DNA from: Rhodospirillales bacterium | Lineage (GTDB): Bacteria > Pseudomonadota > Alphaproteobacteria > Rhodospirillales > SHVQ01 | Direction: 5' to 3' | DNA: 64,000 nucleotides | NCBI GenBank assembly: GCA_009694195.1 | Contig: SHVQ01000008.1 | Location: 10,465 to 74,464, forward strand | Shown here: piece after piece, positions 1-64,000 of the stretch | How the letters are laid out: every line of letters starts with the position of its first letter | How positions within the stretch are numbered: the stretch's first letter is position 1 | Notes under the pieces: model-generated | Told to the model about the DNA's origin: nothing | The model's database searches: none | What the model saw: only the letters and a program-made list of their open reading frames with translations | Made by a program: the position numbers and the translations under genes

Positions 1-905
1 TACTCTACCTGCAACACACGGCTCTGTTTCTCATGGCGGCGCTTCTCCTGCACGCATTCGCCGTCGCCTGCACGGACATCACGTTCAGCCTGTACACCAT
101 GGCGGCCATCCGAAGGCAGGACATGGGCCGATTCGAGCCGATCCGCATCTTCTTCGCCGCGATCGCGTTCATCATCGGCCCGTGGCTTGGGTCTTGGATG
201 CGGGTGCAATTCACGCCGGAGCTGCCGTTTTGGGTGAGCGCGGGCACGCTCATCCTTCTCTGCGCGCCGTTCTGGTATTTCCGCTTGACCGATAACCCGG
301 CCGTGTACGCAGGCCCAAGGAAGCCGCCAAACCCCCTGTCATCGGTTCCCCGGTTTTTTAGCCAGCCGCGCATGCGCCTCGCGTGGATGCTGGCGTTCGG
401 GCGCAACTTCTGGTGGACCGTCCTCTTCATCTACGGCCCGATCTATGCCGTCACCTCCGGTCTCGGCGAAGTGGTCGGCGGCCTGATCGTTTCGCTCGCC
501 AACATCTTCCTCCTGACGGTTCCGCTGTGGGGCCAGGTGGGACGCCGGTATGGGCTCCGACGGCTGTTGATCGTCGGGTACATCCTCACGGGGGTAACGG
601 CGGTCGGCGCCGCGTTCGTTGCCGGCGTGCCGTGGCTCGCGGCGACGCTCCTGGTCTTCACGGCGGTGGGCGGCGCCGTCATCGACGGCGCGGGCAACGT
701 GCCCTTCCTGCGCGCCGTGCGGCCCCTCGAGCGCGCCGAAATGACGGCGGTCTACGCCAGTTGGCGCCACGCAGGCCAGCTCGCCGCGCCGGGAATTTTC
801 GCCGGCGTCCTCATGCTCTTCGAGCTTCCGGCCGTGTTCGTGATCGGGGGCGCGGTCGCGCTTGCGATGGCCTTCGTCTCGCGCTACGTGCCGAAACGGA
901 TGTAG
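1..905 (+). CDS. MFS transporter, paralog 1 of 3 (5'-truncated by window edge)
   Basis: Frame is open from the window edge. Hydrophobic; shares RFEP.R, FIYGPIYAVTSGLGE and GN.xFLRAVR..ER.EMTAV motifs with the next two ORFs. Confidence 0.85.
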   Translation, partial: LYLQHTALFLMAALLLHAFAVACTDITFSLYTMAAIRRQDMGRFEPIRIFFAAIAFIIGPWLGSWMRVQFTPELPFWVSAGTLILLCAPFWYFRLTDNPAVYAGPRKPPNPLSSVPRFFSQPRMRLAWMLAFGRNFWWTVLFIYGPIYAVTSGLGEVVGGLIVSLANIFLLTVPLWGQVGRRYGLRRLLIVGYILTGVTAVGAAFVAGVPWLAATLLVFTAVGGAVIDGAGNVPFLRAVRPLERAEMTAVYASWRHAGQLAAPGIFAGVLMLFELPAVFVIGGAVALAMAFVSRYVPKRM

Positions 906-918
906 CGCTCACAGCATC

Positions 919-2109
919 ATGGCATTTCCAGCATTGCCGGCATGGCTCGGGGCCCCCGGCCGCATCTCGATCGCCGCCTTCCTCATTCTCTTCTCGCTCG
1001 AGTCCGGCTGTCGCGCGATCGCCATCGCGGTCGTTCCCATCGAAGCCCTGAGCCGCCTCGGCGACGCACAGAAAGTGAGCCTTCTTTATTTCTGCGTCAG
1101 CTCCGGCGCCCTTTTTACCAGCTTGCTCACGTCGGCGTTCGTCCGCTGGATCGGCCGGCGCGGACTATTCAGCCTCGGCACCGTGAGCTTCATGGCGTCC
1201 GGTTTCCTTTACACCGTTCCCGGGGTCGCGCCCTTCGCAGCCGCCCTCGCTCTCCAGGTCTTCGCGACCCTTGCCATCGAGATGACCCTCAACCTGTTTC
1301 TCCTGGACAACGTGCGGCGCCAGGAGATGGGCCGGTTCGAGCCCTTGCGAATCTTCTGGATCGGGAGCTCGTGGATTGCCTGCCCCTGGCTCGGCATCTA
1401 TTTGCAGAAAAACGTTCATGCGCTGGCGCCCTATGCAATTATCGGCGCCTCCGCGCTGCTGCTCCTCGCATTCTTTTGGATGTTGCGGCCGACCGAGAGC
1501 ACCGTTCTCCCGGCCGAGGCACGCCCTCCCGTCAATCCGATCGTCAACCTTCCCAGGTTCATCCGCCAGCCCCGCCTGGTTCTCGCCTGGGTGCTGGCCG
1601 TCGGCCGTCACGCTTTTTGGATCATGTTCTTCGTTTACGCGCCGATTTACGCGGTCACGTCCGGCCTCGGCGAGCTTGCGGGCGGGCTCATCGTCTCGCT
1701 CGGGACGGCTTGGCTTGTGACCGTCCCCTTTCTCGGACGGCTCGGCCGCAAACACGGCTTTCGCCGGCTCCTGATGCTGGGCTTCGTTCTGGCGGGAGTC
1801 TTCTCGATCGTCGCGGCGGCCGTCGCCGGACTGCCGTGGCTCGGGGCCGCGGCGCTCGTGGTGGCCGCGCTCGGCGGCATCATAATCGACTCCGGCGGCA
1901 ACGTGCACTTCCTGCGCGCGGTGCACGCGCGCGAACGGGCGGAGATGACGGCGGTGTTCGCCACGTTCCGTTATACGGCGCAACTGCTGCCACCCGGGCT
2001 CTTCTCGCTCATTCTTTTTGTCTATGAGCTTCCGGCGGTGTTCGTGCTCGGCGGGGTTTTGATGCTGGTCATGGCGTTCTATTGCCGCTACCTCCCGCGC
2101 CGGCTTTGA
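919..2109 (+). CDS. MFS transporter, paralog 2
   Basis: About 12 hydrophobic segments and the same motifs. ATG at 919, just after the previous stop. Confidence 0.85.
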   Translation: MAFPALPAWLGAPGRISIAAFLILFSLESGCRAIAIAVVPIEALSRLGDAQKVSLLYFCVSSGALFTSLLTSAFVRWIGRRGLFSLGTVSFMASGFLYTVPGVAPFAAALALQVFATLAIEMTLNLFLLDNVRRQEMGRFEPLRIFWIGSSWIACPWLGIYLQKNVHALAPYAIIGASALLLLAFFWMLRPTESTVLPAEARPPVNPIVNLPRFIRQPRLVLAWVLAVGRHAFWIMFFVYAPIYAVTSGLGELAGGLIVSLGTAWLVTVPFLGRLGRKHGFRRLLMLGFVLAGVFSIVAAAVAGLPWLGAAALVVAALGGIIIDSGGNVHFLRAVHARERAEMTAVFATFRYTAQLLPPGLFSLILFVYELPAVFVLGGVLMLVMAFYCRYLPRRL

Positions 2110-2117
2110 GCAGGACC

Positions 2118-3305
2118 GTGCCCGTCCAGCCCAAACAGACGTCCATCGATGGCGGCATCCGGCCGGTCATGGTCGGGTTCGCTGTCCTGCATTCGGCCGA
2201 AGCCTTCTGCCGTGCGCTTCTGCTCGCGGTCCTGCCGGTGCAAGCCCTGGCGCTCCTTGGCGACGCGCAACAGGTGAGCGTGCTCTTCTTCGCGACCAGC
2301 GCGCTCGGCATGCTCTTCAACTTCGCCGTCCCCACGGCCATTCACCGCGTCGGGCGCCGCTGGGTTTACACGTTCGGCGGACTCGCGAGCGTCGTGACGG
2401 CCTACCTCTTGTATCTGGAAATGCTGCCGGCGCTCGTGCTCGGCCTGATCCTCCAGGTCCTGGTGACCGCCGCGACGGAGATACCGCTCAATCTTTACGT
2501 GATGGATCACGTGCGTCGGCACGAGTTCGCGCGCTTCGAACCGCTTCGCGTGTTCTTCGTCGGCATGGCGTGGATCGTCGGCCCCGTGCTCGGGCCCTAC
2601 CTGCGGACGAGCCTTGGCCACTCGGTTCCGTTCGCGCTCGTCGCTTTGAGCTCGGTCATTCTCCTCCTGCTGTTCTGGTTGCTGCGCCTTCGCGAGAGCC
2701 CGGCCGCCGTATCGACGCGGCCGCCGCTCAATCCCATCCGATACATTCCGCGCTTCGTCGCGCAGCCGCGCCTGCGGCTTGCCTGGCTGCTCGCGCTTGG
2801 GCGCAACTGCTTCTGGAACGTCTTCTTCGTTTACGCCCCGATCTACGCGGTGACCTCGGGCCTCGGCGAAGTCATGAGCGGCGCCATCGTTTCCATGGGC
2901 ACCGCGTTTCTCATGCTCATCCCGCTTTGGGGCTGGTTCGGCAGGCGGTACGGATTCCGGCGGATCCTGATGTGGGCCATCGTCGGGGCGGGGCTCTTCA
3001 ACATCGCGGCCGCCACCTTCGCGGCATCGGCGTGGCTCGGGGCCGGCCTTCTGGTCGGAGCCGCGTTTTGCGGCAGCCTGATCGATGCGTCCGGCAACGC
3101 GCACTTCCTCCGCGCCGTTCGCGCCTATGAACGGCCGGAGATGACGGCCGTCTTCTGGACTCACCGCTACCTTGCCAATCTGGCGCCGCCCGGCGTGTTC
3201 GCGCTCGTTTTGAAGGCGTTCGAGCTTCCCGCCGTGTTCCTGGGCATGGGAGCTGCGCTTATCGTCGTCGGCTATTTCGCCCGCTACTTGCCGCGACGAT
3301 TCTAA
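2118..3305 (+). CDS. MFS transporter, paralog 3
   Basis: Same motifs. GTG at 2118 is preceded by AGGA; start uncertain. Confidence 0.8.
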   Translation: MPVQPKQTSIDGGIRPVMVGFAVLHSAEAFCRALLLAVLPVQALALLGDAQQVSVLFFATSALGMLFNFAVPTAIHRVGRRWVYTFGGLASVVTAYLLYLEMLPALVLGLILQVLVTAATEIPLNLYVMDHVRRHEFARFEPLRVFFVGMAWIVGPVLGPYLRTSLGHSVPFALVALSSVILLLLFWLLRLRESPAAVSTRPPLNPIRYIPRFVAQPRLRLAWLLALGRNCFWNVFFVYAPIYAVTSGLGEVMSGAIVSMGTAFLMLIPLWGWFGRRYGFRRILMWAIVGAGLFNIAAATFAASAWLGAGLLVGAAFCGSLIDASGNAHFLRAVRAYERPEMTAVFWTHRYLANLAPPGVFALVLKAFELPAVFLGMGAALIVVGYFARYLPRRF

Positions 3306-3327
3306 GGGGGCGCCCCAAGCAGGGCTC

Positions 3328-3356
3328 TTCACCCGGCCTGGAGGGGCGGTCATAAT
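3328..3356 (+). promoter_or_regulatory. Candidate sigma70 promoter for the TAXI-TRAP operon
   Basis: TTCACC-N17-CATAAT about 50 bp upstream of the start codon. Confidence 0.35.
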
Positions 3357-3405
3357 GCCGGGGCAACGGCCCGCAATACCGGGCGGCAGCAACAGGGAGA
3401 ATCCC

Positions 3406-4374
3406 ATGTCGGCAATCCTGCGCTCCATCGGCCTCGCGTGCGTTCTGACGCTCGCCGCGCTCAGTGGCGAGGCGTTCGCACAACCAAAGTCCATGACCAT
3501 CGGGACCGCCTCGGTCGGCGGCACGTATTTCATCTACGGCAGCGTCGTGGCTAACTTGCTCACCGAGAAGCTCGGCTTCAACGTCTCGACCCAGCAGACC
3601 CAGGGGCCGAACCAGAACATCATCCTCGTCGACGACAAGCGGGTCGAGCTCGGGATGACCACGATGGGAATCGCGCTGCAGGCGTGGAACGGAACCGGCG
3701 ATTGGACCAAGGGGAAGAAGTTCACGAACGTCCGCGCGCTGTTCCCGATGTACGACACCCCCTTCCACTTCATAGCAGCCGAGAAGAGCGGCATCACATC
3801 GGTCGCCCAGCTCAACGGCAAGACGGTCGGCGTCGGACCCAAGGCGGGAACGCCCGGAACCTATTTTCCGCTCATGTTCGAGGCGCTCGGGCTAAAAGTG
3901 ACCGTCCGCAACGGCAGCGCCAACGACATGGCGGGCCAGCTCGGCGACGGGCTCATCGACAGCTTCCCCTTCGCGGCCGGGCTTCCGATCGCGGCTTACA
4001 CCGAGATAGAGGCCCAGCGGCCGGTGAAGTTCTTCACGTTCACCGACGCTCAGATCAAAACCCTGCAGGCCAAGATGCCGGAGCTTTCCAACTCCCTCAT
4101 CCCAAAAGGCACGTACAAGTCGATGACTGCGGATCACAAGACGGTCGGGGTCTACAACTTCGCGATCGCGCACAAGGATATGTCGGTCGAGGACGCCTAC
4201 AAGGTCACGAAGGCGATCCTGGAGAACAACGACTTCATGGTCAAAGGCCACGCCGCCGCGAAGGAAACGGTGCTCGCCAATTGGGACCGCAATACGTTCC
4301 TGCCGTTCCATCCGGGGGCGGTGAAATACCTGAAGGAAAAGGGCATCAACGTCCCGGCGAACCTCAGCCAATAG
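3406..4374 (+). CDS. TAXI-family TRAP solute-binding protein
   Basis: Signal peptide, IGTASVGGTYFIYG motif, C-terminal PFHPGA.KY, GGGAGA RBS. Confidence 0.92.
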   Translation: MSAILRSIGLACVLTLAALSGEAFAQPKSMTIGTASVGGTYFIYGSVVANLLTEKLGFNVSTQQTQGPNQNIILVDDKRVELGMTTMGIALQAWNGTGDWTKGKKFTNVRALFPMYDTPFHFIAAEKSGITSVAQLNGKTVGVGPKAGTPGTYFPLMFEALGLKVTVRNGSANDMAGQLGDGLIDSFPFAAGLPIAAYTEIEAQRPVKFFTFTDAQIKTLQAKMPELSNSLIPKGTYKSMTADHKTVGVYNFAIAHKDMSVEDAYKVTKAILENNDFMVKGHAAAKETVLANWDRNTFLPFHPGAVKYLKEKGINVPANLSQ

Positions 4375-4413
4375 CGGCGGGCAGCGTCAAACAAGAAACA
4401 ACGACGGGGACGC

Positions 4414-6384
4414 ATGACGTCGCCACCGCCCCAGCCGCCATCGGTCGGCACGGTCGACTCGGACGCGCTTGAATTCCAAGGCCTGCGCCGGACGCTCGGT
4501 CCCTTCGAGAGGACGCTCTTCTATTGGGTGGGCGCGGCGTTCACGGCCTTCCATCTATTCATCCTGAACGTTCATCCGATCGACTCGATTCTGTTCCGTT
4601 CCATTCACCTGGCGTGGGGCAGCGTCCTCGGTTTCGCGTTGTTCGCCGTCGCCGCCGGACGGTCGGTTCACAAGATCCCCATCTACGACTGGGCGTTGAT
4701 GGCGGCGGCGATCGCCTGCGCCATCTACATCGGCATCAACATCGACGAGCTTCAGTTCCGCGCGGGCGCGCTCTACGAGCCAGGCGACGTGATCGCCGGC
4801 GTGGTCGGGACGATTCTCGTCCTCGAGTTCTCGCGCCGCACGGCCGGGCTCGCGCTCACGATCGTCGCCTTCGTTTTCCTTCTCTACGCCGTCGTCGGGC
4901 CATGGCTTCCGGGCGTGCTTTACCATAAGGGCTACAATCTCGCGTTCATCTTCACGTACATCTTCAGCGACCAGGGGGTCTTCGGGCCGACCCTGGAAGT
5001 GTCCTCCACGTTCATCGTGATGTTCACCGCCTTCGCCGCGTTCCTCACGATGTCGAAAGCGGGCGACTACTTCAACGATCTCTCCATGTCGCTCATTGGC
5101 TGGGCGCGAGGTGGGCCGGCCAAAGGCGCCGTGCTCTCGGGCATCATGTTCGGCTCGATCAGCGGGTCCTCCGTCGCCAACGTGGTGGCATCGGGCTCCG
5201 TTACCATCCCGATGATGCGCCGCGTCGGCTACGACAGGCCGACCGCGGCCGCCATCGAGGCGACGTCCTCGACCGGCGGTCAGATCACGCCGCCGGTGAT
5301 GGGGGCCGGCGCCTTCATCATGGCCGAAGTGACCGGCATCCCTTACGGCGACATCGCCTTCGCCGCGATCATCCCGTGCCTGCTGTTCTACATCGCGTGC
5401 TACGCCCACTGCGATCTGCACGCCGTGCGCAGCGGGCTTCGCGGTTACCCGCGCTCGGAGCTGCCGGCGCTCCGGCCGATGCTGTTCAAGCTCTACCTGT
5501 TGCTCCCGATCGTCGTGCTGGTGTGGGCGTTCGTCGAAGGTTACTCGGGCTTCCGCGCCGCCGGCCTCGGCATCGTTGCCTGCATTGCCGTGAGCTGGCT
5601 CGCGCGCGAGCATCGCATGGGCCCGCGCCGGGTGATCGACGCCCTCGACATGGCCGCCCGCGACTGCATCCAGCTCGTCGCAGTGTGCGCGGCCGCCGGC
5701 ATCATTGTCGGCGTCATCGCGCTGACCGGCATCGGCGGCCGGTTCTCCTCCCTCGTCCTCGCCATCGCCGGCAACAGCCAGATTCTCGCCATGCTGTTCA
5801 CCATGGTCATCGTGACCATTCTCGGCATGGGAATGCCGACGACGGCCGCCTATGCGATCGCGGCGGCCGTGGTGGCGCCGGGATTGATCCGCATGGGAAT
5901 CGCGCCGCTCGTCGCCCACATGTTCATCTTTTATTTTGCCGTCCTCTCCGCGATCACGCCGCCGGTCGCCGTCGCGTCCTTCGCGGCGGCCGCCATGGCC
6001 CAGGCGGATCCGTGGAAGACATCGTGGATCGCGGTCAAGCTCGGCCTTGCGACCTTTATCGTGCCGTTCATGTTCTTCGCCTCGCCGCTCCTGCTCGGCC
6101 AGGGCCCGCTTCTCGACGTTCTCGTTGTCTTCGTGACCGCATCGATCGGCGTCGTTCTGCTCGCCGCCTCGACCGAAGGCTGGCTGCATGGCCCTCTAGC
6201 CATGCCGCCCCGCGCGATCCTTTTTGTCGCGGCCATTTTGCTGGTGGCGCCGGAGCCGATCACCGACGGGATCGGCCTTGCCCTCGCGATTGCGGTCTGG
6301 CTCTGGCAGCGCCGCCAGCATGGGAGCGACCCCGCGTCCAAGGTCCCCGCCCGCCAAGCGGCGGCATCATTGTCGTCTAGTTAG
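4414..6384 (+). CDS. TRAP fused 4TM/12TM permease (TAXI partner)
   Basis: GGPAK, GSSVANV, STGGQITPPVMGAGAF and GMGMPTTAAY motifs. Confidence 0.92.
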   Translation: MTSPPPQPPSVGTVDSDALEFQGLRRTLGPFERTLFYWVGAAFTAFHLFILNVHPIDSILFRSIHLAWGSVLGFALFAVAAGRSVHKIPIYDWALMAAAIACAIYIGINIDELQFRAGALYEPGDVIAGVVGTILVLEFSRRTAGLALTIVAFVFLLYAVVGPWLPGVLYHKGYNLAFIFTYIFSDQGVFGPTLEVSSTFIVMFTAFAAFLTMSKAGDYFNDLSMSLIGWARGGPAKGAVLSGIMFGSISGSSVANVVASGSVTIPMMRRVGYDRPTAAAIEATSSTGGQITPPVMGAGAFIMAEVTGIPYGDIAFAAIIPCLLFYIACYAHCDLHAVRSGLRGYPRSELPALRPMLFKLYLLLPIVVLVWAFVEGYSGFRAAGLGIVACIAVSWLAREHRMGPRRVIDALDMAARDCIQLVAVCAAAGIIVGVIALTGIGGRFSSLVLAIAGNSQILAMLFTMVIVTILGMGMPTTAAYAIAAAVVAPGLIRMGIAPLVAHMFIFYFAVLSAITPPVAVASFAAAAMAQADPWKTSWIAVKLGLATFIVPFMFFASPLLLGQGPLLDVLVVFVTASIGVVLLAASTEGWLHGPLAMPPRAILFVAAILLVAPEPITDGIGLALAIAVWLWQRRQHGSDPASKVPARQAAASLSSS

Positions 6385-6396
6385 GGCCGCGCTGCC

Positions 6397-7563
6397 TTAA
6401 GCGGGCGGGCCGTGTTCGACGATGGGTGCGTTGTCGACGACGCGCCGGTACGAGAAGCGGGAAAGATCGAGGGAGGCGAAGCGGCCTTCGAGCAGCAGCT
6501 CCGCCATCCCCCGCCCGACCGCCGGAGCGTGTTGGAGTCCGTGGCCCGAGAATCCGGCCGCGATGTGGAAGTTCTCGAGCCCGCCGACCCAGGGCCCGAG
6601 GATGGGCTGACTGTCGAGCTCGTTCTGATCGTAGTGGCCGGACCAGCTCCGTATCACCTTGAGCGCTTCGAACGCCTTCACCCGGTGGGCGAGCTTCGGC
6701 CACACGACCTCGTCGAACCACTCGTGATCCACGTCCCAATTGAAGCCGCGAGGCTCGTCCAACCGGGTCACGCCCGCGACGTAGCCCTGGCCTTCCGTGC
6801 GAAAGCTCAGGCCCCCGAAATCCCGGGTGACGCCGAAGGGGTGAAGCGTTTCGCGCACCTCGAAATAAAAGGTTTGCCGGCGCATGACCGCGATCGGGAC
6901 CTTCATCCCGACCATCGCACAAACGTCGGGCGCCCAGCAGTTGGCGCAGTTGACCACGATCTTGGGAGTGAGCCTTTTCCCGGACTCGAGGAGAACCGTG
7001 CTAACGCGTTTTCCGCTCGTCTCCAGGTTCACCACACGGTCCTGGATGTATTCGACCCCCAGGCTCCGGGCCTTGCGCCGGAATCCCATCAGCGCGGCGT
7101 GGGGATCGATCCAGCCGTCGTTCGGTGAATACAAGGCCGCGTCGACCTCGTCCACGTTGAGCGACGGGAAAAGCTGCCGGAGCCGCGCCCGATCCACGAG
7201 CTCGACGCCGGCGCCGAGCGACGTCTGCATGCGCCAATTGGCCTCGGCGTGGGCGACCGCATCCTTGCCCCAGACCATGAATGTGTAGCCGCCCTTGCGG
7301 AAGTCCATGCCCGCGGGCTCGCCGTTGACCGCCATATGCGTCGGAAACGCGCTGTAGAACGCGTGCCCGTAGCTGGACATCAGCACGTTCTCGGGCGTGC
7401 CGTGGACGTGGCGCACCGTGCCGACCGCCCGCGGCGTTGCCGCCCAGGCGTACGTGGGATCGGGTTCGATGACGGCAACATCACCCGCGCGTCCCGCGAC
7501 CGCCAGGTGGTAGGCGATGCTGGAGCCGATGACGCCGCCGCCGATGACGATGATGTCTGGCAT
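6397..7563 (-). CDS. FAD-dependent oxidoreductase (DAO/sarcosine oxidase beta-like family)
   Basis: N-terminal IIVIGGGVIG, DGWIDP, GFSGHGLQHAP. Confidence 0.88.
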   Translation of the reverse strand: MPDIIVIGGGVIGSSIAYHLAVAGRAGDVAVIEPDPTYAWAATPRAVGTVRHVHGTPENVLMSSYGHAFYSAFPTHMAVNGEPAGMDFRKGGYTFMVWGKDAVAHAEANWRMQTSLGAGVELVDRARLRQLFPSLNVDEVDAALYSPNDGWIDPHAALMGFRRKARSLGVEYIQDRVVNLETSGKRVSTVLLESGKRLTPKIVVNCANCWAPDVCAMVGMKVPIAVMRRQTFYFEVRETLHPFGVTRDFGGLSFRTEGQGYVAGVTRLDEPRGFNWDVDHEWFDEVVWPKLAHRVKAFEALKVIRSWSGHYDQNELDSQPILGPWVGGLENFHIAAGFSGHGLQHAPAVGRGMAELLLEGRFASLDLSRFSYRRVVDNAPIVEHGPPA

Positions 7564-7575
7564 TGGAACGGCTTC

Positions 7576-8337
7576 CTAGTGCGTGAGGATCTGGCTCATG
7601 AAGGCCTTGGTGCGCTCGTTCTTCGGTGCATCGAAGAATGTCGCGGTCGGCGCCTCCTCCACGATCTCGCCCCCGTCCATGAAGACGATCTTATCCGCCA
7701 CCTGCCTCGCGAAGCCCATCTCGTGGGTGACGACGACCATCGTCATGCCGTCGCGCGCAAGCTCCGCCATCACGTCCAGGACTTCCTTGATCATTTCTGG
7801 GTCGAGAGCGCTGGTCGGCTCGTCGAACAGCATGATTTTCGGGCGCATGCAAAGCGATCGCGCGATCGCGACCCGCTGCTGCTGGCCGCCCGAAAGCTCG
7901 CTTGGATATTTATCGGCCTGTTCGGGGATGCGGACCCGCGCGAGGTAAAGGCGGGCAAGCTCTTCGGCCTCTTTCTTCGGCATCTTGCGGACGAGCAGAA
8001 GGGCGAGCGTGAGATTTTCGATCACCTTCAAGTGCGGGAACAGGTTGAAGGACTGGAATACCATTCCGACTTCGCTGCGGACCGTCTCGATGTTACGGGT
8101 GTCGTCGTTGAGCTCGATCCCGTCGACGACGATCGTGCCCTGCTGATGGGTCTCCAGGCGGTTGATGCAGCGGATCATCGTCGACTTGCCGGACCCGGAG
8201 GGGCCGCACACCACGACTTTCTCGCCGCGGCCGACCGCGAAGTTCACATCCTTCAGCGCCTGGAATTCGCCGTACCACTTGTTGACGCCCACGAGGCGGA
8301 TGATGGGCGCGGTCGACTCCTGGCCCGGGCTCGACAT
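7576..8337 (-). CDS. Polar amino acid ABC transporter ATP-binding protein
   Basis: [44 protein letters not shown]. Confidence 0.93.
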
Positions 8338-8346
8338 CCGTTCGCC

Positions 8347-9852
8347 TCAGTGTTCGGCGCCGCTGCGGAAATGGAACTGGGCGCCGGTTCGAATGCCCGA
8401 AGGCCAGCGCGTCGTCACCGTCTTGAGCTTCGTATAGAAGCGCACGCCTTCCATGCCGTGCATGTGGTGATCGCCGAACAACGAGCGCTTCCAGCCGCCG
8501 AAGCTGTGATAGGCCACGGGCACGGGGATCGGAACGTTGACGCCGACCATGCCGATCTTCGCGCGACTGGCGAAATCGCGCGCCGCGTCGCCGTCGCGCG
8601 TGAAAATGGCCGTGCCGTTTCCGTACTCATGGTCGTTCACGAGCGTCAGCGCTTCTTCATAGTTCTTCGCGCGAACCACGCTGAGCACGGGGCCGAAGAT
8701 CTCGTCCTTGTAGATGCTCATCCGCGGCTCGACCCGGTCGAACAGGCAGCCGCCGACGTAAAAGCCCTTCTCGTACCCCTGGAGCTTCACGCCGCGGCCG
8801 TCGACCACGAGCTCGGCTCCTTCGGCAACTCCCTTGTCGATGTAGCCGAGGATTTTCTTGTGCGCCTCGGGCGTCACGATCGGTCCCATCTCGGCCGCCG
8901 CGTCCGTGTAGGGGCCGATCTTCAAAGACCGCACGCGCGGAGCCAGACGCTTCACGAACGCATTGCCCGTCTCTTCGCCGACCGCAACGGCGACCGAGAT
9001 GGCCATGCAGCGCTCGCCTGCCGATCCGTAGGCCGCGCCGACGGCTGCGTCCACGGCCTGGTCCATGTCGGCGTCCGGCATCACGACCATATGGTTCTTG
9101 GCGCCGCAGAGCGCCTGCACGCGTTTCCCATGCGCGCAGCCGGTCGAATAGATGTAGTGCCCGATCGCGGTCGAGCCGACGAAGCTGACGGCGCCGACGC
9201 GGGGATCGGTGAGCAGCGTATCCACCGCGACCTTGTCGCCGTTGACGACGTTGAGCACGCCCGCCGGCAGCCCGGCCTCGATCATGAGTTCGCCGAGGCG
9301 AAGCCCGCACGACGGGTCCTTCTCCGACGGCTTCAAGACGAACGTGTTGCCGCAGGCGAGCGCCATCGGGAACATCCACATCGGCACCATGGCCGGGAAA
9401 TTGAACGGCGTGATCCCGGCGCAGACGCCAACCGGCTGGCGCGTGGCGAACGTGTCGATGCCGCCGGCGACATTTTCAGAGAATTCGCCCTTAAGGAGCT
9501 GCGGAATGCCGCAGGCGAACTCGACAACCTCGAGCCCGCGGGTGACGGAGCCCTTGGCATCGGCGAGGGTCTTCCCGTGCTCGGAGGAGACAAGCTCGGC
9601 GAGCTCGTCCAAGTTCCGATAAATGAGGTCGCGAAACTTGAACAGGACTTGCGCGCGCTTGGCAGGCGGCGTCGCGGCCCAAGCCGGGAGCGCCGCGTCG
9701 GCCGCCGCGATGGCGGCTTCAACCTCGCCTTTGCTCGCCAACGGGACCTTCTTCGTGACCTCGCCCGTCGCCGGGTTGTAGACGTCGCCGAACCGGCCGC
9801 TCGCGCCCTTGATCTTTTTTCCACCGACGAAGTGTTGCAGTTCCTTCGTCAT
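8347..9852 (-). CDS. mmsA: CoA-acylating (methyl)malonate-semialdehyde dehydrogenase
   Basis: ITPFNFPAMVPMWM, GAKNH, GSAGERCMAISV, EIFGPVL, VGVNVPIPVP. Confidence 0.93.
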   Translation of the reverse strand: MTKELQHFVGGKKIKGASGRFGDVYNPATGEVTKKVPLASKGEVEAAIAAADAALPAWAATPPAKRAQVLFKFRDLIYRNLDELAELVSSEHGKTLADAKGSVTRGLEVVEFACGIPQLLKGEFSENVAGGIDTFATRQPVGVCAGITPFNFPAMVPMWMFPMALACGNTFVLKPSEKDPSCGLRLGELMIEAGLPAGVLNVVNGDKVAVDTLLTDPRVGAVSFVGSTAIGHYIYSTGCAHGKRVQALCGAKNHMVVMPDADMDQAVDAAVGAAYGSAGERCMAISVAVAVGEETGNAFVKRLAPRVRSLKIGPYTDAAAEMGPIVTPEAHKKILGYIDKGVAEGAELVVDGRGVKLQGYEKGFYVGGCLFDRVEPRMSIYKDEIFGPVLSVVRAKNYEEALTLVNDHEYGNGTAIFTRDGDAARDFASRAKIGMVGVNVPIPVPVAYHSFGGWKRSLFGDHHMHGMEGVRFYTKLKTVTTRWPSGIRTGAQFHFRSGAEH

Positions 9853-9857
9853 CGCGA

Positions 9858-11171
9858 TTACAGGTCCTTCAGCACGTTCCGCACGATCGAAACCATTTCG
9901 TCGATGTGTTTCTTCTCGGAGATCAAAGGCGGCGAGAACATGCCGGCGTCGCCGGTAAATTTCAGGTGCACGCCGGCCCAGAAGAGCTTCTTCTGCACCT
10001 CGGTCCCCCGAACGCCTGGACCGCCTGTAGGCGCCAGTTCGATCGCCGCGATCAGGCCATAGCCGCGAATGTCGGTGATGATCTTGAGGTCGCGGAGAGC
10101 GAAAACCGCGTCGAGGAAGTAGGGCGAGAGCGCGGCCGCCTTCTCGAACACCTTTTCCTTCTCATAGATATCGAGAGTTGCGAGTGCCGCCGCGCATGCC
10201 GCCGGATGCGCCGAATAGGTGTAGCCGTGGAAGAACTCGATCGCCTTCTCGCTGGCCGCGGCATTGGTAACGGTGTCGTAGATCTCTTCTTTCACCGCCA
10301 CCGCGCCCATCGGCTGGGCCGCATTGGTGATCGCCTTCGCCATGGTCATGATGTCGGGCGTTACGTTGAAGGCTTGCGCGGCGAACGCCTTCCCGAGCCG
10401 CCCGAACCCGCAGATCACCTCATCGAACACGAGAAGAATGCCGTGCTTCGTGCAGGTTTCGCGCAGCCGTTCGAGGTAGCCCTTGGGCGGCACGAGAATG
10501 CCCGTCGAGCCCGCGATCGGCTCGACGAAACAGGCCGCGATGGTGCCGGCGCCGTAGAGATCGCAAAGGCGTTGCAGATCGTCCGCAAGCTCCGCCCCCT
10601 TCTCCGGCTGGCCTCTCACGAACCGGTTCTCCGGCAGCCACGTGTGCCGCATGTGCACGACGTTCGGGATGATCGCACCGAACGCCTCACGGTTCCGCAT
10701 GAGGCCGCTGAGCGACGTTCCGCCGATCCCGACGCCATGATAGGCGCGCTCGCGTGAGACGAAACGCGTCCGCTGCCCTTCGCCGCGCGCGCGGTGATAG
10801 GCCATGGCGATTTTGAGCGCGGTATCGACGGCCTCGGAGCCGGAATTGGCGAAAAAGACGCGGTTGAGGCCCTCCGGCGTGAGTTGCGCAACCCGGCGCG
10901 CGAGCTCGAAGGACGACGGATGTCCCATCTGGAAGTGGGGCGTGTAGTCGACCTCCATGAGCTGGCGGCCGACGGCATCGGCGATTTCCTTCCGACCGTG
11001 ACCGAGGGCCGAGCAGAAGAGACCGGCGGTCGCGTCGATTACCTTCCCGCCCTTGTGATCCCAGTAATAGACCCCTTCCGCACGCACGATCAGGCGGGGG
11101 TCCGCCTTGAAATCGCGGTTGGCGGTGAACGGCATCCAGTGATGCTCGAGGGTGTTGCCTTGATATTTCAT
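9858..11171 (-). CDS. Class III omega-amino acid:pyruvate aminotransferase (beta-alanine/taurine type)
   Basis: HWMPFTANR, SGSEAVDTALK, FDEVICGFGRLG, PLP lysine in TMAKAIT, HGYTYSAHP. Confidence 0.9.
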   Translation of the reverse strand: MKYQGNTLEHHWMPFTANRDFKADPRLIVRAEGVYYWDHKGGKVIDATAGLFCSALGHGRKEIADAVGRQLMEVDYTPHFQMGHPSSFELARRVAQLTPEGLNRVFFANSGSEAVDTALKIAMAYHRARGEGQRTRFVSRERAYHGVGIGGTSLSGLMRNREAFGAIIPNVVHMRHTWLPENRFVRGQPEKGAELADDLQRLCDLYGAGTIAACFVEPIAGSTGILVPPKGYLERLRETCTKHGILLVFDEVICGFGRLGKAFAAQAFNVTPDIMTMAKAITNAAQPMGAVAVKEEIYDTVTNAAASEKAIEFFHGYTYSAHPAACAAALATLDIYEKEKVFEKAAALSPYFLDAVFALRDLKIITDIRGYGLIAAIELAPTGGPGVRGTEVQKKLFWAGVHLKFTGDAGMFSPPLISEKKHIDEMVSIVRNVLKDL

Positions 11172-11309
11172 GGGGGTTGCTCCGTTCCGGTCAGCCGCGT
11201 GCGCGCCCGCAGAGGGGCGTCATCCCTTGTCCGCTTTGGCGAAACACCGTAATCTCTCGCGCACGCTCACTCCAGAGCCAATTTACGGATTTCGCCGGGC
11301 CAAGCCCCA

Positions 11310-12800
11310 ATGCGCGACGCCCTCTTCCACCTGCGCCGGGAAGAGACCGAGAGCATCCAATCCCAAATCCGCAAGATGCTCGTCTCGGCCATCCTCGACG
11401 GCCAGCTTCCGACGGGCGATCCGCTTCCGTCGAGCCGCCAACTCGCGCGCTCGCTCGGCGTCTCCCGCAACACCGTCGTCCTCGCTTACCAGGGCCTCGT
11501 TGACGACGGCTACCTCACGGCCCGCGAGCGGAGCGGGTTCTTCGTCAACAGCGAGATTCTCGCCGGACGCGTGCACTCCGGAGACGCCTTCAACGAGGCG
11601 CCCGCGCGAGGGCCGGCCCCGGCACCCGATTGGGCAAAGCTCTTCAAGCTGACGCCCTCCCGCCAGCGCAACATCCGAAAACCTCCGAACTGGCACACCT
11701 ACCCCTACCCGTTCATTTACGGTCAGGTGGACCGGGATCTGTTCCCGATCGCGGAATGGCGCGAGTGCTCGCGTCAGGCCCTCGTCAAGAAGGCGATGGA
11801 CTCATGGACCGGCGATACGCTCGGCCGCGACGATCCCATGCTGGTCGAGCAGATCCGCACGCGCCTTCTACCGCGCCGCGGAATTCGCGCGGGCGATGAC
11901 GAGATTCTGATCACGCTCGGCGCTCAGAACGCGCTCTATCTCGTCGCCAGCCTGCTCATCGACGAGAGCACCCGCATCGCGATCGAGGACCCGGGCTACC
12001 CGGACGTGCGCAATATCGCCTTGCTGAAGACCCGGCGGGTGGATCCGATTGCGGTGGACGAAGGCGGACTTCCCGTGGACGGACGCCTCGACGGTTGCGA
12101 TCTCGTCTTCGTGACGCCCTCGCATCAGTTTCCGACGACCGTCACCATGCCGATCGAACGCCGCCAGGCGCTTCTCGATCGGGCCGCCGCGAGCCGGCTC
12201 CTCATCATCGAAGACGATTACGAGTGCGAGACAAACTACGTGCGCGAGCCGACGCCGGCGCTGAAGTCCCTCGATACCGAGAATCGGGTGATCTACGTCG
12301 GCAGCCTTTCCAAGACCTTGTTCCCGGGGCTTCGGCTGGGTTACTTGGTGGGATCGCGCGAGCTTATCCGGGAGGCGCGCGCGCTCCGGCGCCTCATGCT
12401 GCGCCACCCGGCCTCCAACAATCAGCGCACGACCGCGCTCTTTCTCGCGCTCGGCCACCACGACGCGCTCGTCCACCGCCTGCATCGCGCCTACCGGGCC
12501 CGTTGGGAGCAGATGGGCGAGTCCCTCGCGCGGCATCTGCCCTATTCGTTCCAGGTGCCGACGTTCGGCGGCACCAGCTACTGGGTCGAGGGACCGGAGG
12601 CTCTGGACGCCGATCGGCTGGCTGAGGAAGCGCTCAAGGACGGCGTCGTCATCGAGCCCGGACGCGTGCACTTCGCCGCCGAGGATGGGCCGTCCAACTG
12701 CTTCCGTCTCGGGTTTTCATCGATCGCCGTCGAGAAGATCGATCCGGGCATCAAGCGTCTCGCCGCCCTCATCGAGCGGCACATGGTGGGGCGGAGCTAA
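11310..12800 (+). CDS. tauR: MocR/GabR-family PLP-dependent regulator, TauR-like
   Basis: GntR wHTH (LPSSRQLARSLGVSRNTV), YPYPFIYGQ, VTPSHQFPT, IEDDY, SLSKTLFPGLRLG; close to ald-xsc. Confidence 0.8.
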   Translation: MRDALFHLRREETESIQSQIRKMLVSAILDGQLPTGDPLPSSRQLARSLGVSRNTVVLAYQGLVDDGYLTARERSGFFVNSEILAGRVHSGDAFNEAPARGPAPAPDWAKLFKLTPSRQRNIRKPPNWHTYPYPFIYGQVDRDLFPIAEWRECSRQALVKKAMDSWTGDTLGRDDPMLVEQIRTRLLPRRGIRAGDDEILITLGAQNALYLVASLLIDESTRIAIEDPGYPDVRNIALLKTRRVDPIAVDEGGLPVDGRLDGCDLVFVTPSHQFPTTVTMPIERRQALLDRAAASRLLIIEDDYECETNYVREPTPALKSLDTENRVIYVGSLSKTLFPGLRLGYLVGSRELIREARALRRLMLRHPASNNQRTTALFLALGHHDALVHRLHRAYRARWEQMGESLARHLPYSFQVPTFGGTSYWVEGPEALDADRLAEEALKDGVVIEPGRVHFAAEDGPSNCFRLGFSSIAVEKIDPGIKRLAALIERHMVGRS

Positions 12801-13435
12801 GGCTTCGGCTTCGAAAGACTCTGGATCGCCCGCGCCCGCTGCTCGATGGGCTCGGCTTCCTTGCCTCGCCCCTGACCGCGGTAGACATCTGCGAGAGCGA
12901 TGAGCGGCCGCACCAGCTCCGGGTGATCCGGCCCTAGAACCTTCTCCCAGATCGCAACGGTGCGGCGTTGCGGCGCTTCGGCGTCTGCATAGCGGCCTTG
13001 CTCGCGGTAGAAACCTGCCAGCGCAGCAAGCTCACTTGCGACCTCCGGGCTGTCGCGCCCGAGGGCCTTCTCCCAAATCGCGAGCGCCCGCATATAGAGC
13101 GGCTCGGCGTCCTTATAGCGGCGCTGCTCGTGGTAGATGCGGGCCAGTCCCTCGGCGACCCGCGCGACAAACGGATGTTCTCGTCCGAAGGCGCGCTCGC
13201 CGGTCGGAAGCGCACGTGCGTAGAACGTCTCGGCGTCCCGATTGCGCTCTTTCTCCTGGTAGAAGCCGGCGAGGTCGGCAAGAGCGACCGCGACGTCCGG
13301 ATGATCCGGGCCGCCGGTCCGTTCCGCCGCTTCAAGCGCCCGCTTGTAGGATTCTTCGGTGTGAACAGCGGGGACGGCCGCCGCGAGGAGAAATACTGCC
13401 GCCGCAAGCGAGAACAGCCGCAAAAATACTTGCAC
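12797..13435 (-). CDS. Secreted tetratricopeptide repeat protein (42-aa repeats)
   Basis: Signal-like N-terminus; repeated LA..Y..QGRY.DAE.LY.RAL.I.EK.LG.DHP. Confidence 0.8.
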   Translation of the reverse strand: MQVFLRLFSLAAAVFLLAAAVPAVHTEESYKRALEAAERTGGPDHPDVAVALADLAGFYQEKERNRDAETFYARALPTGERAFGREHPFVARVAEGLARIYHEQRRYKDAEPLYMRALAIWEKALGRDSPEVASELAALAGFYREQGRYADAEAPQRRTVAIWEKVLGPDHPELVRPLIALADVYRGQGRGKEAEPIEQRARAIQSLSKPKP

Positions 13436-13515
13436 GTCCGCTCTCCCGTCCTACTGTGATCCGGTTCGAATCACGCTCAAGGTCCATCCTATCACATCGG
13501 CTGACGGCGCTTTGC

Positions 13516-13548
13516 CTGGCATACCGAAATCGCCTGATCTGGACCTAG
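13516..13548 (+). promoter_or_regulatory. Candidate TauR direct-repeat operator upstream of ald-xsc
   Basis: CTGGCATACC (13516) and CTGGACCTAG (13539), 23 bp period. The second box resembles the CTGGACYTAA TauR repeat as I recall it. Confidence 0.5.
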
Positions 13549-13647
13549 TAATTTGCGAATCAACCGCCTAATCAACGACTTGGTGCAAAAACCGCAGCTT
13601 GATAAACGAGCGGCGGACAAAACCAATTCTACCGGAGGAAAATTGAA

Positions 13648-14766
13648 ATGCACGTTGGCGTTCCGAAGGAGATCAAGACCGACGAGAACCGTGTCGGCAT
13701 GGTGCCGTCGAGCGTGCGGGAATTCGTCCACCATGGCCACACCGTCTTCGTGGAAACAAACGCAGGTGCCGGCATCGGCGTCTCTGACGCCGACTACGAG
13801 AACGCCGGCGCAAAAATCGCGATGTCGGCGAAGGACGTTTTCGCCGACGCCGAGATGATCGTGAAGGTCAAGGAGCCCCAGGCCCAGGAGCGCGCTTGGT
13901 TGAAGCCTGGCCAAATCCTATTCACGTATCTCCACCTCGCACCCGATCCCGACCAGACGCGCGACCTGGTCAAGAGCGGCGCCGTTTGCATCGCCTACGA
14001 GACGGTGACCTCGCCCCACGGCGGGCTCCCGCTGCTGGCGCCGATGTCGGAAGTCGCCGGCCGCATGTCGATCCAGGCCGGCGCCCATTGCCTGGAAAAA
14101 AAGGCGGGCGGGCGTGGCGTGCTGCTGAGCGGCGTCACCGGCGTTCCGCCGGCCAAGGTCGTCGTGCTGGGCGGCGGGGTCGTCGGCACCAACGCCGTCT
14201 TCGTCGCCCTCGGCATGGGCGCCGACGTGGTCGTTCTCGACCGCAACGTGGGCGTGCTGCGCCGCCTGGGCGAGCAGTTCGGCGCCGCCCTCAAGACTGA
14301 ATTCTCGACCCGCGAGTCGGTGACCGAGCACGTCCTGCAGGCCGATCTCGTCATTGGCGGGGTGCTTATCCCCGGTGCGGCCGCACCGCGACTCGTCACC
14401 AAGGATATGTTGAAACGCATGAAACCGGGCGCGGTGCTGGTGGATGTGTCGATCGACCAGGGCGGATGCTTTGAGACCTCGCGCGCGACCACGCATTCGA
14501 AGCCGACCTATATCGTCGACGGCATCGTTCACTACTGCGTCGCCAACATGCCGGGCGGAGTTCCCAGGACCTCGACCTTCGCGCTCAACAACGTGACGTT
14601 GCCGTTCGCGCTCGCCATCGCCGGCAAGGGATACGCGAAGGCGCTCAAGGATGACGCGCACCTGCGCGCCGGGCTCAACGTCTGTCGGGGCAAGGTGACC
14701 AACAAGCCGGTGGCGGACGCGCTCGGGTATCCTTTCGTCGAGCCGAACGAGACGCTCGCGGCCTGA
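13648..14766 (+). CDS. ald: Alanine dehydrogenase
   Basis: GVPKEIK..ENRV, VKVKEP, FTYLHLA, PMSEVAGR, DQGGCFETS, HYCVANMPG. Confidence 0.96.
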   Translation: MHVGVPKEIKTDENRVGMVPSSVREFVHHGHTVFVETNAGAGIGVSDADYENAGAKIAMSAKDVFADAEMIVKVKEPQAQERAWLKPGQILFTYLHLAPDPDQTRDLVKSGAVCIAYETVTSPHGGLPLLAPMSEVAGRMSIQAGAHCLEKKAGGRGVLLSGVTGVPPAKVVVLGGGVVGTNAVFVALGMGADVVVLDRNVGVLRRLGEQFGAALKTEFSTRESVTEHVLQADLVIGGVLIPGAAAPRLVTKDMLKRMKPGAVLVDVSIDQGGCFETSRATTHSKPTYIVDGIVHYCVANMPGGVPRTSTFALNNVTLPFALAIAGKGYAKALKDDAHLRAGLNVCRGKVTNKPVADALGYPFVEPNETLAA

Positions 14767-14800
14767 GAGCCGTCGCTTCATTAAGGAAGGACTCAACGCC

Positions 14801-16513
14801 ATGACCCGGATGACCCCCAGCGAGGCGTTCGTCGAAACGCTGGTCGCCCAGGGCGTAACGCACGTCTTCGGCATCGTCGGCTCGGCCTACATGGACGCGC
14901 TCGATCTCTTCCCGGCGGCGGGCATCCGCTTCGTCTCGGTCGCCCACGAGCAGGGCGGCGGGCACATGGCCGACGGCTATTCGCGCGTCAGCGGCCGCGC
15001 GGGCGTCTGCATCGCGCAGAACGGACCCGGGATCACCAATTTCGTCACCGCGATCGCGGCCGCCTATTGGGCCCATTCGCCGGTTGTCTGCATCACGCCG
15101 GAGACGGGATCGGGCACCCAGGGCTTGGGCGGCTTTCAGGAGACGGAGCAGCTCCCGTTCTTCGAGAAGATCACAAAGTACCAGGCCCACGTGAACCGGC
15201 CCGACCGCTTGGCGGAGTTCACCTCCCGTTGCTTCGATCTCGCCCTCGCCGAACGCGGTCCGACCCAGCTCAACATCCCACGCGACTACTTTTACGGCGA
15301 CATCGACGTGGAGATCCCGAAGCCCAACCGGATCGAGCGCGCGCCCGGCTCGCCCCGGAGCCTCGACGAGGCGGCGGCGGCGCTCGCGGGTGCCCAGTTC
15401 CCGGTTATCATCGCGGGCGGCGGCGTCGTGATGTCGGGCGGCGTCGCCGAGGCGGCGGCGCTTGCCGAACACCTGTCGGCGCCGGTGGTCGCAAGCTACC
15501 TCCACAACGACGCCTTTCCGGCGAGCCATCCGCTGGCCTGCGGGCCGCTCGGCTATCAGGGCTCCAAGGCGGCGATGAAGATCATCGCCCAGGCGGACGT
15601 GGTGCTCGCGCTCGGCACGCGCCTCGGCCCCTTCGGGACGCTGCCCCAGCACGGGATCGAATATTGGCCGAAGAACGCCAAGATCATCCAGGTGGACAGC
15701 GACCACCGGATGCTCGGCCTGGTGAAACGGATCGACGTCGGCGTCTGCGGCGATGCCAAGGGTGCCGCCGCCGAAATTCTCACGCGACTCCGCACCATGA
15801 ATATCAAAGTCGCGGCCCACGCGAACCGGGAGAAGCGCCTCGCCGAAGTCAAAAGGCAGAAGGACGCGTGGGAAGCCGAGCTCAATACCTGGGGCCAGGG
15901 CAACGGAACCCCCATCGCGCCCCGGCGGGCGCTCCGCGAGCTCGAAAAGGCGATGCCGAAGAACGCCATGGTGACGACCGACATCGGCAACATCTGCTCG
16001 GTCGCCAACAGCTATCTCCGCTTCGAGAAACCCAACAGCTTCTTCGCGGCGATGAGCTTCGGCAACTGCGGGTACGCGTTCCCGACCGCGATCGGGGCCA
16101 AGGTCGCTTCCCCCGACCGGCCGGCGGTCGCCTACGTCGGCGACGGCGCCTGGGGCATGAGCTTCGGCGAGACGCTGACCTGTGTGCGCGAGAACATCCC
16201 CGTCACGGCGGTCGTCTTCAACAACCAGCAATGGGGCGCCGAGAAGAAGAACCAGGTCGACTTCTACAGCGACCGCTACGTCGGCACCAACCTCACGAAC
16301 CCGAGCTTCGCGGCGATTGCCAAGGCCATGGGCGCCGACGGCATCCGCGTCGATCATCCGGACCAGGTCGGCGACGCCCTCGGCAAGGCGACGCGCTCCG
16401 GCAAAGTGACGGTCATCGAGATCATGGTGACGCAGGAGCTCGGCGATCCCTTCCGCCGCGACGCCCTCAAGAAGCCCGTCCGCACGCTCGCCAAGTACAA
16501 GGATTACGTTTAA
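14801..16513 (+). CDS. xsc: Sulfoacetaldehyde acetyltransferase
   Basis: MTPSEAFVETL, FGIVGSAYMD, AQNGPGITNFVT, GDGAWGMS...NQQWGAEKKNQVDFY, ELGDPFRRDA. Confidence 0.95.
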   Translation: MTRMTPSEAFVETLVAQGVTHVFGIVGSAYMDALDLFPAAGIRFVSVAHEQGGGHMADGYSRVSGRAGVCIAQNGPGITNFVTAIAAAYWAHSPVVCITPETGSGTQGLGGFQETEQLPFFEKITKYQAHVNRPDRLAEFTSRCFDLALAERGPTQLNIPRDYFYGDIDVEIPKPNRIERAPGSPRSLDEAAAALAGAQFPVIIAGGGVVMSGGVAEAAALAEHLSAPVVASYLHNDAFPASHPLACGPLGYQGSKAAMKIIAQADVVLALGTRLGPFGTLPQHGIEYWPKNAKIIQVDSDHRMLGLVKRIDVGVCGDAKGAAAEILTRLRTMNIKVAAHANREKRLAEVKRQKDAWEAELNTWGQGNGTPIAPRRALRELEKAMPKNAMVTTDIGNICSVANSYLRFEKPNSFFAAMSFGNCGYAFPTAIGAKVASPDRPAVAYVGDGAWGMSFGETLTCVRENIPVTAVVFNNQQWGAEKKNQVDFYSDRYVGTNLTNPSFAAIAKAMGADGIRVDHPDQVGDALGKATRSGKVTVIEIMVTQELGDPFRRDALKKPVRTLAKYKDYV

Positions 16514-16538
16514 CCGCCCTCAGCCCACGGAGGTCCCG

Positions 16539-17147
16539 ATGAAGCTCTATTACACTCCCGGCGCCTGCTCGCTCTCCCCGCACATCGTGCTGCGCGAGGC
16601 CGGCCTGACGTTCGATCTGGAGAAGGTCGACCTCGGCACCAAAAAAACCCAGGACGGCGGCGATTACCTCAAGATCAATCCCAAGGGCCAGGTGCCCGCG
16701 CTCAAGCTGGACGACGGCTCGGTTCTGACGGAAGGACCCGCGATCGTCCAATACATCGCGGACAAGAACCCCGGCTCCGGTCTCGCGCCGGCCAACGGCT
16801 CGATCGGGCGCTATCGCCTGCAGGAGCTATTGAATTTCATTTCGACGGAAATACACAAAGGCTTCAGCCCGCTGTTCAAGCCGAACACCCCCGACGCCTA
16901 TAAGGCGATCGCCAAGGAGAATCTTGCCGCACGGTTCGCCCTCGTCGATGCGCAGCTTTCGGGCAAGCAGTACCTGATGGGCGACAAATTCACCGCCGCC
17001 GACGCCTACCTGTTCACGGTGGTCAACTGGACGAGGTTTCACAAGATCGACCTCGCGCCGTGGCCCAACCTCAAGGCCTTCATGGAGCGGGTCAAGGCCC
17101 GCCCGAAGGTGCAGGAGGCGATGAAGGCCGAGGGCCTCCTCAAGTAG
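16539..17147 (+). CDS. gstA: Glutathione S-transferase (beta class)
   Basis: MKLYYTPGACSLSPHIVLRE, INPKGQVP, NFISTEIHKGF. Confidence 0.93.
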   Translation: MKLYYTPGACSLSPHIVLREAGLTFDLEKVDLGTKKTQDGGDYLKINPKGQVPALKLDDGSVLTEGPAIVQYIADKNPGSGLAPANGSIGRYRLQELLNFISTEIHKGFSPLFKPNTPDAYKAIAKENLAARFALVDAQLSGKQYLMGDKFTAADAYLFTVVNWTRFHKIDLAPWPNLKAFMERVKARPKVQEAMKAEGLLK

Positions 17148-17155
17148 GCTTCCGA

Positions 17156-18151
17156 TCACGCGCGCGCGAGGGCGATGGCGGCGGAGGCCACGATGTCGTC
17201 CACCGTGGCGCCGCGCGAAAGATCGCTGATCGGTTTTGCGAAACCCTGCAGAACGGGGCCGATCGCCTGCGCGCCCGCCAGGTACTGCGTCAGCTTGTAG
17301 CCGATGTTGCCGGCGTCGAGGTCGGGGAAGATCAAGACGTTCGCCCGCCCGGCGACCGTGCTTTCGCCCTTCACCTTGCGCGCAGCCACGCTCGCGACGA
17401 GCGCCGAGTCGGCCTGGAGCTCGCCGTCAAACGCGATCTCGGGCGCCCGCTCCCGCGCGATGGCGAGCGCGCGTGTAACTTTGTCGACGCGGGGGTGTTG
17501 GGCGCTGCCCCGCGTCGAGAACGAAAGAAACGCCACGCGCGGCTCATCTTCGAGGAGCTTCCGGGCGCTCGCCGCCGACGCAAGCGCGATGTCGGCAAGC
17601 GCCTCCGCCGTCGGCTCCACGTTGACCGCGCAGTCGGCGAAGATGAGCGGCACGTCGCGTTGGCTCTGAAACTCCGGGATCACCATCAAGAAGAAGCTCG
17701 ACGGCGTGTTGATGCCGGGGGCGAGCCCGACCGTCAGAAGGCCGGCCTCGATCACGCGACGGGTCGGGTTGGCGGCGCCGCCGATCATGGCCGCGGCCTC
17801 TCCCTGTCGCACCATCATGCCGCCGAAATAAAGGGGCTTTTGGACGAGCCGCCGCGCGACCTTCGCGTCCACGCGCTCGCGCCCGGCCGCATAGGACGCG
17901 GCGTACGAGTCGATGCGCGCGTCGGTCTGGGGGTCGATAAGCGTAAGTCCGTCGAGCGACACGCCCGCGCGCGCCGCGGCCGCGGATATGCTTTCTTCCG
18001 AGCCGAGAAGGATCGGCTCTGCGATGCCCCCGTCTTGGAGCCGGCGCGCCGCGAGGAGAATGCGCGCTTCGGTGCCTTCCGGAAGCACGACGGGCAAGCG
18101 GCGGCGAGCTGCCGCGGTCACGATCCGATCGACAATACTCTCCACGCTCAC
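17156..18151 (-). CDS. pta: Phosphate acetyltransferase
   Basis: [44 protein letters not shown]. Confidence 0.92.
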
Positions 18152-18258
18152 GGCGCAACCCTAGTGACAGCATTTCCGGTTGTAAATGCGTTCCCCGTCT
18201 TGCCAGTCGGGAGGCGCTTTGAGACGATGACCGCCGCGCCGATAGGGAGACCCGAGCC

Positions 18259-19404
18259 ATGGAGAACGAAGGCGAGCCGATCAAGATCCACCGCGGCCTG
18301 ATGGGCGTCTATTTCGACCGCTCGCCCACCACCTTCATCGACGGCAAGGCAGGCGAGTTGCGTTACCGCGGCTACTCGATCCACGACCTGGCCCAGCACT
18401 CGAGCTTCGAAGAGACGGCTTACCTGCTGCTCCGGGACGAGCTTCCGACCCGCGCGCAACTGGACACGTTCACGGGCGAGCTGAGCGCCGCCCGCGCGCT
18501 GCCGCCGGCGATCTACGACCTCATCGGCGCGATCGGGAACGCGCATCCCATGGACGTGTTGCGCACGGCTGTTTCCGCCCTCTCTGCCTTCGATCCGGAA
18601 ACGGCCGACAATTCCCGCGCGGCGACGATCCGCAAAGGCATCCGCCTGACGGCGCAAGTGCCGGGGATCGTGACGGCCCACCATCACATCCGGCAGGGCC
18701 GGGCGCCGGTTCGGCCCCGCCCGGACCTCGGCCACGCCGCCAACTTTCTCTACATGCTGACAGGCGAGGCGCCGAGCGCCGGGGCCGCGCGTCTTTTCGA
18801 TACCGACATGCTGCTCCACGCCGAGCACGGCTCGAATGCGTCGGCCTTCGCGGCCCGCGTGGTCACTGGGACGCAGGCGAACCTGCATGCCGCCGTGACG
18901 GCCGCGGTCGCCGCGCTCTCGGGACCCGCCCACGGGGGCGCCGCCGAGGACGTGATGCGCATGGCCGAAGAGATCGGCGATGCCGCCAACGCGGCCGACT
19001 ACGTGAAACGGAAGCGCAAGGCGGGTGAGCCGATCACCGGCTTCGGCCACCGCGTCTACCGGACGGAGGACCCGCGCGCGCGCCACATGCGGGACGGCGT
19101 GAAGCGCCTCTCCCGGGAGATGGGCGAGCCCAGGTGGTTCGCGATCCTGGAGGCCGTCGTCGAAGCGATGAAACCCTACGCCCGCCACGGCGTGAGCGTG
19201 AACGTCGATTTCTATTCGGGCGTCATTTACTACCTGCACGGCATCCCGCGCGATCTGTTCGTGCCGATTTTCGCCGTCGGGCGGGTCCCCGGCTGGACCG
19301 TGCAGATACTGGAGCAGTCCGAGAACAACATTCTGATCCGCCCCCTCCTGCAATACACGGGGCCGGACCTCCGCCCGTACCTCCCGATCGACCGGCGAGC
19401 GTGA
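18259..19404 (+). CDS. Citrate synthase / 2-methylcitrate synthase family protein (short type)
   Basis: LRYRGY, HAEHGSNAS, GPAHGGA, GFGHRVY..DPR, NVDFYSG. Confidence 0.88.
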   Translation: MENEGEPIKIHRGLMGVYFDRSPTTFIDGKAGELRYRGYSIHDLAQHSSFEETAYLLLRDELPTRAQLDTFTGELSAARALPPAIYDLIGAIGNAHPMDVLRTAVSALSAFDPETADNSRAATIRKGIRLTAQVPGIVTAHHHIRQGRAPVRPRPDLGHAANFLYMLTGEAPSAGAARLFDTDMLLHAEHGSNASAFAARVVTGTQANLHAAVTAAVAALSGPAHGGAAEDVMRMAEEIGDAANAADYVKRKRKAGEPITGFGHRVYRTEDPRARHMRDGVKRLSREMGEPRWFAILEAVVEAMKPYARHGVSVNVDFYSGVIYYLHGIPRDLFVPIFAVGRVPGWTVQILEQSENNILIRPLLQYTGPDLRPYLPIDRRA

Positions 19405-19492
19405 CGGCCGGTCTCCGTCCTCCCGGCAGTCGCGTCTCGCAATTGGCGGGCCGCTTGTGTATCCTCCGGCGCTCTGAACGTGAGAGCGTCGC

Positions 19493-20749
19493 GTGACCCG
19501 CTATTCGATCTTCAGCCTTGCCCGCAATGCGTTGAGCCATCACGAGCGCTGGCCGCTCGCTTGGCGGAGCCCCGAGCCGAAACCCGCTTACGACGTCGTC
19601 ATCATCGGCGGCGGCGGCCACGGTCTGGCGACCGCCTATTACCTCGCGAAGGAGCACGGCATCACCAACGTCGCCGTGCTGGAGAAAAGCTGGCTCGGGC
19701 TCGGAAACACCGGCCGCAACACGACGATCGTGCGCTCGAACTACATGATCGAGCCGAACGCACACTTCTACGAGCATTCGCTCAAGCTCTGGGAAGGCTT
19801 GAGCCAGGACCTCAACTACAACGTGATGTTCAGCCAGCGCGGCGTCATCAACCTCGCCCAATCGGACGCCCAGGTCGATGCCATGCAGCGGCGCGGAAAC
19901 GCCATGCGCCTCAACGGAATCGACGCCGTATGGCTCAGCCGCGACCAACTGAAGGCGATGGTGCCGCTCCTCGACTGTTCCGACCATCCGCGATACCCGA
20001 TCCTGGGCGCTCTCCTGCAGCCCCGCGGCGGCACGGCCCGGCACGACGCGGTCGCCTGGGGTTACGCGCGGGCGGCGGATGCGCGCGGGGTCGATATCAT
20101 CCAGGACTGCGAGGTCACCGGGTTCCGCATCGATCGCGGCCGCGTTACGGCCGTCGAGACGACGAAGGGCCTGATCGCCGCCGGGAAGATCGGCGTCGCG
20201 GTCGCCGGCCATTCGGGCCACGTGATGGCGCTTGCCGGCCTTCGGCTTCCGATCGAAACCCACCTCCTGCAGGCGATGGTCTCGGAGCCGGTGAAGCCGT
20301 GTTTCGATACGGTCATCTCGTCCGGCGCGACCCACTGTTACGTCAGCCAGTCGGACAAAGGCGAGCTTGTTTTCGGCGGCAGCCTCGACGGGTACAACTC
20401 CTATGCCCAGCGCGGCAATTTCCCGGCGATCAGCCACGCCGCGACCGGGCTGATTTCTCTGTTCCCGAGCTTCAGCCGCTTGAAGCTGATGCGCACCTGG
20501 GGCGGCGTCATGGACATGACGATGGACGGGAGCCCGATCATCGGGAGGACGCCGATCGACGGCCTCTATCTCGACGGCGGATGGTGCTATGGCGGATTCA
20601 AGGCGACCCCGGGCTCCGGATGGGTGTTCGCCTACACGATCGCCCGCGACCGCCCGCATGCGCTCAACGAAGCCTTCTCGCTCGACCGCTTCCAGCGCGG
20701 CTTTGCGCTCGACGAGAAAGGCATGGGCCCGACGACGGGCCTGCATTGA
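19493..20749 (+). CDS. soxB: Heterotetrameric sarcosine oxidase-family beta subunit
   Basis: IIGGGGHGLATAYYLAKEHG, NTGRNTTIVRSNY, GTARHDAVAWGYA. Confidence 0.93.
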   Translation: MTRYSIFSLARNALSHHERWPLAWRSPEPKPAYDVVIIGGGGHGLATAYYLAKEHGITNVAVLEKSWLGLGNTGRNTTIVRSNYMIEPNAHFYEHSLKLWEGLSQDLNYNVMFSQRGVINLAQSDAQVDAMQRRGNAMRLNGIDAVWLSRDQLKAMVPLLDCSDHPRYPILGALLQPRGGTARHDAVAWGYARAADARGVDIIQDCEVTGFRIDRGRVTAVETTKGLIAAGKIGVAVAGHSGHVMALAGLRLPIETHLLQAMVSEPVKPCFDTVISSGATHCYVSQSDKGELVFGGSLDGYNSYAQRGNFPAISHAATGLISLFPSFSRLKLMRTWGGVMDMTMDGSPIIGRTPIDGLYLDGGWCYGGFKATPGSGWVFAYTIARDRPHALNEAFSLDRFQRGFALDEKGMGPTTGLH

Positions 20750-20759
20750 GGAGCCGGCG

Positions 20760-21026
20760 ATGATGTTGATTCCCTGCCCCTGGTGCGGCGAGCGCGCGCA
20801 AGTCGAGTTCGCTTACGGCGGCGACGCGACGGTGAAGCGCCCCGCCGATCCTGCCTCGGCGAGCGACCGGGAGTGGCACGACTACGTGTTCGTTCGCGAC
20901 AATCCCAAAGGGCCGCTCGACGAGCTTTGGTATCACGCCGCAGGCTGCCGCCGGTACTTCAGGGTCCGGCGCGACACCGTCACGCACGCGATCCTCGCTT
21001 CCACGCCCCTTCCGGAGATAACGTGA
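20760..21026 (+). CDS. soxD: Sarcosine oxidase-family delta subunit
   Basis: IPCPWCGER...EFAYGG, RDNPKG, WYHAAGC zinc motif. Confidence 0.92.
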   Translation: MMLIPCPWCGERAQVEFAYGGDATVKRPADPASASDREWHDYVFVRDNPKGPLDELWYHAAGCRRYFRVRRDTVTHAILASTPLPEIT

Positions 21027-24000
21027 TGGCGGGCCAGCCATTCCGCGGCGACGAAGGCGGCCTCATCGACCGCGAGCGGCCGATCGCTTTCACCTTCAAC
21101 GGCGAGCGCCTTCAGGGGTATGCCGGCGACACGCTCGCCTCCGCCCTTCTCGCGAACGGCATCCGGCTCGTCGGCCGCAGCTTCAAGTACCACCGCCCGC
21201 GCGGCATCGTCTCGGCCGGCGCCGAGGAACCGAACGCCCTGGTCCAGCTTGCGGTCGGCGCCCGCACCGAGCCCAACGCGCGGGCGACCCAGGTCGAGCT
21301 GTTCGAGGGGCTGGAGGCGGAGAGCCAGAACTGCTGGCCGGGGGTCGGGTTCGACGTCGGCGCCCTCAACGGCGTCTTCTCGAGCTTGTTCCCCGCAGGC
21401 TTCTACTACAAGACATTCATGTGGCCGGCCAGTCTCTGGATGACCTACGAGCACTGGATCCGCAAGATGGCCGGGCTGGGCCGCGCCCCCGTGCAGCCCG
21501 ACCCCGACCGTTACGAGCACCGCTTTGCCCACTGCGACGTGCTGGTCGCGGGCGGCGGGCCGGCGGGGCTCGCGGCGGCACTCGCGGCGGCGCGCTCGGG
21601 CGCGCGCGTGATCCTGGCCGACGAAGGCGCCGACTTCGGCGGCGCATTGCGGGGGCTGCGGGCCACGATCGAGGGACGGCCGGCGATGAACTGGGTTCGG
21701 GCCGCGGTCGCCGAGCTCGCCGCGATGCCCGATGTCGTCCTCCTCCGCCGGGCGACGGTCGCCGGATACTATGACCACAATTCGTTCGTCGTCAGCGAGC
21801 GGCCGGCCGAGCATATGGCGGTGCCGGCACCCTTCCAAGCACGCGGCCGCCTCTGGTCCGTGCGCGCGAAGGAAGCCGTACTGGCGACGGGGGCCATCGA
21901 ACGGCCGCTGGTGTTCGGCAACAACGACCGCCCGGGTGTCATGCTCGCCTCGGCCGCGCAGGCTTACGCGAACCGATTCGCCGTCCGTCCGGGCTCACGC
22001 GCCGTCGTCTTCACCAACAATGATTCGGCCTACGAAGCCGCGCTCGATTTGGCGCGCGCGGGCGTCTCGGTCGCCGCCGTGATCGACGCGCGCGAGGACC
22101 CCGGGCCCGCCGCCCGCCGCGTGCGCGAAGCCGGAATTGAATCCATTCCAGGCCATGCCGTCATCAATGTCCAAGGGGGCCGGAAGCTGAAAGCGGCCGA
22201 AGTGATGGCGATCAACGGCGACGGAACGGCGTGCGCCGGCGGCGATTGGCGCGCGATCCCGTGCGATCTGCTGGCCGTATCCGGCGGCTGGAACCCGGCC
22301 GTGCATCTCTTTTCCCAGTCTCGAGGCAAGCTCCGCTTCGACGATCGGATTGCCGCGCTGGTGCCGGGCGAGTCCTTCCAACGCGAGCGTTCCGCCGGCG
22401 CGGCGCGGGGGACGTTCACGCTCAGAGGATGTCTCGCGGAGGGCTTCCGCGCGGGCGCCGTCGCCGCGCGCGCGGCCGGCTTCGATAAAGCCGGGGAGCC
22501 ACCGGTCCCGGATTGCGACACGCAGGCGGAAACTCCCCTCCGGCCCCTGTGGGTCGTCCCGCTGCCCAAACACACCCGGCTCAAGCGTTTCGTCGACCTC
22601 CAGAACGACGTGACCGCCGAGGATGTCGCGCTCGCCTTGCGCGAGGGATACGACAACGTCGAACACTTGAAGCGCTACACGACGCTCGGCATGGGCACGG
22701 ATCAGGGGCGGACGTCCAACGTGAGCGGGCTCGGCATCCTCGCGGGCTTGCGCGGCAAGAGCATCCCGAGTCTCGGCACCACCACGTTCCGCCCGCCCTA
22801 CACGGCGATTCCGTTCGGCACCATCGCGGGGCGCGAGATCGGCCATCACTTCGCGCCGACCCGGCGCTCGGCCATGCACGCCTGGCACGAACAGGCGGGC
22901 GCCTCTTTCATCCCCGCCGGGCTGTGGTTCCGCCCGCAGGTCTATCGCCGCCCGGGCGAAGGGATGATGGACGCCATCTACCGCGAGACCAAGAGCGTTC
23001 GCACCACCGTCGGCATGATCGACGTCTCCACCCTCGGCAAGATCGACATCCAGGGGCGCGACGCCGCTCTTTTCCTCGACCGCGTCTACACCAATAATTT
23101 CCGCAAGCTCCCGGTCGGCAAAGCCCGCTACGGCCTCATGTTGCGCGAGGATGGAATGGTGTTCGACGACGGCACCACGACGCGCATCGGCGAGAGCCGC
23201 TACCTCATGACGACGACGACCGCGCGCGCGGGCGAAGTCATGCGGCACCTGGAATATTGCTTGCAAGTTTTGTGGCCGGAGCTCGACGCCTACGCCGTCT
23301 CCGTCACCGAGGAGTGGGCGGCGATCGCTCTCGCCGGTCCCGCAAGCCGCAGCGTGCTCGAGCGCGTGGTCGGCGGCGTCGACGTGAGCAACGAAGGCCT
23401 GCCCTACATGGGCTACCGCGAGGGCACGGTCGCGGAAGTCCCGGCCCGCATCTTCCGCATCAGCTTCTCCGGCGAGCTCGCTTACGAGATCAACGTGCCG
23501 GCGGACTACGGGGCCGCCGTGTGGGAGGCGATTCACACCGCCGGCCGGTCGTTCGACATCATCCCCTACGGCACCGAAGCGCTCTCCATCCTCCGGATCG
23601 AGAAGGGGCACGTAGTATCGGGCGAGCTCAACGGCCGCACCACGGCGGATGACCTCGGGTTTTCCGCCTTCCTCAGCAAGGAGAAAGATTTCATCGGCAA
23701 GCGCTCGCTCGCCCGCGAGGGCCTGTGGCGGCCGGACCGGAAGCAACTCGTCGGCCTGATCCCGGTCGACAAAAAGACGCGGGTTCCGCGCGGGGCCCAG
23801 ATCGTCGAAGACCCGGACCGCGAGACGCCCGTCCCCATGCTCGGCGAGATCACATCCCAGTGCTACAGCCCAAATCTCGGCCATCCCATCGCGCTTGGCA
23901 TCGTCGCGGGCGGCCGCGCGCTGCATGGCCGGACGCTGCACGCCCTTTCGCCCGTGACGGGCGAGCGGGTGCCGGTGACGGTGACACCCAACGTCTTCAT

Positions 24001-24031
24001 CGATCCGAAGGGAGAGCGCCTCCGTGGCTAA
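21026..24031 (+). CDS. soxA: Sarcosine oxidase-family alpha subunit
   Basis: GDTLASALLANG...RSFKYHRPRG, KRYTTLGMGTDQG, GcvT-like C-terminus. ATG overlaps the soxD stop. Confidence 0.93.
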   Translation: MAGQPFRGDEGGLIDRERPIAFTFNGERLQGYAGDTLASALLANGIRLVGRSFKYHRPRGIVSAGAEEPNALVQLAVGARTEPNARATQVELFEGLEAESQNCWPGVGFDVGALNGVFSSLFPAGFYYKTFMWPASLWMTYEHWIRKMAGLGRAPVQPDPDRYEHRFAHCDVLVAGGGPAGLAAALAAARSGARVILADEGADFGGALRGLRATIEGRPAMNWVRAAVAELAAMPDVVLLRRATVAGYYDHNSFVVSERPAEHMAVPAPFQARGRLWSVRAKEAVLATGAIERPLVFGNNDRPGVMLASAAQAYANRFAVRPGSRAVVFTNNDSAYEAALDLARAGVSVAAVIDAREDPGPAARRVREAGIESIPGHAVINVQGGRKLKAAEVMAINGDGTACAGGDWRAIPCDLLAVSGGWNPAVHLFSQSRGKLRFDDRIAALVPGESFQRERSAGAARGTFTLRGCLAEGFRAGAVAARAAGFDKAGEPPVPDCDTQAETPLRPLWVVPLPKHTRLKRFVDLQNDVTAEDVALALREGYDNVEHLKRYTTLGMGTDQGRTSNVSGLGILAGLRGKSIPSLGTTTFRPPYTAIPFGTIAGREIGHHFAPTRRSAMHAWHEQAGASFIPAGLWFRPQVYRRPGEGMMDAIYRETKSVRTTVGMIDVSTLGKIDIQGRDAALFLDRVYTNNFRKLPVGKARYGLMLREDGMVFDDGTTTRIGESRYLMTTTTARAGEVMRHLEYCLQVLWPELDAYAVSVTEEWAAIALAGPASRSVLERVVGGVDVSNEGLPYMGYREGTVAEVPARIFRISFSGELAYEINVPADYGAAVWEAIHTAGRSFDIIPYGTEALSILRIEKGHVVSGELNGRTTADDLGFSAFLSKEKDFIGKRSLAREGLWRPDRKQLVGLIPVDKKTRVPRGAQIVEDPDRETPVPMLGEITSQCYSPNLGHPIALGIVAGGRALHGRTLHALSPVTGERVPVTVTPNVFIDPKGERLRG

Positions 24032-24632
24032 GCCCGCCGAACGACGCTCGGCCTTGGCCGAGGTCTATTCGCCCGGCACCTACGGAGCCGCAACTCCGGA
24101 CGGGCCCGGCGTCACGCTGGCCGAGCGCCGAGGGCTCACGCTCGTTCACCTCGCGGGCGAGGCGGCCACCCTCAACGAGGGGGTGCGAAAGGCGACGGGT
24201 CACGATCTCCCGATCACGCCCAACACCGTCATCGGGGACGACCGGGGCGGCGCTCTTTGGCTTGCCCCCGACCGCTGGCTCATCGTCTCCGCACGCGAGG
24301 AGTCGGAGCGCCTGGAGCGGCGGCTGGCGGCCGGGATCGGTTCGGCGGGCGCCGCGACTGACGTGAGCTCGGGTCGCACGGTCGTCCGCATCGGCGGCGC
24401 CAATGCGCGCGACCTCCTCGCCAAAGGATGCCCGCTCGATTTGCACCCGCGCGCGTTCGCGGCCGGCCATTGCGCGCAAAGCCTGATCGCCCAGGTGAAC
24501 GTCCTTCTCCACGCGGTCGACGAGTCCCGCGTCGATCTCTACGTCGCGCGCGGATTCGGGCTCACCATGTGGGAGTGGCTCACCGACGCGGCGGCCGAAT
24601 TCGGCTGCCGAATCAACGCGCCGGAAGGGTAA
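24024..24632 (+). CDS. soxG: Sarcosine oxidase-family gamma subunit
   Basis: WLAPDRWL, LAKGCPLDLHP, and operon position. Confidence 0.88.
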   Translation: MAKPAERRSALAEVYSPGTYGAATPDGPGVTLAERRGLTLVHLAGEAATLNEGVRKATGHDLPITPNTVIGDDRGGALWLAPDRWLIVSAREESERLERRLAAGIGSAGAATDVSSGRTVVRIGGANARDLLAKGCPLDLHPRAFAAGHCAQSLIAQVNVLLHAVDESRVDLYVARGFGLTMWEWLTDAAAEFGCRINAPEG

Positions 24633-24654
24633 AGCGCGGGGCTTGAGGCCTAGA

Positions 24655-24966
24655 TCACGCCGCCCTTGGCCGGATCGCCGCAATTTGCGATCCGATCTCA
24701 CGCCGCCGCTCCATCAGGTCGTAATCGACCTGTAGGCCCATAAAAAACCCCTCGGAAACGCCGAAGTACCGGGCTAGCCGGAGATCGGTGTCCGCCGTGA
24801 CTGCACGCTTGCCGTGAACCAGTTCGTTGACCCGCCTCGGCGGCACCTGAATGGCACGTGCGAGGGCATTCTGGCTGATGCCGAGGGGCTTCATGAAGTC
24901 TTCCCACAGGATTTCGCCCGGATGGGGATTGGGAAGACGCCTACGCTTCAGTCCCATTCTCACCAT
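24655..24966 (-). CDS. higA: HigA-family HTH antitoxin (no toxin gene adjacent)
   Basis: PHPGEIL.EDFMKPLGISQNALA...KRAVTADTDLRLARYFG...LQVDYDL. Start at 24966 or 24957. Confidence 0.88.
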   Translation of the reverse strand: MVRMGLKRRRLPNPHPGEILWEDFMKPLGISQNALARAIQVPPRRVNELVHGKRAVTADTDLRLARYFGVSEGFFMGLQVDYDLMERRREIGSQIAAIRPRAA

Positions 24967-24989
24967 GGTATCAATAAACTTTCTGTAAT

Positions 24990-25111
24990 CGTCATGGCCG
25001 TGCTTGTCCAAGGGGGCCTTCTTGCGGGGGAGTCCCCCGCAGACCCCTGTGCCATCCACGTCTCTGACCTCGTTGAAGGCGTGGATGCCCGGCATAAAGC
25101 CGGGCATGACG
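24990..25111. repeat. CGTC-type REP-like palindromic element with a nested ~40-bp hairpin insert
   Basis: CGTCATGGCC...CCATCCACG...CGTGGATGCCCGGCATAAAGCCGGGCATGACG; same family as 41478..41563. Confidence 0.8.
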
Positions 25112-25118
25112 TACTCGG

Positions 25119-26546
25119 TTATGTCCTTCCGTACAAATCTTCCAGGCGGACGATGTCGTCCTCGCCGAGGTAATCGCCCGACTGCACTTCGATCAGGTGC
25201 AGCGGCGTCTTGCCGACGTTCTGCAGCCGGTGCTTGGCGCGGACCGGGATGAACGTCGATTGGTTCTCTTCCAGGACGAACTGTTCGTCGTCGCGCCACA
25301 CCTTCGCCCGGCCGGCGACGATGATCCAGTGCTCGGCACGGCGGCGGTGATATTGCAGGCTCAGCGCGGCGCCCGGCTTCACGGTGATCTGCTTCACCTG
25401 AAAGCGGTCGCCCCGCTTGAGCGTGCGGTAGCTGCCCCACGGCCGGTGCACGGTGACGGCGGAGAAGACGGCGCCGGCCTCGTCCTTCTCGGCAAGCTCG
25501 GCGACCCGGCGCACCTCTTCGGCGCGGGCGCGGGGCGCCACGAGCACCGCGTCCTCGGTCGCGACCACGACCATGTCGTCGAGCCCGACGACGGCCAGTG
25601 TGAGTGCGTCGCTGTGGAGATAGGAGCCCTTCACGTCGTGGGTCTTCACGTTGCCGACGCGGACGTTGCCGGCGGCGTCCTTGCGGCCGGATTCCCAGAT
25701 GGTCACCCAGGAGCCCGCGTCGGTCCAATCCATATCCACCGGCACCACGGCCGCGCGGCTCGTGCGCTCCATCACGAGCACGTCGATGGAGCCGGACGGG
25801 CAGCGCTGAAACGCCTTCTTGTCGAGCCGGAAGAAGTCCAGGTCCCGCGCGCCCTTGGAGAAGGCCTTGCGGCAGGCCGCGAGCACCGCCGGCGCATGGC
25901 GAGCCAGTTCCTCGAGGTAACTGGGCGCCCGGAAGAGAAAGATGCTGGCGTTCCAAAAATATTTGCCGCCGGCGACGTAGGCCATAGCTTTCTTCAAGCT
26001 CGGCTTCTCGACGAACGCGGCGGCGCGGAAACAGCCGTCAGCGTGGGCAACTGCTTTTCCCTTGCGGATGTAGCCGTAGCCGGTATGCGGCCCGTTCGGC
26101 GCCACACCGAGGCAGACGAGAAAATCCCGCTCGGCGGCCGCCCGCGCGCGCCGGACGGCGGCGAGGAAACGAGCGGGGCGCTTCACGATGTGATCGGAGG
26201 CCAAGAGCAGCATGAGCGCGCCGGGTTCTTTCTCCACGATCGCGAGCGCGGCGACAGTGGCGGCGGCGGCCGTGTTGCGCCCGACGGGCTCCAGGATCAC
26301 AGCGCGCGGGCGCACGCCAATCTCGCGGAGTTGCTCGGCGACGAGAAAGCGGTGCTCCTGATTGCAGATGATGATGGGAGCCGCAAAGCCGGGGCCCGAC
26401 ACCCGGCGGATCGTGTCCTGAAACAAGCTCCGTTCGCCGCCGAGCGGCAGAAATTGCTTCGGCCGCGCCGGCCGCGACATCGGCCAGAGACGCGTACCGG
26501 AACCACCGGAAAGAATAACGGGGACGATGAGGGACGGTTTTTTCAC
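25119..26546 (-). CDS. manC: Mannose-1-phosphate guanylyltransferase / mannose-6-phosphate isomerase
   Basis: PVILSGGSGTRLWPMSR..RPKQF, LEPVGRNTA, HRPWGSY, LSLQYHRRRAEHW, EDDIVRLEDLYGR. Confidence 0.93.
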   Translation of the reverse strand: MKKPSLIVPVILSGGSGTRLWPMSRPARPKQFLPLGGERSLFQDTIRRVSGPGFAAPIIICNQEHRFLVAEQLREIGVRPRAVILEPVGRNTAAAATVAALAIVEKEPGALMLLLASDHIVKRPARFLAAVRRARAAAERDFLVCLGVAPNGPHTGYGYIRKGKAVAHADGCFRAAAFVEKPSLKKAMAYVAGGKYFWNASIFLFRAPSYLEELARHAPAVLAACRKAFSKGARDLDFFRLDKKAFQRCPSGSIDVLVMERTSRAAVVPVDMDWTDAGSWVTIWESGRKDAAGNVRVGNVKTHDVKGSYLHSDALTLAVVGLDDMVVVATEDAVLVAPRARAEEVRRVAELAEKDEAGAVFSAVTVHRPWGSYRTLKRGDRFQVKQITVKPGAALSLQYHRRRAEHWIIVAGRAKVWRDDEQFVLEENQSTFIPVRAKHRLQNVGKTPLHLIEVQSGDYLGEDDIVRLEDLYGRT

Positions 26547-26593
26547 GCGCCGGACCCTAGCACGGGAAGGCCGCGTGTCAACGCGGGGCTACC

Positions 26594-28315
26594 CTACGCA
26601 GCCGACTCTTTGACCAACGTCTGGCCGGGTCGCACGCGGGCAAACTGCACGCTTTCGGTCGCGACGCAAGCAAGGTCGCCGTCCATCCGAACGCGGGTCG
26701 AGTAGGCCGGATCCTTGGCCGCCGGGTTCGAGAAGTCGGAGCGGAAATGGGCGCCGCAGGAATCCCGGCGCGCGGCCGACGACGCGACAATGGCGCGGCT
26801 CACCAGGATCAAATTCTTGAGGTTGAGCCAGTCGTGCCAAGTGAGGTTATAGGCGAGGTTGTCGGCGGAAACCCCCACTTGATCCAGCTCCCGCTCCAGG
26901 GCTTCGAGACCCGTCTCCGCCCGGTGGAGAGAATGGGAGTCGCGGATGATGCCCGCGTCCTCCCACATGAGCTCGTAAAGGCGCTCGCGGACGGATTCCA
27001 GGTTAGCCGGCGGCCGCTTGAGGGGCGCCCGGCATCGTTCGAGGGCGCTCTCGATCGCGGCCTCGTCGGGCTCGCGCACGGCGCCCTGCTCCGCGACCCA
27101 GCGGGCCATGGTGTCGCCGGCGATGCCGCCGAACACGGTCGAGTTGGCGACCCCGTTGCCGCCGAGCCGATTCGCCCCGTGGACGCCACCCGTGTCCTCG
27201 CCCGCCGCGAACAAGCCCGTCAAGGCGGTCGCGCAGTCCGGCTGGAAGACCAAGCCGCCCATCATGTAATGCGCCGTCGGCACCACTTCGACCAAGCCGT
27301 GCACCAGATCGAACCCGTAGTCCGCGCAGCGCTCGACCATGCCTTTGAAGTTCATCCGCACCTGGTCGTGGTCGAGGTGGCGCATGGTGAAGTAGACGCC
27401 GCCGTTGGCACTCGTGTTGCCCTTCCGCATCTCCTGGAACATGGCGCGACTCACGATGTCGCGGGTCGCGCGGTCGGCGCGCGGATCGTAGTCGAGCATG
27501 AAGCGGCGCTCCTCGCCGTCGAGCAGGTAGCCGCCGAATCCGCGAAGGCCCTCTTCGATGACCGTGCCGGTGATGCGGGTCTCCGGGCCGGCGAGCAGGC
27601 CGGTCGGGTGGAACTGCACCATCTCCATATCGCGCAAGGTCAACCCGGCCCGGAGCGCCATGGCGAGCCCGTCGCAGCTCTTGTCGCCGGAGGGCGTGTG
27701 ATACCTGTACATGGTCGGGCCGCCGCCGGTCGCCAGCAACACCGCCTTCGCCCGGACGAATAGGAATTCTCCCGTGCTCATCTCCATCATGAGGACACCG
27801 GCGACGGCGTCTCCGGACGGCGTCTTGATCAGGTCGACCGCGCGGGTGTCTTCGAGGCGATGGATGTCGCGGACCCACACCTGCTCGGCGAGCCGGTTGA
27901 TGATCTCGATCCCCGTGAGATCGCCCTTGTGGACCGTGCGGTCGAAGGTCTGACCGGCGAATGCCTTCTGGTGGATGCTGCCGTCCGGATTGCGGTCGAA
28001 GAAGCAGCCGAGCTCGTTTTCGAGCTCGCGCACCCGCTCGGGCGCGGTCGCGACCAGGGTCCAGGCGAGGTCCTGGTCGTTGATCCAGGCGCCGCCTTCG
28101 ATCGTGTCCATGAAGTGGCGCTCGACCGAGTCGCCCTTGACGAGGGCGACGTTGTAGCCCCCCTGCACCATGCGCGTGCATCCGCACTTTCCGAGCAGGC
28201 CTTTGACGGCGATGGTGATGGAAAGGCTGGAATTGGCCGCGTGGGCGTGGAGGGCCGCAAACAGGCCGGCGCCGCCGGCGCCGAGAATCAGGATATCGGT
28301 GTCGAGCCCCCTCAC
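26594..28315 (-). CDS. SdhA/FrdA/NadB-family flavoprotein (non-canonical)
   Basis: GAGGAG, QFHPTG, RATRDIVSR, PTAHYMMGG, HGANRLGGN. Lacks the RSH covalent-FAD motif. GTG overlaps the upstream TGA. Confidence 0.88.
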   Translation of the reverse strand: MRGLDTDILILGAGGAGLFAALHAHAANSSLSITIAVKGLLGKCGCTRMVQGGYNVALVKGDSVERHFMDTIEGGAWINDQDLAWTLVATAPERVRELENELGCFFDRNPDGSIHQKAFAGQTFDRTVHKGDLTGIEIINRLAEQVWVRDIHRLEDTRAVDLIKTPSGDAVAGVLMMEMSTGEFLFVRAKAVLLATGGGPTMYRYHTPSGDKSCDGLAMALRAGLTLRDMEMVQFHPTGLLAGPETRITGTVIEEGLRGFGGYLLDGEERRFMLDYDPRADRATRDIVSRAMFQEMRKGNTSANGGVYFTMRHLDHDQVRMNFKGMVERCADYGFDLVHGLVEVVPTAHYMMGGLVFQPDCATALTGLFAAGEDTGGVHGANRLGGNGVANSTVFGGIAGDTMARWVAEQGAVREPDEAAIESALERCRAPLKRPPANLESVRERLYELMWEDAGIIRDSHSLHRAETGLEALERELDQVGVSADNLAYNLTWHDWLNLKNLILVSRAIVASSAARRDSCGAHFRSDFSNPAAKDPAYSTRVRMDGDLACVATESVQFARVRPGQTLVKESAA

Positions 28316-28923
28316 CCGCGGACCCCGATGGATTTGAGCGCAGCCGCCCGGCGATCGGCCGCCCGGCCCTGCACGTCGGCGTAGAGGCTCGCCCCGTGCG
28401 AATCCATGCCGACAAGGAGCGGCCCGAACCCCCGGACCCTGAACTTCCAGAGGCTCTCCGGGTTGAGATCGTCGAGATCGACGTCCTCGATCCGCTCGAT
28501 CCACGTGGTTTCGAGCGCGGCCGTGCCGCCGATCACGGCGAGGTAGGCGCCGCCCAAGTCGCGGAAAGCTTTCGAAGTCTCCGGCCCGAGGCCGCCCTTG
28601 CCGATGATGAGCCGGACGCCGTGACGCTCCATCAGCGGGCGGGTGAACCGCTCCATGCGGGCGCTCGTCGTCGTGCCGATGCAAAGGGGGGCGTAGCCGG
28701 CCGGGTGCTCGGCCGACGGCGGGACCTTTTTCGCGCCCGGCGCCGTGTGAAGCACGGCATGGTCCCGGAGATCGAAACGGGTCGTGCGGCCGCGGTCGAA
28801 CATGTGGATGAGCGTCGCGTCCCGGATGCCGAACAGCGTCCCTTCCAACGTAACGCGATCGCCGACGCGGAGCTTGCGAACGTCCGCTTCGGAACAGGGC
28901 AGGCGAAGCGTAAGCTCCGTCAT
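28312..28923 (-). CDS. Fe-S hydro-lyase (class I fumarase / tartrate dehydratase) beta subunit
   Basis: LRVGDRVTLEG, TTTSARME, IIGKGG, FGPLLVGMDSHG.SLY. Confidence 0.88.
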   Translation of the reverse strand: MTELTLRLPCSEADVRKLRVGDRVTLEGTLFGIRDATLIHMFDRGRTTRFDLRDHAVLHTAPGAKKVPPSAEHPAGYAPLCIGTTTSARMERFTRPLMERHGVRLIIGKGGLGPETSKAFRDLGGAYLAVIGGTAALETTWIERIEDVDLDDLNPESLWKFRVRGFGPLLVGMDSHGASLYADVQGRAADRRAAALKSIGVRG

Positions 28924-28926
28924 GGC

Positions 28927-29286
28927 CTACTCCCGGAGAGCCCGCATGACTGCTTTGGGATCGCGATCAATCGCCACCAGCAAGGCACGCGCAGGACCCT
29001 CTGGTACGCGGCGGCCCTGTTCCCAATTCCGCAATGTGTGAGCGCTGATGCGGAAGGCGCGCGCGAACCGATCCTGCGAGAGCCCGGTCTTTCCCCGAAT
29101 CGCCGCAACGTCCAGCGGCTTAACGACGCGCAGCGTGCCGTCTTTTAGGGCAGCCCTAAGATCAATGGATGCCGTCGAGGTGTCATCCTCCGCCGCGTGC
29201 CGAGCAATATCCGATTCTGTGGTCCTCGCCACGATCCTGCGCCGGACGCGCGCCTTCCAGCGTGCCCGATCAACCGAATACTTCAT
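28927..29286 (-). CDS. HTH-XRE antitoxin-like regulator
   Basis: DVAAIRGKTGLSQDRFARAFRISAHTLRNWEQGRRVPEGPARALL. Confidence 0.82.
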   Translation of the reverse strand: MKYSVDRARWKARVRRRIVARTTESDIARHAAEDDTSTASIDLRAALKDGTLRVVKPLDVAAIRGKTGLSQDRFARAFRISAHTLRNWEQGRRVPEGPARALLVAIDRDPKAVMRALRE

Positions 29287-29342
29287 GATAAACCTCGCGC
29301 GCGAAGATTGGCCTCGCTCTTCGTGTCGTCCCACTCAAACAT
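29283..29342 (-). pseudogene. 19-codon remnant of a BrnT-like toxin
   Basis: Translates MFEWDDTKSEANLRARGLS*, resembling the FEWD..K...NL..HG BrnT N-terminus. Its TGA overlaps the antitoxin ATG (ATGA). Confidence 0.7.
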
Positions 29343-29350
29343 GGTTGACT

Positions 29351-29384
29351 ATAAGCCATTGACTTATATAGGTCAATGGCTTAT
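29351..29384. promoter_or_regulatory. 34-bp palindromic operator of the TA remnant
   Basis: ATAAGCCATTGAC-T-TATATA-G-GTCAATGGCTTAT, one mismatch, AT-rich, contains TTGAC. Confidence 0.7.
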
Positions 29385-29389
29385 GTCGC

Positions 29390-30265
29390 CTAAAATCCCA
29401 GCTCCACGCCCTTCGGTGTGAAGGTGGCGGTCGCGCGCCTGGCCGAGTGGCATTGAATGTTGACGGCGACCGGGTTCATGGTGATGTGGGTCGCCGCCGT
29501 CTCCACATGCACGGCGAAGGCGGTCGCGTTGCCGCCCAAGCCCTGCGGCCCGATGCCGAGGCTGTTGACGGCCCGGCTCAGCTCCTGTTCCAGCTTCGCC
29601 CCTTCGGCGTCCGCGCAGCGGGACCCGAGTGCCCGCGTCGCCGCGATCTTGGCCAGGTGCATGCAGAGGTCCGCCGTGCCGCCGACCCCGACGCCGACGA
29701 TGGTCGGCGGGCACACGCGGCCGCCCGCCTCGATCACCTTGTCGACGACGAAGGTCTTGATGGCGTCGACGCCCTCGGCCGGGATCGCCATCTTGAGGAA
29801 GGAGCCGTTCTCCGAGCCCGATCCCTTCGGGATCATCTCGATCGTGAGCGTCTCATCCTCGGCCGAGAAGTCGATGTTGATGACGGGGATGCGCTCACCC
29901 GAGGACGTATGCGCGTTCACCCGCGTGATCGGATGCACGATCGAGGAGCGGAGCGGATGCTCCCGCGTCGCGCGCTCGCAGCCCTTGATGATCGCTTCCT
30001 TGAGGGCATGACCGTCCACCTGCACGCGCCTCCCGATGGTCACGTTGTAAATGGGAATTCCGGTATCCTGGCAGAGGAGATTGTTGGTCTTCTCGGCGAC
30101 CCCGATGTTCTCGATCATCGTCTTGAGGATGCTCTTGCCGGTCGGATCGGTCTCGGCCGCATCGAGGCGCTTGAAGCCCTCCTTGATATCCGGCGGCAAT
30201 ATCTTCAGCGCCCGGATGTAGAGAAGCTTCGCGGTTTCCTCGACGGCAGCGAGATCGACGATCAT
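29390..30265 (-). CDS. Fe-S hydro-lyase (class I fumarase / tartrate dehydratase) alpha subunit
   Basis: LCQDTG, PKGSGSEN, VCPP..VGVGVGG, LGIGPQGLGG, QCH.ARR. Confidence 0.9.
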   Translation of the reverse strand: MIVDLAAVEETAKLLYIRALKILPPDIKEGFKRLDAAETDPTGKSILKTMIENIGVAEKTNNLLCQDTGIPIYNVTIGRRVQVDGHALKEAIIKGCERATREHPLRSSIVHPITRVNAHTSSGERIPVINIDFSAEDETLTIEMIPKGSGSENGSFLKMAIPAEGVDAIKTFVVDKVIEAGGRVCPPTIVGVGVGGTADLCMHLAKIAATRALGSRCADAEGAKLEQELSRAVNSLGIGPQGLGGNATAFAVHVETAATHITMNPVAVNIQCHSARRATATFTPKGVELGF

Positions 30266-30312
30266 GCTAGGTTTCCCTCTGCTGTAGGCCCCATCCGTGG
30301 GCAGGTCGAAGC

Positions 30313-30654
30313 TCAGGATGCGACGAGAAAGAACGCGAGTCCGACGAGCACGCTCAGCCCCCCGGCGGCGGCGACGAGGGTCTTCTGCCAGTCGCGCCAG
30401 GGAAGAAATTCAACGGCGAGCACGCGGAGGCCCCCCGTCAGGTGCGCGGCAAGCAGCACGATCAGGAGCGCCTCGGCGATCTTGACCGGCGGCTGAGCCG
30501 ACCACCGGAGAAAGCCGTCGAGCGCGGCCTCGCCCTCGATGGCGAACGCGAGGACATAGAAATGCACGGGCAAAAAGAGAGCGAGCGCGAGGCCGGAGAC
30601 GCGGTGAAGGACGAACGCCCAATAGGTCGGGTGGTTGCGGTGCCCGCTCGCCAT
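30313..30654 (-). CDS. Sdh cytochrome b / membrane anchor-like subunit (SdhC-like)
   Basis: LHRVSGLAL..FLPVH, AAHLTGGLRVL; three TM segments. Confidence 0.8.
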   Translation of the reverse strand: MASGHRNHPTYWAFVLHRVSGLALALFLPVHFYVLAFAIEGEAALDGFLRWSAQPPVKIAEALLIVLLAAHLTGGLRVLAVEFLPWRDWQKTLVAAAGGLSVLVGLAFFLVAS

Positions 30655-30998
30655 CAGGCTGCCCCGTAAAGGCCCCACGCGGCCCGGAATCCCAGCGCCA
30701 AAATCAACCCGGCGGTGGCAACGGCGAGTCCGTCCACGACGCCCCGCCGGAGCGCAGTCATTTCGTGGAGGATCGTACGAATTCCGATCGGCCCGTGCAC
30801 CGCGACGGCGGCGACGAACAGGCTGTAGAACGCCAGCCAAGCGCCGCTGCCGCGGACGCGCGCGAGAATCTCGGCGCCGGTCAATCCGCCTTGCACCGCG
30901 ACGATAATGGTCGCGAGATGGACGATGACGCAAAGCCCAAGCACGGCGGCGCTTCCCCGCTGGGCGACCCACAGCAGAACTTGGCCGCGCGGCGTCAT
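30654..30998 (-). CDS. Sdh membrane anchor-like subunit (SdhD-like)
   Basis: WVAQRGSA.VL...VHL, VHGPIGIRTILHE; three TM segments. Confidence 0.78.
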   Translation of the reverse strand: MTPRGQVLLWVAQRGSAAVLGLCVIVHLATIIVAVQGGLTGAEILARVRGSGAWLAFYSLFVAAVAVHGPIGIRTILHEMTALRRGVVDGLAVATAGLILALGFRAAWGLYGAA

Positions 30999-31711
30999 AT
31001 CTGGCCCTTGAGAGCCGCCCAGGCCGCCGCCCGCTTGAGGCCGGCGATCGAGGCCGTCGGGTTCAAATGCTTCGGGCAGTGCTCCTGGCAGCTTTGGTGC
31101 GAGTGGCAGGCGTGGCAGCCCGCGTCGCCGGCGACCGCGGCGAGGCGCGTCGCCTGCCCGCCGTCGCGCGTGTCGCTAAAGAGCGTCCACGCGCGATTGA
31201 GCGCGGCGGGGCCGAGGTAGTCCCGGTTCCATGCGACCACGTCGCACGCCGCATGGCAAACCCCGCAGCCGATGCATTCGATCCCGGCGTCGGCCTGCTT
31301 GCGCGCAGCCGAGTCGGGGCGCACCACGGCAAAGCCGTCCCGCCGGCTCGCGGTCGGCTGGAACTGCCCCTTCGCACGCGCCCATTTGTCGAAGAACTCC
31401 CGCATGTCGACGGCGAGATCCTTGATCACCGGAAGATTTCGAAGCGGCGCAATGGTGAGGTCGCCGTTTTTCGCGACGCGGTCGACGTGGGTGCGGCAGG
31501 TCCAGCGCGGCCGGCCGTTCACCGTCATCGCGCAGGAACCGCACATGCCGACCCGGCAGGCGAACCGATAGCTCAAGGAGGCATCGATCCTTCGCTGGAT
31601 GTGGGTCACCACGTCGAGCACGGTTTGGCTCGCGCGGCGCGGCACCGAATAGGCGACGAACGCGCCCCGCTCGCTGCCCCGCCAGACTTGCACGCTCAAC
31701 GTCTCGGTCAT
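30995..31711 (-). CDS. Sdh/Frd iron-sulfur subunit (SdhB-like)
   Basis: CRVGMCGSC...C (2Fe-2S), CIGCGVCHAAC, CHSHQSCQEHCP. Confidence 0.9.
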   Translation of the reverse strand: MTETLSVQVWRGSERGAFVAYSVPRRASQTVLDVVTHIQRRIDASLSYRFACRVGMCGSCAMTVNGRPRWTCRTHVDRVAKNGDLTIAPLRNLPVIKDLAVDMREFFDKWARAKGQFQPTASRRDGFAVVRPDSAARKQADAGIECIGCGVCHAACDVVAWNRDYLGPAALNRAWTLFSDTRDGGQATRLAAVAGDAGCHACHSHQSCQEHCPKHLNPTASIAGLKRAAAWAALKGQI

Positions 31712-31718
31712 GTCGGGA

Positions 31719-32528
31719 TCATAGGCGGTCGAGCGCCGGGCTGCCACGCCCGCCGTCTTCACGGCGCAGCGCCGGCAGCATGAACATCACCATGCCGATC
31801 GCAGCGGCAGCAAAAACGTGCTTCAGCGTGTGGCCGCTCACGACACCGCCGAGCGCGGCGAACACGGCGTGGTCGCCAACTTCGAGCAGCTTGGCGACAC
31901 CGTAGAGGACGAAGACCCAAATGATGTAAGGGACTTTCGTGTACCGCGCGCGCGGGAACAGCCAGCAGATCACCGGCATCCCGAGCATCGGGAGAAACTG
32001 GACGATGCCGTAGGGGCGGAGATCGCCGCGCCCGTTGTGTTCGGTCCATGCCCAATAGCCGACGCTCGCGACGCCGATGAGCACGAAGCCGGCGAGCACA
32101 TGGGCCGCGGCCTGCCGATCGATACGGTCGGTCACGATGGCGGCGAGAAAGGACATGAAGGCAACCGTCATCGGCAGCCGGTCCCAGATGAGCGTCCCGT
32201 TGCCGGGAGCCCAGTGATAGTACGCGGATCCGAGGCCTATTCCGATCGCGGCCAGGAAAAAGAGCGCGTAGGGAGCCGCCTCCTCAGGCGTGTCGAAACC
32301 ACCGCCTCGGAGCGAGCGCCGGACGGCCAGGAGGCCGAGCGCGCCGGCCGCGGCGAACGCCACATTCGACAATACGTTCGCCGCGTTGGGAACGCCGAGC
32401 CAGCCGCGGGCGTCGGCGAATTCGTGGTACGCGGGCGGCTGCGGGACGGGCGGGAACATTGCGAAAACGGCCGCGGCCGCGACCACGAAGTAGCCGACGA
32501 CGGCGCCGATTCGAGTGTGGAAGGTCAT
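31719..32528 (-). CDS. Alkaline ceramidase-like (CREST) membrane hydrolase
   Basis: YHEFADAR...PNAANVLSN, GSAYYH, WDRLPM, SGHTLKH. Confidence 0.78.
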   Translation of the reverse strand: MTFHTRIGAVVGYFVVAAAAVFAMFPPVPQPPAYHEFADARGWLGVPNAANVLSNVAFAAAGALGLLAVRRSLRGGGFDTPEEAAPYALFFLAAIGIGLGSAYYHWAPGNGTLIWDRLPMTVAFMSFLAAIVTDRIDRQAAAHVLAGFVLIGVASVGYWAWTEHNGRGDLRPYGIVQFLPMLGMPVICWLFPRARYTKVPYIIWVFVLYGVAKLLEVGDHAVFAALGGVVSGHTLKHVFAAAAIGMVMFMLPALRREDGGRGSPALDRL

Positions 32529-32537
32529 CGGCGTCCT

Positions 32538-33407
32538 TCAGGCCAAGGCTTCGGCGAGCGCGGCGCCGACATCGTTCGGCGTCGCCAGCACGCGGACTCC
32601 GGCGCGCTCAAGGGCGCGGCGCTTGGACGCATAGCTTCCCTTGTCGCCGACCACGATCGCGCCGGCATGACCCATCTTGCGGCCTTCGGGCGCGGCACCG
32701 CCGGCGATCAGCGCGACGACGGGCTTCTTCATCGTGACCGCGTATTCGGCCGCTTCCTCTTCCATGGTGCCGCCGATCTCGCCGACTATGACGACAGCTC
32801 GCGTGCCCGGGAACGTGTCCAAGGCTTCGAGCGCTTCGCGCGTGGTGGTGCCGATGACCGGATCGCCGCCGATCCCGACGAACGCCGATTGGCCGAAGCC
32901 CGCCTGGCAGATGCTGAGGCAGACGAGCGTGCCCAAGCTGCCGCTCCGGGAGACGACGCCGACCGCGCCCGGGCGGACGATCTTCGCGTTGAAGGCGGGC
33001 ATGAAGCCTGCGAAACATTCGCCCGGCGTGACCGTACCGGCCGTGTTGGGTCCGAGCACGCGCGTCCCGGCCTCCTTCGCCGCGGCGAGGATATACATGG
33101 TGTCCTGCACCGGCACGTGTTCGGTTAACACGACAAGTCCCTTGGCGCCTGCTTCGATGGCGTCGAGCGCAGCCTCCTTGACGCCGAGCGGCGGAATGAA
33201 CAGTACGGAGACATCGAAGCCGTTTCCTTTCATGGCGGCCTTGGCGCTCGCGTAAACCGGGAGGCCCAAGTGCGTCTCGCCCCCTCGCTTCGGATTGACG
33301 CCGCCCATGATGGCCGTGCCGTACTCCCGCATGCGTTCGGCCCAGAACGTTCCTTGTTTTCCGGTGATTCCCTGGATCAGCACGCGATCGGGTCGCCTGA
33401 GAATCAT
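32538..33407 (-). CDS. ADP-forming CoA ligase alpha subunit (SucD-like; probable sulfoacyl-CoA ligase)
   Basis: QGITGKQG, GPNTAG, SRSGSL, GIGGDP, phospho-His in MGHAGA. Confidence 0.85.
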   Translation of the reverse strand: MILRRPDRVLIQGITGKQGTFWAERMREYGTAIMGGVNPKRGGETHLGLPVYASAKAAMKGNGFDVSVLFIPPLGVKEAALDAIEAGAKGLVVLTEHVPVQDTMYILAAAKEAGTRVLGPNTAGTVTPGECFAGFMPAFNAKIVRPGAVGVVSRSGSLGTLVCLSICQAGFGQSAFVGIGGDPVIGTTTREALEALDTFPGTRAVVIVGEIGGTMEEEAAEYAVTMKKPVVALIAGGAAPEGRKMGHAGAIVVGDKGSYASKRRALERAGVRVLATPNDVGAALAEALA

Positions 33408-34525
33408 CGCGCCGCCTCCACCGCGGCCTTGCAGGCGAGCGCCATGGTCGGGAAGGGATCGAGGCCGAGGCGCTTCTTCAGAATGGCGATCGCCTCCACG
33501 TCGCCGGTGCCGTCGATCGAGAAGAAGATCGGGACCGAAGGCTTCAGCTCCTGCCACGCCGCCGCGACGCCTTCCATCATCACGTCGCAGCGCGCGAAGG
33601 CGCCGCAGAAGTTGACGACCAGGCTTTTGACGTGCGGATTGGCGAGCACGAGCTCGAGCGCGGGCTTGGCGCGCGTATACGACTCGCCGCCGATCTCGAG
33701 AAAGTTGGCGGGCCGCCCGCCCCAGTGACGGACCATGTCCATGGTCGCCATGGTGAGCCCGGCGCCGTTGGCGAGCACGCCGACGTTGCCGTCGAGCTCG
33801 ATGAATTTGAGCGCAAGGTCCTTGCCCCGCTGTTCGAGCGGCGACAGCGTCTCCGGCGTGCCGCGGGCGGCAAGCTCGGCGTGCCGGGGAGCGGCAGAAT
33901 CGTCCATGACGAACTTGCAGTCGAGCGCGACCGGGCCGGACGCCGTCAACGCGAGCGGGTTCACTTCCAGGAGCTCGGCGTCGTGGCGGCGATAGACGCT
34001 GTAGAGGCTTACGAGAAACTTGGCGACGGCCGGCTCGTGATCTCCCAGATCCAGTCCCCGCACCAGCGCGCGGGCCGCTTCATCGGCAAGGCCTGATCGG
34101 ATGTCAACATGGTGTCGCCGCACGCGCTCGGGTCTGGCGGCGGCGATCTCCTCGATATCCATCCCGCCTTCGGTGGAGAAGAGGACGAGCGGTTGGCGGG
34201 CGGCGGCGTCGTTGAGAACCGCCGCGTAAAGCTCGCGCTCGATCGCGACCTGCTCTTCGACGAGCACGCGCGCGACCGCGTGGCCGCCGATCGCCATGCC
34301 GAGAATCCCGCGCGCCGCAGATTCGGCCTCTTCCGGCGTCTGGGCCCGCCGGATGCCGCCCGCCTTGCCGCGCTTTCCTGCCGGCACCTGCGCCTTGACC
34401 ACCACCGGCCCAAGCGCGCGGGCGGCGGCGGCGGCTTCCTCGGACGTCGTTGCGAGGCGGCTGCGGGGGACCGCGATCCCCGCTTCCGCGAGCAGCGGCT
34501 TCGCCGCGCATTCCTCGAAATTCAT
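33404..34525 (-). CDS. ADP-forming CoA ligase beta subunit (SucC-like; probable sulfoacyl-CoA ligase)
   Basis: VKAQV.AGKRGKAGG, EGGMDIEE, LEVNPL, NGAGLTMATMD, PANFLEIGG. Confidence 0.85.
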   Translation of the reverse strand: MNFEECAAKPLLAEAGIAVPRSRLATTSEEAAAAARALGPVVVKAQVPAGKRGKAGGIRRAQTPEEAESAARGILGMAIGGHAVARVLVEEQVAIERELYAAVLNDAAARQPLVLFSTEGGMDIEEIAAARPERVRRHHVDIRSGLADEAARALVRGLDLGDHEPAVAKFLVSLYSVYRRHDAELLEVNPLALTASGPVALDCKFVMDDSAAPRHAELAARGTPETLSPLEQRGKDLALKFIELDGNVGVLANGAGLTMATMDMVRHWGGRPANFLEIGGESYTRAKPALELVLANPHVKSLVVNFCGAFARCDVMMEGVAAAWQELKPSVPIFFSIDGTGDVEAIAILKKRLGLDPFPTMALACKAAVEAAR

Positions 34526-34530
34526 GCAGC

Positions 34531-35955
34531 TTACTTGCCGTATTTCGCCCAGTAGGCGCCGAACAGCGCCTCCTCGGACGGCTTGTCCTCGGGGATGACG
34601 GTCACGAGATGGGTCACGTTGATGAAGTGCCGGTAGTTGAGATTTTCGCTGATCGAGTTTCCGCCCCAGGTGCCGCACCCCATGCTGAGGGTGAAGTTGA
34701 GGCCGTTGTCGAAGCTGCCGCCGTTGCCGAACGCGTGGGCCTGGTTGACGAGCACGCGGACGACGTCGAGCTCCTCGGCGAGCCGCCTCGCGTTGGCCAT
34801 GGCCTTCGTATGGATGCCGACGGAGTGTCCGCGGCCGACGAAATCGAGCACGGCCCGCACCTGGGCGACCGCGGCGTCGAAGTCTTTCGCTTTGTAGAGG
34901 GTGAGCACGAGCGCGAGCTTCTCGTCGGAAAACGGACGATCGGGCCCGGCGCCTTCGTCCTCGACCATGAAGAACTTGGCGTTCCCCGCGGCCTCGGGGA
35001 GCCCGGCCTCGCGGGCGAACACGGGCGCATCCTTGGCGATGACCCGCCGGTTGAGCTTGCCGCCGACCCAGAGCGTCTGCTCGACCTTTTTCTTCTCCTC
35101 CGGCGAGCAGAGATAGCCGCCCGCCGCCTGCAAGGCCCCGAGCGCCCGGTCGTACACATCCGCAAGGATGGTGACCGAGTTCTCGGACGAGCACGAGGTC
35201 GCGTTGTCGAAAATCTTGGACGCGCAAATCTTATCGGCCGCGTCCTTGACGTCCGCCGTCGAATCGACGATGACGGGCACGTTGCCGGTGCCGACGCCGA
35301 TCGCGGGCGTGCCGCTCGAATAGGCCCGGCGCACGTTGTCCTGGGAGCCCGTCACCACCACGAGATCGGCGGCCTCCATCAGCGCCTGGGTGAGCGCCTT
35401 GTCCACCGGCTCCGGCAACACTTGCACCAGGTCCTCGGGGGCGCCGATCCGCCGGAGCTCGCTTTGCATGTGCTCGACCGTGCGGGCGGTCGTCCGGTAC
35501 CCCGCGGGCGAGGGCGCAACGACAATCGCGTTGCGGCCCTTGACCGCCATCATCGCCTTGTTGACCGGCGTGGCGGCGGGGTTGGTCGCGGGCACGACGG
35601 CGGCGACGACGCCGACCGGCTTCGCGTACTTGACGATGCCCCGCGCCCGGTCCTCCTCGATCACGCCGACGGTCTTGACGCGCAACAAGTCGCGCAGCGT
35701 GCCGAACGTCTTCCGCTGGTTCTTGACGATCTTGCTCGCGACGTTCCCGAGACCGGTGTCGGCGGCGGCAAGCTCGGCCAGCTCACGCGCGCGCTCCGGC
35801 TTGTAGATCGACCAGGCGAGCGCGGTCACCGCCTCGTCGACCCGCGCCTGGTCGGCATTCGCGAACGCTGCCATGGCGGCGCGCGCCCGCGCGATCAGTC
35901 CGGGGATGGCGGCGGCGGGACCGGTTTCCGGCTCCGCGCGCGAGATGGCGGTCAT
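34531..35955 (-). CDS. sauS: Acylating aldehyde dehydrogenase, SauS-like (sulfoacetaldehyde dehydrogenase)
   Basis: KNQRKTFGTLRDL, PATNPAATP, GVGTGNVP, FDNATSCSSENS, GGSFDNGLNFTLSMGCGTWG; sulfonate context. Confidence 0.8.
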   Translation of the reverse strand: MTAISRAEPETGPAAAIPGLIARARAAMAAFANADQARVDEAVTALAWSIYKPERARELAELAAADTGLGNVASKIVKNQRKTFGTLRDLLRVKTVGVIEEDRARGIVKYAKPVGVVAAVVPATNPAATPVNKAMMAVKGRNAIVVAPSPAGYRTTARTVEHMQSELRRIGAPEDLVQVLPEPVDKALTQALMEAADLVVVTGSQDNVRRAYSSGTPAIGVGTGNVPVIVDSTADVKDAADKICASKIFDNATSCSSENSVTILADVYDRALGALQAAGGYLCSPEEKKKVEQTLWVGGKLNRRVIAKDAPVFAREAGLPEAAGNAKFFMVEDEGAGPDRPFSDEKLALVLTLYKAKDFDAAVAQVRAVLDFVGRGHSVGIHTKAMANARRLAEELDVVRVLVNQAHAFGNGGSFDNGLNFTLSMGCGTWGGNSISENLNYRHFINVTHLVTVIPEDKPSEEALFGAYWAKYGK

Positions 35956-36031
35956 CGGTCGGGGCTCTCCATGGTTTTGGCGGCGGTTGCCGCCACTATA
36001 ACACCGGAGCCTCCGTCGTGGAGATGGCCGG

Positions 36032-36976
36032 TTAGCGCGGGAGACTGTCGAGGTGCCGTTTGACCGTGCGGTGAAAGTCGATGACCGTCGTCATGGCATT
36101 CTCCGGCGGCTCTTTCCGGATGCACGTGTAGGTCCTCACGCAAAAAACACCCCAGTCCGTCGTTTGGAGAGCCTTGTCGAAGACGCCGGTCAGCGCGCGA
36201 ATGCGATCTCCAGGCGTTCCCGCCCGCACGACGAGAGCGCGGAAATTATAGAGGTTGCCGACGTCGATCCCGAGCTCCTGCGACGTGGTCACGGTCGGAA
36301 ACGCATAGTGGCGTACGTCGTCGAACACGACGAGGGGCCTAAGTTGGCGCGCCGAGACGTACCGGGTGACGTCGCCCGGCTCCTCATACAGAGCATCGGT
36401 CTCGAGATCGACCGTCGATCGATAACGCTCGACCGGATTTGGGAACGGGATGTTGACCATCGGATAGCCGAGCGACGCCAGCGACCGGAGGGCAACGTCG
36501 TCGTCGGTCCCGAATCCTGAAGTCGCGACCTTGAGGGCCCGCGGGTTCGCCTTGGCATGCCCGAGCAGGTCCTGGATGGTGGCGAACGGGCTTTGTCTCG
36601 GGACGAACAGCATCGAGGGCGAATTCTGCGCCCAGGCCACGATGGCAAAATCGTCGGGCTTTGCGGCACCGAGACCGGCCGCCCAGGACGCGACCGAGAG
36701 CCCCACCAGGGTTGCCACCGTGTAGCCGTCGGGGGGCCGCCCGGTGAGCTTCCCGAGGCCTTCGTTGCCGGAGGCGCCGGCGACGTTCGAAACACGGATC
36801 GGAACACCCAGCAGAGGCTCGGCCAGTCTCGCCAGCGTCCGCGCCATCAAGTCGGCGCCGCCCCCCGGCCCGAAGGTGACGATCAGATCGATCGGCCGCG
36901 CGGGAAACGGCTCCTGGGCTTCGACCGGCCCGGCGGCGAGCCACCCGGCGAGAATCCCGGCGACGATGCGGAGCAT
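36032..36976 (-). CDS. Tripartite tricarboxylate transporter substrate-binding protein (TctC/Bug)
   Basis: FPARPIDLIVTFGPGGGADLMAR, NVAGASG, PDGYT; signal peptide. Confidence 0.85.
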   Translation of the reverse strand: MLRIVAGILAGWLAAGPVEAQEPFPARPIDLIVTFGPGGGADLMARTLARLAEPLLGVPIRVSNVAGASGNEGLGKLTGRPPDGYTVATLVGLSVASWAAGLGAAKPDDFAIVAWAQNSPSMLFVPRQSPFATIQDLLGHAKANPRALKVATSGFGTDDDVALRSLASLGYPMVNIPFPNPVERYRSTVDLETDALYEEPGDVTRYVSARQLRPLVVFDDVRHYAFPTVTTSQELGIDVGNLYNFRALVVRAGTPGDRIRALTGVFDKALQTTDWGVFCVRTYTCIRKEPPENAMTTVIDFHRTVKRHLDSLPR

Positions 36977-37077
36977 GCCCCCTCCCGTGCTGCCGGGATC
37001 AGCATATGCCGCCGCGCGTTCTCAGGAAATAGACTGGCCGGGGACCCTGGGTGCAAGCATAAGATGGGCGGGGACCC

Positions 37078-37812
37078 ATGGCAGACACCGCGCCCGTCCA
37101 GCCGTTTGCGAGCGAGGCCGATGCCTTTCGTCACGGCCTCCGGGACGCGCTCGGGCTCCCCGCGCTCGTGCTCCTCGCGAGCATGACCGGGTTCGGTTCG
37201 CTCGCGCGCGAAAGCGGCTTCACGGCGCTGATCGCGGTTCTGTCATCGGCGGCCGTGTGGGCGCTGCCGGGGCAAGTCGTGATGGCCGAGCTCTACGCGG
37301 CGGGCGCGCCGCTCCTCGCGATCGCCGTGGCCGTGGCCGGCGCGAATGCGCGCTTCCTCCCGATGACGGTCGCGTTGATCCCGCAGTTCCAACAGGCCCG
37401 CACGAGCTGGCGCTGGCGTTATCTCCTGGCCCAGATGATCTCCGTCAACACGTGGGCCTTGGCGATGCGCCGAGGGCCGTCGCTGCCGCCGGAGCAGCGC
37501 GCGCCTTACTTCTCGGGCGTCTCGCTCGTGTGCATGGGGTCGGGCGTGATCGGAACCGCCTGCGGCTTCGTGCTGGCCGGCGCGCTTCCCCGCGTCGTCA
37601 CCCTCGGCCTCGTGTTCCTCAACCCGGTCTACTTCGCGCTTCTGTTCGCGGGCGTCCGCCACCGCGCGGGCGTGCTCGCCCTCCTGATCGGCGCCGCGCT
37701 CGGGCCCACCATCCACCTCGCGTGGCCGCGCTGGGGATTGCCGATGACCGGCCTCCTCGCCGGCACCATCGCCGTCCTCCTCGACCGGGCTTGGGAGAAG
37801 CGCCGTGGATGA
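37078..37812 (+). CDS. azlC: AzlC-family exporter large subunit
   Basis: FRHGLRDA, ALPGQ, ANARFLPM; hydrophobic. Confidence 0.78.
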   Translation: MADTAPVQPFASEADAFRHGLRDALGLPALVLLASMTGFGSLARESGFTALIAVLSSAAVWALPGQVVMAELYAAGAPLLAIAVAVAGANARFLPMTVALIPQFQQARTSWRWRYLLAQMISVNTWALAMRRGPSLPPEQRAPYFSGVSLVCMGSGVIGTACGFVLAGALPRVVTLGLVFLNPVYFALLFAGVRHRAGVLALLIGAALGPTIHLAWPRWGLPMTGLLAGTIAVLLDRAWEKRRG

Positions 37813-38137
37813 GCCGTCGCTCTGGATCGTGCTCGCGGTCGCGACGGGCGCAACCTATCTCTGGCGCGGGCTCGGCGTCGCGGTCGCGAGCCGCATCAGC
37901 CCCGAAGGCGACTTTGCGAGTTGGATGTCCTGCGTCGCCTACGCGATGCTGGCGGGCCTGATCGCGCGGATGATTCTCTTTCCCGCCGGAGTCCTCGGCG
38001 AAACCCTGCTCGAAGACCGCCTGGCCGCGACCGCGGCCGGCCTCTCCATCTTCTTCATATTCAAGAGAAATCTACTTCTTTCGACGGTTGCGGCGACGGT
38101 GCTTTTCATCGCGATCATTGCCGTCCGCGGGGCCTAG
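37805..38137 (+). CDS. azlD: AzlD-family small membrane subunit
   Basis: ATYLWRGLG, VAYAMLAGLIAR; overlaps the azlC end. Confidence 0.75.
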   Translation: MDEPSLWIVLAVATGATYLWRGLGVAVASRISPEGDFASWMSCVAYAMLAGLIARMILFPAGVLGETLLEDRLAATAAGLSIFFIFKRNLLLSTVAATVLFIAIIAVRGA

Positions 38138-38218
38138 AGGCGCACGCCCGGTTTGTACGTTTTGTACAATTTGTTACCGGATTCAAAAACGATATGTTTT
38201 ACGTACCACGCCGTACCG

Positions 38219-39283
38219 TCAGGCAGCGCCGAGAACGTACACCGCGGCGTCGACCGGATCGCCCTTCTCGAAGCGGAGCACGCAATCCCGGCGCGCCCGC
38301 ACAGCGAAGCCGGCGCGCGAGGCCTCGGCCGCCACATAGGCGGCGCCGTGCCGGTAGTGCCCGGACGGCGCGAGGCCGTACCCCGGCCCCGGACCCCGCT
38401 CGACCGTGAACGCGAAATGGCCGGGCGGGCGGAGCACGCGGCGGACCGCCGCATAGAGCGGCGCAAGGTCGCCGATATAGATCAGCACGTCGCCCGCAAG
38501 GACGAGGTCGTAGCGCGCGCTCATGCGCGCCAGCGTCTCCGCCACCTCGCCGACCGTGAGCGCGGCGTAGATTGCCTTCTCGCGCGCCTTGGCAATCATG
38601 CCCGGCGACAAATCGACGCCGTCGATGCGGCGCGCGAGCGGGTGGAACGCGGCGCCGCAGAGCCCGGTGCCGCAACCGGCATCCAGGATGTCGAGGTTCT
38701 GCGCGCGCTGGCCGAGGACGCCCTGCACCGCGTCGAGAAGAAACCCGGGGCCCCCGTACTTGAGGCTCTGAACGAGGTCGGCTTCGAATTTTTCCGCATA
38801 GACGTCGAAAAGCTCGACGACGAGCTGCCGGGGCGCCTGCGCCGGCACCTCGGCCGCGCCGAGAGCGCTCAGGTAATAGCGGGCGCCGCGCGCGCCCGGA
38901 TCGAGATCGACACATTTCTGGTACTCGACGATCGCGGCCGCGTGATCGCCGCGCTGCTGGAGCGCGTGGGCCAGCGCGAAACGGGCCGCGGCCGACCGAG
39001 GCTCCGCGGCCACCTTGCGGCGCGCTTCCGAGACGGCCTTGTCGAGCTTCTCGTTGAGCTTCGCTCGTTCCAAGGCGCGTCGCAGGGTGCCGGCGCCCGG
39101 GGCGCCGCTATCGAGCTCGGCCGTTATTCTGGTGAAATCGGGCGCGACCGGCGCGACCTCGCCCGCATGGGCCATGAGCGCCGCGCTCACGCTCGCCGGC
39201 CGGCCCGGCCGGGGGCCGGAGAGACCGGACCTGCGGCCACGCGGGCCGGACGGTGGCTTGTTGCGCGATTTCGCCATGGCCAT
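38219..39283 (-). CDS. TPR + class I SAM-dependent methyltransferase
   Basis: TPR segment, LFDVYAEKFEADL, ILDAGCGTG, GVDLSPGM, DVLIYIGDL. Confidence 0.87.
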   Translation of the reverse strand: MAMAKSRNKPPSGPRGRRSGLSGPRPGRPASVSAALMAHAGEVAPVAPDFTRITAELDSGAPGAGTLRRALERAKLNEKLDKAVSEARRKVAAEPRSAAARFALAHALQQRGDHAAAIVEYQKCVDLDPGARGARYYLSALGAAEVPAQAPRQLVVELFDVYAEKFEADLVQSLKYGGPGFLLDAVQGVLGQRAQNLDILDAGCGTGLCGAAFHPLARRIDGVDLSPGMIAKAREKAIYAALTVGEVAETLARMSARYDLVLAGDVLIYIGDLAPLYAAVRRVLRPPGHFAFTVERGPGPGYGLAPSGHYRHGAAYVAAEASRAGFAVRARRDCVLRFEKGDPVDAAVYVLGAA

Positions 39284-39320
39284 GCATATTTTACCGGACC
39301 GCTTCGGCGTTTAACACCCT
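39223..39320. repeat. ~98-bp direct repeat, copy A
   Basis: Aligns colinearly with 39940..40037 (offset 717). Confidence 0.85.
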
Positions 39321-39440
39321 GCCCCCCGGCCGCACGAACGCCGCCCGCCGGGGGCCGTCCGGATTGAGATAGAGCCACTCCAGGCGCTCGACCGCAACCT
39401 CGATGACGGTGAACTTGCGGAAGGCGGGACCGCTTTCCAT
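39291..39440 (-). pseudogene. Detached C-terminal fragment of the pyridoxamine 5'-phosphate oxidase-like gene
   Basis: MESGPAFRKFTVIEVAVERLEWLYLNPDGPRRAAFVRPGGRVLNAEAVR*; its start parallels ESDPAFQDFAV at the end of 40028..40546. Confidence 0.7.
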
Positions 39441-39452
39441 GCGGCGCACCGG

Positions 39453-39806
39453 CTATCGATGCGCTCCAAGATATTCCGCGAGGACCAGTGCCTGATTGTG
39501 CGCCACATCGCGCGCCGAGTAGAGCAATGTGACCGGCCCGCGTACGCATATGGCGCGTAGCTTTGCAATTGCATCGGGATTGCGGTCGAGCTCTGCCGCG
39601 TAGCGAGCGCAGAATTGCTTCCAGCGCTCGGGGCGATGATTGAACCATTTCCGCAATTCCGTGCTTGGGGCGACGTCCTTGAACCAAACTACGTCGCCGA
39701 GCTTCTCCTTGCTGATCCCGCGCGGCCAAACACGGTCTACCAGAACGCACAGCCCGTCGTCCGAGGAGCGCCGCTCATAAACTCGCTTGATCTGCGGATT
39801 TGCCAT
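39453..39806 (-). CDS. DUF488 / YeaO-family protein
   Basis: IKRVYE...DDG..VLVDRVWPRGISKE, VAPSTELRKWFNH, LLYSARD..HNQA. Confidence 0.9.
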   Translation of the reverse strand: MANPQIKRVYERRSSDDGLCVLVDRVWPRGISKEKLGDVVWFKDVAPSTELRKWFNHRPERWKQFCARYAAELDRNPDAIAKLRAICVRGPVTLLYSARDVAHNQALVLAEYLGAHR

Positions 39807-39939
39807 GCCTCTTCGTGCATTTTTTACGGTGTCCCGTTTGCGACGCATCTTCGTCATCGCACGCACATGATCGCAAGGCGCTGGTCATACGCCAAGACGG
39901 CGCAGTCGGGCCAATCCGGCCGGCGGCCGGAGCCTGGAG

Positions 39940-40037
39940 GACCGGACCTGCGGCCACGCGGGGCGGACGGAGGCTTGTTGCGCGATTTCGCCATGGCCGC
40001 GCAGATTCTACCGGACCGCCTCGGCGTTTAACACCCT
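39940..40037. repeat. ~98-bp direct repeat, copy B
   Basis: Contains a second copy of the methyltransferase 5' end (MAKSRNKPPS). Confidence 0.85.
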
Positions 40038-40546
40038 TCCCCCAGGGCAACGGCGAAGTCCTGGAACGCGGGATCGCTTTCCTCCGCGCTCGGCAACCGC
40101 CCGATGTACGCGGCCGGAAATCCCCCGGTCGGCACAGCCGACGGCGTTCCCGGCACGTCTTCGCCCATGTAGGCCCGGCGGACGGGCGGCACGGTCGCGG
40201 CCCAGGCGGCGCGGTCGCGCGCGTCGCCGCGGCGCACCGTTGCCGTGCCGGTCGCGCGGATTTGCACGTTCTCTTGCGGGTGATGGAAGACGACCTGCAC
40301 GCGGGGCTCGGCCGTGATCTCCTGGACCTTGGCCGAGCGCGCGTCGGTGTGGACCTGGAGCGTCCGGCGCTCCGCGTCGACCGCGCGGAGGATGACGGTG
40401 CGCACGGCGGGCGCACCGTCCAGGCCCGTCGTCGCCAGCACGGGCGTGCGCAAGGGCGACTCCCGCTTCGCCTGGCCGTCCTGCATCAACGCCCACGCGT
40501 GGGCGGCCTCCAGGTCCGCGTAGTGGTCGGGCTTCGGCCCGGCCAT
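40028..40546 (-). pseudogene. Pyridoxamine 5'-phosphate oxidase-like FMN-binding protein, C-terminally frameshifted
   Basis: PVLATTG...VRTVILR...HTDARSAK...VQIRATG. A 73-bp deletion relative to the duplicated copy shifts GGRVLNAEAVR into another frame. Confidence 0.7.
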
Positions 40547-40971
40547 CAGATCTTCGGCAACGGCACGAGGGCGCAGCCGTCGATCCGCCAGCTTCCGTCC
40601 GGCATCCGCATCATCGGATAGAGCGCCATGAAGGCGTCGCCGTCGGCACCGACGATGGTCGCGCGCTGGATCAGGCGGCCGTCGTCCTCGACCAGCTCGA
40701 GAAAGGTGACGCTCTTCGGCCTGTACACCGGCGGGTAACCGGAGATCACCATCTGCATGAAGATCTCCGGCGAGCGGAATTGGGTCTGGATGTTGGGCGA
40801 GGCAAAGGAGAAGGCGAGCTTGCCGTCGTCCTTCTTGAAGGCGTCGAGCTGCCGCTCGATCACCTGGACAATCTGGGCCCGCTGCTCGGCGCGCGGATCG
40901 GCGCGGGCCGGCAGGGGGAACAGGAGTGCGGCGAACAGGAGTGCGGCGAGGACGAGAGCAACGGCGCGCAT
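40546..40971 (-). CDS. Secreted DUF4864-like protein
   Basis: Signal peptide; QVIERQLDAFKKDD..AFSFASP.IQ..F...FM.MV..GYP.VYRP, WRIDGC. Confidence 0.75.
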   Translation of the reverse strand: MRAVALVLAALLFAALLFPLPARADPRAEQRAQIVQVIERQLDAFKKDDGKLAFSFASPNIQTQFRSPEIFMQMVISGYPPVYRPKSVTFLELVEDDGRLIQRATIVGADGDAFMALYPMMRMPDGSWRIDGCALVPLPKI

Positions 40972-40983
40972 GAGATGTCTCCC

Positions 40984-41460
40984 TTAGTTGCGGCGCGAAC
41001 GGGTTCGGCGCGCACGCGCGGGCCGCGCCGGTCTGCGGGTGGAGGGGACGCGCTTCTTGCGCTTTTTGGGCGCATCGACCTTGGCCGCCCACGCCTCGAT
41101 CTCGACCAGGTACTCAGGGTGCGGCAGCGCGGTGACCGTGATGAGCGTGCTTGCCGGCTTCTCGCCGCCGAGCATGCGGTTGCGCGCCGCCTGGAAACCC
41201 GCGCGGTCCTCAGCTCTCGGCATGAAGATGGTGACGGCGACCAGGTCCTCCGCGCTCATGCCCGCGTGCGCGAGCACGGCGAAGATGTTGAGCCACACGC
41301 GCTCGGCCTGGGCCTCGATGCCCTTGGGAATGGTGCCGTCCGGATTGACCGGGACTTGGCCGGAGAGGCGGAGCCAGCGCGCGTTCGGCGGGATCTCGAC
41401 CGCGGCGGAGAAATGCGCGCCGGGCGCGGCGATGGTGGGCACGTTGAAGCGCTTGATCAT
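40984..41460 (-). CDS. RidA/YjgF-family protein with Lys/Arg-rich tail
   Basis: LSGQVP, PASTLITVTALPHPEYLVEIEA. Confidence 0.85.
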   Translation of the reverse strand: MIKRFNVPTIAAPGAHFSAAVEIPPNARWLRLSGQVPVNPDGTIPKGIEAQAERVWLNIFAVLAHAGMSAEDLVAVTIFMPRAEDRAGFQAARNRMLGGEKPASTLITVTALPHPEYLVEIEAWAAKVDAPKKRKKRVPSTRRPARPARARRTRSRRN

Positions 41461-41477
41461 GATGAAGCTCCCCCGTC

Positions 41478-41563
41478 CGTCATGCCCGCACTTGTTGCGG
41501 GCATCCACGACTTGGCTCACAGCATCAAGAGCGTGGATCGCCGGGTCAAGCCCGGCGATGACG
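41478..41563. repeat. CGTC-type REP-like palindromic element
   Basis: CGTCATGCCCGCACTTGTTGCGGGCATCCACG...CGTGGATCGCCGGGTCAAGCCCGGCGATGACG. Confidence 0.8.
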
Positions 41564-41574
41564 CAAGAAGGATA

Positions 41575-42441
41575 TCAATGGCCGGAGAGTACCGCGACGC
41601 CGCCGAAGATCAGCGCCATCCCGCCCCATTGGGCCGGCGTGATCGTCTCCTTGAGGAAACCGCGGGCCCAAAGAGCGGCGACGGCGCCGAATCCGGAGGC
41701 GATCACCGCGGCGATCTCGCCCCCGTCGCCGTGCCCGGCCGTGAAAAGCGCGAGGTAGGCGCCGGCGTCCAGCAATCCCTGCAACAGCAGGGCGGGGACC
41801 AGGGATGCGGAAAACCGGAGCTTGTAGCGCGGGAGGAGAAAGAGCGGCAGGAGCGCGAGAAGGCCCACGATGCGCGAGGCCCAGACCGTCTGAACCTCGC
41901 CGAACATCGGCGTGGCCGCCTGGCCGGCGACGATGCTCAGGGCAAAGAAGAACGCCGCCGCGCCGGCATAGAGGAGCGTCCGCCGGATGCCGCCCGGCGG
42001 CTCCGGCTCTCCTTCCGCGTCCTCGGCCTTGGCCGCGCGGCCGACCACCGCGACGCCCGCCATGACGACAGCCATGGCGATCCATTGGAGCCAGCCCGGC
42101 CGGGCGCCGAGAGCGACCGCGATGAGAAGGACGAGCGCCGGATAGGCGCCGACGACCGGCGCGACCACGCTCACGGGGCCGCGCGCGAGCGCGTTGTAGA
42201 GAAAGAGCGTCGGCACCATCACCAGGACGCCGGTCGCCAGCAGAAGCCAGGCGCCCGGCCACTGCCAGACCAAGGGCTCGCCGGCGGCGAACATCCATGC
42301 GGTGAGCGCGACCGAGCCGACGGCGAGCATGCCGAAGAGGGAGCTGGCGGAACCGATCCCGCGGCTCGTGAAGCGGGCGACGAAGTCGGCGGTGCCCCAG
42401 GCGAAGGCCGCCGCGATTCCGAGCAATACGGGGTTCATCAT
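41575..42441 (-). CDS. EamA/DMT-family transporter
   Basis: AFAWGTADF, GPVSVVAPVVGAYP, FLKETIT..QW; about 10 TM segments. Confidence 0.88.
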   Translation of the reverse strand: MMNPVLLGIAAAFAWGTADFVARFTSRGIGSASSLFGMLAVGSVALTAWMFAAGEPLVWQWPGAWLLLATGVLVMVPTLFLYNALARGPVSVVAPVVGAYPALVLLIAVALGARPGWLQWIAMAVVMAGVAVVGRAAKAEDAEGEPEPPGGIRRTLLYAGAAAFFFALSIVAGQAATPMFGEVQTVWASRIVGLLALLPLFLLPRYKLRFSASLVPALLLQGLLDAGAYLALFTAGHGDGGEIAAVIASGFGAVAALWARGFLKETITPAQWGGMALIFGGVAVLSGH

Positions 42442-42486
42442 GGGCGGCGATCATGCTCCGCCGGCCGCCGCCCGGCAACCGCCGAG

Positions 42487-42542
42487 CCTTTCGACAGGCT
42501 CACCCTTCGACAGGCTCACCCTTCGACAGGCTCAGGGTGAGG
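42487..42542 (+). repeat. 3 x 16-bp tandem repeat CCYTTCGACAGGCTCA followed by GGGTGAGG
   Basis: Units at 42487, 42503 and 42519, in a divergent intergenic region. Confidence 0.8.
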
Positions 42543-42588
42543 CGCGCGCGTGTGATACGATGCGAGCGCCGTTCGGGGGACCGTTCCG

Positions 42589-43239
42589 ATGAAAAAGCGT
42601 TCCAAGCCGCGCCGCACGCCGCCCAAGTTCCAGGACCCCCACGCCCTCGCGGGGAGCCGCGACGGCTCGCTCGAAGTCGCGATCGGCGCCGAGGTGCGCG
42701 CGTTCCGCCGGAAGCAGAACATGACCGTCGCCGAACTCGCGAAGCGGGCGGCGCTCTCGACGGGGATGCTGTCGAAGATCGAGAACGGCGTCACGTCGCC
42801 CTCCCTCGACACGCTGCGGTCTCTCTCGAAGGCGCTGCACGTGCCGGTGACGGCCTTCTTCCGCCGTTACGAAGAAGAGCGCGACGCGACGTTCGTCCAC
42901 GCCGGACACGGCCTCAAGATCGAGCGGCGCGGCACGCGCGCCGGGCACCAGTACCAGCTCCTCGGCCACACGACGGGGAAGCGCCTGGTGGTCGAGCCGT
43001 ATCTCATCACGCTCACCGAGGAGTCGGACGTCTTCCCCCTCTTCCAGCACTCCGGCGTCGAGTTCCTGTACATGCTGGAGGGCGAGGTCGAGTACCGGCA
43101 CAGCAACAAGACCTATCGCCTGACGCCCGGCGACTCGCTCTTTTTCGACGCCGACGCGCCGCACGGGCCGGAAGAGCTGACGCGGCTCCCCATCCGCTTC
43201 ATTTCCGTCATTTGCTACCCGCGGGCGGACGAGGACTAG
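42589..43239 (+). CDS. XRE HTH + cupin transcriptional regulator
   Basis: LSTGMLSKIENGVTSPSL, FQHSGVEFLYMLEG, GDSLFFDADAPHGP. Confidence 0.9.
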   Translation: MKKRSKPRRTPPKFQDPHALAGSRDGSLEVAIGAEVRAFRRKQNMTVAELAKRAALSTGMLSKIENGVTSPSLDTLRSLSKALHVPVTAFFRRYEEERDATFVHAGHGLKIERRGTRAGHQYQLLGHTTGKRLVVEPYLITLTEESDVFPLFQHSGVEFLYMLEGEVEYRHSNKTYRLTPGDSLFFDADAPHGPEELTRLPIRFISVICYPRADED

Positions 43240-43350
43240 GGCCTTTCCTTTCCGTTTCCCTTGGGGAAAATAAGTTTACCCGGGCCTTGAACCCCATCAG
43301 CCGATCCGATACGGTCGCGACAACGATCCGATCCCCGGAGGACATGATCC

Positions 43351-44250
43351 ATGTGCGGCATCGTCGGCCTCTACCTGAAGAACAAGAAGCTCGAAAAACA
43401 CTTGGGCAAGCACCTGACGGCCATGCTGGTCGGGATGAGCGACCGCGGGCCGGACTCGGCAGGGATGGCCGTCTATCGGAACCCGGCACCCAAGGGCTCG
43501 GTCAAGCTTTCGCTCTTCCATCCGGACCCCACGTTCGCTTGGAAGAAGCTCGCATCCCAGGTGCGGAAGGCGTTCGGCGGCAAGGCCAAAGGCGAGGTGC
43601 GCGGGAGCCACTACGTGCTCGTCGCCAAGGGGTCGCCTGAGCGCCTCAGGAAATGGATTCCCGAGCACTTCCCGACCGTCCGCATCATGGGCATCGGCGA
43701 CATCATCGAGATTTATAAGGAGAAGGGCCGGCCCGAGCAGGTGGCCCAGCGCTTCCGGCTGCACGAGCTCACGGGCACCCACGCCATCGGCCACACGCGG
43801 ATGGCAACGGAGAGCGCGGTGACGACCGAGCACTCGCACCCCTTCTCCACCGGCCAGGACCTCTGCCTCGTCCACAACGGCTCGCTCTCCAACTACAATC
43901 GCCTCCGCCAGTGGCTGCAGCGCCATGGCATCCAGTTCCAGACCGACAACGACACGGAAGTGGCGGCCGGCTATTTCGCCTTTCGCCTGCAGCAAGGCGA
44001 CAGCCTGAAGGAGGCGTTGAAGGCCGGGCTCGTCGACCTCGACGGCTTCTTCACCTTCGCCGTCGGGACCCGCGACGGGTTCGCGGTGGTCCGCGACGGG
44101 ATCGCCTGCAAGCCCGCCGTGCTGGCGGAAAACGACGACTGGGTCGCGATGGCGTCCGAGTATCGATCGATCGCGCATCTGCCCGGCGCGGAGAAGGCGA
44201 AGATTTGGGAGCCCGCCCCCGCCACCATCTACACCTGGGGCAACGCTTAA
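43351..44250 (+). CDS. glxB: Class II amidotransferase (N-methylglutamate synthase subunit A-like)
   Basis: MCGIVG, RGPDSAG, GHTRMATES, HNGSLSN, TDNDTE. Confidence 0.88.
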   Translation: MCGIVGLYLKNKKLEKHLGKHLTAMLVGMSDRGPDSAGMAVYRNPAPKGSVKLSLFHPDPTFAWKKLASQVRKAFGGKAKGEVRGSHYVLVAKGSPERLRKWIPEHFPTVRIMGIGDIIEIYKEKGRPEQVAQRFRLHELTGTHAIGHTRMATESAVTTEHSHPFSTGQDLCLVHNGSLSNYNRLRQWLQRHGIQFQTDNDTEVAAGYFAFRLQQGDSLKEALKAGLVDLDGFFTFAVGTRDGFAVVRDGIACKPAVLAENDDWVAMASEYRSIAHLPGAEKAKIWEPAPATIYTWGNA

Positions 44251-44260
44251 AGGTCCAGCC

Positions 44261-44947
44261 ATGATCACCGTCGATTTGGAGACCGCGGGCGGCGTGCGCG
44301 CGCTGAATGACCGCCTGCACAAGCTGCCGCACGATACCAACGAAACCGCCTGGAAGGTTCTCAACCCGATGGGGGCGCACGCGGTCGCCGTCGGCGTGAA
44401 CGCGCCGATCCAGGTCGAGATCGACGGCCACGTCGGCTACTACTGCGGCGGCATGAACACGGACGCGACCATCACCGTCAACGGCCACGCCGGCCCCGGG
44501 CTGGGCGAGAACATCATGTCCGGCACGATCCGCGTGAAGGGAAACGCCTCCCAGTCCGCGGCCGCCACCGGGCGCGGCGGCCTCGTGGTGATCGAAGGGA
44601 GCGCGAGCTCGCGCTGCGGGATCGCCATGAAGGGCGTCGACATCGTGGTCGGCGGCGACGTCGGCCACATGAGCGCCTTCATGGCGCAGGCCGGGCATTT
44701 GGTCGTCTGCGGCGACGCGGGCTCGAGCTTGGGCGACTCGATTTATGAAGCGATCCTCTACGTGCGCGGCCAGGTCGAGAGCCTCGGCGCCGATTGCATC
44801 GAGAAAGAGATGACTCCCGAGCACCTGAAGACGGTCGAAAGCCTGCTCAAGCGGGCGGGCGTGAAGGCCGATCCGAAGGCGTTCAAGCGCTACGGCTCGG
44901 CCCGCAAGCTCTACAATTTCAAGATCGACAACGCGGCGAATTACTAG
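44261..44947 (+). CDS. glxC: GXGXG (GltB/FwdC) domain protein (N-methylglutamate synthase subunit B-like)
   Basis: GYYCGGMN, RCGIAMKG, FKRYGSARKLYNF. Confidence 0.88.
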   Translation: MITVDLETAGGVRALNDRLHKLPHDTNETAWKVLNPMGAHAVAVGVNAPIQVEIDGHVGYYCGGMNTDATITVNGHAGPGLGENIMSGTIRVKGNASQSAAATGRGGLVVIEGSASSRCGIAMKGVDIVVGGDVGHMSAFMAQAGHLVVCGDAGSSLGDSIYEAILYVRGQVESLGADCIEKEMTPEHLKTVESLLKRAGVKADPKAFKRYGSARKLYNFKIDNAANY

Positions 44948-44988
44948 ATGACAGCGCGCTGGCCGGAACACGTTTCCACGGACATCGA

Positions 44989-45499
44989 AGCCCCTCTCGC
45001 GCGCGAGCGGGAGAGGGTGGCGAACCCGCGGGATTGGCCTGCGGGGAGCCGGGTGAGGGCTATTCCGTCAGCCCCGACGAGGGCGACTCAGGACGCGCAA
45101 GATGGTCCCTTGCACCGCATCAATGTTGGTCAGAATGTCGGTGTTCCAAAAGCGCAGCACCTTCCAGCCATGGCGCTTGAGCCAAGCGGTTCGGCGTTGG
45201 TCGTCGGTGCATCCGGAGTGCTGACCGCCGTCGGCCTCGATCACAAGGCAGTATTCAATACAGGCAAAATCGACCACGAACGGCCCCAGCGGATGCTGAC
45301 GGCGAAATTTGTATCCTCGCAGCCGCTGTCCACGCAGCGCCGACCACAGCCGGCGTTCGGCATCTGTCATTGTCGCCCGCAAGCGGAGTGCCGTGCGGTT
45401 GGGCATCGTCGGCAGGATAGCACGAGTGTAAATCACCCTCACCTTCCCGGCCCTGAAGGGCCGGGTCCCTCCCTCTCCCGCTCGCGCGGGAGAGGGGCT
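44989..45499. mobile_element. Putative REP-flanked DUF559 cassette
   Basis: 29-bp inverted ends (44989-45017 and 45471-45499, one mismatch) enclose an antisense DUF559 gene between glxC and glxD. Confidence 0.6.
45068..45406 (-). CDS. DUF559 (Vsr-like PD-(D/E)XK) endonuclease
   Basis: MTDAERRLWSALR...GYKFRRQHPLGPFVVDFAC...LVIEADGGQH...DQRRTAWL...GWKVLRFWN. Confidence 0.9.
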   Translation of the reverse strand: MPNRTALRLRATMTDAERRLWSALRGQRLRGYKFRRQHPLGPFVVDFACIEYCLVIEADGGQHSGCTDDQRRTAWLKRHGWKVLRFWNTDILTNIDAVQGTILRVLSRPRRG

Positions 45500-45518
45500 G
45501 TTCCGGAGTGAAAGCACA

Positions 45519-46841
45519 ATGTCGGTCGATCCGCGCAATCTCAGGGACTCGTACACGTACTCGCCCGATGTCATCGGCGAGATCCAGCGGGCGGCAAAGG
45601 AAGGGATCTATTCGATCCGCGGCGCCGGGGCCAAACGCAGGCTGCCGACGTTCGACGATCTCGTGTTTCTGGGCGCCTCGGTCTCCCGCTATCCGCTCGA
45701 AGGCTACCGCGAAAAGTGCGCGACCGATGTCGTGCTCGGCACGCGCTTTGCGAAGAAACCCGTCCACCTGAAAATCCCGATCACCATCGCCGGCATGAGC
45801 TTCGGCGCGCTCGGGGTGAACGCGAAGCAGGCGCTCGGCATGGCCGCCTCGCAAATGGGAACGTCCACCACGACGGGCGACGGCGGCATGGTCGAGGAGG
45901 AACGGCAGGCCTCGAAGACCCTCGTCTACCAGATCCTGCCCTCCCGCTACGGCGTCAATCCGGATCACTTGAGACGCTCGGACGCGGTCGAGGTCGTCAT
46001 CGGCCAGGGAGCCAAGCCCGGCGGCGGCGGCATGCTGCTCGGCCAGAAGATCACCAAGCGGGTCGCCGGCATGCGCACGCTGCCGGAGGGCATCGACCAG
46101 CGGAGCGCGTCCCGCCACCCCGACTGGACGGGGCCCGACGATCTGGAGATCAAGATCAATGAGCTCCGCGAGCTCACGGATTGGGAGAAGCCGATCTACG
46201 TCAAGGTCGGCGCGACGCGCACGTATTACGACACCGCGCTTGCCGTGAAAGCGGGCGCCGACGTGGTCGTGGTCGACGGCATGCAGGGCGGCACGGGTGC
46301 CACCCAGGACGTGTTCATCGAGAACGTCGGAATCCCGACGCTTGCGGCGGTTCGCTTGGCCGTAAAGGCACTGCAGGAGCTGGACATGCACCGGAAGGTG
46401 CAACTGATCGTGTCCGGCGGCATCCGCTCAGGCGCGGACGTGGCGAAAGCAATTGCCATGGGGGCGGACGCCGTTTCCATCGGCATGGCATCGCTCATCG
46501 CGCTCAATTGCAACGCGCCGCTCTATCTCGAAGACTACGAGAAGCTCGGGACGGCTCCCGGCTTCTGCCACCATTGCAACACCGGGCGCTGTCCGGTCGG
46601 CGTGACGACCCAGGACCCGGAGCTGGAAAAGCGCCTGGATCCCGAGCAGGGTGCCCGGCGCGTCCGCAATTATCTCTCCACGCTGGTGATGGAAGCGCAG
46701 ACCCTGGCCCGCGCCTGCGGCAAGTCGCACATACACAATTTGGAGCCCGAGGACATGGTGGCGCTCACCATCGAGGCCGCCGCGATGGCGGGAATTCCGC
46801 TCGCCGGCACCGACTGGATTCCCGGAAGGAATCCGCTGTAG
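45519..46841 (+). CDS. glxD: FMN-binding glutamate synthase-family subunit (N-methylglutamate synthase subunit C-like)
   Basis: AGMSFGAL, GQGAKPGGGG, SRHPDW, DGMQGGTG, CHHCNTGRCPVGVTTQ. Confidence 0.9.
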   Translation: MSVDPRNLRDSYTYSPDVIGEIQRAAKEGIYSIRGAGAKRRLPTFDDLVFLGASVSRYPLEGYREKCATDVVLGTRFAKKPVHLKIPITIAGMSFGALGVNAKQALGMAASQMGTSTTTGDGGMVEEERQASKTLVYQILPSRYGVNPDHLRRSDAVEVVIGQGAKPGGGGMLLGQKITKRVAGMRTLPEGIDQRSASRHPDWTGPDDLEIKINELRELTDWEKPIYVKVGATRTYYDTALAVKAGADVVVVDGMQGGTGATQDVFIENVGIPTLAAVRLAVKALQELDMHRKVQLIVSGGIRSGADVAKAIAMGADAVSIGMASLIALNCNAPLYLEDYEKLGTAPGFCHHCNTGRCPVGVTTQDPELEKRLDPEQGARRVRNYLSTLVMEAQTLARACGKSHIHNLEPEDMVALTIEAAAMAGIPLAGTDWIPGRNPL

Positions 46842-46876
46842 GCTTTGCCGCCACGTAAAAACAGGGGGGATCAGGG

Positions 46877-48184
46877 ATGAGCACGGACCTGGAAAAAATC
46901 GCCAAAAGCCGGAAGATCAAATACTTCCTGATAAGCTTCGTCGACATGTTCGGCGTGCTCCGGGCGAAGCTCGTGCCCGCCCGCGCGATCGGCATGATGC
47001 AGCGGGACGGCGCCGCGTTCGCAGGCTTCGCCACCTGGCTGGACATGACGCCCGCACACCCCGATATGTTCGCCAAGCCCGATCCCGATAGCCTCATCGT
47101 GCTCCCGTGGAAGCCCGAGGTCGCCTGGCTCGCGGCCGACCTCTGGATGGACGGCAAGGAAGTGGAGGCCTCGCCCCGCGTCCTCTTGAAGCGCCAGCTC
47201 GAGCGGGCGGCGAAGCTCGGCTACCGGATGAAGACGGGCGTCGAGTGCGAATACTTCCTCATCAACCCGGACGGCACCGCGATCTCGGATGCGCGCGACG
47301 TGCAGCCGAAGCCCTGTTACGACCAGACGGCCTTGATGCGCCGCTACGATGTGATCTCGGAAATCTGCGACGCCATGAACCTGCTCGGCTGGTGCCCTTA
47401 TCAGAACGACCACGAGGACGCCAACGGCCAGTTCGAAATGAACTGGGACTATGACGACGCGCTCCGGACCGCCGACAAGCACGCGTTCTTCAAGTACATG
47501 ACCCGCACGATCGCCGAGATGCACGGGCTCCGCGCGACGTTCATGCCGAAGCCTTTCCTCGGCCTCACGGGCAACGGCTGCCATGCGCACGTTTCGGTCT
47601 GGGATTCCGCGGGGAAGAAAAACCTGTTCCTCGATGCGAAGGGCGAGCTCGGCCTTTCCAAGCTCGCCTACAGCTTCCTCGGCGGCATCATCCACAACGC
47701 GGAATCGCTCTGCGCGTTCTTCAATCCCACGATCAACAGCTTCAAGCGGATCAACGCCCCGGTGACGGCTTCCGGCGCCACGTGGTCGCCCAACACGATC
47801 ACTTACAGCGGCAACAACCGCACGCACATGATCCGCATCCCGGAGGCCGGCCGGTTCGAGCTCCGGCTGATGGACGGCGCGGTCAACCCCTACCTCGGGC
47901 AGGCGGGCGTGCTCGCCGCCGGCTTGGACGGCGTCAAAAACAAGCGCGATCCGGGGAAGCGCCTGGACATCGACATGTACGCCCTCGGGCACACGGTGAA
48001 GGGCGCGAAGAAGCTGCCCTTGAACATGCTCGATTCCGTTCGCTTCGCCGACCAGAGCAAGGTGCTCCGCGACGCCTTCGGGAACGCGTTCATGGACAGC
48101 TACGTGAAGCTAAAAATGCGCGAGTGGGCCAGCTTCAACAGCGCGCTCACGCCGTGGGAGCGCGACAACACGTTGGATTGCTGA
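46877..48184 (+). CDS. glnT: GlnT-type glutamine synthetase family; probable gamma-glutamylmethylamide synthetase (GmaS)
   Basis: LRAKLVPA, FAGFATWLDM, YQNDHEDANGQFEMNW, TFMPKPF..LTGNGCH, GNNRTHMIR. Confidence 0.9.
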   Translation: MSTDLEKIAKSRKIKYFLISFVDMFGVLRAKLVPARAIGMMQRDGAAFAGFATWLDMTPAHPDMFAKPDPDSLIVLPWKPEVAWLAADLWMDGKEVEASPRVLLKRQLERAAKLGYRMKTGVECEYFLINPDGTAISDARDVQPKPCYDQTALMRRYDVISEICDAMNLLGWCPYQNDHEDANGQFEMNWDYDDALRTADKHAFFKYMTRTIAEMHGLRATFMPKPFLGLTGNGCHAHVSVWDSAGKKNLFLDAKGELGLSKLAYSFLGGIIHNAESLCAFFNPTINSFKRINAPVTASGATWSPNTITYSGNNRTHMIRIPEAGRFELRLMDGAVNPYLGQAGVLAAGLDGVKNKRDPGKRLDIDMYALGHTVKGAKKLPLNMLDSVRFADQSKVLRDAFGNAFMDSYVKLKMREWASFNSALTPWERDNTLDC

Positions 48185-48198
48185 AGGGCGGGAATCCA

Positions 48199-48366
48199 GC
48201 CCCTCACCCTTCCCTCTCCCCCAGATGGGGGAGAGGGTTGCTCAGGGTCTGCGGGGAATCCCCGCAAGTGTCCCCTTGGGTTGGCGCGGCGTCAGCCGCG
48301 CCTTACCCGCCTGCGGGGCCGAAGCCCCTGCGGCGCGGCGAAGGCCCGGAGCTGGGTGAGGGGGTG
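48199..48366. repeat. CCCTCTCCC-type REP-like element with two nested inserts
   Basis: Same backbone as 50975..51072 and 61144..61240, plus 33-bp and 39-bp inserts. Confidence 0.8.
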
Positions 48367-48383
48367 ACGATGGGCGTCGGCCG

Positions 48384-49634
48384 TTACCGCTTCAGATAAT
48401 CGTAGGCGGTCATCGCGATCGTGCGGAACACGCGATGCACGTCCTCGACTGCGACCGCCTCGTCGGGGCCGCCCAGGTTGTGGGCGTTCGGCCCGCAAAG
48501 GATCGCCGGCATTCCCGCCCGGCGGTAGAACCGGCAATCGGAATAGCCGAGCCGGTAGTTGAGGTGGACGTCCTCGCCCGATGCCTCGGCGGCGTTCTTC
48601 AGCGCCAGCCGCACGATCGGATGATCGGGATCGGTCCACGCCGGCTCGAACGACGACATGATCGTGAAGGAGACCCCGGAAACGCTCGTGAGCCGGCCCG
48701 CGATCCGCTTCTGCATTTCGGCGACCGAGAGCCCGGCCGGAATGCGGACGTCGAGGCGGGCCAGCGCCCGGCCGGCGACCAGGTTGAAGGCCTCGCCGCC
48801 TTCGATGACGCCGACGTTCACGGTGACGGCGGTGAGATTGCGGATTTCACCCGAGTCCGCGCCCGCGCGCGCGCCCGCCGCATCGACGGCCGCGCGAACC
48901 TGCGCCGGCACCTCCGGAGCGGGCCCCTCCAACGTTTTGATCGCGGTGATCGCCCGGATCAACGCATCGATCGCGCTGACGCCCTTGTGCGGGTGCGCGC
49001 CGTGACTTGCGCGTCCTTCCGCCTGGAGCTCGATCCAGAGATAGCCCTTCTCGCCGAAGCGGAGCACGGTCGGCGAGCCCGCATCGGCGTTGAGCACGGC
49101 ATCGCCGCGGGCCTCCGGCACGTTCGCCACCAGATAGCCGGTGCCGAAGCTGCCCCCGGTTTCCTCGTCGCCGACGAGGGAGAGCACGATCCGGCCGCCG
49201 AGCTGCCCCCGCGCCGCGGCGAGGGCCCGCACCGCGAGGATCTCGCAGGCGACCCCGGATTTCATGTCGGCGACGCCGCGCCCCAACAGGCGGCCGTCCT
49301 TCAAGGTGCCTTCGAGGGGCGGCACCGTCCACGTCCCTTCGTCGCCGACGGGGAACGTGTCGAGATGGCCGTTGAACACGAGGGTCGGGCCGGGCGCGCC
49401 CAAGTCGATGATACAGTTGAGATTGATGCAGTCGGGCTTGGGCTCGATGCGCGCGACCCGGAGCCCCTCGATGCCGTCCAGCTGCTTGAGACAAAAGGCG
49501 GCGGCGGCAACCGTGTTCCCGGGGGGATTGATCGACGGAATCCGGAGGAGAGCCTGAACGAGCGGGATCAAATTCTTTTCGTCGGCCGCGAGCCGTTTCT
49601 TGAATGCAGACCGTGCATCGCTCTCCGCCGACAC
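48384..49634 (-). CDS. M20 metallopeptidase (ArgE/DapE family)
   Basis: FNGHLDTFP, GRGVADMKSG, GDEETGG, GRASHGA, DEAV. GTG start preceded by GAGG. Confidence 0.88.
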   Translation of the reverse strand: MSAESDARSAFKKRLAADEKNLIPLVQALLRIPSINPPGNTVAAAAFCLKQLDGIEGLRVARIEPKPDCINLNCIIDLGAPGPTLVFNGHLDTFPVGDEGTWTVPPLEGTLKDGRLLGRGVADMKSGVACEILAVRALAAARGQLGGRIVLSLVGDEETGGSFGTGYLVANVPEARGDAVLNADAGSPTVLRFGEKGYLWIELQAEGRASHGAHPHKGVSAIDALIRAITAIKTLEGPAPEVPAQVRAAVDAAGARAGADSGEIRNLTAVTVNVGVIEGGEAFNLVAGRALARLDVRIPAGLSVAEMQKRIAGRLTSVSGVSFTIMSSFEPAWTDPDHPIVRLALKNAAEASGEDVHLNYRLGYSDCRFYRRAGMPAILCGPNAHNLGGPDEAVAVEDVHRVFRTIAMTAYDYLKR

Positions 49635-49642
49635 CGTCCACC

Positions 49643-50908
49643 TCAGGCAGTCGCCGGACGCAGGCGTCCGGCGCGGGTCATCTGGACGAGCATCGCGATG
49701 ATCGTGAGGTTGGTGATGTTGAACGCGATCCCGATGGCAAATGCATATGTGTAGCCCCCCGTGAGGTCGAAGGCGTAGCCGCCGACCCAGCCGCCGAGCG
49801 CCATGCCGAGGCCGGCGAACAGGTCGATCTGCGCGTAGCGGCGGCCGACCTCGTGGACCGGCATGTATTCGCGGGCGATGGCGATGTTGCTGGGTCCGAT
49901 GCCGCCCCACCCGAGCCCGAACAGAACGGCGACGACGTAGAAGGTCCAGAGACTATCGATCGCCATGAACAGGCAAAGACCGATCACCTGCGCGGCCGAA
50001 AACATGAGCAGCGTCGGCAGCCCGCCGAACCGCTCGACGACGGGCCCGAAGACGAGCAGGCGCGTGACCAGGCTCGCGGCCAGCATCAGCGAGAGGACTT
50101 CGGCGGCCCTGACGGCCGGATACCCGATGTCCGTCGCGTAGGCCACCACATGAGCGTGCGGGATCGCCATGGCGACGCAACACCCGATGACCCCGAGGGA
50201 GAGCGCGACCTGCAGGACCGGCGTCGAGAGGACGGGCCCGGTCGCGGCCTCGACCTGGCGGCGGGGGGTTTCGCCTGAGCGGACGTACGTTTCCCCGCGA
50301 CCCGCCTCAGCCGCGGGCGTCCTCCGCATGAGGATGAAGCTCAGCGGCACCATGGTCGCAAGCGCGAAGACGCCGTACCAGAAGAACGTCTCCCGCCACC
50401 CGATGGTGTCGTTGAGGTAGCGGAAGATCGGCGGCAAAATGATTCCGCCCAGGCTCTGGCCGCTTGAAACGATGCCGATGGCAAGACCGCGGCGGCGGTC
50501 GAACCAATGCGTCACGTTGGCGCTGAGCGGCGCATAGAGGCTGGCGACCCCGAGCAAGCCCATCATCACGCCGAACGCGACATAAAACTCCCATTGGCTC
50601 GTGGCCGTGCTGGCGAAGATCGCGCCGGAGCCGATCATCACCGCACCGATCAAGGACGGCCCGAACATCCGGCGCGAACGGTCCATCCAGGCGCCCATCG
50701 CGATCGCGCCGAACCCGCCGCCGATGAAACTGAGCGCATAGGCCGTCGAGGGAACTGTCCGCGGCCAGTCGAAGTCCTGGGAAATGCTCTTCAGCATCAC
50801 GACGAGAGCGAACTGACCGCCGAGCCCGATCAAGAGAAGCGCGACCGAAGCGAAGAGCACGGCAAACCGGTAGTTGCGGTCGATGCTGTCGCGGACGGAT
50901 CGCAACAC
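49643..50908 (-). CDS. MFS transporter (OFA/MCT-like)
   Basis: WFDRRRGLAIGIVSSG, GWRETF, GGYAFDLTGGY. Confidence 0.88.
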   Translation of the reverse strand: MLRSVRDSIDRNYRFAVLFASVALLLIGLGGQFALVVMLKSISQDFDWPRTVPSTAYALSFIGGGFGAIAMGAWMDRSRRMFGPSLIGAVMIGSGAIFASTATSQWEFYVAFGVMMGLLGVASLYAPLSANVTHWFDRRRGLAIGIVSSGQSLGGIILPPIFRYLNDTIGWRETFFWYGVFALATMVPLSFILMRRTPAAEAGRGETYVRSGETPRRQVEAATGPVLSTPVLQVALSLGVIGCCVAMAIPHAHVVAYATDIGYPAVRAAEVLSLMLAASLVTRLLVFGPVVERFGGLPTLLMFSAAQVIGLCLFMAIDSLWTFYVVAVLFGLGWGGIGPSNIAIAREYMPVHEVGRRYAQIDLFAGLGMALGGWVGGYAFDLTGGYTYAFAIGIAFNITNLTIIAMLVQMTRAGRLRPATA

Positions 50909-50974
50909 TGAAGGCCTCCCGGGTCGATCCTGCGAGAGTACCCTCGAACGCTTCGCGCCGTCAGCTTATTGAAT

Positions 50975-51072
50975 CACCCCCTCACCCAGCTTCGGGTAGA
51001 GCGCGGCTGACGCCGCGCCAACCCTACACAACCCTCTCCCCCGTATAGGGGGAGAGGGAAGGGTGAGGGGGC
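50975..51072. repeat. CCCTCTCCC-type REP-like element
   Basis: Outer CCCCTCACCC/GGGTGAGGGG arms enclosing the CCCTCTCCCCC..GGGGGAGAGGG hairpin. Confidence 0.82.
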
Positions 51073-51077
51073 GTACA

Positions 51078-54000
51078 CTATTCCGCCGGTTGCGGATGCT
51101 TCTGCGCGGCCCCGGCGGGAAGCGGCTTCGGCTTGCGGCCGCGGATGACCGTGTAGACGCTCGGAATGACGAAGAGCGTAAAGAAGGTTCCGACCAGCAG
51201 GCCGCCGACGATCACCCAGCCGATCTGCTTCCGGCTCTCCGCTCCGGCGCCCGTCGAGAGCGCCAGCGGGATGGCGCCGAGGACCATCGCGCCCGTGGTC
51301 ATCAGGATCGGGCGAAGCCGGAGGACGGTCGCCTCGATGACGGCCTCGACCGGCGACTTCCCGGCCTCCCGCATCTGGTTCGAGAACTCGACGATGAGAA
51401 TGCCGTGCTTGGTGATCAGGCCGATGAGCGTGACGAGGCCGACCTTGCTGTAGACATTGAGCGTGCCGCCCGTGAGATGGAGCAGCAGAAGCGCTCCCGC
51501 CATCGAGAGCGGCACCGTCAGCATGATGATGAAGGGGTCGATGAAGCTTTCGAACTGGGCGGCGAGCACCAGGTAGATGAACGCGAGCGCGAGCAGGAAC
51601 ATGACGAAGATGTCGGCGCTCGACGTCTTGAACTCCCGGGAGGGGCCCGCGTAGTCCGTGCGCGCCCACGCCGGCAGCACCTCCTTGGCGGCGGCCTCGA
51701 CGGCCTGAAGGGCGTCGCCGAGGGCGTAGCCCGGCGCCACGTTGGCCGTGAGGGTGACGGAGCGAAGCTGGTTGAAGTGATTGAGCTCCCGCGGCGCCAC
51801 GGTCTCCGTCACCCGGATCAGGTTGGCGAGCGGAATCATTTCGCCCCCTGGGGCGCGCACATAGATCTTGTGAAGGTCGTCGGGGTTGCGCCGGTCGACG
51901 TCGCCGATCTGGACCACCACGTCGTATTGCTTGCCCTCGCGCTTGAAGCGGGTGACCTCGCGGCCGCCCAACATCGTCTCAAGCGCCCGGCCGAGGGTCT
52001 CGACCTCGAGCCCGAGCGTCGCCATCTTGTCGCGGTCGACGGCCACCTTGAGCTGCGGCGTATTCAGCTTGAGGTCGGTTTCGATGTTGAGGAGCGTCGG
52101 GTTCCCGTCGAGCTTGGCGATCAGCCGATCAGCCATCTGCTGAAGCTCGAGATAGGGGTGCGACGTGAGCACCACGAACTGCAGCGGCTTGTCGCGGACG
52201 CTCTGGCCGAGCGGCGGCGGGTTGACGGGGAAGGCCAGGATGCCCGGGATCTTGAACATCTCCGGCGCGATCGAAGCGGCGATCTCCTGCTGCGTCCGCG
52301 TGCGCTCGCCCCACGGCTTGACGCGGACGAAGGAAATCCCCTGCGCCACGGTCGGGAACCCGGAGACGACGAAGTATTTGTTCACCTCCGGCACGGCGGC
52401 GAAGATCTTTTCCAGTTCGCGCGCGTAGCTGTCCGTATAGGTGATCGTCGAGCCTTCCGGCGCGATGAAGATGCCGACGATGACGCCCTGGTCCTCGAAG
52501 GGCGCGAGCTCCGACTTCAAGAGCTTGAAGAAATAGACGCTGCTGCCGGCGACCGCGAGGCCGAGGAGGATGACGAGGACGCGCGCCCGCAACGCGCGGG
52601 TGAGCACGAACCGGTAGCCCTGGGTCAACCGGTCGAGACCCCAGCCGACGGCGCGGGAGAGCGGGTTCGGGCGCGCGTGATGGCGGAGCATCTTCGAGCA
52701 CATCATCGGCGAGAGGGAGAGCGCGACGAATCCGGAGACCAGCACCGCACCGGCGAGCGTCCAGGCGAATTCGGCGAACAGCCGCCCGGTGCCGCCGGTC
52801 ATGAACCCGATCGGCGCATAGACGGCAGCCAGCGTCAGCGTCATCGCGACCACCGCGAAGCCGATCTCGCGGCTACCGCGCTTGGCGGCCTCCATCGGCG
52901 GCATCCCGGCCTCCACGTGCCGGTGAATGTTCTCCAGCATCACGATCGCGTCGTCGACGACGAGCCCGATCGCGAGCACGAGAGCCAGGAGCGTCAGCGT
53001 GTTGATCGTGAACCCGCAGACGTACATCAGCGCGAACGCGCCGATCAGGGAGACCGGGATGGTGACGAGCGGGATCATCGTCGCCCGCACCGAGCGCAGG
53101 AAGATGAAGATGATCAGCACGACCAGCCCGGTCGCCTCGAAGATCGTGCGGTTCACGTTCTTGATCGATTCCTCGATGAAGACGGACTTGTCGTAAGCGA
53201 CCTCGGAATTCATTCCCTGCGGCAGGCCCTCGATGATGCGCGGCAGCTCCTCGCGGATGGCGCGCGAGACCTCGAGCGGGTTCGCCGTCGCCTGCTTGAC
53301 GATGCCGAGCGCGATCGCGTTGCGCCCCCGGTAGCGGGCGATCCGGCGCTCGTCGCGGGCGGCGAGCTCGGCGTGACCGACGTCCGAGAGCCGCACCAGG
53401 TAGCCTTTGTCATCCTTGAGGATGAGGCGGTTGAAATCCTCGGGCGTGCGCATATCGGTTTCCGAGAGCACCGTGAACTCGCGGCGCGCACTTTCGATGC
53501 GCCCCGACGGCACCTCGACGTTCTGGCGCCGCAACGCCGCTTCGATGTCCTGCGGCGTGAGGGCGAACGCCGCGAGCTTCGAGGGGTCGAGCCAGATCCG
53601 CATGGAGTAGCGGCGCTCGCCGAAGATGCGCACTTCGGCGACGCCCGAGAGCGTCTGCAACTGGTCCTTCACGTAGCGGTCGGCGTAGTCGGAGATCTCG
53701 AGCGGGCTGTGGCGGTCGCTGAAGAAGGCGAGGTAGAGGATGGGCTGGGCGTCCGCCTCCACTTTCTGGATCACCGGCTCGTCGATCTCGTCGGGGAGCT
53801 TGCCGCGCACCCGGCTCACCCGGTCGCGCACGTCGGCGGCGGCGCCGTCGGGAGCGCGCTTCAGCTTGAAGACGACGGCGATCTGGCTGCTCTCCTGGCG
53901 GCTGACGGAGCTCATGATCTCCACGCCTTCGATGCCGGCGAGGGATTCTTCGATCACCTGGGTCACCTGGGTCTCGACGATCTCGGCGCTGGCGCCCCGG

Positions 54001-54152
54001 TAGGTCGTCTGCACCGTCACCACCGGCGGGTCGACGTTCGGGTACTCGCGGACCGAGAGACGGTCGAAGGAGACGAGGCCGATGAGGACGATGACGAGGC
54101 TCATCACCGTCGCGAACACGGGCCGCCGGATGCAGAGATCGGAAATCGTCAT
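51078..54152 (-). CDS. RND efflux permease (AcrB/HAE1 family)
   Basis: IRRPVFATV, AIGLVVDDAIV.LENI, RLRPILMTT. Confidence 0.95.
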   Translation of the reverse strand: MTISDLCIRRPVFATVMSLVIVLIGLVSFDRLSVREYPNVDPPVVTVQTTYRGASAEIVETQVTQVIEESLAGIEGVEIMSSVSRQESSQIAVVFKLKRAPDGAAADVRDRVSRVRGKLPDEIDEPVIQKVEADAQPILYLAFFSDRHSPLEISDYADRYVKDQLQTLSGVAEVRIFGERRYSMRIWLDPSKLAAFALTPQDIEAALRRQNVEVPSGRIESARREFTVLSETDMRTPEDFNRLILKDDKGYLVRLSDVGHAELAARDERRIARYRGRNAIALGIVKQATANPLEVSRAIREELPRIIEGLPQGMNSEVAYDKSVFIEESIKNVNRTIFEATGLVVLIIFIFLRSVRATMIPLVTIPVSLIGAFALMYVCGFTINTLTLLALVLAIGLVVDDAIVMLENIHRHVEAGMPPMEAAKRGSREIGFAVVAMTLTLAAVYAPIGFMTGGTGRLFAEFAWTLAGAVLVSGFVALSLSPMMCSKMLRHHARPNPLSRAVGWGLDRLTQGYRFVLTRALRARVLVILLGLAVAGSSVYFFKLLKSELAPFEDQGVIVGIFIAPEGSTITYTDSYARELEKIFAAVPEVNKYFVVSGFPTVAQGISFVRVKPWGERTRTQQEIAASIAPEMFKIPGILAFPVNPPPLGQSVRDKPLQFVVLTSHPYLELQQMADRLIAKLDGNPTLLNIETDLKLNTPQLKVAVDRDKMATLGLEVETLGRALETMLGGREVTRFKREGKQYDVVVQIGDVDRRNPDDLHKIYVRAPGGEMIPLANLIRVTETVAPRELNHFNQLRSVTLTANVAPGYALGDALQAVEAAAKEVLPAWARTDYAGPSREFKTSSADIFVMFLLALAFIYLVLAAQFESFIDPFIIMLTVPLSMAGALLLLHLTGGTLNVYSKVGLVTLIGLITKHGILIVEFSNQMREAGKSPVEAVIEATVLRLRPILMTTGAMVLGAIPLALSTGAGAESRKQIGWVIVGGLLVGTFFTLFVIPSVYTVIRGRKPKPLPAGAAQKHPQPAE

Positions 54153-54164
54153 CGGCCCCCCGTC

Positions 54165-55244
54165 CTAGCTCGCGCCGGCCGGCGCCACCGCGCTGCCGTC
54201 GCGGATCTTCAGGTGCCCGGCCTTGACGATCACGTCGTCGGGGCCGAGGCCTTCGACGATCTCGATGACGCCGGCGCGGTAGAGACCGGTCTTCACCTTG
54301 GTGAGGACGGCTTTCCCGTCGACGACCTTGAAGACGTACTGGGAGTCGCCGCGCGGGAAGACCGTCTGCTCGGACACCAGGATCGCGTTCTCGCGCTGGT
54401 CCAGCATCAGCGTCACGCGCGCATAGAGGCCGGGCCGCAACACCTTGTCCTGGTTCGGGATGCGGGCGCGGATGCCGATGCTGCGGCCGGCCTCGCTGAT
54501 GTGCGGATCGATGGCATAGACGGTGCCGTCGAAGGCGCGGGTGGGGAAGGCGTCGAGCTGGATGCGGATTTGCTGGCCTTCCTTGAGGGCACCCAGATTG
54601 CGCTCGGGGATGCGGAAATCGACCTTGATGGTCTCGATGTCTTCCAGATTGACCAGGTCCTGGCCGGGCGAAATGTAGTCGCCCGGGCTCACCTTGCGGA
54701 GCCCGATGATCCCGCGAAAGGGCGCGACGATCTTCGTCGTCTCAAGCCGCGCGCGAGCCAGATGGACCGACGCTTCGCCGCGTTCGACCGCGGCCCGCGC
54801 CTCGTCGCGCGCACGCTCGGTGCCGGCGCCTTTCTGGGCCAGCTCTTCGGCGCGGGCGAAATTGCGCTTGCTCAGGTTGAGGTTGGCCTGGGCCTCGGCG
54901 AGCTCGGCCTTGAAGACCGCGTCCTCGATATTGAAGAGCCGCGCACCCTTGTCCACGAACTCGCCCTCCGAGAAGGCGATCGTCGTGATGCGGCCCGGAA
55001 TCTCCGGGCGGATGATGACGGACTCGTTCGAGCGGAGCGAACCGACCGCGAGGACCTCGGCGGCGATGGTTCCCAAGTCGACCTTGGCCATCTCGACGGG
55101 GACCGCCGGCGGCGCCGGCTGGCTTTGGAGCGCGGCGTTCGCCGCCGTACCGCCGCGCCGGCTGTCGGTGAAGTAGACATAGCCGGCCCCGGCGGCAGCG
55201 GCCAGCATCAAGAGCGCCAGAGCGGTCATGACCGGTTTGGTCAT
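54165..55244 (-). CDS. RND periplasmic adaptor (membrane fusion protein)
   Basis: N-terminal anchor, IVAPFRGIIG, LRPGLYARV. Confidence 0.92.
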   Translation of the reverse strand: MTKPVMTALALLMLAAAAGAGYVYFTDSRRGGTAANAALQSQPAPPAVPVEMAKVDLGTIAAEVLAVGSLRSNESVIIRPEIPGRITTIAFSEGEFVDKGARLFNIEDAVFKAELAEAQANLNLSKRNFARAEELAQKGAGTERARDEARAAVERGEASVHLARARLETTKIVAPFRGIIGLRKVSPGDYISPGQDLVNLEDIETIKVDFRIPERNLGALKEGQQIRIQLDAFPTRAFDGTVYAIDPHISEAGRSIGIRARIPNQDKVLRPGLYARVTLMLDQRENAILVSEQTVFPRGDSQYVFKVVDGKAVLTKVKTGLYRAGVIEIVEGLGPDDVIVKAGHLKIRDGSAVAPAGAS

Positions 55245-55295
55245 CGTGCTTTCTTGGCGCGGGCCGCACCCGCGCCAATTCCCCGGGTCAACAAT

Positions 55296-55318
55296 CTAGA
55301 CTAGACCGTCCAGTCTAG
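55296..55318. promoter_or_regulatory. TetR-type palindromic operator upstream of the RND operon
   Basis: CTAGACTAGAC-C-GTCCAGTCTAG, one mismatch. Confidence 0.65.
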
Positions 55319-55389
55319 TGACGGTGGTCCGCCCAGTCAACGGCTCTTCGCGCCGTGCCGTCCCCCCCCCCCGTGCGTTCGAATCCTCC

Positions 55390-56346
55390 TCAGCGCTTCT
55401 TCTTCGGATTTTTCCCCGGAAATATCGTCCCCAGCGATTCGATGATGACGTGGGTCGCGGTCAGCGCCGTGATGAAACTCGGGTCGTAGAGGGGATTCAC
55501 CTCCATCAGGTCGAACCCGACGATGTGGTTCTTGCTGCAGACGAGGTCGAGGAACTTGCGCGCCTGAAGGAAGGTAAGCCCACCCGGCTCGGGCGTCCCC
55601 GTCCCCGGCACGATCGAGGCGTCGAGGGCGTCGATGTCGAAGGTGATGTAGACGTCCTTCCCCTTCGGCAACAGCTTGGCGAAGTGGTCGACGCCCTTCT
55701 CGTGAACCTCCCAGGCGCAGATCATCCGGTTTCCGTCCCGCTTGTGGTCCGCGAGGTCGCTCGGCTGCTGGCGGAAGCTGTTGATCCCGATCGAGACGAT
55801 CCGCTCGACGAACGGGAGCTCGCGCACGCGGCGCAGCACGTTGCCGTGCCCGAAGCGGACGCCGTAGACCTCGTCCCGGTAGTCGGCGTGGGCGTCGAAC
55901 TGCACCACCGTGATCGGCTTCCGCCAGCCTTCGTAGGCGCGCATGACCGGAAACGTGATGGAGTGATCGCCGCCGAGGACGACCGGCATCGCCTTATGAT
56001 CGAGGATGTTTTTGACGGCGTCGGTCGTGCGCTGGAAGTTGTCCTCCCAGACGAGCGGAAGGATCTCGACGTCCGCGCAGTCGACGATCTTGCACTCGCC
56101 CCGCCAGCAGTTTCTCCGCATGTCCCAATAGCCGGGGCGCTCCGCCGAGAGCGACGTGTAGCGGACCGACCAGTCGCGGATGTGCTTGGGCCCGTGCCGG
56201 GTGCCCGAGCGGAAGCCCGTGCCTTGATCGAACGGCACCCCGAGGACGGCGACGTCCGCGGTCCATTTTCCGTCCGTCGTGACTTGCGGCGCCTTCCCGA
56301 ACGTCGGGATGCCGAACATCGATAGTCCGAGTTGCTTGAAACTCAT
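55390..56346 (-). CDS. Ureohydrolase (agmatinase / guanidinoacid hydrolase family)
   Basis: GVPFD, GGDHSIT, DAHAD, TFDIDALD, GTGTPEPGG. Confidence 0.9.
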   Translation of the reverse strand: MSFKQLGLSMFGIPTFGKAPQVTTDGKWTADVAVLGVPFDQGTGFRSGTRHGPKHIRDWSVRYTSLSAERPGYWDMRRNCWRGECKIVDCADVEILPLVWEDNFQRTTDAVKNILDHKAMPVVLGGDHSITFPVMRAYEGWRKPITVVQFDAHADYRDEVYGVRFGHGNVLRRVRELPFVERIVSIGINSFRQQPSDLADHKRDGNRMICAWEVHEKGVDHFAKLLPKGKDVYITFDIDALDASIVPGTGTPEPGGLTFLQARKFLDLVCSKNHIVGFDLMEVNPLYDPSFITALTATHVIIESLGTIFPGKNPKKKR

Positions 56347-56374
56347 GGAACGACCCCTTTCTTAAAAATTTGCA

Positions 56375-58063
56375 TTAGCGATTTCGATGGATGCCGCGCA
56401 GTTGCGCGATAGTTCGGTCGGTGGTGATCAATTCGGGCTCGACCCGCAGCTCGAGGACGGCCGGCCGCCCCGACTTCCGCGCGCGCGCGAACGCGGGCGC
56501 GAACTCCTTCGTCGTCCGCACCGTCTCGCCGTGGGCGCCGAAGCTTTTCGCCCACGCGGCGAAGTCCGGATTGACGAGGTCCGTCCCGACCACCCGGCGC
56601 GGGTAGTCGCGCTCCTGGTGCACGCGGATGGAGCCGTACATGTTGTTGTTGACGACGATGATGATCGGCTTCACGCCGTACTGGACGGCCGTCGCGATCT
56701 CCTGCCCCGTCATGAGGGCCCCACCGTCGCCGCAGAACCCGATGACCGGGCGATCGGGGTGGGCGAGGCTCGCGCCGACGGCGGCCGGAACGGCGTACCC
56801 CATGCTGCCGCTGGTCGGCCCGAGATGGGTGGGGAAGCGGCGGAACCGATGGAAGCGCTGGACCCAGCCGGAGAACGTGCCGGCATCGGTCGTGATGATC
56901 GCCTCGGGCGGCAGCACCTCTCCGAGATGCTTCATGACGGCCGTCATGTCGAGCCGCCGCCCGACCATTCCCTTCGTCGGCTGTAGGCGGCTCACATAGA
57001 CCTGGCGAAGACGCTTCGTCCACGCGGCCCAGCGCGCGCTGTCCACCGGCTTCAAGGCCGTCGCGGCGCGCAAGAAATTCCCGACGCCGGCGCAGATGGG
57101 AAGGGTCGGGTGAATGGCGCGGCCGATCTCATCGGGATCGGGAAAGACCTGGATCAACTTTTGCTTCGGAACCGGTACTTCGAGCAAGGCGTACTGATCC
57201 GTCGTGTCGTCGTCGAGCCTGGTGCCGATGGCGAGCACAAGGTCCGCCGTCTTCAAAAGATCGTTCGTCTCCTTCGGACCGCTCCCCGCGATGGGGCCGA
57301 TGTAGCAGTCGCTTGCATTGTCGATCCGGTCCTGGCAGCGAAACCCCGCCCCGACCGGGAGCCGGTTTGCGGCTGCGAATTTTTCCAAGTCCGCGCACGC
57401 CTCGGGCGTCCAGCCGCCGCCGCCCGCGATGACGAACGGACGCTTCGCGCGCGACAAGAGGGCCTGCATCTCGCGGAGCGCCCGCGGCTCCGCCCCCGGC
57501 TCAACCGCGACGTAAGGACCCGTGTCCGCCACATCGGTCCGCTCGGTCTGCATGTCTTCGGGCAGCGCGACGGCGACCGGGCCCGCGCGTCCGGCACAGG
57601 CCCTTTGGAAGGCCTGCTTCATGAGCTCGGGAATGCGGTTCGGCCGCTCGACCTGGACCACCCATTTGCAAAGCGGCGCCAGAAACTTCCGGTAATCCAT
57701 TTCCTGGATCGGGTCCCGATATTCCTGGTAGCGCGGGACTTGACCGACCAGGAGGACGAGCGGCGTCGAATCCTCTTGAGCGTTGTGCAAGCCGATCGTC
57801 GCGTGGCAGGCGCCGGGGCCGCGCGAGACGAAGATCACGCCGGGCTTCCCCGTGACGCGCGCATACGCCGACGCCATGTGGACGGCACCGCCTTCGTGGC
57901 GGCAGGTGATCACGCGGATGTCGTTGCGCCCGTAAAGCGCGTCGAGCACGCCGAGGAAGCTCTCGCCGGGAACGGAGAAGACCGTTTCGATGCCGTGGAT
58001 GCGGAGCGCATCGACGACGATCTCGCCGCCCGTCCGCCGGCGGCCTGCGGTGCGCTTTTTCAT
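56375..58063 (-). CDS. ThDP-dependent enzyme (acetolactate synthase-like superfamily)
   Basis: VPGESFL, CRHEGGA, SRGPGA, GDGGALMTGQE...NNNMYGSIR. Confidence 0.88.
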   Translation of the reverse strand: MKKRTAGRRRTGGEIVVDALRIHGIETVFSVPGESFLGVLDALYGRNDIRVITCRHEGGAVHMASAYARVTGKPGVIFVSRGPGACHATIGLHNAQEDSTPLVLLVGQVPRYQEYRDPIQEMDYRKFLAPLCKWVVQVERPNRIPELMKQAFQRACAGRAGPVAVALPEDMQTERTDVADTGPYVAVEPGAEPRALREMQALLSRAKRPFVIAGGGGWTPEACADLEKFAAANRLPVGAGFRCQDRIDNASDCYIGPIAGSGPKETNDLLKTADLVLAIGTRLDDDTTDQYALLEVPVPKQKLIQVFPDPDEIGRAIHPTLPICAGVGNFLRAATALKPVDSARWAAWTKRLRQVYVSRLQPTKGMVGRRLDMTAVMKHLGEVLPPEAIITTDAGTFSGWVQRFHRFRRFPTHLGPTSGSMGYAVPAAVGASLAHPDRPVIGFCGDGGALMTGQEIATAVQYGVKPIIIVVNNNMYGSIRVHQERDYPRRVVGTDLVNPDFAAWAKSFGAHGETVRTTKEFAPAFARARKSGRPAVLELRVEPELITTDRTIAQLRGIHRNR

Positions 58064-58195
58064 TCCTCTCCCCAGGCTTCGGTCGCCTCCCGGCGGCCAG
58101 AGGGCGACAAAACTACAAGACGCCAAGGGCAGGGTCGAGTATCATCGTTCCACCTAGAGATTCCTCGTTTTTGGGGCGTGGAGTCCCGCCGGCGG

Positions 58196-59029
58196 ATGGT
58201 TTCGTTTTCCAGTACGCGCCTTCGCGGCGCAGCCACCCGGGTACCGCCGATCGTTTTCCTCTTCGCGTTCCACATCCTCCTCCAACTCGCGGCACTCGCG
58301 AGCGCGCCTTCGCCCGCAGAAGCCCAGCAGATGTTCATGGGCGTCGTGGTCACGCCCGCGTCCGGCACCTATGTCATCCTGCAGGACATCAACGTCAGGG
58401 CCGAGCCCGCGACGAAGAGCAACAAGGTCGCCAACCTGAAGACGGGCGACCGCGTGGAGGCCGCCGGCCGCGTGACCGGAGGCTGGGTCGCCGTCAGGAA
58501 AGGCGACAACGACATCGGCTTCGTCTACGCGCCTTCGATGATGCCGTTGATCGACGGCGTGCTGACCGAAGACATTCGCGCCAACATCGCGATCGAAAAG
58601 GACATCAAGTGCAACTACACGGTCCGCTTCGAAGGGAAGAACGCGATCGAGGGCGAGGACTACGACATTGCCGACTACGAGGTCGCCTATGTCTGCCAGG
58701 TCGGCGCCAAAAAGGTCGAGTTTCTCGCCTCCATGTACATGAGCGAAGCGTCCTACCAATTGTCCCAGAACGCCGTCTTCCAAATCAATATCGACGTTCT
58801 CGACATGAATCGCAGCTTCGACAATGTGTTTTCGACCGTGCTTTTGTACGACCGCGAGAAAGAGCACGTCGTGCTCGACTCGATCAGCATCGAGGATTAT
58901 CGCGGCACGCCGGGGACGAAAGAAAAGCCGGCGAAAACGGTCGCCGAGGCGCTCCGCGTCGCAGTCGAGCTGGCACTCGGGGCCTGGAGCCGGAAGGCGT
59001 GGACGGGGCTCGCCGAACCCCGGCGGTAG
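58196..59029 (+). CDS. Exported SH3-domain protein
   Basis: Signal-like region, INVRAEP.TKSNKVANLKTGDRV...GWV.V...GFV. Start uncertain. Confidence 0.7.
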   Translation: MVSFSSTRLRGAATRVPPIVFLFAFHILLQLAALASAPSPAEAQQMFMGVVVTPASGTYVILQDINVRAEPATKSNKVANLKTGDRVEAAGRVTGGWVAVRKGDNDIGFVYAPSMMPLIDGVLTEDIRANIAIEKDIKCNYTVRFEGKNAIEGEDYDIADYEVAYVCQVGAKKVEFLASMYMSEASYQLSQNAVFQINIDVLDMNRSFDNVFSTVLLYDREKEHVVLDSISIEDYRGTPGTKEKPAKTVAEALRVAVELALGAWSRKAWTGLAEPRR

Positions 59030-59070
59030 ATCGCCCGCCGCGGCCTTTCTCGGCCACCCCATTGCGCGCG

Positions 59071-59106
59071 GTCTCAATAGAGACTATATTCGGTCTCACA
59101 TGAGAT
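59071..59106. promoter_or_regulatory. Tandem palindromic operators of the Xre-RES operon
   Basis: GTCTCAATAGAGAC (59071) and GTCTCACATGAGAT (59093), 22 bp apart, just before the RBS. Confidence 0.6.
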
Positions 59107-59117
59107 AAGGAGATTCC

Positions 59118-59534
59118 ATGACCACGCTCTTCGACGCGGCAAGGTTCCTCAAGGTTCCGGCCGCATCGGCCGTCCAATATATCGAGCGCGTGAACAGGGG
59201 GCTTCCCGTGCGTACGCTCGCAAGGATCGCGGACGCCATCGCGCCGGCGGACGTCGAGTTTCGATACCGCATCATACCGAAGGCAACGCTCGCGCGGTTC
59301 AAATTGACGCGCCGCCTGAACAAGGTTCAGGGCGAGCTTGTGACGCGCCTCGCCGAAGTGTGGACGGATGCGATTCGCGTTTGGAAGTCCGACGAAGCCG
59401 CCCGGAATTTTCTGAATCGCAAGCACCCCTTGCTGGAAAACAAACGTCCGATAGACATCGTTCTGCAAAGCGAGATCGGCGCGCAGCTCGTGCGCGACGT
59501 GCTTGGCCGACTTGAGCACGGGTCTGCCGTGTGA
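59118..59534 (+). CDS. Xre/MbcA/ParS-family antitoxin
   Basis: IIPKATLAR, ARNFLNRKHPLLENKRPID...GAQLVRDVLGRLEHG. Confidence 0.88.
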   Translation: MTTLFDAARFLKVPAASAVQYIERVNRGLPVRTLARIADAIAPADVEFRYRIIPKATLARFKLTRRLNKVQGELVTRLAEVWTDAIRVWKSDEAARNFLNRKHPLLENKRPIDIVLQSEIGAQLVRDVLGRLEHGSAV

Positions 59535-60013
59535 CGGCACAAATTCTCGACCGGATTCTTACGAGTTACAGGATCGGCGACCCGCGCGGCCAATACCCCA
59601 TCTTTGACGCCAGGGGCTCCACCGTCAGTCCCGGTCGGTGGAACTCGGCGTCATGTCCGATGATTTACACGAGCGAGCACTATTCGACCGCGATGCTCGA
59701 AAAGCTCGTACACGGTAGCGGCCATATACCGCCGAACCAGCACTTCGTAAAAATCACGATCCCAAATGGCGTCAGCTATGAAGTGCTCAATACCGCCATG
59801 CTGCCCAATTGGCATTTAGGATCATTCGCGGGCAGCCGGCCGTTCGGCGATGCGTGGCAGCAAAGCAAGCGAACGCTGTTGCTGATCGTTCCGAGTGTTG
59901 TCGCGCGCGAAGAGCGGAACATTCTTATCAATCCGCAGCACCCCGAATTTCCAACCGTCACATGCAGCCTAGCCACTCCCGTGTGGTGGGATTCGCGGCT
60001 GTTCGTGCCATAG
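59531..60013 (+). CDS. RES-domain toxin (NAD+ phosphorylase family)
   Basis: YRIG, PGRWN, YTSEHYSTAMLE, VPSVV..EERNILINP.HP. GTGA overlap with the antitoxin. Confidence 0.9.
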   Translation: MTAQILDRILTSYRIGDPRGQYPIFDARGSTVSPGRWNSASCPMIYTSEHYSTAMLEKLVHGSGHIPPNQHFVKITIPNGVSYEVLNTAMLPNWHLGSFAGSRPFGDAWQQSKRTLLLIVPSVVAREERNILINPQHPEFPTVTCSLATPVWWDSRLFVP

Positions 60014-60135
60014 GCGCTAAGCCAAGGTTCAGTGCCCCACCGCCTTGGTATACCAAGCGCAATGTGGCATATTTCGGCGAGCCCGCGAGGACTAAGGGGG
60101 AAGCCGCGCGGGCCTGAAACCAGCGGAGGATCACG

Positions 60136-61137
60136 ATGAAAAAGCATCTCGGGACGAAATCGTTCTTTGTCATTGCCGCAGTCTTCACCCTTGCAACGCT
60201 CGCAGGCGACGCGCTTGCGCAAACGAAGACCACCAAGATCCGCTACGCGCTCGGCGATATCGTCACCCACGATGACCTCAATCTCCTGATCGCGCTCGAC
60301 CGTGCGAAAGCGCGCGGCGTCGAGGTGGAGATCACGCCGTTCAAGTCCGAGGACCTGGCGACCCAGGCGGTGATCAACGGCCAGGCCGACATCGGCCAGG
60401 GGACGCCCTATGCCGTCATCCAGAAGCTGAAGGCGCCGGTCCGCTTCTTCTATCAGCTGAGCGCGCTGCAGTTCTTCCCCGTTGTCGATAAGTCGCTCTA
60501 CAAGACCTGGAAGGACCTGGACGGCCAGGACATCGTCGTCCATTCGCGCGGCTCCGGCACCGAAGCGATCATGAGCATGATGGCGAAGCACCACGGCATT
60601 AAATACAAGAGCGTGAGTTACGTGCCGGGCTCGGAAGTGCGGGCGCTGGCCATGCTGAAGGGCAACATCAAGGCCTCCATCGTCGACAACACGAACAAGA
60701 ACCTGCTGATGAAGGAGGCGCCGGACAAGTTCCTGGTGCTGCCCTTGGGCGAGATCAAGGCCAGCGACGAAGCATTGTTCGCCACCAACGCCTTCCTCGA
60801 CGCCAATAAAGCGGCCGTCGGCATCCTGCTCGAAGAGCTGTTGAAGGTGTGGCGCGAGATCAACAAGGACCCCGCCTTCGCCGTCCGCGAGCGCCAGCGC
60901 CTGGGGCTCCTCAAGGACCTGCCCGCCAAGCTCGAGGGCGAAGTCGAGCCCTACTTCAAGCAGGCCGTCGCCGGCGGCATTTTCCCCAACGACGGCGGCC
61001 TCGCCGGCGCGGTCAAGAACGACTTCGAGTTCTTCACCGCCTCCGGCGCGCTCCAGGGCACGCCGCAGGAGCTAAAGGCCGACGACTTCTGGAACCTTGC
61101 GCCCTTGAAAGCGGCGCTGGCCAAGGTCGGCGGCTGA
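60136..61137 (+). CDS. ABC substrate-binding protein (NMT1/SsuA/TauA class)
   Basis: Signal peptide, QAVINGQADIG, TWKDLDGQ..VVHSRGSGTE; heads an ABC operon. Confidence 0.82.
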   Translation: MKKHLGTKSFFVIAAVFTLATLAGDALAQTKTTKIRYALGDIVTHDDLNLLIALDRAKARGVEVEITPFKSEDLATQAVINGQADIGQGTPYAVIQKLKAPVRFFYQLSALQFFPVVDKSLYKTWKDLDGQDIVVHSRGSGTEAIMSMMAKHHGIKYKSVSYVPGSEVRALAMLKGNIKASIVDNTNKNLLMKEAPDKFLVLPLGEIKASDEALFATNAFLDANKAAVGILLEELLKVWREINKDPAFAVRERQRLGLLKDLPAKLEGEVEPYFKQAVAGGIFPNDGGLAGAVKNDFEFFTASGALQGTPQELKADDFWNLAPLKAALAKVGG

Positions 61138-61143
61138 GTTTAA

Positions 61144-61240
61144 CCCCCTCACCCTCCCCTCTCCCCCGCTAAACGGGGGAGAGGGTTGAGAAGGGTTGAC
61201 GCGGCGCCAGCCGCGGTTACCCGAAGCTGGGTGAGGGGGC
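61144..61240. repeat. CCCTCTCCC-type REP-like element
   Basis: Near-identical to the reverse complement of 50975..51072. Confidence 0.82.
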
Positions 61241-61253
61241 GAAATCCTCTTCG

Positions 61254-62027
61254 ATGATGCTTCACGACAGGTCTCCAGCGCTCTCACGCCATCCCTGGCG
61301 GGCGGTGTCGTTCGTGCTCGTCTTCGGCGCGTGGGAGATCGCGGGCCGGATTCCGATCAGTCTCGCTTTTCCGACGTTCGGCGAAACGGTCGCGGCGCTT
61401 CTCGCACTCATCGCCGATGGCTCGTTGATCAAGGCCTACGCATCGACCTTGCAACCGCTCCTCATCGGCATTGCGGTCTCGGCCGTGGTCGGCGTGGCCG
61501 CGGGCGTCGGCATGGGCCTCTCGCGGTCGCTCGAGTGGCTGGCGCTTCCGATCTTCATCATTCTGCAGGCGGCTCCGCTCGCCGCGATCATTCCGCTGAT
61601 CACGTACATCTACGGCATCGGGCTGACGGCGAAGTCGCTCGCCGTCATCCTGCTGGCGACGCCCGTGGTGGTGATGAACGCCTACAAGGGCATCCGCAAC
61701 ACCGACCCCTCCCTCATCGCCATGGGCCGGTCCTTCCTCGGCACGCGCACGCAACAGATTTTGAAGATCATGATCCCGCACGCGCGCGGGCTGATCTTCG
61801 CCGGCCTCCGGCTCGGGCTCGCCATGGGGTTCGTGGGCGTCGTCGTCGCCGAGCTTCTGATCACGCCGACCGGCATCGGCGATCTCATCACCTATCACGG
61901 CTCCGTCGCCAATTACGCGGAGATGTACGCATCCATCGTCTCCATCGTGGCGCTCGCCGCCGTCACCATCGGCGCCCTCGAGCGCGTCGAGCGGCGGCTG
62001 TTTCGCGCGACCGGCGCGGCGGCCTAG
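61254..62027 (+). CDS. NitT/TauT-family ABC permease
   Basis: LIAMGRSFLG..QQILKIMIP, GLRLGLAMG..VVVAELL. Confidence 0.88.
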   Translation: MMLHDRSPALSRHPWRAVSFVLVFGAWEIAGRIPISLAFPTFGETVAALLALIADGSLIKAYASTLQPLLIGIAVSAVVGVAAGVGMGLSRSLEWLALPIFIILQAAPLAAIIPLITYIYGIGLTAKSLAVILLATPVVVMNAYKGIRNTDPSLIAMGRSFLGTRTQQILKIMIPHARGLIFAGLRLGLAMGFVGVVVAELLITPTGIGDLITYHGSVANYAEMYASIVSIVALAAVTIGALERVERRLFRATGAAA

Positions 62028-62039
62028 GAGAACGGCCCC

Positions 62040-62804
62040 TTGGACGGGAAAATCATCGTCGACGTGAAGGGTGTCTCGAAGACCTATGAGGGCGGCGTCG
62101 AGGCGTTGCAGGACGTCCACCTCGCCGTCCCGCCCGGCCGCCTTACGACGTTTCTCGGGCCCAGCGGGTGCGGCAAGACGACGCTTCTCAAGATCATCGC
62201 CGGCCTGATCGAGCCGACGGCGGGGGACGTGCTGGTCAAGGGGCGCCGCATCTCCGGGCCGGGCCCGGAGCGGGCCTTCGTGTTCCAGGATTTCGCGCTG
62301 CTGCCGTGGGCGAACGTGCTTCGCAACGTCGCCTTCGGGCTCGAGCTTCGCGGCATGCCGGTGCCCGAGCGGCACGCGGTCGCGCGGACGTACATCGCCG
62401 AGGTCGGTCTCGCGGGCTTCGAGGAGAGCTACCCGAGCCAGCTTTCCGGCGGCATGCGCCAGCGGGTAGGGCTCGCCCGCGCGCTCGCCGTCGACGCCGA
62501 TATCCTGCTGATGGACGAGCCCTTCTCGTCCGTCGACGAGCAGACGCGCCGCAAGTTCCAGGAGGATCTGCTCGCCTTGCTCGGCCACCAGCGGAAGACG
62601 GTGATTTTCGTCACCCACTCGATCGAAGAGGCGGTCTATCTCTCCGACCGGATCGTGCTCCTCTCCCGACGGCCGGGAAAAGTATCCCGCGTGATCGAGT
62701 CGAACATCGACCGTTCGGGCTCGCCCGACGACATCCGGCGCGACCGGAACTATCTCGACGCCGTCGACGAGATTTGGCGGACGCTGAAAGCGTATCTCCC
62801 ATGA
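62040..62804 (+). CDS. NitT/TauT-family ABC ATP-binding protein
   Basis: GPSGCGKTT, VFQDFALLPW, LSGGMRQRV, LMDEPF, VTHSIEEA. Confidence 0.93.
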   Translation: MDGKIIVDVKGVSKTYEGGVEALQDVHLAVPPGRLTTFLGPSGCGKTTLLKIIAGLIEPTAGDVLVKGRRISGPGPERAFVFQDFALLPWANVLRNVAFGLELRGMPVPERHAVARTYIAEVGLAGFEESYPSQLSGGMRQRVGLARALAVDADILLMDEPFSSVDEQTRRKFQEDLLALLGHQRKTVIFVTHSIEEAVYLSDRIVLLSRRPGKVSRVIESNIDRSGSPDDIRRDRNYLDAVDEIWRTLKAYLP

Positions 62805-63553
62805 CGATCTTCGGCTGGAGAATTCCCCTCGCCGCCTCGCTCGCCGTCTGGTTCCTCGCGTGGGAAGCGGTCGGGCAGGCGAAGCTGTCGATGATCGTGC
62901 CGCCGGTCTCCGCCGTCGTCGTCGCCGGAATGGAGCTTATGCCCACGCAGAAGTTTCTCTCGGCCGCCTGGATCACGCTCACAGCCTTCGGCACCGGTCT
63001 CGGGCTCGCAATCGTGGTGGGGATCGCTCTCGGCGTCCTGATGGCGCGCGTCCCAAGGGTCGGGGACATCCTCGGCCTCTGGGTCAACATCTTCGTCAGC
63101 GCGCCCATCTCGGCCCTCGTTCCCATGCTGATGGCGATCGTCGGCATCGGCCAGGCGACGGTGGTGGTGACGGTCTTCCTGTTCGCCGTGTTCGTGATCA
63201 TCCTGGACACCGAGGTCGGCGTCCGCCAGGCGAGCCCGTCGCTCCTCGAAATGGCGCGCTCGTTCGGGGCCAGCCGCCGCCAGCTCTACGCCAAGGTGCT
63301 GATCCTGGCGGCGCTGCCGGAGATCCTCGCCGGCGTCAGGCTCGGCGTGATCCGCGGCGTCAAGGGCGTGGTCATCGGCCAGCTCCTGATCTCCATTATC
63401 GGCATCGGCGAGATGTTCGAGCTCTACTCCCGCAACTTCCTGATGGAGGAGTTCTGGGCGCTCGTCATTCTCGTCTTCCTGTTCGCGTTCGCCGTCTCCG
63501 AATCCGTTGCCTGGCTCGAGCGCCGCATCGAGTACTACGCCGGCGCGCGCTGA
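62801..63553 (+). CDS. NitT/TauT-family ABC permease (second)
   Basis: LLEMARSFGASRRQLYAKVLI.AALPEILAGVRLG. ATGA overlap. Confidence 0.88.
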   Translation: MTIFGWRIPLAASLAVWFLAWEAVGQAKLSMIVPPVSAVVVAGMELMPTQKFLSAAWITLTAFGTGLGLAIVVGIALGVLMARVPRVGDILGLWVNIFVSAPISALVPMLMAIVGIGQATVVVTVFLFAVFVIILDTEVGVRQASPSLLEMARSFGASRRQLYAKVLILAALPEILAGVRLGVIRGVKGVVIGQLLISIIGIGEMFELYSRNFLMEEFWALVILVFLFAFAVSESVAWLERRIEYYAGAR

Positions 63554-63624
63554 CGCTCCCCTCGGTTGCAGGGCCGGGGAGCGGGTGCTAACGTCCGCGC
63601 CCTTGAACGCCCAAGAGGACCCCC

Positions 63625-63912
63625 ATGGCGCTCGACCGCGCGACCGTGAAGAAGATCGCCCTTCTCGCCCGCATCAAAGTGCCGGAGTCCGAGCTCGATT
63701 CGCTCGCGGGCGAGCTCTCGAGCATTCTCACCTGGGTCGAGCAGCTCAATAAAATCGACACGGGGAACGTCCAGCCCATGGCGGGCGGCGGCCACCTTGC
63801 GCTGCCCAAGCGCGCCGATGCCGTCACCGACGGCGGCGCGCCTGAGAAGGTGCTCGCCAACGCGCCCGAGCGCGTGGAGACCTACTACGCCGTGCCGAAG
63901 GTGGTGGAATGA
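63625..63912 (+). CDS. gatC: Asp/Glu-tRNA amidotransferase subunit C
   Basis: VKKIALLARI, WVEQL..IDT..V.PM, LANAP...YYAVPKVVE. Confidence 0.95.
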   Translation: MALDRATVKKIALLARIKVPESELDSLAGELSSILTWVEQLNKIDTGNVQPMAGGGHLALPKRADAVTDGGAPEKVLANAPERVETYYAVPKVVE

Positions 63913-64000
63913 CCCTCACCGATCTCACGCTCGCGGAGGCGCGGGACGGCCTCACGAAAGGGTCGTTCTCCGCGGTCGAGCTCGCGAAAGCCCATCTCGC
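63909..64000 (+). CDS. gatA: Asp/Glu-tRNA amidotransferase subunit A (5' end only)
   Basis: MTLTDLTLAEARDGL.KG.FSAVEL.KAHL; ATGA overlap with gatC. Confidence 0.85.
   Translation, partial: MTLTDLTLAEARDGLTKGSFSAVELAKAHL

What the first reader, a model, noticed from the sequence alone, without database searches (positions are those of the whole stretch)
26594..35955. Candidate 'sulfo-succinate' pathway: SauS, SucCD-like ligase, Sdh-like complex and fumarase-like hydro-lyase in one run
Seen: one strand encodes an acylating aldehyde dehydrogenase, an ADP-forming CoA ligase, SdhB/D/C-like subunits, a two-subunit Fe-S hydro-lyase and an SdhA-like flavoprotein, with xsc, pta and tauR nearby. The gene order is not the housekeeping sdhCDAB. 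Established: SauS plus a SucCD-like ligase interconvert sulfoacetate and sulfoacetaldehyde, which needs no Sdh or fumarase. 3-sulfopropionate, 3-sulfoacrylate and 3-sulfolactate are the sulfonate analogues of succinate, fumarate and malate. Inference: 3-sulfopropanal > sulfopropionyl-CoA > 3-sulfopropionate (+ATP) > 3-sulfoacrylate (quinone-linked) > sulfolactate, then desulfonation. I know of no characterised version of this route.
Basis: partly seen in the sequence, partly recalled or inferred. Interest (0 to 1): 0.85.

Follow-up and report, generated by a model that had tools for sequence, protein, structure and literature searches.

The report
Sulfonate-linked succinate-dehydrogenase and fumarase look-alikes
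A second, unusual copy of the succinate dehydrogenase and fumarase genes sits among sulfonate-degradation genes here and in many other bacteria, and probably turns 3-sulfopropionate into sulfolactate, a breakdown step whose enzymes have not been described.

Summary
A minus-strand run, 36976-26594, encodes a TctC-type binding protein, SauS, a SucCD-like ADP-forming ligase, a ceramidase-like membrane protein, SdhB/D/C-like subunits, a two-subunit Fe-S hydro-lyase and an SdhA-like flavoprotein. Canonical sdh and sucCD lie on another contig.

The run is best read as two modules.

(1) tctC-sauS-ligase matches the published sulfoacetate system SauZ/SauS/SauCD. Its orthologues in related genomes sit directly beside xsc.

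(2) sdhBDC-hydrolyase-sdhA is a conserved, widespread module in alpha-, beta- and gammaproteobacteria. At least 596 relatives were found, and 46 of 56 informative loci keep the same gene order. None of the 80 fetched loci holds sauS or the ligase. SuyAB-like sulfolactate sulfo-lyase genes lie within 10 kb in 25 of 36 fully flanked loci, and ComC-like dehydrogenase genes in 28 of 36. In a 301-genome Burkholderiales-type sample, all 47 genomes with the flavoprotein also have SuyB.

Most likely chemistry: 3-sulfopropionate > sulfoacrylate > sulfolactate > pyruvate + sulfite. This is inferred, not shown. The substrate (sulfosuccinate?) and the direction stay open, because the FAD-linking histidine is an invariant cysteine.

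Its role for SauS and the ligase is not specifically supported.

The parts
36032..36976 (-). TctC/Bug-type periplasmic binding protein, SauZ-like by position (first gene of the run)
   Evidence: It has paralogues at 26-29% identity elsewhere in the genome. A 49%-identical homologue heads a tctC-tctB-tctA-sauS-ligBA run in L118. The published SauZ is a TctC-type sulfoacetate-binding protein (PMC10413351). NCBIfam gave no hit. I ran no Pfam scan on it, so the family name rests on these homologies.
34531..35955 (-). CoA-acylating sulfoacetaldehyde dehydrogenase, SauS
   Evidence: NCBIfam NF047625 SauS equivalog, 795.6 bits against a cut-off of 600. In the SauS tree it belongs to one group with the 16 other SauS proteins of the order.
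33404..34528 (-). ADP-forming acyl-CoA ligase, beta (SucC-like) subunit
   Evidence: ATP-grasp_2 and Ligase_CoA domains. It scores 347.5 bits, under the succinate-CoA ligase cut-off of 370. It is 39% identical to the canonical SucC on C1.
32538..33407 (-). ADP-forming acyl-CoA ligase, alpha (SucD-like) subunit
   Evidence: CoA_binding and Ligase_CoA domains. It scores 321.2 bits, under the cut-off of 336. It is 44% identical to the canonical SucD on C1.
31719..32528 (-). Ceramidase-like membrane protein, probably a passenger gene
   Evidence: PF05875 at 38.7 bits. The protein atlas places it nearest alkaline phytoceramidase clusters, score 0.98. No homologue was found in the 80 module loci or in the 18 sauS loci.
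30995..31762 (-). SdhB-like iron-sulfur subunit (the likely start is near 31711)
   Evidence: TIGR00384 at 193.3 bits, over its cut-off of 88. Fer2_3 and Fer4 domains are present. It is 35% identical to the canonical SdhB on C1.
30654..30998 (-). SdhD-like membrane anchor
   Evidence: PF01127 at 28.7 bits. TIGR02968 scores 24.8, under its cut-off of 41.8.
30313..30651 (-). SdhC-like cytochrome b subunit
   Evidence: PF01127 at 43 bits. TIGR02970 scores 50.6, just under its cut-off of 52.3.
29390..30265 (-). Fe-S hydro-lyase alpha subunit (class I fumarase/TtdA type), proposed sulfoacrylate hydratase
   Evidence: PF05681 at 296.6 bits. It also passes the NF004885 'fumarate hydratase' cut-off, 306.9 bits against 276. 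The closest solved chain is 7XKY_A, a two-subunit fumarate hydratase.
28927..29376 (-). Inserted HTH (MqsA/NadS-like) gene with its own promoter-like site and an inverted repeat; not part of the pathway
   Evidence: HTH_31 domain; MqsA and NadS families score below their cut-offs. A promoter-like site matching 10 of 12 positions lies at 29376-29348. The sequence was read. No equivalent was found in 80 loci. Contigs of runs X2 and X3 cover the insertion.
28312..28923 (-). Fe-S hydro-lyase beta subunit (FumA C-terminus/TtdB type)
   Evidence: PF05683 at 108.2 bits. TIGR00723 scores 142.3, just under its cut-off of 145.15. The closest solved chain is 7XKY_B.
26594..28315 (-). SdhA/FrdA/TfrA-like flavoprotein, proposed 3-sulfopropionate dehydrogenase subunit
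   Evidence: The best family is TfrA at 504 bits, under its cut-off of 718. SdhA, FrdA and NadB families also score under their cut-offs. PF00890 and PF02910 domains are on record; the database form of the protein has 573 aa. A Cys replaces the FAD-linking His in 54 of 54 clade members.
14801..16513 (+). Sulfoacetaldehyde acetyltransferase Xsc, the likely sink for the SauS product
   Evidence: TIGR03457 at 910.8 bits, over its cut-off of 676.4.
17156..18151 (-). Phosphate acetyltransferase Pta
   Evidence: TIGR00651 at 324.3 bits, over its cut-off of 311.2.
9858..14766 (.). Omega-aminotransferase (9858-11171, -), MocR/TauR-like regulator (11310-12800, +) and alanine dehydrogenase (13648-14766, +): a taurine-type entry to sulfoacetaldehyde
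   Evidence: AptA equivalog at 645.5 bits. MocR-family hits and alaDH at 501.4 bits.

Best explanation
The run joins two sulfo-carboxylate modules.

Module A is tctC-sauS-ligase. It imports sulfoacetate, activates it to sulfoacetyl-CoA and reduces it to sulfoacetaldehyde. The Xsc and Pta encoded in the same window then convert this to acetyl-CoA and sulfite. This function is established for homologous systems and inferred here.

Module B is sdhB-sdhD-sdhC, the two hydro-lyase subunit genes, and sdhA. It is a membrane-bound enzyme of the complex II type plus a hydratase of the class I fumarase type, acting on a sulfonate analogue of succinate. The most likely steps are:
1. 3-sulfopropionate is oxidised to 3-sulfoacrylate, with the electrons passing to quinone.
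2. 3-sulfoacrylate is hydrated to 3-sulfolactate.
3. SuyAB cleaves 3-sulfolactate to pyruvate and sulfite. SuyAB is on contig C35 in this genome and in the same operon in many others. An alternative exit runs through sulfopyruvate and sulfoacetaldehyde to Xsc.

Shown here: gene content, paralogy with the housekeeping enzymes, conserved synteny, and co-occurrence with sulfolactate genes.
Inferred: the substrate, the direction and the products.
For: Paralogy:
- Canonical sdhA/B and sucCD are on contig C1 at 33-44% identity.

Distribution and gene order:
- 596 of 599 candidate stretches in genome contigs encode relatives of the flavoprotein.
- Of 56 loci with at least 4.5 kb upstream of sdhA, 47 hold all five partner genes, and 46 keep the window's order sdhB-D-C-fumA-fumB-sdhA.

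Neighbours, counted in the 36 loci with full 10-kb flanks:
- SuyB-like in 25, ComC-like Ldh_2 dehydrogenase in 28, a ThDP enzyme in 15, TauE in 9.
- At least one of SuyB, ComC, TauE or SsuA in 31.
- Family labels come from one representative per cluster.
- Homologues of the genome's own SuyB at 82-87% identity are named '(2R)-sulfolactate sulfo-lyase subunit beta' by JGI.

Whole-genome co-occurrence:
- In the Burkholderiales-type sample, 47 of 301 genomes have the flavoprotein and 56 of 301 have SuyB. All 47 carry both, and 9 have SuyB only. Without the unpublished genome G310 the figure is 46 of 46.
- The window's own genome has SuyA/SuyB on C35.

Catalytic residues:
- The equivalents of FrdA chain residue His233, and of the residues I recall as SdhA Arg286, His354 and Arg399, are kept in 53-54 of 54 clade members.

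Module A:
- SauS scores over its equivalog cut-off.
- xsc and pta are in the window.
- Orthologues run sauS-ligB-ligA-xsc in L117.
- SauCD, SauS and SauZ have been characterised in Bilophila wadsworthia (PMC10413351; passages and section 9).

Prior for the chemistry:
- PMC11489063 (passages) cites a thesis reporting the route 3-sulfopropionate > sulfoacrylate > sulfolactate.
Against: - No enzyme of module B has been assayed, and nothing in the sequences proves a sulfonate substrate.
- The hydro-lyase alpha subunit passes NCBIfam's 'fumarate hydratase' cut-off. I noted by eye, from the translations and the alignments, that the stretches I recall as the substrate and cluster motifs of class I fumarases look unchanged. 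No call tallied this.
- In the 73%-complete genome no other fumarase gene was found.
- The histidine that carries covalent FAD in succinate-oxidising enzymes is Cys in 54 of 54 clade members. Thr245 of the FrdA chain is Glu in 54 of 54. By recalled mutant work on E. coli FrdA, loss of the covalent bond favours reduction over oxidation.
- Sulfosuccinate, followed by a SuyAB-like sulfomalate lyase, would fit the same neighbours.
- In this order only 11 of 19 module genomes have SuyB. Two of them (G020, G071) showed none of SuyB, Xsc or the ligase.
- The close co-occurrence of modules A and B in this order (16 of 19) could mean one pathway rather than two.
Confidence: 0.5

Rival explanations
1. 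One linear pathway. SauS oxidises 3-sulfopropanal (from homotaurine or 3-hydroxypropanesulfonate) to 3-sulfopropionyl-CoA. The ligase releases 3-sulfopropionate and makes ATP. The Sdh-like complex and the hydratase then carry it on to sulfolactate.
For: - All the genes lie in one tightly spaced run.
- 16 of 19 SdhA-like genomes of the order have the ligase orthologue.
- 6 of 18 sauS-ligase loci hold the module within 10 kb, in different arrangements. In L111 a zinc alcohol dehydrogenase follows ligA, opposite suyAB-sdh-fum.
- HpfX and HpfYZ perform exactly this chemistry in Enterococcus gilvus (PMC11489063).
- BwSauCD keeps 20% of its activity with 3-sulfopropanoate (PMC10413351).
Against: - SauS passes the sulfoacetaldehyde-specific equivalog cut-off.
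- Orthologues sit in one run with xsc (L117; a partial xsc next to ligA in G091).
- The 17 SauS proteins of the order form one group regardless of context.
- With family-level searches, 19 of the 20 ligase genomes show Xsc or pieces of it.
- 0 of 80 module loci hold sauS or the ligase.
- 3 of 5 cultured module genomes have no SauS homologue.
Confidence: 0.2
2. Module B acts on another sulfonated succinate analogue. The leading candidate is sulfosuccinate, going to sulfofumarate and then sulfomalate. The SuyAB-like lyase would then release sulfite and oxaloacetate, or a ComC-like dehydrogenase would lead on to sulfopyruvate.
For: - Both carboxylate-binding His/Arg pairs of the flavoprotein are kept. 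I noted by eye, with no tally, that the hydratase stretches I recall as binding the far carboxylate look unchanged.
- This reading gives the frequent ComC-like gene a role (28 of 36 loci).
- The chemistry of a 2-hydroxy-3-sulfo acid lyase would be the same as that of SuyAB (my inference).
Against: - I know of no natural source of sulfosuccinate (recalled).
- The module occurs in 47 of 301 sampled species genomes of one order, and in marine and freshwater MAGs. That argues for a common natural substrate.
- The 3-sulfopropionate route has a literature precedent; this one has none that I found.
Confidence: 0.1
3. Module B runs in reverse. The hydro-lyase dehydrates sulfolactate to sulfoacrylate, and a quinol-dependent reductase reduces that to 3-sulfopropionate as an electron sink. 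This would be the sulfonate counterpart of malate > fumarate > succinate.
For: - The FAD-linking His is an invariant Cys (54 of 54).
- The best family hit of the flavoprotein is the thiol:fumarate reductase subunit TfrA.
- TauE/SafE-family genes, which can export sulfonates (PMC11489063), are frequent neighbours: TauE-family cluster c14 in 19 of 80 loci and cluster c23 in 9 of 80.
Against: - Many hosts are Burkholiales-type bacteria that, as far as I recall, have only ubiquinone, whose potential does not favour enoate reduction.
- The product would be a dead end.
- Operon linkage to SuyAB fits a feeder role better than a competing branch.
Confidence: 0.1
4. Module B is an ordinary second succinate dehydrogenase or fumarate reductase with a fumarase, and lies in sulfonate islands only by chance.
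For: - The main catalytic residues are conserved.
- The hydro-lyase alpha subunit scores over the fumarate hydratase cut-off.
- No other fumarase was found in this incomplete genome.
Against: - 47 of 47 genomes co-occur with SuyB, against 9 of the 254 genomes without the flavoprotein.
- SuyAB-like genes lie in the same operon-like run in many loci.
- Canonical Sdh is present in this genome.
- A separate single-chain fumarase is present in 5 of 5 relatives.
- All SdhA, FrdA, TfrA and NadB equivalog scores are below their cut-offs.
- The clade has active-site changes of its own.
Confidence: 0.07

Closest known systems
Succinate:quinone oxidoreductase / quinol:fumarate reductase (complex II; E. 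coli SdhCDAB, FrdABCD) and thiol:fumarate reductase TfrAB
   Same: Four subunit types are present: a flavoprotein with PF00890 and PF02910, an Fe-S subunit of the 2Fe-2S plus Fer4 type, and two small Sdh_cyt anchors. The catalytic His and Arg positions are kept. Solved SdhA and FrdA chains match at E-values of 1e-83 to 1e-54.
   Different: - The gene order is sdhB-D-C ... sdhA, with the hydratase genes in between.
- Identity to the genome's own SdhA is 33%.
- Every equivalog score is below its cut-off.
- Cys stands in place of the FAD-linking His, and Glu in place of the active-site Thr, each in 54 of 54 members.
- The genomic company is sulfolactate genes, not TCA-cycle genes.
Two-subunit class I (Fe-S) fumarate hydratase (M. 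jannaschii, PDB 7XKY) and L-tartrate dehydratase TtdAB
   Same: The same two Pfam families are present, and the alpha subunit scores over the PRK06246 cut-off. The best solved match is 7XKY, chains A and B.
   Different: The beta subunit is below all curated cut-offs. The genes are embedded between sdhC-like and sdhA-like genes and beside suyAB. Relatives keep a separate single-chain class I fumarase.
Sulfoacetate degradation: SauS with the ADP-forming ligase SauCD and the TTT transporter SauXYZ (Bilophila wadsworthia), or SauS with SauT and Xsc (Cupriavidus necator)
   Same: The layout is TctC-type gene, then SauS, then a SucCD-like ligase. Xsc and Pta are in the window. In relatives, tctC-tctB-tctA precede sauS (L111, L118). 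The published functions were read from passages and section 9 of PMC10413351.
   Different: No TctA or TctB gene lies next to tctC in this window. The cluster continues straight into the sdh/fum genes. According to the paper, alpha- and gammaproteobacterial SauZ neighbourhoods mostly hold the AMP-forming SauT rather than SauCD.
HpfX/HpfYZ of Enterococcus gilvus (3-sulfopropanal > 3-sulfopropionyl-CoA > 3-sulfopropionate + ATP)
   Different: In E. gilvus this is a fermentative pathway that excretes 3-sulfopropionate. I made no sequence comparison with HpfXYZ because I had no access to those sequences.
Sulfolactate degradation through SuyAB, with ComC/SlcC, SlcD, ComDE and Xsc (Paracoccus, Chromohalobacter, Roseovarius; recalled from the literature, not read here)
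   Same: SuyAB-like, ComC-like, D-2-hydroxyacid dehydrogenase, FMN-dependent dehydrogenase and TauE genes flank module B.
   Different: As far as I recall, none of the described sulfolactate clusters includes Sdh-like or fumarase-like enzymes.

Membership tests
SauS (acylating sulfoacetaldehyde dehydrogenase) | Score over the NCBIfam equivalog cut-off (NF047625, 600 bits) | tested here: met
   795.6 bits, full-length match covering residues 15-474.
SauS (acylating sulfoacetaldehyde dehydrogenase) | Genomic link to a sulfoacetaldehyde consumer (Xsc) and to a sulfoacetate-CoA ligase | tested here: met
   The ligase is adjacent. xsc and pta are in the window. xsc is adjacent to orthologues in L117. 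Xsc or pieces of it were found in 19 of 20 ligase genomes.
SauS (acylating sulfoacetaldehyde dehydrogenase) | Substrate preference for sulfoacetaldehyde and sulfoacetyl-CoA | not testable with these tools
   Needs an enzyme assay.
Succinate-CoA ligase SucCD | Scores over the equivalog cut-offs for the beta and alpha subunits | tested here: not met
   Beta subunit: 347.5 bits against 370. Alpha subunit: 321.2 bits against 336. A separate SucCD lies on C1.
Complex II (SQR/QFR) | Four-subunit make-up: flavoprotein, Fe-S protein and two membrane anchors | tested here: met
   Conserved in 47 of 56 informative loci.
Complex II (SQR/QFR) | Catalytic His and Arg residues of the dicarboxylate site | tested here: met
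   The equivalents of FrdA chain His233, and of the residues I recall as SdhA Arg286, His354 and Arg399, are kept in 53-54 of 54 clade members.
Complex II (SQR/QFR) | Histidine for the 8-alpha-N3-histidyl FAD bond (FrdA chain His45) | tested here: not met
   Cys in 54 of 54 members. HMMER and MAFFT alignments agree.
Complex II (SQR/QFR) | Active-site Thr of the capping-domain loop (FrdA chain Thr245) | tested here: not met
   Glu in 54 of 54 members.
Complex II (SQR/QFR) | Score over any curated SdhA, FrdA, TfrA or NadB cut-off | tested here: not met
   The best is TfrA at 504 bits against 718. All others are also below their cut-offs.
Class I two-subunit fumarate hydratase | Alpha and beta subunits over curated cut-offs | tested here: inconclusive
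   The alpha subunit scores 306.9 bits, over 276 (NF004885). The beta subunit is below every cut-off: 142.3 against 145.15, 139 against 264, and 124.4 against 269.
Class I two-subunit fumarate hydratase | It is the organism's fumarase for the TCA cycle | tested here: inconclusive
   No other fumarase was found in the 73%-complete genome. However, 5 of 5 relatives with the module have a second, single-chain class I fumarase, and 2 of those 5 also have FumC.
SuyAB-linked sulfolactate catabolism (as the proposed context of module B) | Co-location and co-occurrence with suyAB | tested here: met
   25 of 36 fully flanked loci. 47 of 47 genomes in the 301-genome sample. 11 of 19 in the window's own order. 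The SuyB name rests on JGI annotation of 82-87% homologues, not on an assay.

The most novel reading that the evidence does not exclude
Module B is a dedicated 3-sulfopropionate:quinone oxidoreductase, that is, a complex II whose flavin site carries an invariant cysteine instead of the histidine. With it comes a sulfoacrylate hydratase. Together with SuyAB they form the missing aerobic route that mineralises 3-sulfopropionate, and the route is present in roughly one in six sampled species of a Burkholderiales-type order and in many Rhodospirillales-type bacteria.
Probability: 0.5. Interest if true: 0.8.

Novelty: new variant of a known kind. Interest (0 to 1): 0.7.

Why it matters
3-Sulfopropionate is a product of bacterial sulfoquinovose/DHPS fermentation and of homotaurine deamination. 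A January 2026 review still calls the mechanism of its degradation unclear (PMC12890257, passages). I found no paper in the held library that names a sulfopropionate dehydrogenase or a sulfoacrylate hydratase.

If the reading is right, it does three things:
- It supplies candidate genes for that step.
- It shows that a complex II-type respiratory enzyme has been recruited for an organosulfonate.
- It gives a marker for tracking this part of the sulfur cycle in freshwater, soil and marine genomes.

The invariant His-to-Cys change at the flavin attachment site also bears on how complex II enzymes tune direction and potential.

Tried and rejected
- Protein-level searches at first suggested that some genomes with the ligase and module lack Xsc. 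Family-level searches overturned this: G056 scores over the cut-off, and G064, G075, G079 and G091 hold gene pieces at contig ends. I dropped the argument built on those absences.
- I searched for a sulfopyruvate decarboxylase in the window's own genome. Two ComE-like hits came back, both below the cut-off at 144 and 128 bits against 221.5, so this is not decisive. ComE scores over the cut-off in G056 and G079.
- The look-up of sequencing runs listed no RNA holder, so expression could not be examined.
- The terminator and promoter scan gave fewer terminator-like sites than shuffled sequence (4 against a mean of 8.1). It does not define operon ends.
- My GC3-based ORF filter failed on low-GC loci such as L003. 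Neighbour counts were therefore redone by tblastn.
- One ORF that I sent to Pfam as the dehydrogenase next to suyA (L129:9514-10524) was in the wrong frame and gave no hit. The tblastn match lies in the frame of ORF 9071-10504.
- I considered cysteate oxidation by a NadB-like flavoprotein. I set it aside because it leaves the tightly linked hydro-lyase without a role.
- I did not run structure prediction or complex prediction. These tools return no coordinates or ligands that could separate a sulfonate from a carboxylate.
- Supplementary files of the papers were not opened. The thesis cited in PMC11489063 and the paper PMC2747907 (not held) could not be read.

Full report
WHAT IS THERE. ORF listing and family scans confirm a minus-strand run from 36976 down to 26594. 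It holds, in order:
- a TctC/Bug-type binding protein (36032-36976);
- SauS (34531-35955; NCBIfam SauS equivalog, 795.6 bits against a cut-off of 600);
- a SucC-like (33404-34528) and a SucD-like (32538-33407) ligase subunit, both just under the succinate-CoA ligase cut-offs;
- a ceramidase-like membrane protein (31719-32528);
- SdhB-like (30995-31762), SdhD-like (30654-30998) and SdhC-like (30313-30651) subunits;
- an Fe-S hydro-lyase alpha subunit (29390-30265);
- an inserted HTH gene (28927-29334);
- the hydro-lyase beta subunit (28312-28923);
- an SdhA/TfrA-like flavoprotein (26594-28315).

Gaps between genes are 76 nt or less, and several stops and starts abut or overlap (coordinates). 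The window also holds xsc (14801-16513), pta (17156-18151), alanine dehydrogenase, a MocR/TauR-like regulator and an omega-aminotransferase. These are separated from the run by gstA, a citrate synthase, soxBDAG-like genes and manC. Contigs from other public runs bridge ligA, the ceramidase-like gene, sdhB and on to fumA (30130-34185 in X2), and they cover the HTH insertion, including in a run from a different study (X3). The layout is therefore real.

PARALOGY. The genome is 73% complete, in 49 contigs. It has a separate sdhA/sdhB and sucC/sucD on contig C1, 33-44% identical to the window's copies. No class II fumarase scores over its cut-off, and the only class I fumarase hit is the window's own. 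In five relatives that carry the module, each has a second fumarase-family gene in a 550-641-residue open frame, that is, a single-chain enzyme. Two of them also have FumC. The missing housekeeping fumarase here is most simply explained by assembly gaps, but that is not shown.

THE SDH/FUMARASE MODULE ELSEWHERE. The flavoprotein has very many relatives at 70-76% identity. In one-genome-per-species contigs, 596 of 599 candidate stretches encode a relative, and 80 loci were kept, from alpha-, beta- and gammaproteobacteria, several of them named isolates. Of 56 loci with at least 4.5 kb upstream of sdhA, 47 hold sdhB, sdhD, sdhC, fumA and fumB, and 46 keep the window's order. None of the 80 holds sauS, the ligase, the ceramidase-like gene or the HTH gene.

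I clustered the neighbouring ORFs and scanned one representative per cluster. The recurring neighbours are:
- a split altronate-dehydratase-type pair (SuyA/SuyB-like);
- an Ldh_2 dehydrogenase whose best family is L-sulfolactate dehydrogenase (203 bits, under its cut-off);
- a D-2-hydroxyacid dehydrogenase;
- two TauE/SafE families;
- an SsuA/TauBC-like ABC transporter, TctC proteins and a TAXI-TRAP system;
- a TauD dioxygenase, a ComA-like protein, a sulfatase-family protein and an FMN-dependent 2-hydroxyacid dehydrogenase;
- a ThDP enzyme of unknown specificity;
- GntR and LysR regulators.

By tblastn in the 36 loci with full flanks, SuyB-like genes occur in 25, ComC-like in 28, and at least one of SuyB, ComC, TauE or SsuA in 31. 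The SuyB name rests on JGI's annotation of 82-87% identical homologues and on what I recall of the family. It does not rest on an assay.

WHOLE-GENOME CO-OCCURRENCE. In a 301-genome sample of the order around Bordetella petrii's genome, 47 genomes have the flavoprotein (E <= 1e-150) and 56 have SuyB (E <= 1e-100). All 47 have both, and 9 have SuyB alone. One genome, G310, is flagged unpublished; without it the figure is 46 of 46. Related genomes are not independent, but the link is very tight.

In the window's own order (101 genomes) the counts are:
- flavoprotein in 19;
- ligase orthologue (58% identity or more) in 20;
- SuyB in 21;
- Xsc in 22 at the protein-level threshold.

The overlaps are: flavoprotein and ligase, 16; flavoprotein and SuyB, 11. 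Family-level searches added Xsc, or pieces of it, in G056, G064, G075, G079 and G091. That corrected an earlier impression of absence. The window's genome itself has SuyA and SuyB on contig C35.

THE SAUS/LIGASE MODULE. Eighteen loci from the order hold orthologues of sauS and both ligase genes.
- Six of them have the sdh module within 10 kb. Three of those have suyAB between or beside the two modules (L111, L113, L114). The other three carry a variant in which divergent hydro-lyase genes follow sdhA (L119, L121, L128). L121 also has a TauE-family gene between ligA and the sdh genes.
- In L117 xsc follows ligA directly and pta is next to it. In G091 a partial xsc lies beside ligA.
- In L111 and L118 a tctC-tctB-tctA set precedes sauS.

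A maximum-likelihood tree puts the 17 SauS proteins of the order in one group (support 93/97), and the contexts follow taxonomy rather than forming paralogue clades. [quoted passage not shown] Three of five cultured genomes with module B have no SauS homologue at E <= 1e-30. I therefore read sauS and the ligase as a sulfoacetate module that feeds Xsc.

HOW MODULE B MOST LIKELY WORKS. A dehydrogenase of the succinate type coupled to a hydratase of the fumarase type, set in front of a 2-hydroxy-3-sulfo-acid lyase, points to this route: 3-sulfopropionate > 3-sulfoacrylate > 3-sulfolactate > pyruvate + sulfite. By my reading of the CIP priority rules, a hydratase with fumarase stereochemistry would give (2R)-sulfolactate, the isomer named for SuyAB. 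The ComC-like and other dehydrogenases could open the known side route through sulfopyruvate and sulfoacetaldehyde to Xsc (recalled from work on Roseovarius). All of this is inference. A thesis cited in PMC11489063 is said to report exactly these intermediates for homotaurine degradation in Roseovarius nubinhibens (passage). I could not read it, and I do not know which enzymes it names.

FEATURES THAT CUT BOTH WAYS. The flavoprotein keeps the His and Arg residues of the dicarboxylate site. But in 54 of 54 clade members the histidine that carries covalent FAD in E. coli FrdA (chain residue 45) is a cysteine, within the conserved stretch KCGCTRMVQGG. The active-site threonine (chain residue 245) is a glutamate. 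From recalled mutant work, loss of the covalent bond abolishes succinate oxidation but not fumarate reduction, so the complex might run as a reductase. Alternatively the cysteine might itself bind the flavin. Most hosts are, as far as I recall, ubiquinone-only aerobes, which favours the oxidative direction. By eye, the cysteine-containing stretches and the far-carboxylate stretch that I recall from class I fumarases look unchanged in the hydro-lyase (translations; alignments); no call tallied this. Its alpha subunit passes a 'fumarate hydratase' cut-off. Sequence alone therefore cannot exclude fumarate, or another substituted succinate such as sulfosuccinate.

LITERATURE. I ran searches for sulfoacrylate, sulfopropionate dehydrogenase, sulfoacrylate hydratase, the CoA esters, and combinations with succinate dehydrogenase. 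They found no description of such enzymes. Only three held papers mention sulfoacrylate or sulfoacrylic acid at all. A January 2026 review says the mechanism of 3-sulfopropionate degradation in B. wadsworthia remains unclear (PMC12890257, passages). The library lacks most subscription journals, and supplements were closed, so prior publication cannot be excluded.

VERDICT. The novel element is the conserved, SuyAB-linked complex II and fumarase look-alike module. It is a new variant of known enzyme kinds, with a well-supported sulfonate context and an inferred substrate.

Noticed in passing
window 28927-29390 (- strand): About 460 nt are inserted between the two hydro-lyase subunit genes. The insert holds an HTH (MqsA/NadS-like) gene, preceded by a 19-codon ORF and a 9-nt inverted repeat that overlaps a promoter-like site (10 of 12 positions). 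It looks like the remnant of a toxin-antitoxin cassette. A 58%-identical HTH paralogue lies on contig C20. The insert is absent from all 80 related loci but present in contigs of runs X2 and X3.
   Followed up: partly
window 31719-32528 (- strand): A ceramidase-like (PF05875) multi-pass membrane protein is wedged between ligA and sdhB. No homologue was found in the 98 related loci, and its role is unknown.
   Followed up: partly
L024, L025, L026, L032 (between suyB and sdhB); L018, L048, L056, L078, L080 (after sdhA): A ThDP enzyme of about 550 aa recurs beside the module, in 23 of 80 loci. Its best families, all under their cut-offs, are 2-hydroxyacyl-CoA lyase, acetolactate synthase and Xsc. 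It is 25-29% identical to the window's Xsc. It could be a new sulfo-keto-acid decarboxylase or lyase.
   Followed up: partly
L010, L011, L033, L042 (between sdhC and tctC): A ComA-family (phosphosulfolactate synthase-like) gene lies inside the module operon in these four loci. A sulfatase-family gene lies there in 7 of 80 loci (L011 and L033 among them). This hints at a phosphorylated or sulfated precursor, or at sulfite capture.
   Followed up: no
L040, L055, L072, L074, L119, L121, L128: A variant module in which hydro-lyase genes only 29-35% identical to the window's follow sdhA, instead of preceding it. L040 has both kinds. The variant is still found beside sauS and the ligase, TauE, or sulfonate ABC transporter genes.
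   Followed up: partly
L003, L006, L017, L034, L061: Marine or Rhodospirillales-type loci with sdhB-D-C-sdhA but no hydro-lyase genes between them (L006 is cut upstream of fumB). L003 and L006 have xsc (46-47% identity) and a pta-like gene a few kb downstream.
   Followed up: no
window 42589-48184 and 19493-24632: Genes that resemble the N-methylglutamate pathway for methylamine: a glutamine amidotransferase-like gene, an FwdC-like gene, a GltB-like gene and a type III glutamine synthetase. With them is a four-subunit sarcosine-oxidase-like set (soxBDAG-like). The pathway name is recalled, not tested.
   Followed up: no
window 3355-11171: A TAXI-TRAP transporter, an FAD oxidase, an ABC ATPase, a CoA-acylating methylmalonate-semialdehyde dehydrogenase and an AptA-type omega-aminotransferase lie next to the MocR regulator. 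This looks like a beta-alanine/taurine-type amine entry route.
   Followed up: no
window 37078-38137 (+ strand); L126 13442-14508: An AzlC-family gene and a small partner gene lie divergent from tctC. Homologues at 48-50% identity lie beside sauS in L126 as well.
   Followed up: no

Follow-up and report, generated by a model that had tools for sequence, protein, structure and literature searches.

REP palindromes are headed by GTAG. REP and REPIN repeats with their RAYT genes, which encode Y1 HUH transposases, have been described as 'REPtrons', and the action of RAYTs on their repeats has been demonstrated (PMC3116915, PMC3337134). The BoxC/PIT/TMECO or "intrastrand triplex" repeats, a class familiar since the 1990s, occur in E. 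coli and further proteobacteria, whose genomes contain thousands of copies; these repeats are tied to genome instability, and their origin and means of spread are described as unexplained (PMC4666352). The BoxC consensus was given as CCCTCNCCC N3-6 GGGNGAGGG N3 GGGNGAGGG, the motifs stop polymerase in vitro, and near them were 'never found ... transposases or integrases', the word 'endonuclease' being absent from the available text of that report (PMC4666352). Here, a DUF559 gene framed by inverted repeats of this kind was analyzed in a 64,000-nt stretch of a Rhodospirillales genome (the window, to which all coordinates refer). A full-text literature search found no published description of a pairing between DUF559 and BoxC-type repeats.

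The cassette between the glxC-like and glxD-like genes

A 511-bp insert (44989-45499) separates a glxC-like from a glxD-like gene, a junction that is normally tight. The upstream operon gene (44261-44947, plus strand; GXGXG domain, Pfam PF01493, E 2.7e-11) stops 41 nt before the cassette, and the downstream gene (45519-46841, plus strand; Glu_synthase FMN domain, PF01645, E 4.7e-96) starts 19 nt after it. The insert contains a single antisense DUF559 gene framed by inverted arms. In each arm, an outer hairpin is followed inwards by a second one and then, nearest the gene, by a GGGTGAGGG block. The terminal arms (44989-45020 and 45468-45499) were 32 nt long and 94% complementary in an inverted-repeat search. 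At the right end, outer hairpin A (45471-45496) has a perfect stem (45471-45481/45486-45496, 11/11 complementary), and at the left end (CCCTCTCGCGC / GCGGGAGAGGG, 44992-45002/45007-45017) there is one mismatch (10/11). Arms were folded as single-stranded DNA in ViennaRNA, which gives hairpin models only; minimum energies were -24.4 kcal/mol for the left (z -3.4) and -25.7 kcal/mol for the right (z -5.1), against 200 shuffles. The second hairpin of the left arm (45025-45045), with an 8-bp stem in the minimum-energy and centroid folds, occupies the place of BoxC loop 2, and that of the right arm (CCCGGCCC tgaa GGGCCGGG) was folded at 45446-45465. Inner purine block B (GGGTGAGGG, 45051-45059) lies 8 nt from the DUF559 stop codon and forms an inverted pair with 45431-45443, where the inner pyrimidine block B' (CCCTCACC, 45436-45443; inverted-repeat search) lies 26 nt upstream of the start codon. 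An earlier note on this DNA had described a cassette interrupting glxC-glxD, with inverted ends that are each a hairpin and inner motifs facing the gene; the 29-mers at the ends match at 28/29 positions, the inner motifs were located as given, and short spacers elsewhere support insertion, so that all three descriptions held. Matches of many metagenome contigs from other places stop at 45436 and 45497, marking a 62-nt repeat unit. Rfam returned no match at E up to 0.1 across 44000-52000 or in four homologue loci, and a scan of 44800-45700 for sigma-70-like promoters returned no sites.

The DUF559 gene (45068-45409, minus strand) encodes a Vsr-like PD-(D/E)XK protein of 113 aa plus stop, with the start placed at the ATG common to homologues. 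The protein matched Pfam DUF559 (PF04480) with 126.8 bits (cut-off 20.6, E 4e-37) over profile positions 6-108 of 109; a sub-threshold match to PF18741 was the only other Pfam hit. By sequence, the PDB match was 3hrl_A (E 2.3e-27). An AlphaFold2 model (pLDDT 84.9) searched with Foldseek matched 3hrl (E 1e-7), the catalytic domain of I-Bth0305I (3r3p; E 1e-4, TM 0.66/0.75) and 1vsr (E 0.014), and the predicted structure has the Vsr/homing-endonuclease fold. Among 34 aligned sequences, E58, D60 and H64 were invariant and D47 and D70 were conserved in at least 90%; these positions, read from the alignment, are candidate catalytic residues, and D51/H64/H69/D97 have been named for Vsr (PMC3239194). 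The DUF559 protein is under purifying selection (dN/dS 0.07-0.21 among syntenic orthologues). Syntenic orthologues were seen across genera, and only 30 of 72,556 plasmid records held a homologue.

Arms and dispersed repeats in DUF559-bearing genomes

Hairpin enrichment at DUF559 flanks, a check that the earlier note had proposed, was found: a flank inverted-repeat score of at least 14 was reached at 67 of 77 scorable homologue loci vs. 0/140 other genes of the same loci. Controls gave 0/72 for small genes and 1/504 for random placements at a score of 17 or more. Loci with arms span three proteobacterial classes, and the score criterion was reached by 19/20 paralogues from three multi-copy genomes; arms were absent within 250 nt at 10/77 loci. 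The second DUF559 gene of the source genome (contig C1) has near-perfect inverted arms of ~64 nt, with a sequence unlike that of the window arms. E. coli ycjD was considered as a clean model and set aside, as all that is left there is the stop-side hairpin and, at a greater distance, a TMECO copy, the two being separated by a duplicated remnant of the 3' part of the gene. In a separate survey, genes predicted to have inverted repeats of the inversion type were enriched for the annotation 'DUF559 domain-containing protein' (odds ratio 14.3; PMC9881135). Cassettes were located inside central-metabolism operons, at glxC|glxD and carA|carB in the source genome and at acnD|prpF and sucB|lpdA elsewhere. 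In annotation, ORFs are often spuriously extended into the arms.

Three gene-less elements in the window share the motifs of the cassette, as had been claimed. The element at 48200-48364 consists of CCCCTCACCC, hairpin A, a long structured spacer and GGGTGAGGGGG, and has a near-copy on contig C6. At 50977-51071, in the opposite orientation, an outer 11-bp stem encloses two hairpins (-38.6 kcal/mol, z -8.6), and the element of the same family at 61144-61239 (-39.3 kcal/mol, z -7.6) has copies on contigs C8, C14, C36 and C47. In these elements the GGGTGAGGG/CCCTCACCC blocks are outermost; those of the cassette lie on the inside, facing the gene. The suggestion that they are non-autonomous copies of the cassette was therefore sustained in part: with B blocks outermost, the three are not plain deletion copies, but contig C31 of the source genome carries a true deletion derivative of the window cassette (229 bp, gene interior deleted). 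Across the 2.5-Mb source genome the hairpin pattern occurred 22 times and the pattern read backwards 0 times, which speaks against chance occurrence.

For four arm types, copies were counted across five genomes. Wherever a DUF559 gene with such arms exists there were at least 3 copies of the type, and all 7 genome/type cells in which no such gene was seen had 0 copies. Genome G324 is an exception, with 7 type-III hairpins and 7 detected DUF559 genes, none with type-III arms. Genome G339 has a cassette and 0 solo copies of its arm type. Among 301 Pseudomonadota genomes, a strong DUF559 match was present in 46/53 with at least 10 hairpins vs. 36/248 with fewer (odds ratio 39, relatives being non-independent), and 9 genomes had a strong match and 0 hairpins of the searched pattern. 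The expected correlation of repeats with DUF559 presence thus appeared in 46 of the 53 repeat-rich genomes and failed in the remaining 7/53, in which no strong DUF559 match was detected. Across the genomes compared, every nuclease paralogue was shown to bear its own arm type, and gene-less repeats of a given type were shown to occur, with exceptions, in genomes with a matching-arm nuclease.

Insertion, inheritance and competing explanations

The glxC-glxD spacer ranged from -8 to 294 nt with a median of about 16 (74/74 metagenome loci, both genes on the same strand), and DUF559 was present in 0/80 metagenome loci fetched. The spacer is 571 nt in the window vs. 3 nt in G033, the best (75-78% identical) of 40 relatives, all from other families; the search among them for an empty allele of the window site was negative. 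Metagenomes likewise yielded no empty allele, the best glxC locus being 73% identical in protein. Contigs from four public runs bridge the filled window site only, and the sole long joint in them (44722 to 45774) differs from the cassette ends. Empty sites, which the earlier note had proposed to look for at glxC-glxD to define the ends, were obtained at other junctions and not there.

Two cassettes of one Hyphobacterium genome share 89.6% identity across a stretch of exactly 463 bp; their ends are sharp and their flanks unrelated. At one Hyphobacterium site, 3 genomes of the genus were filled, 4 were empty and 1 had a remnant; the empty sites showed no repeat and no target duplication, with flanks 75-82% identical, so that a very short duplication could be hidden. 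At the second Hyphobacterium site (L048), species differed too much in the intergenic region for a clean empty form to be recognized. The acnD|prpF junction was filled at 10 loci and empty at 14, all 14 without any BoxC 9-mer, and the flanking-gene tree requires at least 4-5 changes of state. The DUF559 tree (82 rows, 108 columns) was too weakly resolved to tell whether the acnD|prpF copies have a single origin. In three multi-copy genomes, DUF559 copies within a genome were at most 71% identical in DNA, most differing in arm type and some genomes having two of one type; with copies this old, movement of the DUF559 gene itself is rare. From these filled and empty sites, gene and arms were shown to form one discrete unit, inserted into operon junctions without visible target duplication, and comparison of loci also showed that the unit is usually passed on vertically.

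Recurrence at one junction would also be expected of a homing-endonuclease-like selfish gene, whereby DUF559 cuts its own cassette-free alleles and is copied by recombinational repair; the arms would then be accessory, as insulators or as handles for recombination, and the dispersed repeats would be unconnected. Consistent with this, acnD|prpF is filled at no fewer than 4-5 separate places in the flanking-gene tree, its empty sites are clean, no target duplication was seen, and the nearest solved fold beyond the protein's own family (Foldseek) is the catalytic domain of I-Bth0305I, a dimeric homing endonuclease that cuts a pseudo-palindromic site (PMC3239194). We consider homing unlikely, however, as the 113-aa protein has no extra DNA-binding domain in Pfam, while I-Bth0305I needs N-terminal NUMOD/HTH regions (PMC3239194), and as it leaves unexplained the inverted triplex-type arms on nearly all copies, the match of arm types to dispersed repeats and two copies of one genome at unrelated sites. 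With regard to an extra DNA-binding region and residence in an intron, intein or conserved target, the cassette offers PF04480 only and an intergenic position, the recurrence at acnD|prpF being only suggestive. Homing into a pre-existing inverted BoxC pair was ruled out at two sites with readable empty forms, because those forms hold no BoxC block. A host enzyme, engaged in Vsr-type mismatch repair or in clearing replication-blocking hairpins or triplexes, with the bracketing repeats as terminators, insulators or sequences co-accumulated in intergenic havens, is improbable to a similar degree. Such an enzyme would suit a gene that is under purifying selection and has long been inherited vertically at fixed positions, as well as the polymerase block by BoxC in vitro (PMC4666352) and the functional link of Caulobacter VsrA, a DUF559 protein, to a cytosine methyltransferase (PMC12907096). 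Against it, gene and arms move jointly and are sharply bounded, arm type co-varies with paralogue, and such flanking was never seen for the other genes of the same loci (0/140). Its classical Vsr form is unlikely because no C5 cytosine methyltransferase (PF00145) was found in any of 5 genomes, including three with 6-8 detected DUF559 copies each (as a control, the search was positive in 9/14 known genomes).

Finally, DUF559 could be cargo only: the arms would then mark the termini of a non-autonomous element that depends on an unrelated transposase acting in trans, from an IS family or from a RAYT gene at another place in the genome. The terminal inverted repeats do look MITE-like, and a Y1_Tnp gene was present in 4/5 repeat-rich genomes. 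Yet DUF559 is the cargo in every case, in three proteobacterial classes, arm types follow the DUF559 paralogues, and, as judged against MITEs and DDE transposons, the terminal inverted repeats came with no target-site duplication in the Hyphobacterium filled/empty comparison (flanks 75-82% identical). The Y1_Tnp genes of the repeat-rich genomes adjoin other repeats: BoxC-type arms were found at 0/5 of their loci, and at two of the five the flanks contain long inverted repeats, scoring 33 and 26 and free of BoxC 9-mers, which we read as probable classical REP palindromes. Genome G277, with 308 hairpins, gave no match to PF01797 (Y1_Tnp). Transport of a passenger is accordingly the least probable of these explanations, and a RAYT is an unlikely mobilizer, given that RAYT genes flank other repeats and that G277 is without Y1_Tnp. 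PF01797 was also without a match in the source genome (assembly 73% complete), where the flanked gene is DUF559; the original description of the element as lacking a RAYT was upheld to that extent, with the RAYTs of relatives flanking other repeats.

We give an even chance to the cassette being a RAYT-independent, REPtron-like nuclease-repeat system, in which it would be the master copy, the one with the gene, of a family of BoxC-type repeats. Such an element, small and either selfish or commensal, would comprise a single Vsr-like DUF559 gene and a pair of inverted arms that act in cis, an arrangement that would parallel a RAYT gene with its REP/REPINs while using an unrelated enzyme. The nuclease, probably a dimer like its structural relative I-Bth0305I, would recognize the polypurine/polypyrimidine 9-mers of the arms when folded (hairpin or triplex) and would nick or cut there; host replication or repair would afterwards copy the element with no target duplication, and gene-less singlets and doublets with the same 9-mers may be mobilized or maintained in trans. 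The link between protein and repeats is comparative throughout, and we infer from it that the nuclease may cut or spread the repeats.

To our knowledge, DUF559 is a very common domain, most members of which have no assigned role. A broader proposal, held more tentatively and with the odds somewhat against it, is that DUF559 nucleases create and spread BoxC/PIT/TMECO repeats. Nucleases and repeats would form a second class of long-lived replicators within genomes, independent of RAYTs, widespread in Proteobacteria and probably present outside them. Each paralogue would have evolved jointly with a polypurine 9-mer 'address' of its own and would read the structure of the DNA, be it a hairpin or a triplex, and not the sequence of a plain duplex. 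If true, this would provide the first general function for DUF559, an origin for BoxC and a second enzyme class among vertically inherited replicators of the REPIN/RAYT type. The cassettes also matter for annotation, lying within central-metabolism operons with arms that are often mistaken for parts of ORFs.

Comparison with BoxC repeats, Vsr-type nucleases and REPtrons

The repeats, taken to be REP-like in the earlier note, are instead a variant of BoxC/PIT/TMECO and not classical REPs (PMC4666352). Shared with BoxC are the order of C-block, loop, G-block, loop and second G-block, the 9-mers CCCTCNCCC and GGGNGAGGG, the intergenic location, often as inverted pairs, and conserved stems with variable loops. 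The window arms differ in that the second loop is a 31-nt stretch with a hairpin and not 3 nt, and the first loop comprises 8 nt between 9-mers; the three blocks are in the right order, but the arms depart from the strict consensus and were classed as a variant. Gene-less copies on contig C12 have a BoxC-like 3-nt second loop, and arms of beta- and gammaproteobacterial homologues match the published consensus. Whether the second G-block mirrors the first, a requirement for a purine-motif triplex, can be read from the CCCTCCCCC type only: after GGGGGAGGG comes GGGAGGGGG in five cases (C1 cassette, C1:120390, C20, L036 and L077) and GGGGAGAGGG in two (L055 and L057). The association with DUF559 is new here, the available text on BoxC reporting no mobility-related gene near the motifs (PMC4666352).

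We know of no description of Vsr genes with flanking repeats. The protein shares superfamily and fold with Vsr (PDB 1vsr) and with Caulobacter VsrA, which has a DUF559 domain (PMC12907096), but its match to Vsr is weak (E 0.014) and a C5-methyltransferase partner was found in 0/5 genomes. With I-Bth0305I (EDxHD family, PDB 3r3p) it has in common the predicted Vsr-like catalytic fold, conserved, putatively catalytic acidic and histidine residues, and a putative selfish-gene lifestyle with insertion without duplication. I-Bth0305I is, however, located in a phage group I intron, with N-terminal NUMOD/HTH regions and no flanking repeats in the description available (PMC3239194), whereas the window protein is a bare 113-aa domain between inverted arms.

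Compared with a REPtron, the enzyme is a PD-(D/E)XK Vsr-like nuclease (PF04480) and not a Y1 HUH transposase (PF01797), the repeats are of the polypurine/polypyrimidine triplex type with three 9-mer blocks and not REP palindromes, and enzyme action on the repeats has been demonstrated for RAYTs but is here proposed from sequence comparison. The two also share several features. Both have one enzyme gene between inverted copies of a hairpin repeat, which is dispersed genome-wide as singlets and inverted doublets, and several gene-plus-repeat pairs of different types per genome; in both, the gene is chromosomal, vertically inherited and mostly single-copy (about one gene per type), and target duplication is not seen.

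The glxC-glxD cassette and related elements in the source genome

The cassette (44989-45499, 511 bp) ends in inverted repeats of 32 nt with 94% complementarity (28/29 for the 29-mers in the earlier note), and each end is itself a hairpin, with a perfect 11-bp stem on the right and a single mismatch on the left. Single-stranded DNA folding gave two hairpins per arm (-24.4 and -25.7 kcal/mol, z = -3.4 and -5.1). Inner blocks GGGTGAGGG (45051-45059) and CCCTCACC (45436-45443) face a lone minus-strand gene (45068-45409; Pfam DUF559, E = 4e-37), whose product is 113 aa when counted from the ATG common to homologues. The three gene-less elements were confirmed, with the same blocks, at 48200-48364, 50977-51071 and 61144-61239, and two of them have an 11-bp outer stem around two hairpins (z = -8.6 and -7.6). 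The cassette and these elements are as described in the earlier note. The hairpin pattern occurred 22 times in the 2.5-Mb source genome, and the pattern read backwards 0 times.

In contigs from four freshwater metagenome runs, the 62-nt right-arm unit (45436-45497) reached a summed depth of 430-1600 vs. ~10 on neighboring sequence (two best runs), and for many contigs from other places the match has its limits precisely at positions 45436 and 45497. This repeat unit must therefore be very abundant in the freshwater community sampled.

Interruption of glxC-glxD, as first proposed, was borne out by a spacer of 571 nt vs. 3 nt in the nearest genome having this junction (G033). Pfam assigns a GXGXG domain and a Glu_synthase domain to the two flanking genes; a class-II amidotransferase gene precedes them and a glutamine-synthetase-like gene follows, a layout that may be that of the methylamine (N-methylglutamate) pathway. 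Across the metagenome loci where the two genes share a strand, spacers were -8 to 294 nt (74/74) and mostly ≤65 nt (72/74, median ~16). No DUF559 gene was found in 80 fetched glxC-glxD metagenome loci, and the window has no flanking gene in common with any of the 80 DUF559 loci closest to it. The cassette has inserted where two operon genes normally lie close together. A search of relatives, metagenome glxC loci and four metagenome runs gave no empty allele of this particular site.

A second DUF559 cassette, between carA and carB (contig C1:161609-162112; gene at 2068-2511 of fetched locus L225), likewise splits two partner genes. Its near-perfect inverted arms (~64 nt) are of another 9-mer type (CCCTCCCCC/GGGGGAGGG/GGGAGGGGG). 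A 73-aa ORF without Pfam match lies beside this cassette. Inverted doublets of the CCCTCCCCC type without a gene were seen at C1:120349-120412, C20:9695 and C35:23752-23812, with purine blocks outward, a 15-18-nt AT-rich spacer between hairpins, and a block order opposite to that of the gene cassette. Between two other genes, C31:29577-29805 is a 229-bp derivative of the window cassette with the gene interior deleted, keeping 101 nt of the left end at 86% identity (stop region of the gene included), a 21/21-nt match to the 5' codons, and 69 nt of the right end at 94% identity.

Association of DUF559 genes with cognate inverted arms

Homologues (80 loci, proteins 50-69% identical) came from Alpha-, Beta- and Gammaproteobacteria and a few other phyla; 77 were scored over 250-nt flanks and 3 were left out, as their flanks were too short. 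The flank enrichment proposed in the earlier note was strong: an inverted repeat score ≥14 was reached at 67/77 DUF559 loci vs. 0/140 other genes of the same loci (0/72 for those ≤600 nt), and 1/504 random placements reached 17. The arm plan is nearly always the same, an outer hairpin and then a purine block adjoining the gene. Ten loci scored below 14 (L018, L027, L033, L034, L051, L053, L063, L069, L073 and L088), of which L063 and L069 have arms, but farther out than the 250-nt flanks. The pairing of this DUF559 clade with inverted arms is general.

L063 and L069 (Vogesella and a Neisseriaceae genome) carry ~350 extra bases between the left BoxC arm and the DUF559 gene, in an acnD|prpF spacer of 792-795 nt. 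Homologues of 57-59% identity in genomes labelled Bdellovibrionales (L033), Candidatus Peribacteria (L051) and Desulfuromusa (L082) had arm scores of 8 and 11 (no clear arms) and 15 (modest), respectively.

The arms had been called REP-like; they are instead a variant of the known, unexplained BoxC/PIT/TMECO repeat class. The consensus of Holder et al. (2015; PMC4666352), CCCTCNCCC N3-6 GGGNGAGGG N3 GGGNGAGGG, is fitted by the arms of beta- and gammaproteobacterial homologues. That study gives 23 copies in E. coli K-12, with inverted pairs at five sites, and a total of 3610 across 262 proteobacterial genomes. Its authors state that remnants of transposases or integrases never turned up near the motifs, and the word 'endonuclease' is absent from the article text. 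In E. coli K-12 (NC_000913.3 1351200-1351420), ~30 nt downstream of ycjD repeat the gene's own 3' end, between the BoxC hairpin at the ycjD stop codon and TMECO copy no. 9, and look like what is left of a second DUF559 copy.

Arm types are cognate to genes. Twenty paralogues have at least five types, each from different 9-mers, and forward-strand hairpins were counted per type in five genomes (counts of 2 are both arms of the cassette itself). In G000 (source genome), G084, G324, G340 and G339, respectively, type T numbered 8, 69, 99, 24 and 2; type C 7, 0, 2, 5 and 0; type II 0, 150, 49, 0 and 0; and type III 0, 35, 4, 14 and 0. An arm type has ≥3 copies in genomes with a DUF559 gene flanked by that type and 0 in genomes where no such gene was seen, except in G324 (7 type-III hairpins on both strands, a type-III gene among 0/7 detected DUF559 copies). 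Among 301 Pseudomonadota, 46/53 genomes with ≥10 hairpins had a strong DUF559 match vs. 36/248 with fewer (odds ratio 39; relatives are not independent and p-values overstate). The suggested link of copy number to gene presence thus held overall but not strictly, with 7 repeat-rich genomes lacking a match and 9 having the gene but no pattern.

Dispersed copies are often doublets ~100-120 nt apart with purine blocks outward, whereas cassette blocks face inward, so the relation is not simple deletion. G084 also has tandem arrays of inverted type-III hairpin pairs (C1:1855713-1856563 and 3146440-3147472; period ~198 bp; hairpin CCTCCCCC gcca GGGGGAGGTGG).

Discrete mobility and long residence

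A complete Hyphobacterium chromosome holds two cassette copies, 89.6% identical over exactly 463 bp in unrelated flanks; the matching stretch starts ~7 nt beyond one outer hairpin and stops 2 nt beyond the second. One of these sites was empty in 4 congeners, filled in 3 and occupied by a 125-nt remnant in 1. The empty form is two convergent genes ~8 nt apart, with no repeat block and no visible target duplication. The filled site of one genome (L040, G462) has an extra 587-nt segment (query 359-945) between left flank and cassette, missing from filled and empty congeners alike. The acnD|prpF junction was filled in 10 loci (Paraburkholderia, Chitinivorax, Vogesella, a Neisseriaceae genome, Arenimonas and a gammaproteobacterial genome); 14 Burkholderiales junctions had no BoxC 9-mer in their spacers (-28 to 97 nt), and two further junctions held other inserts. 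On the flanking-gene tree, the filled state took 5 changes, ≥4 of them forced by well-supported branches. Sequence comparison thus indicates that gene and arms move as one unit.

Particular sites are occupied in several genera or even orders (acnD|prpF; sucB-thioesterase|lpdA in Sphingomonadales; Alcanivorax and Parvibaculum groups). Within-genome identity of 20 DUF559 copies in three multi-copy genomes was ≤71%, and 30/72,556 plasmid records had a homologue, 25 of these 30 rated non-mobilizable. The gene copies are long-lived residents.

The protein, alternative explanations and known systems

The AlphaFold2 model of the window protein (pLDDT 84.9) has a nuclease fold, matching 3hrl (E = 1e-7) and the I-Bth0305I homing endonuclease catalytic domain (E = 1e-4, TM 0.66/0.75), with a weaker match to Vsr (E = 0.014). 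Residues E58, D60 and H64 do not vary across 34 DUF559 sequences, D47 and D70 hardly do, and dN/dS of 0.07-0.21 between syntenic orthologues indicates purifying selection. The protein seems to be a functional nuclease but not a Vsr of the classical kind.

The reading that we prefer, at about even confidence, is a nuclease-plus-repeat system working like a REPtron without being one, in which the DUF559 protein would recognize and cut the folded arms and gene-less copies would depend on it. A homing-endonuclease-like gene with accessory arms would suit the I-Bth0305I match, yet it leaves unexplained why nearly every copy has inverted arms and why arm types match the dispersed repeats of the genome, and we consider it improbable. 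Equally doubtful is a host repair or structure-processing enzyme to which the repeats are incidental: purifying selection would fit, and the cognate arm types would not; moreover, C5 cytosine methyltransferase was found in 0/5 genomes, including three with 6-8 detected DUF559 copies each, a result that speaks against these copies serving in mismatch repair after deamination of 5-methylcytosine. Less probable still is a passenger cassette that some other transposase mobilizes: the terminal inverted repeats look MITE-like, but the cargo is always DUF559 across three proteobacterial classes, no target duplication is visible, and arm types track the DUF559 paralogues.

The absence of a RAYT was upheld for the nuclease-plus-repeat reading, with 0 PF01797 matches in the source genome (73% completeness) and none in G277 (308 hairpins). 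Y1_Tnp genes are present in four other repeat-rich genomes; BoxC-type arms were found at 0/5 loci examined, and two of the five have long flanking inverted repeats (scores 33 and 26) without BoxC 9-mers, which we read as classical REP palindromes. RAYTs are an unlikely partner of DUF559 arms. No description of the DUF559-repeat pairing was found among openly searchable full-text papers; the nearest hint, in a table of PMC9881135, is enrichment of DUF559 among predicted inversion targets. Compared with BoxC, where the second loop of the consensus is N3, that of the window arms is a 31-nt stretch with a hairpin.
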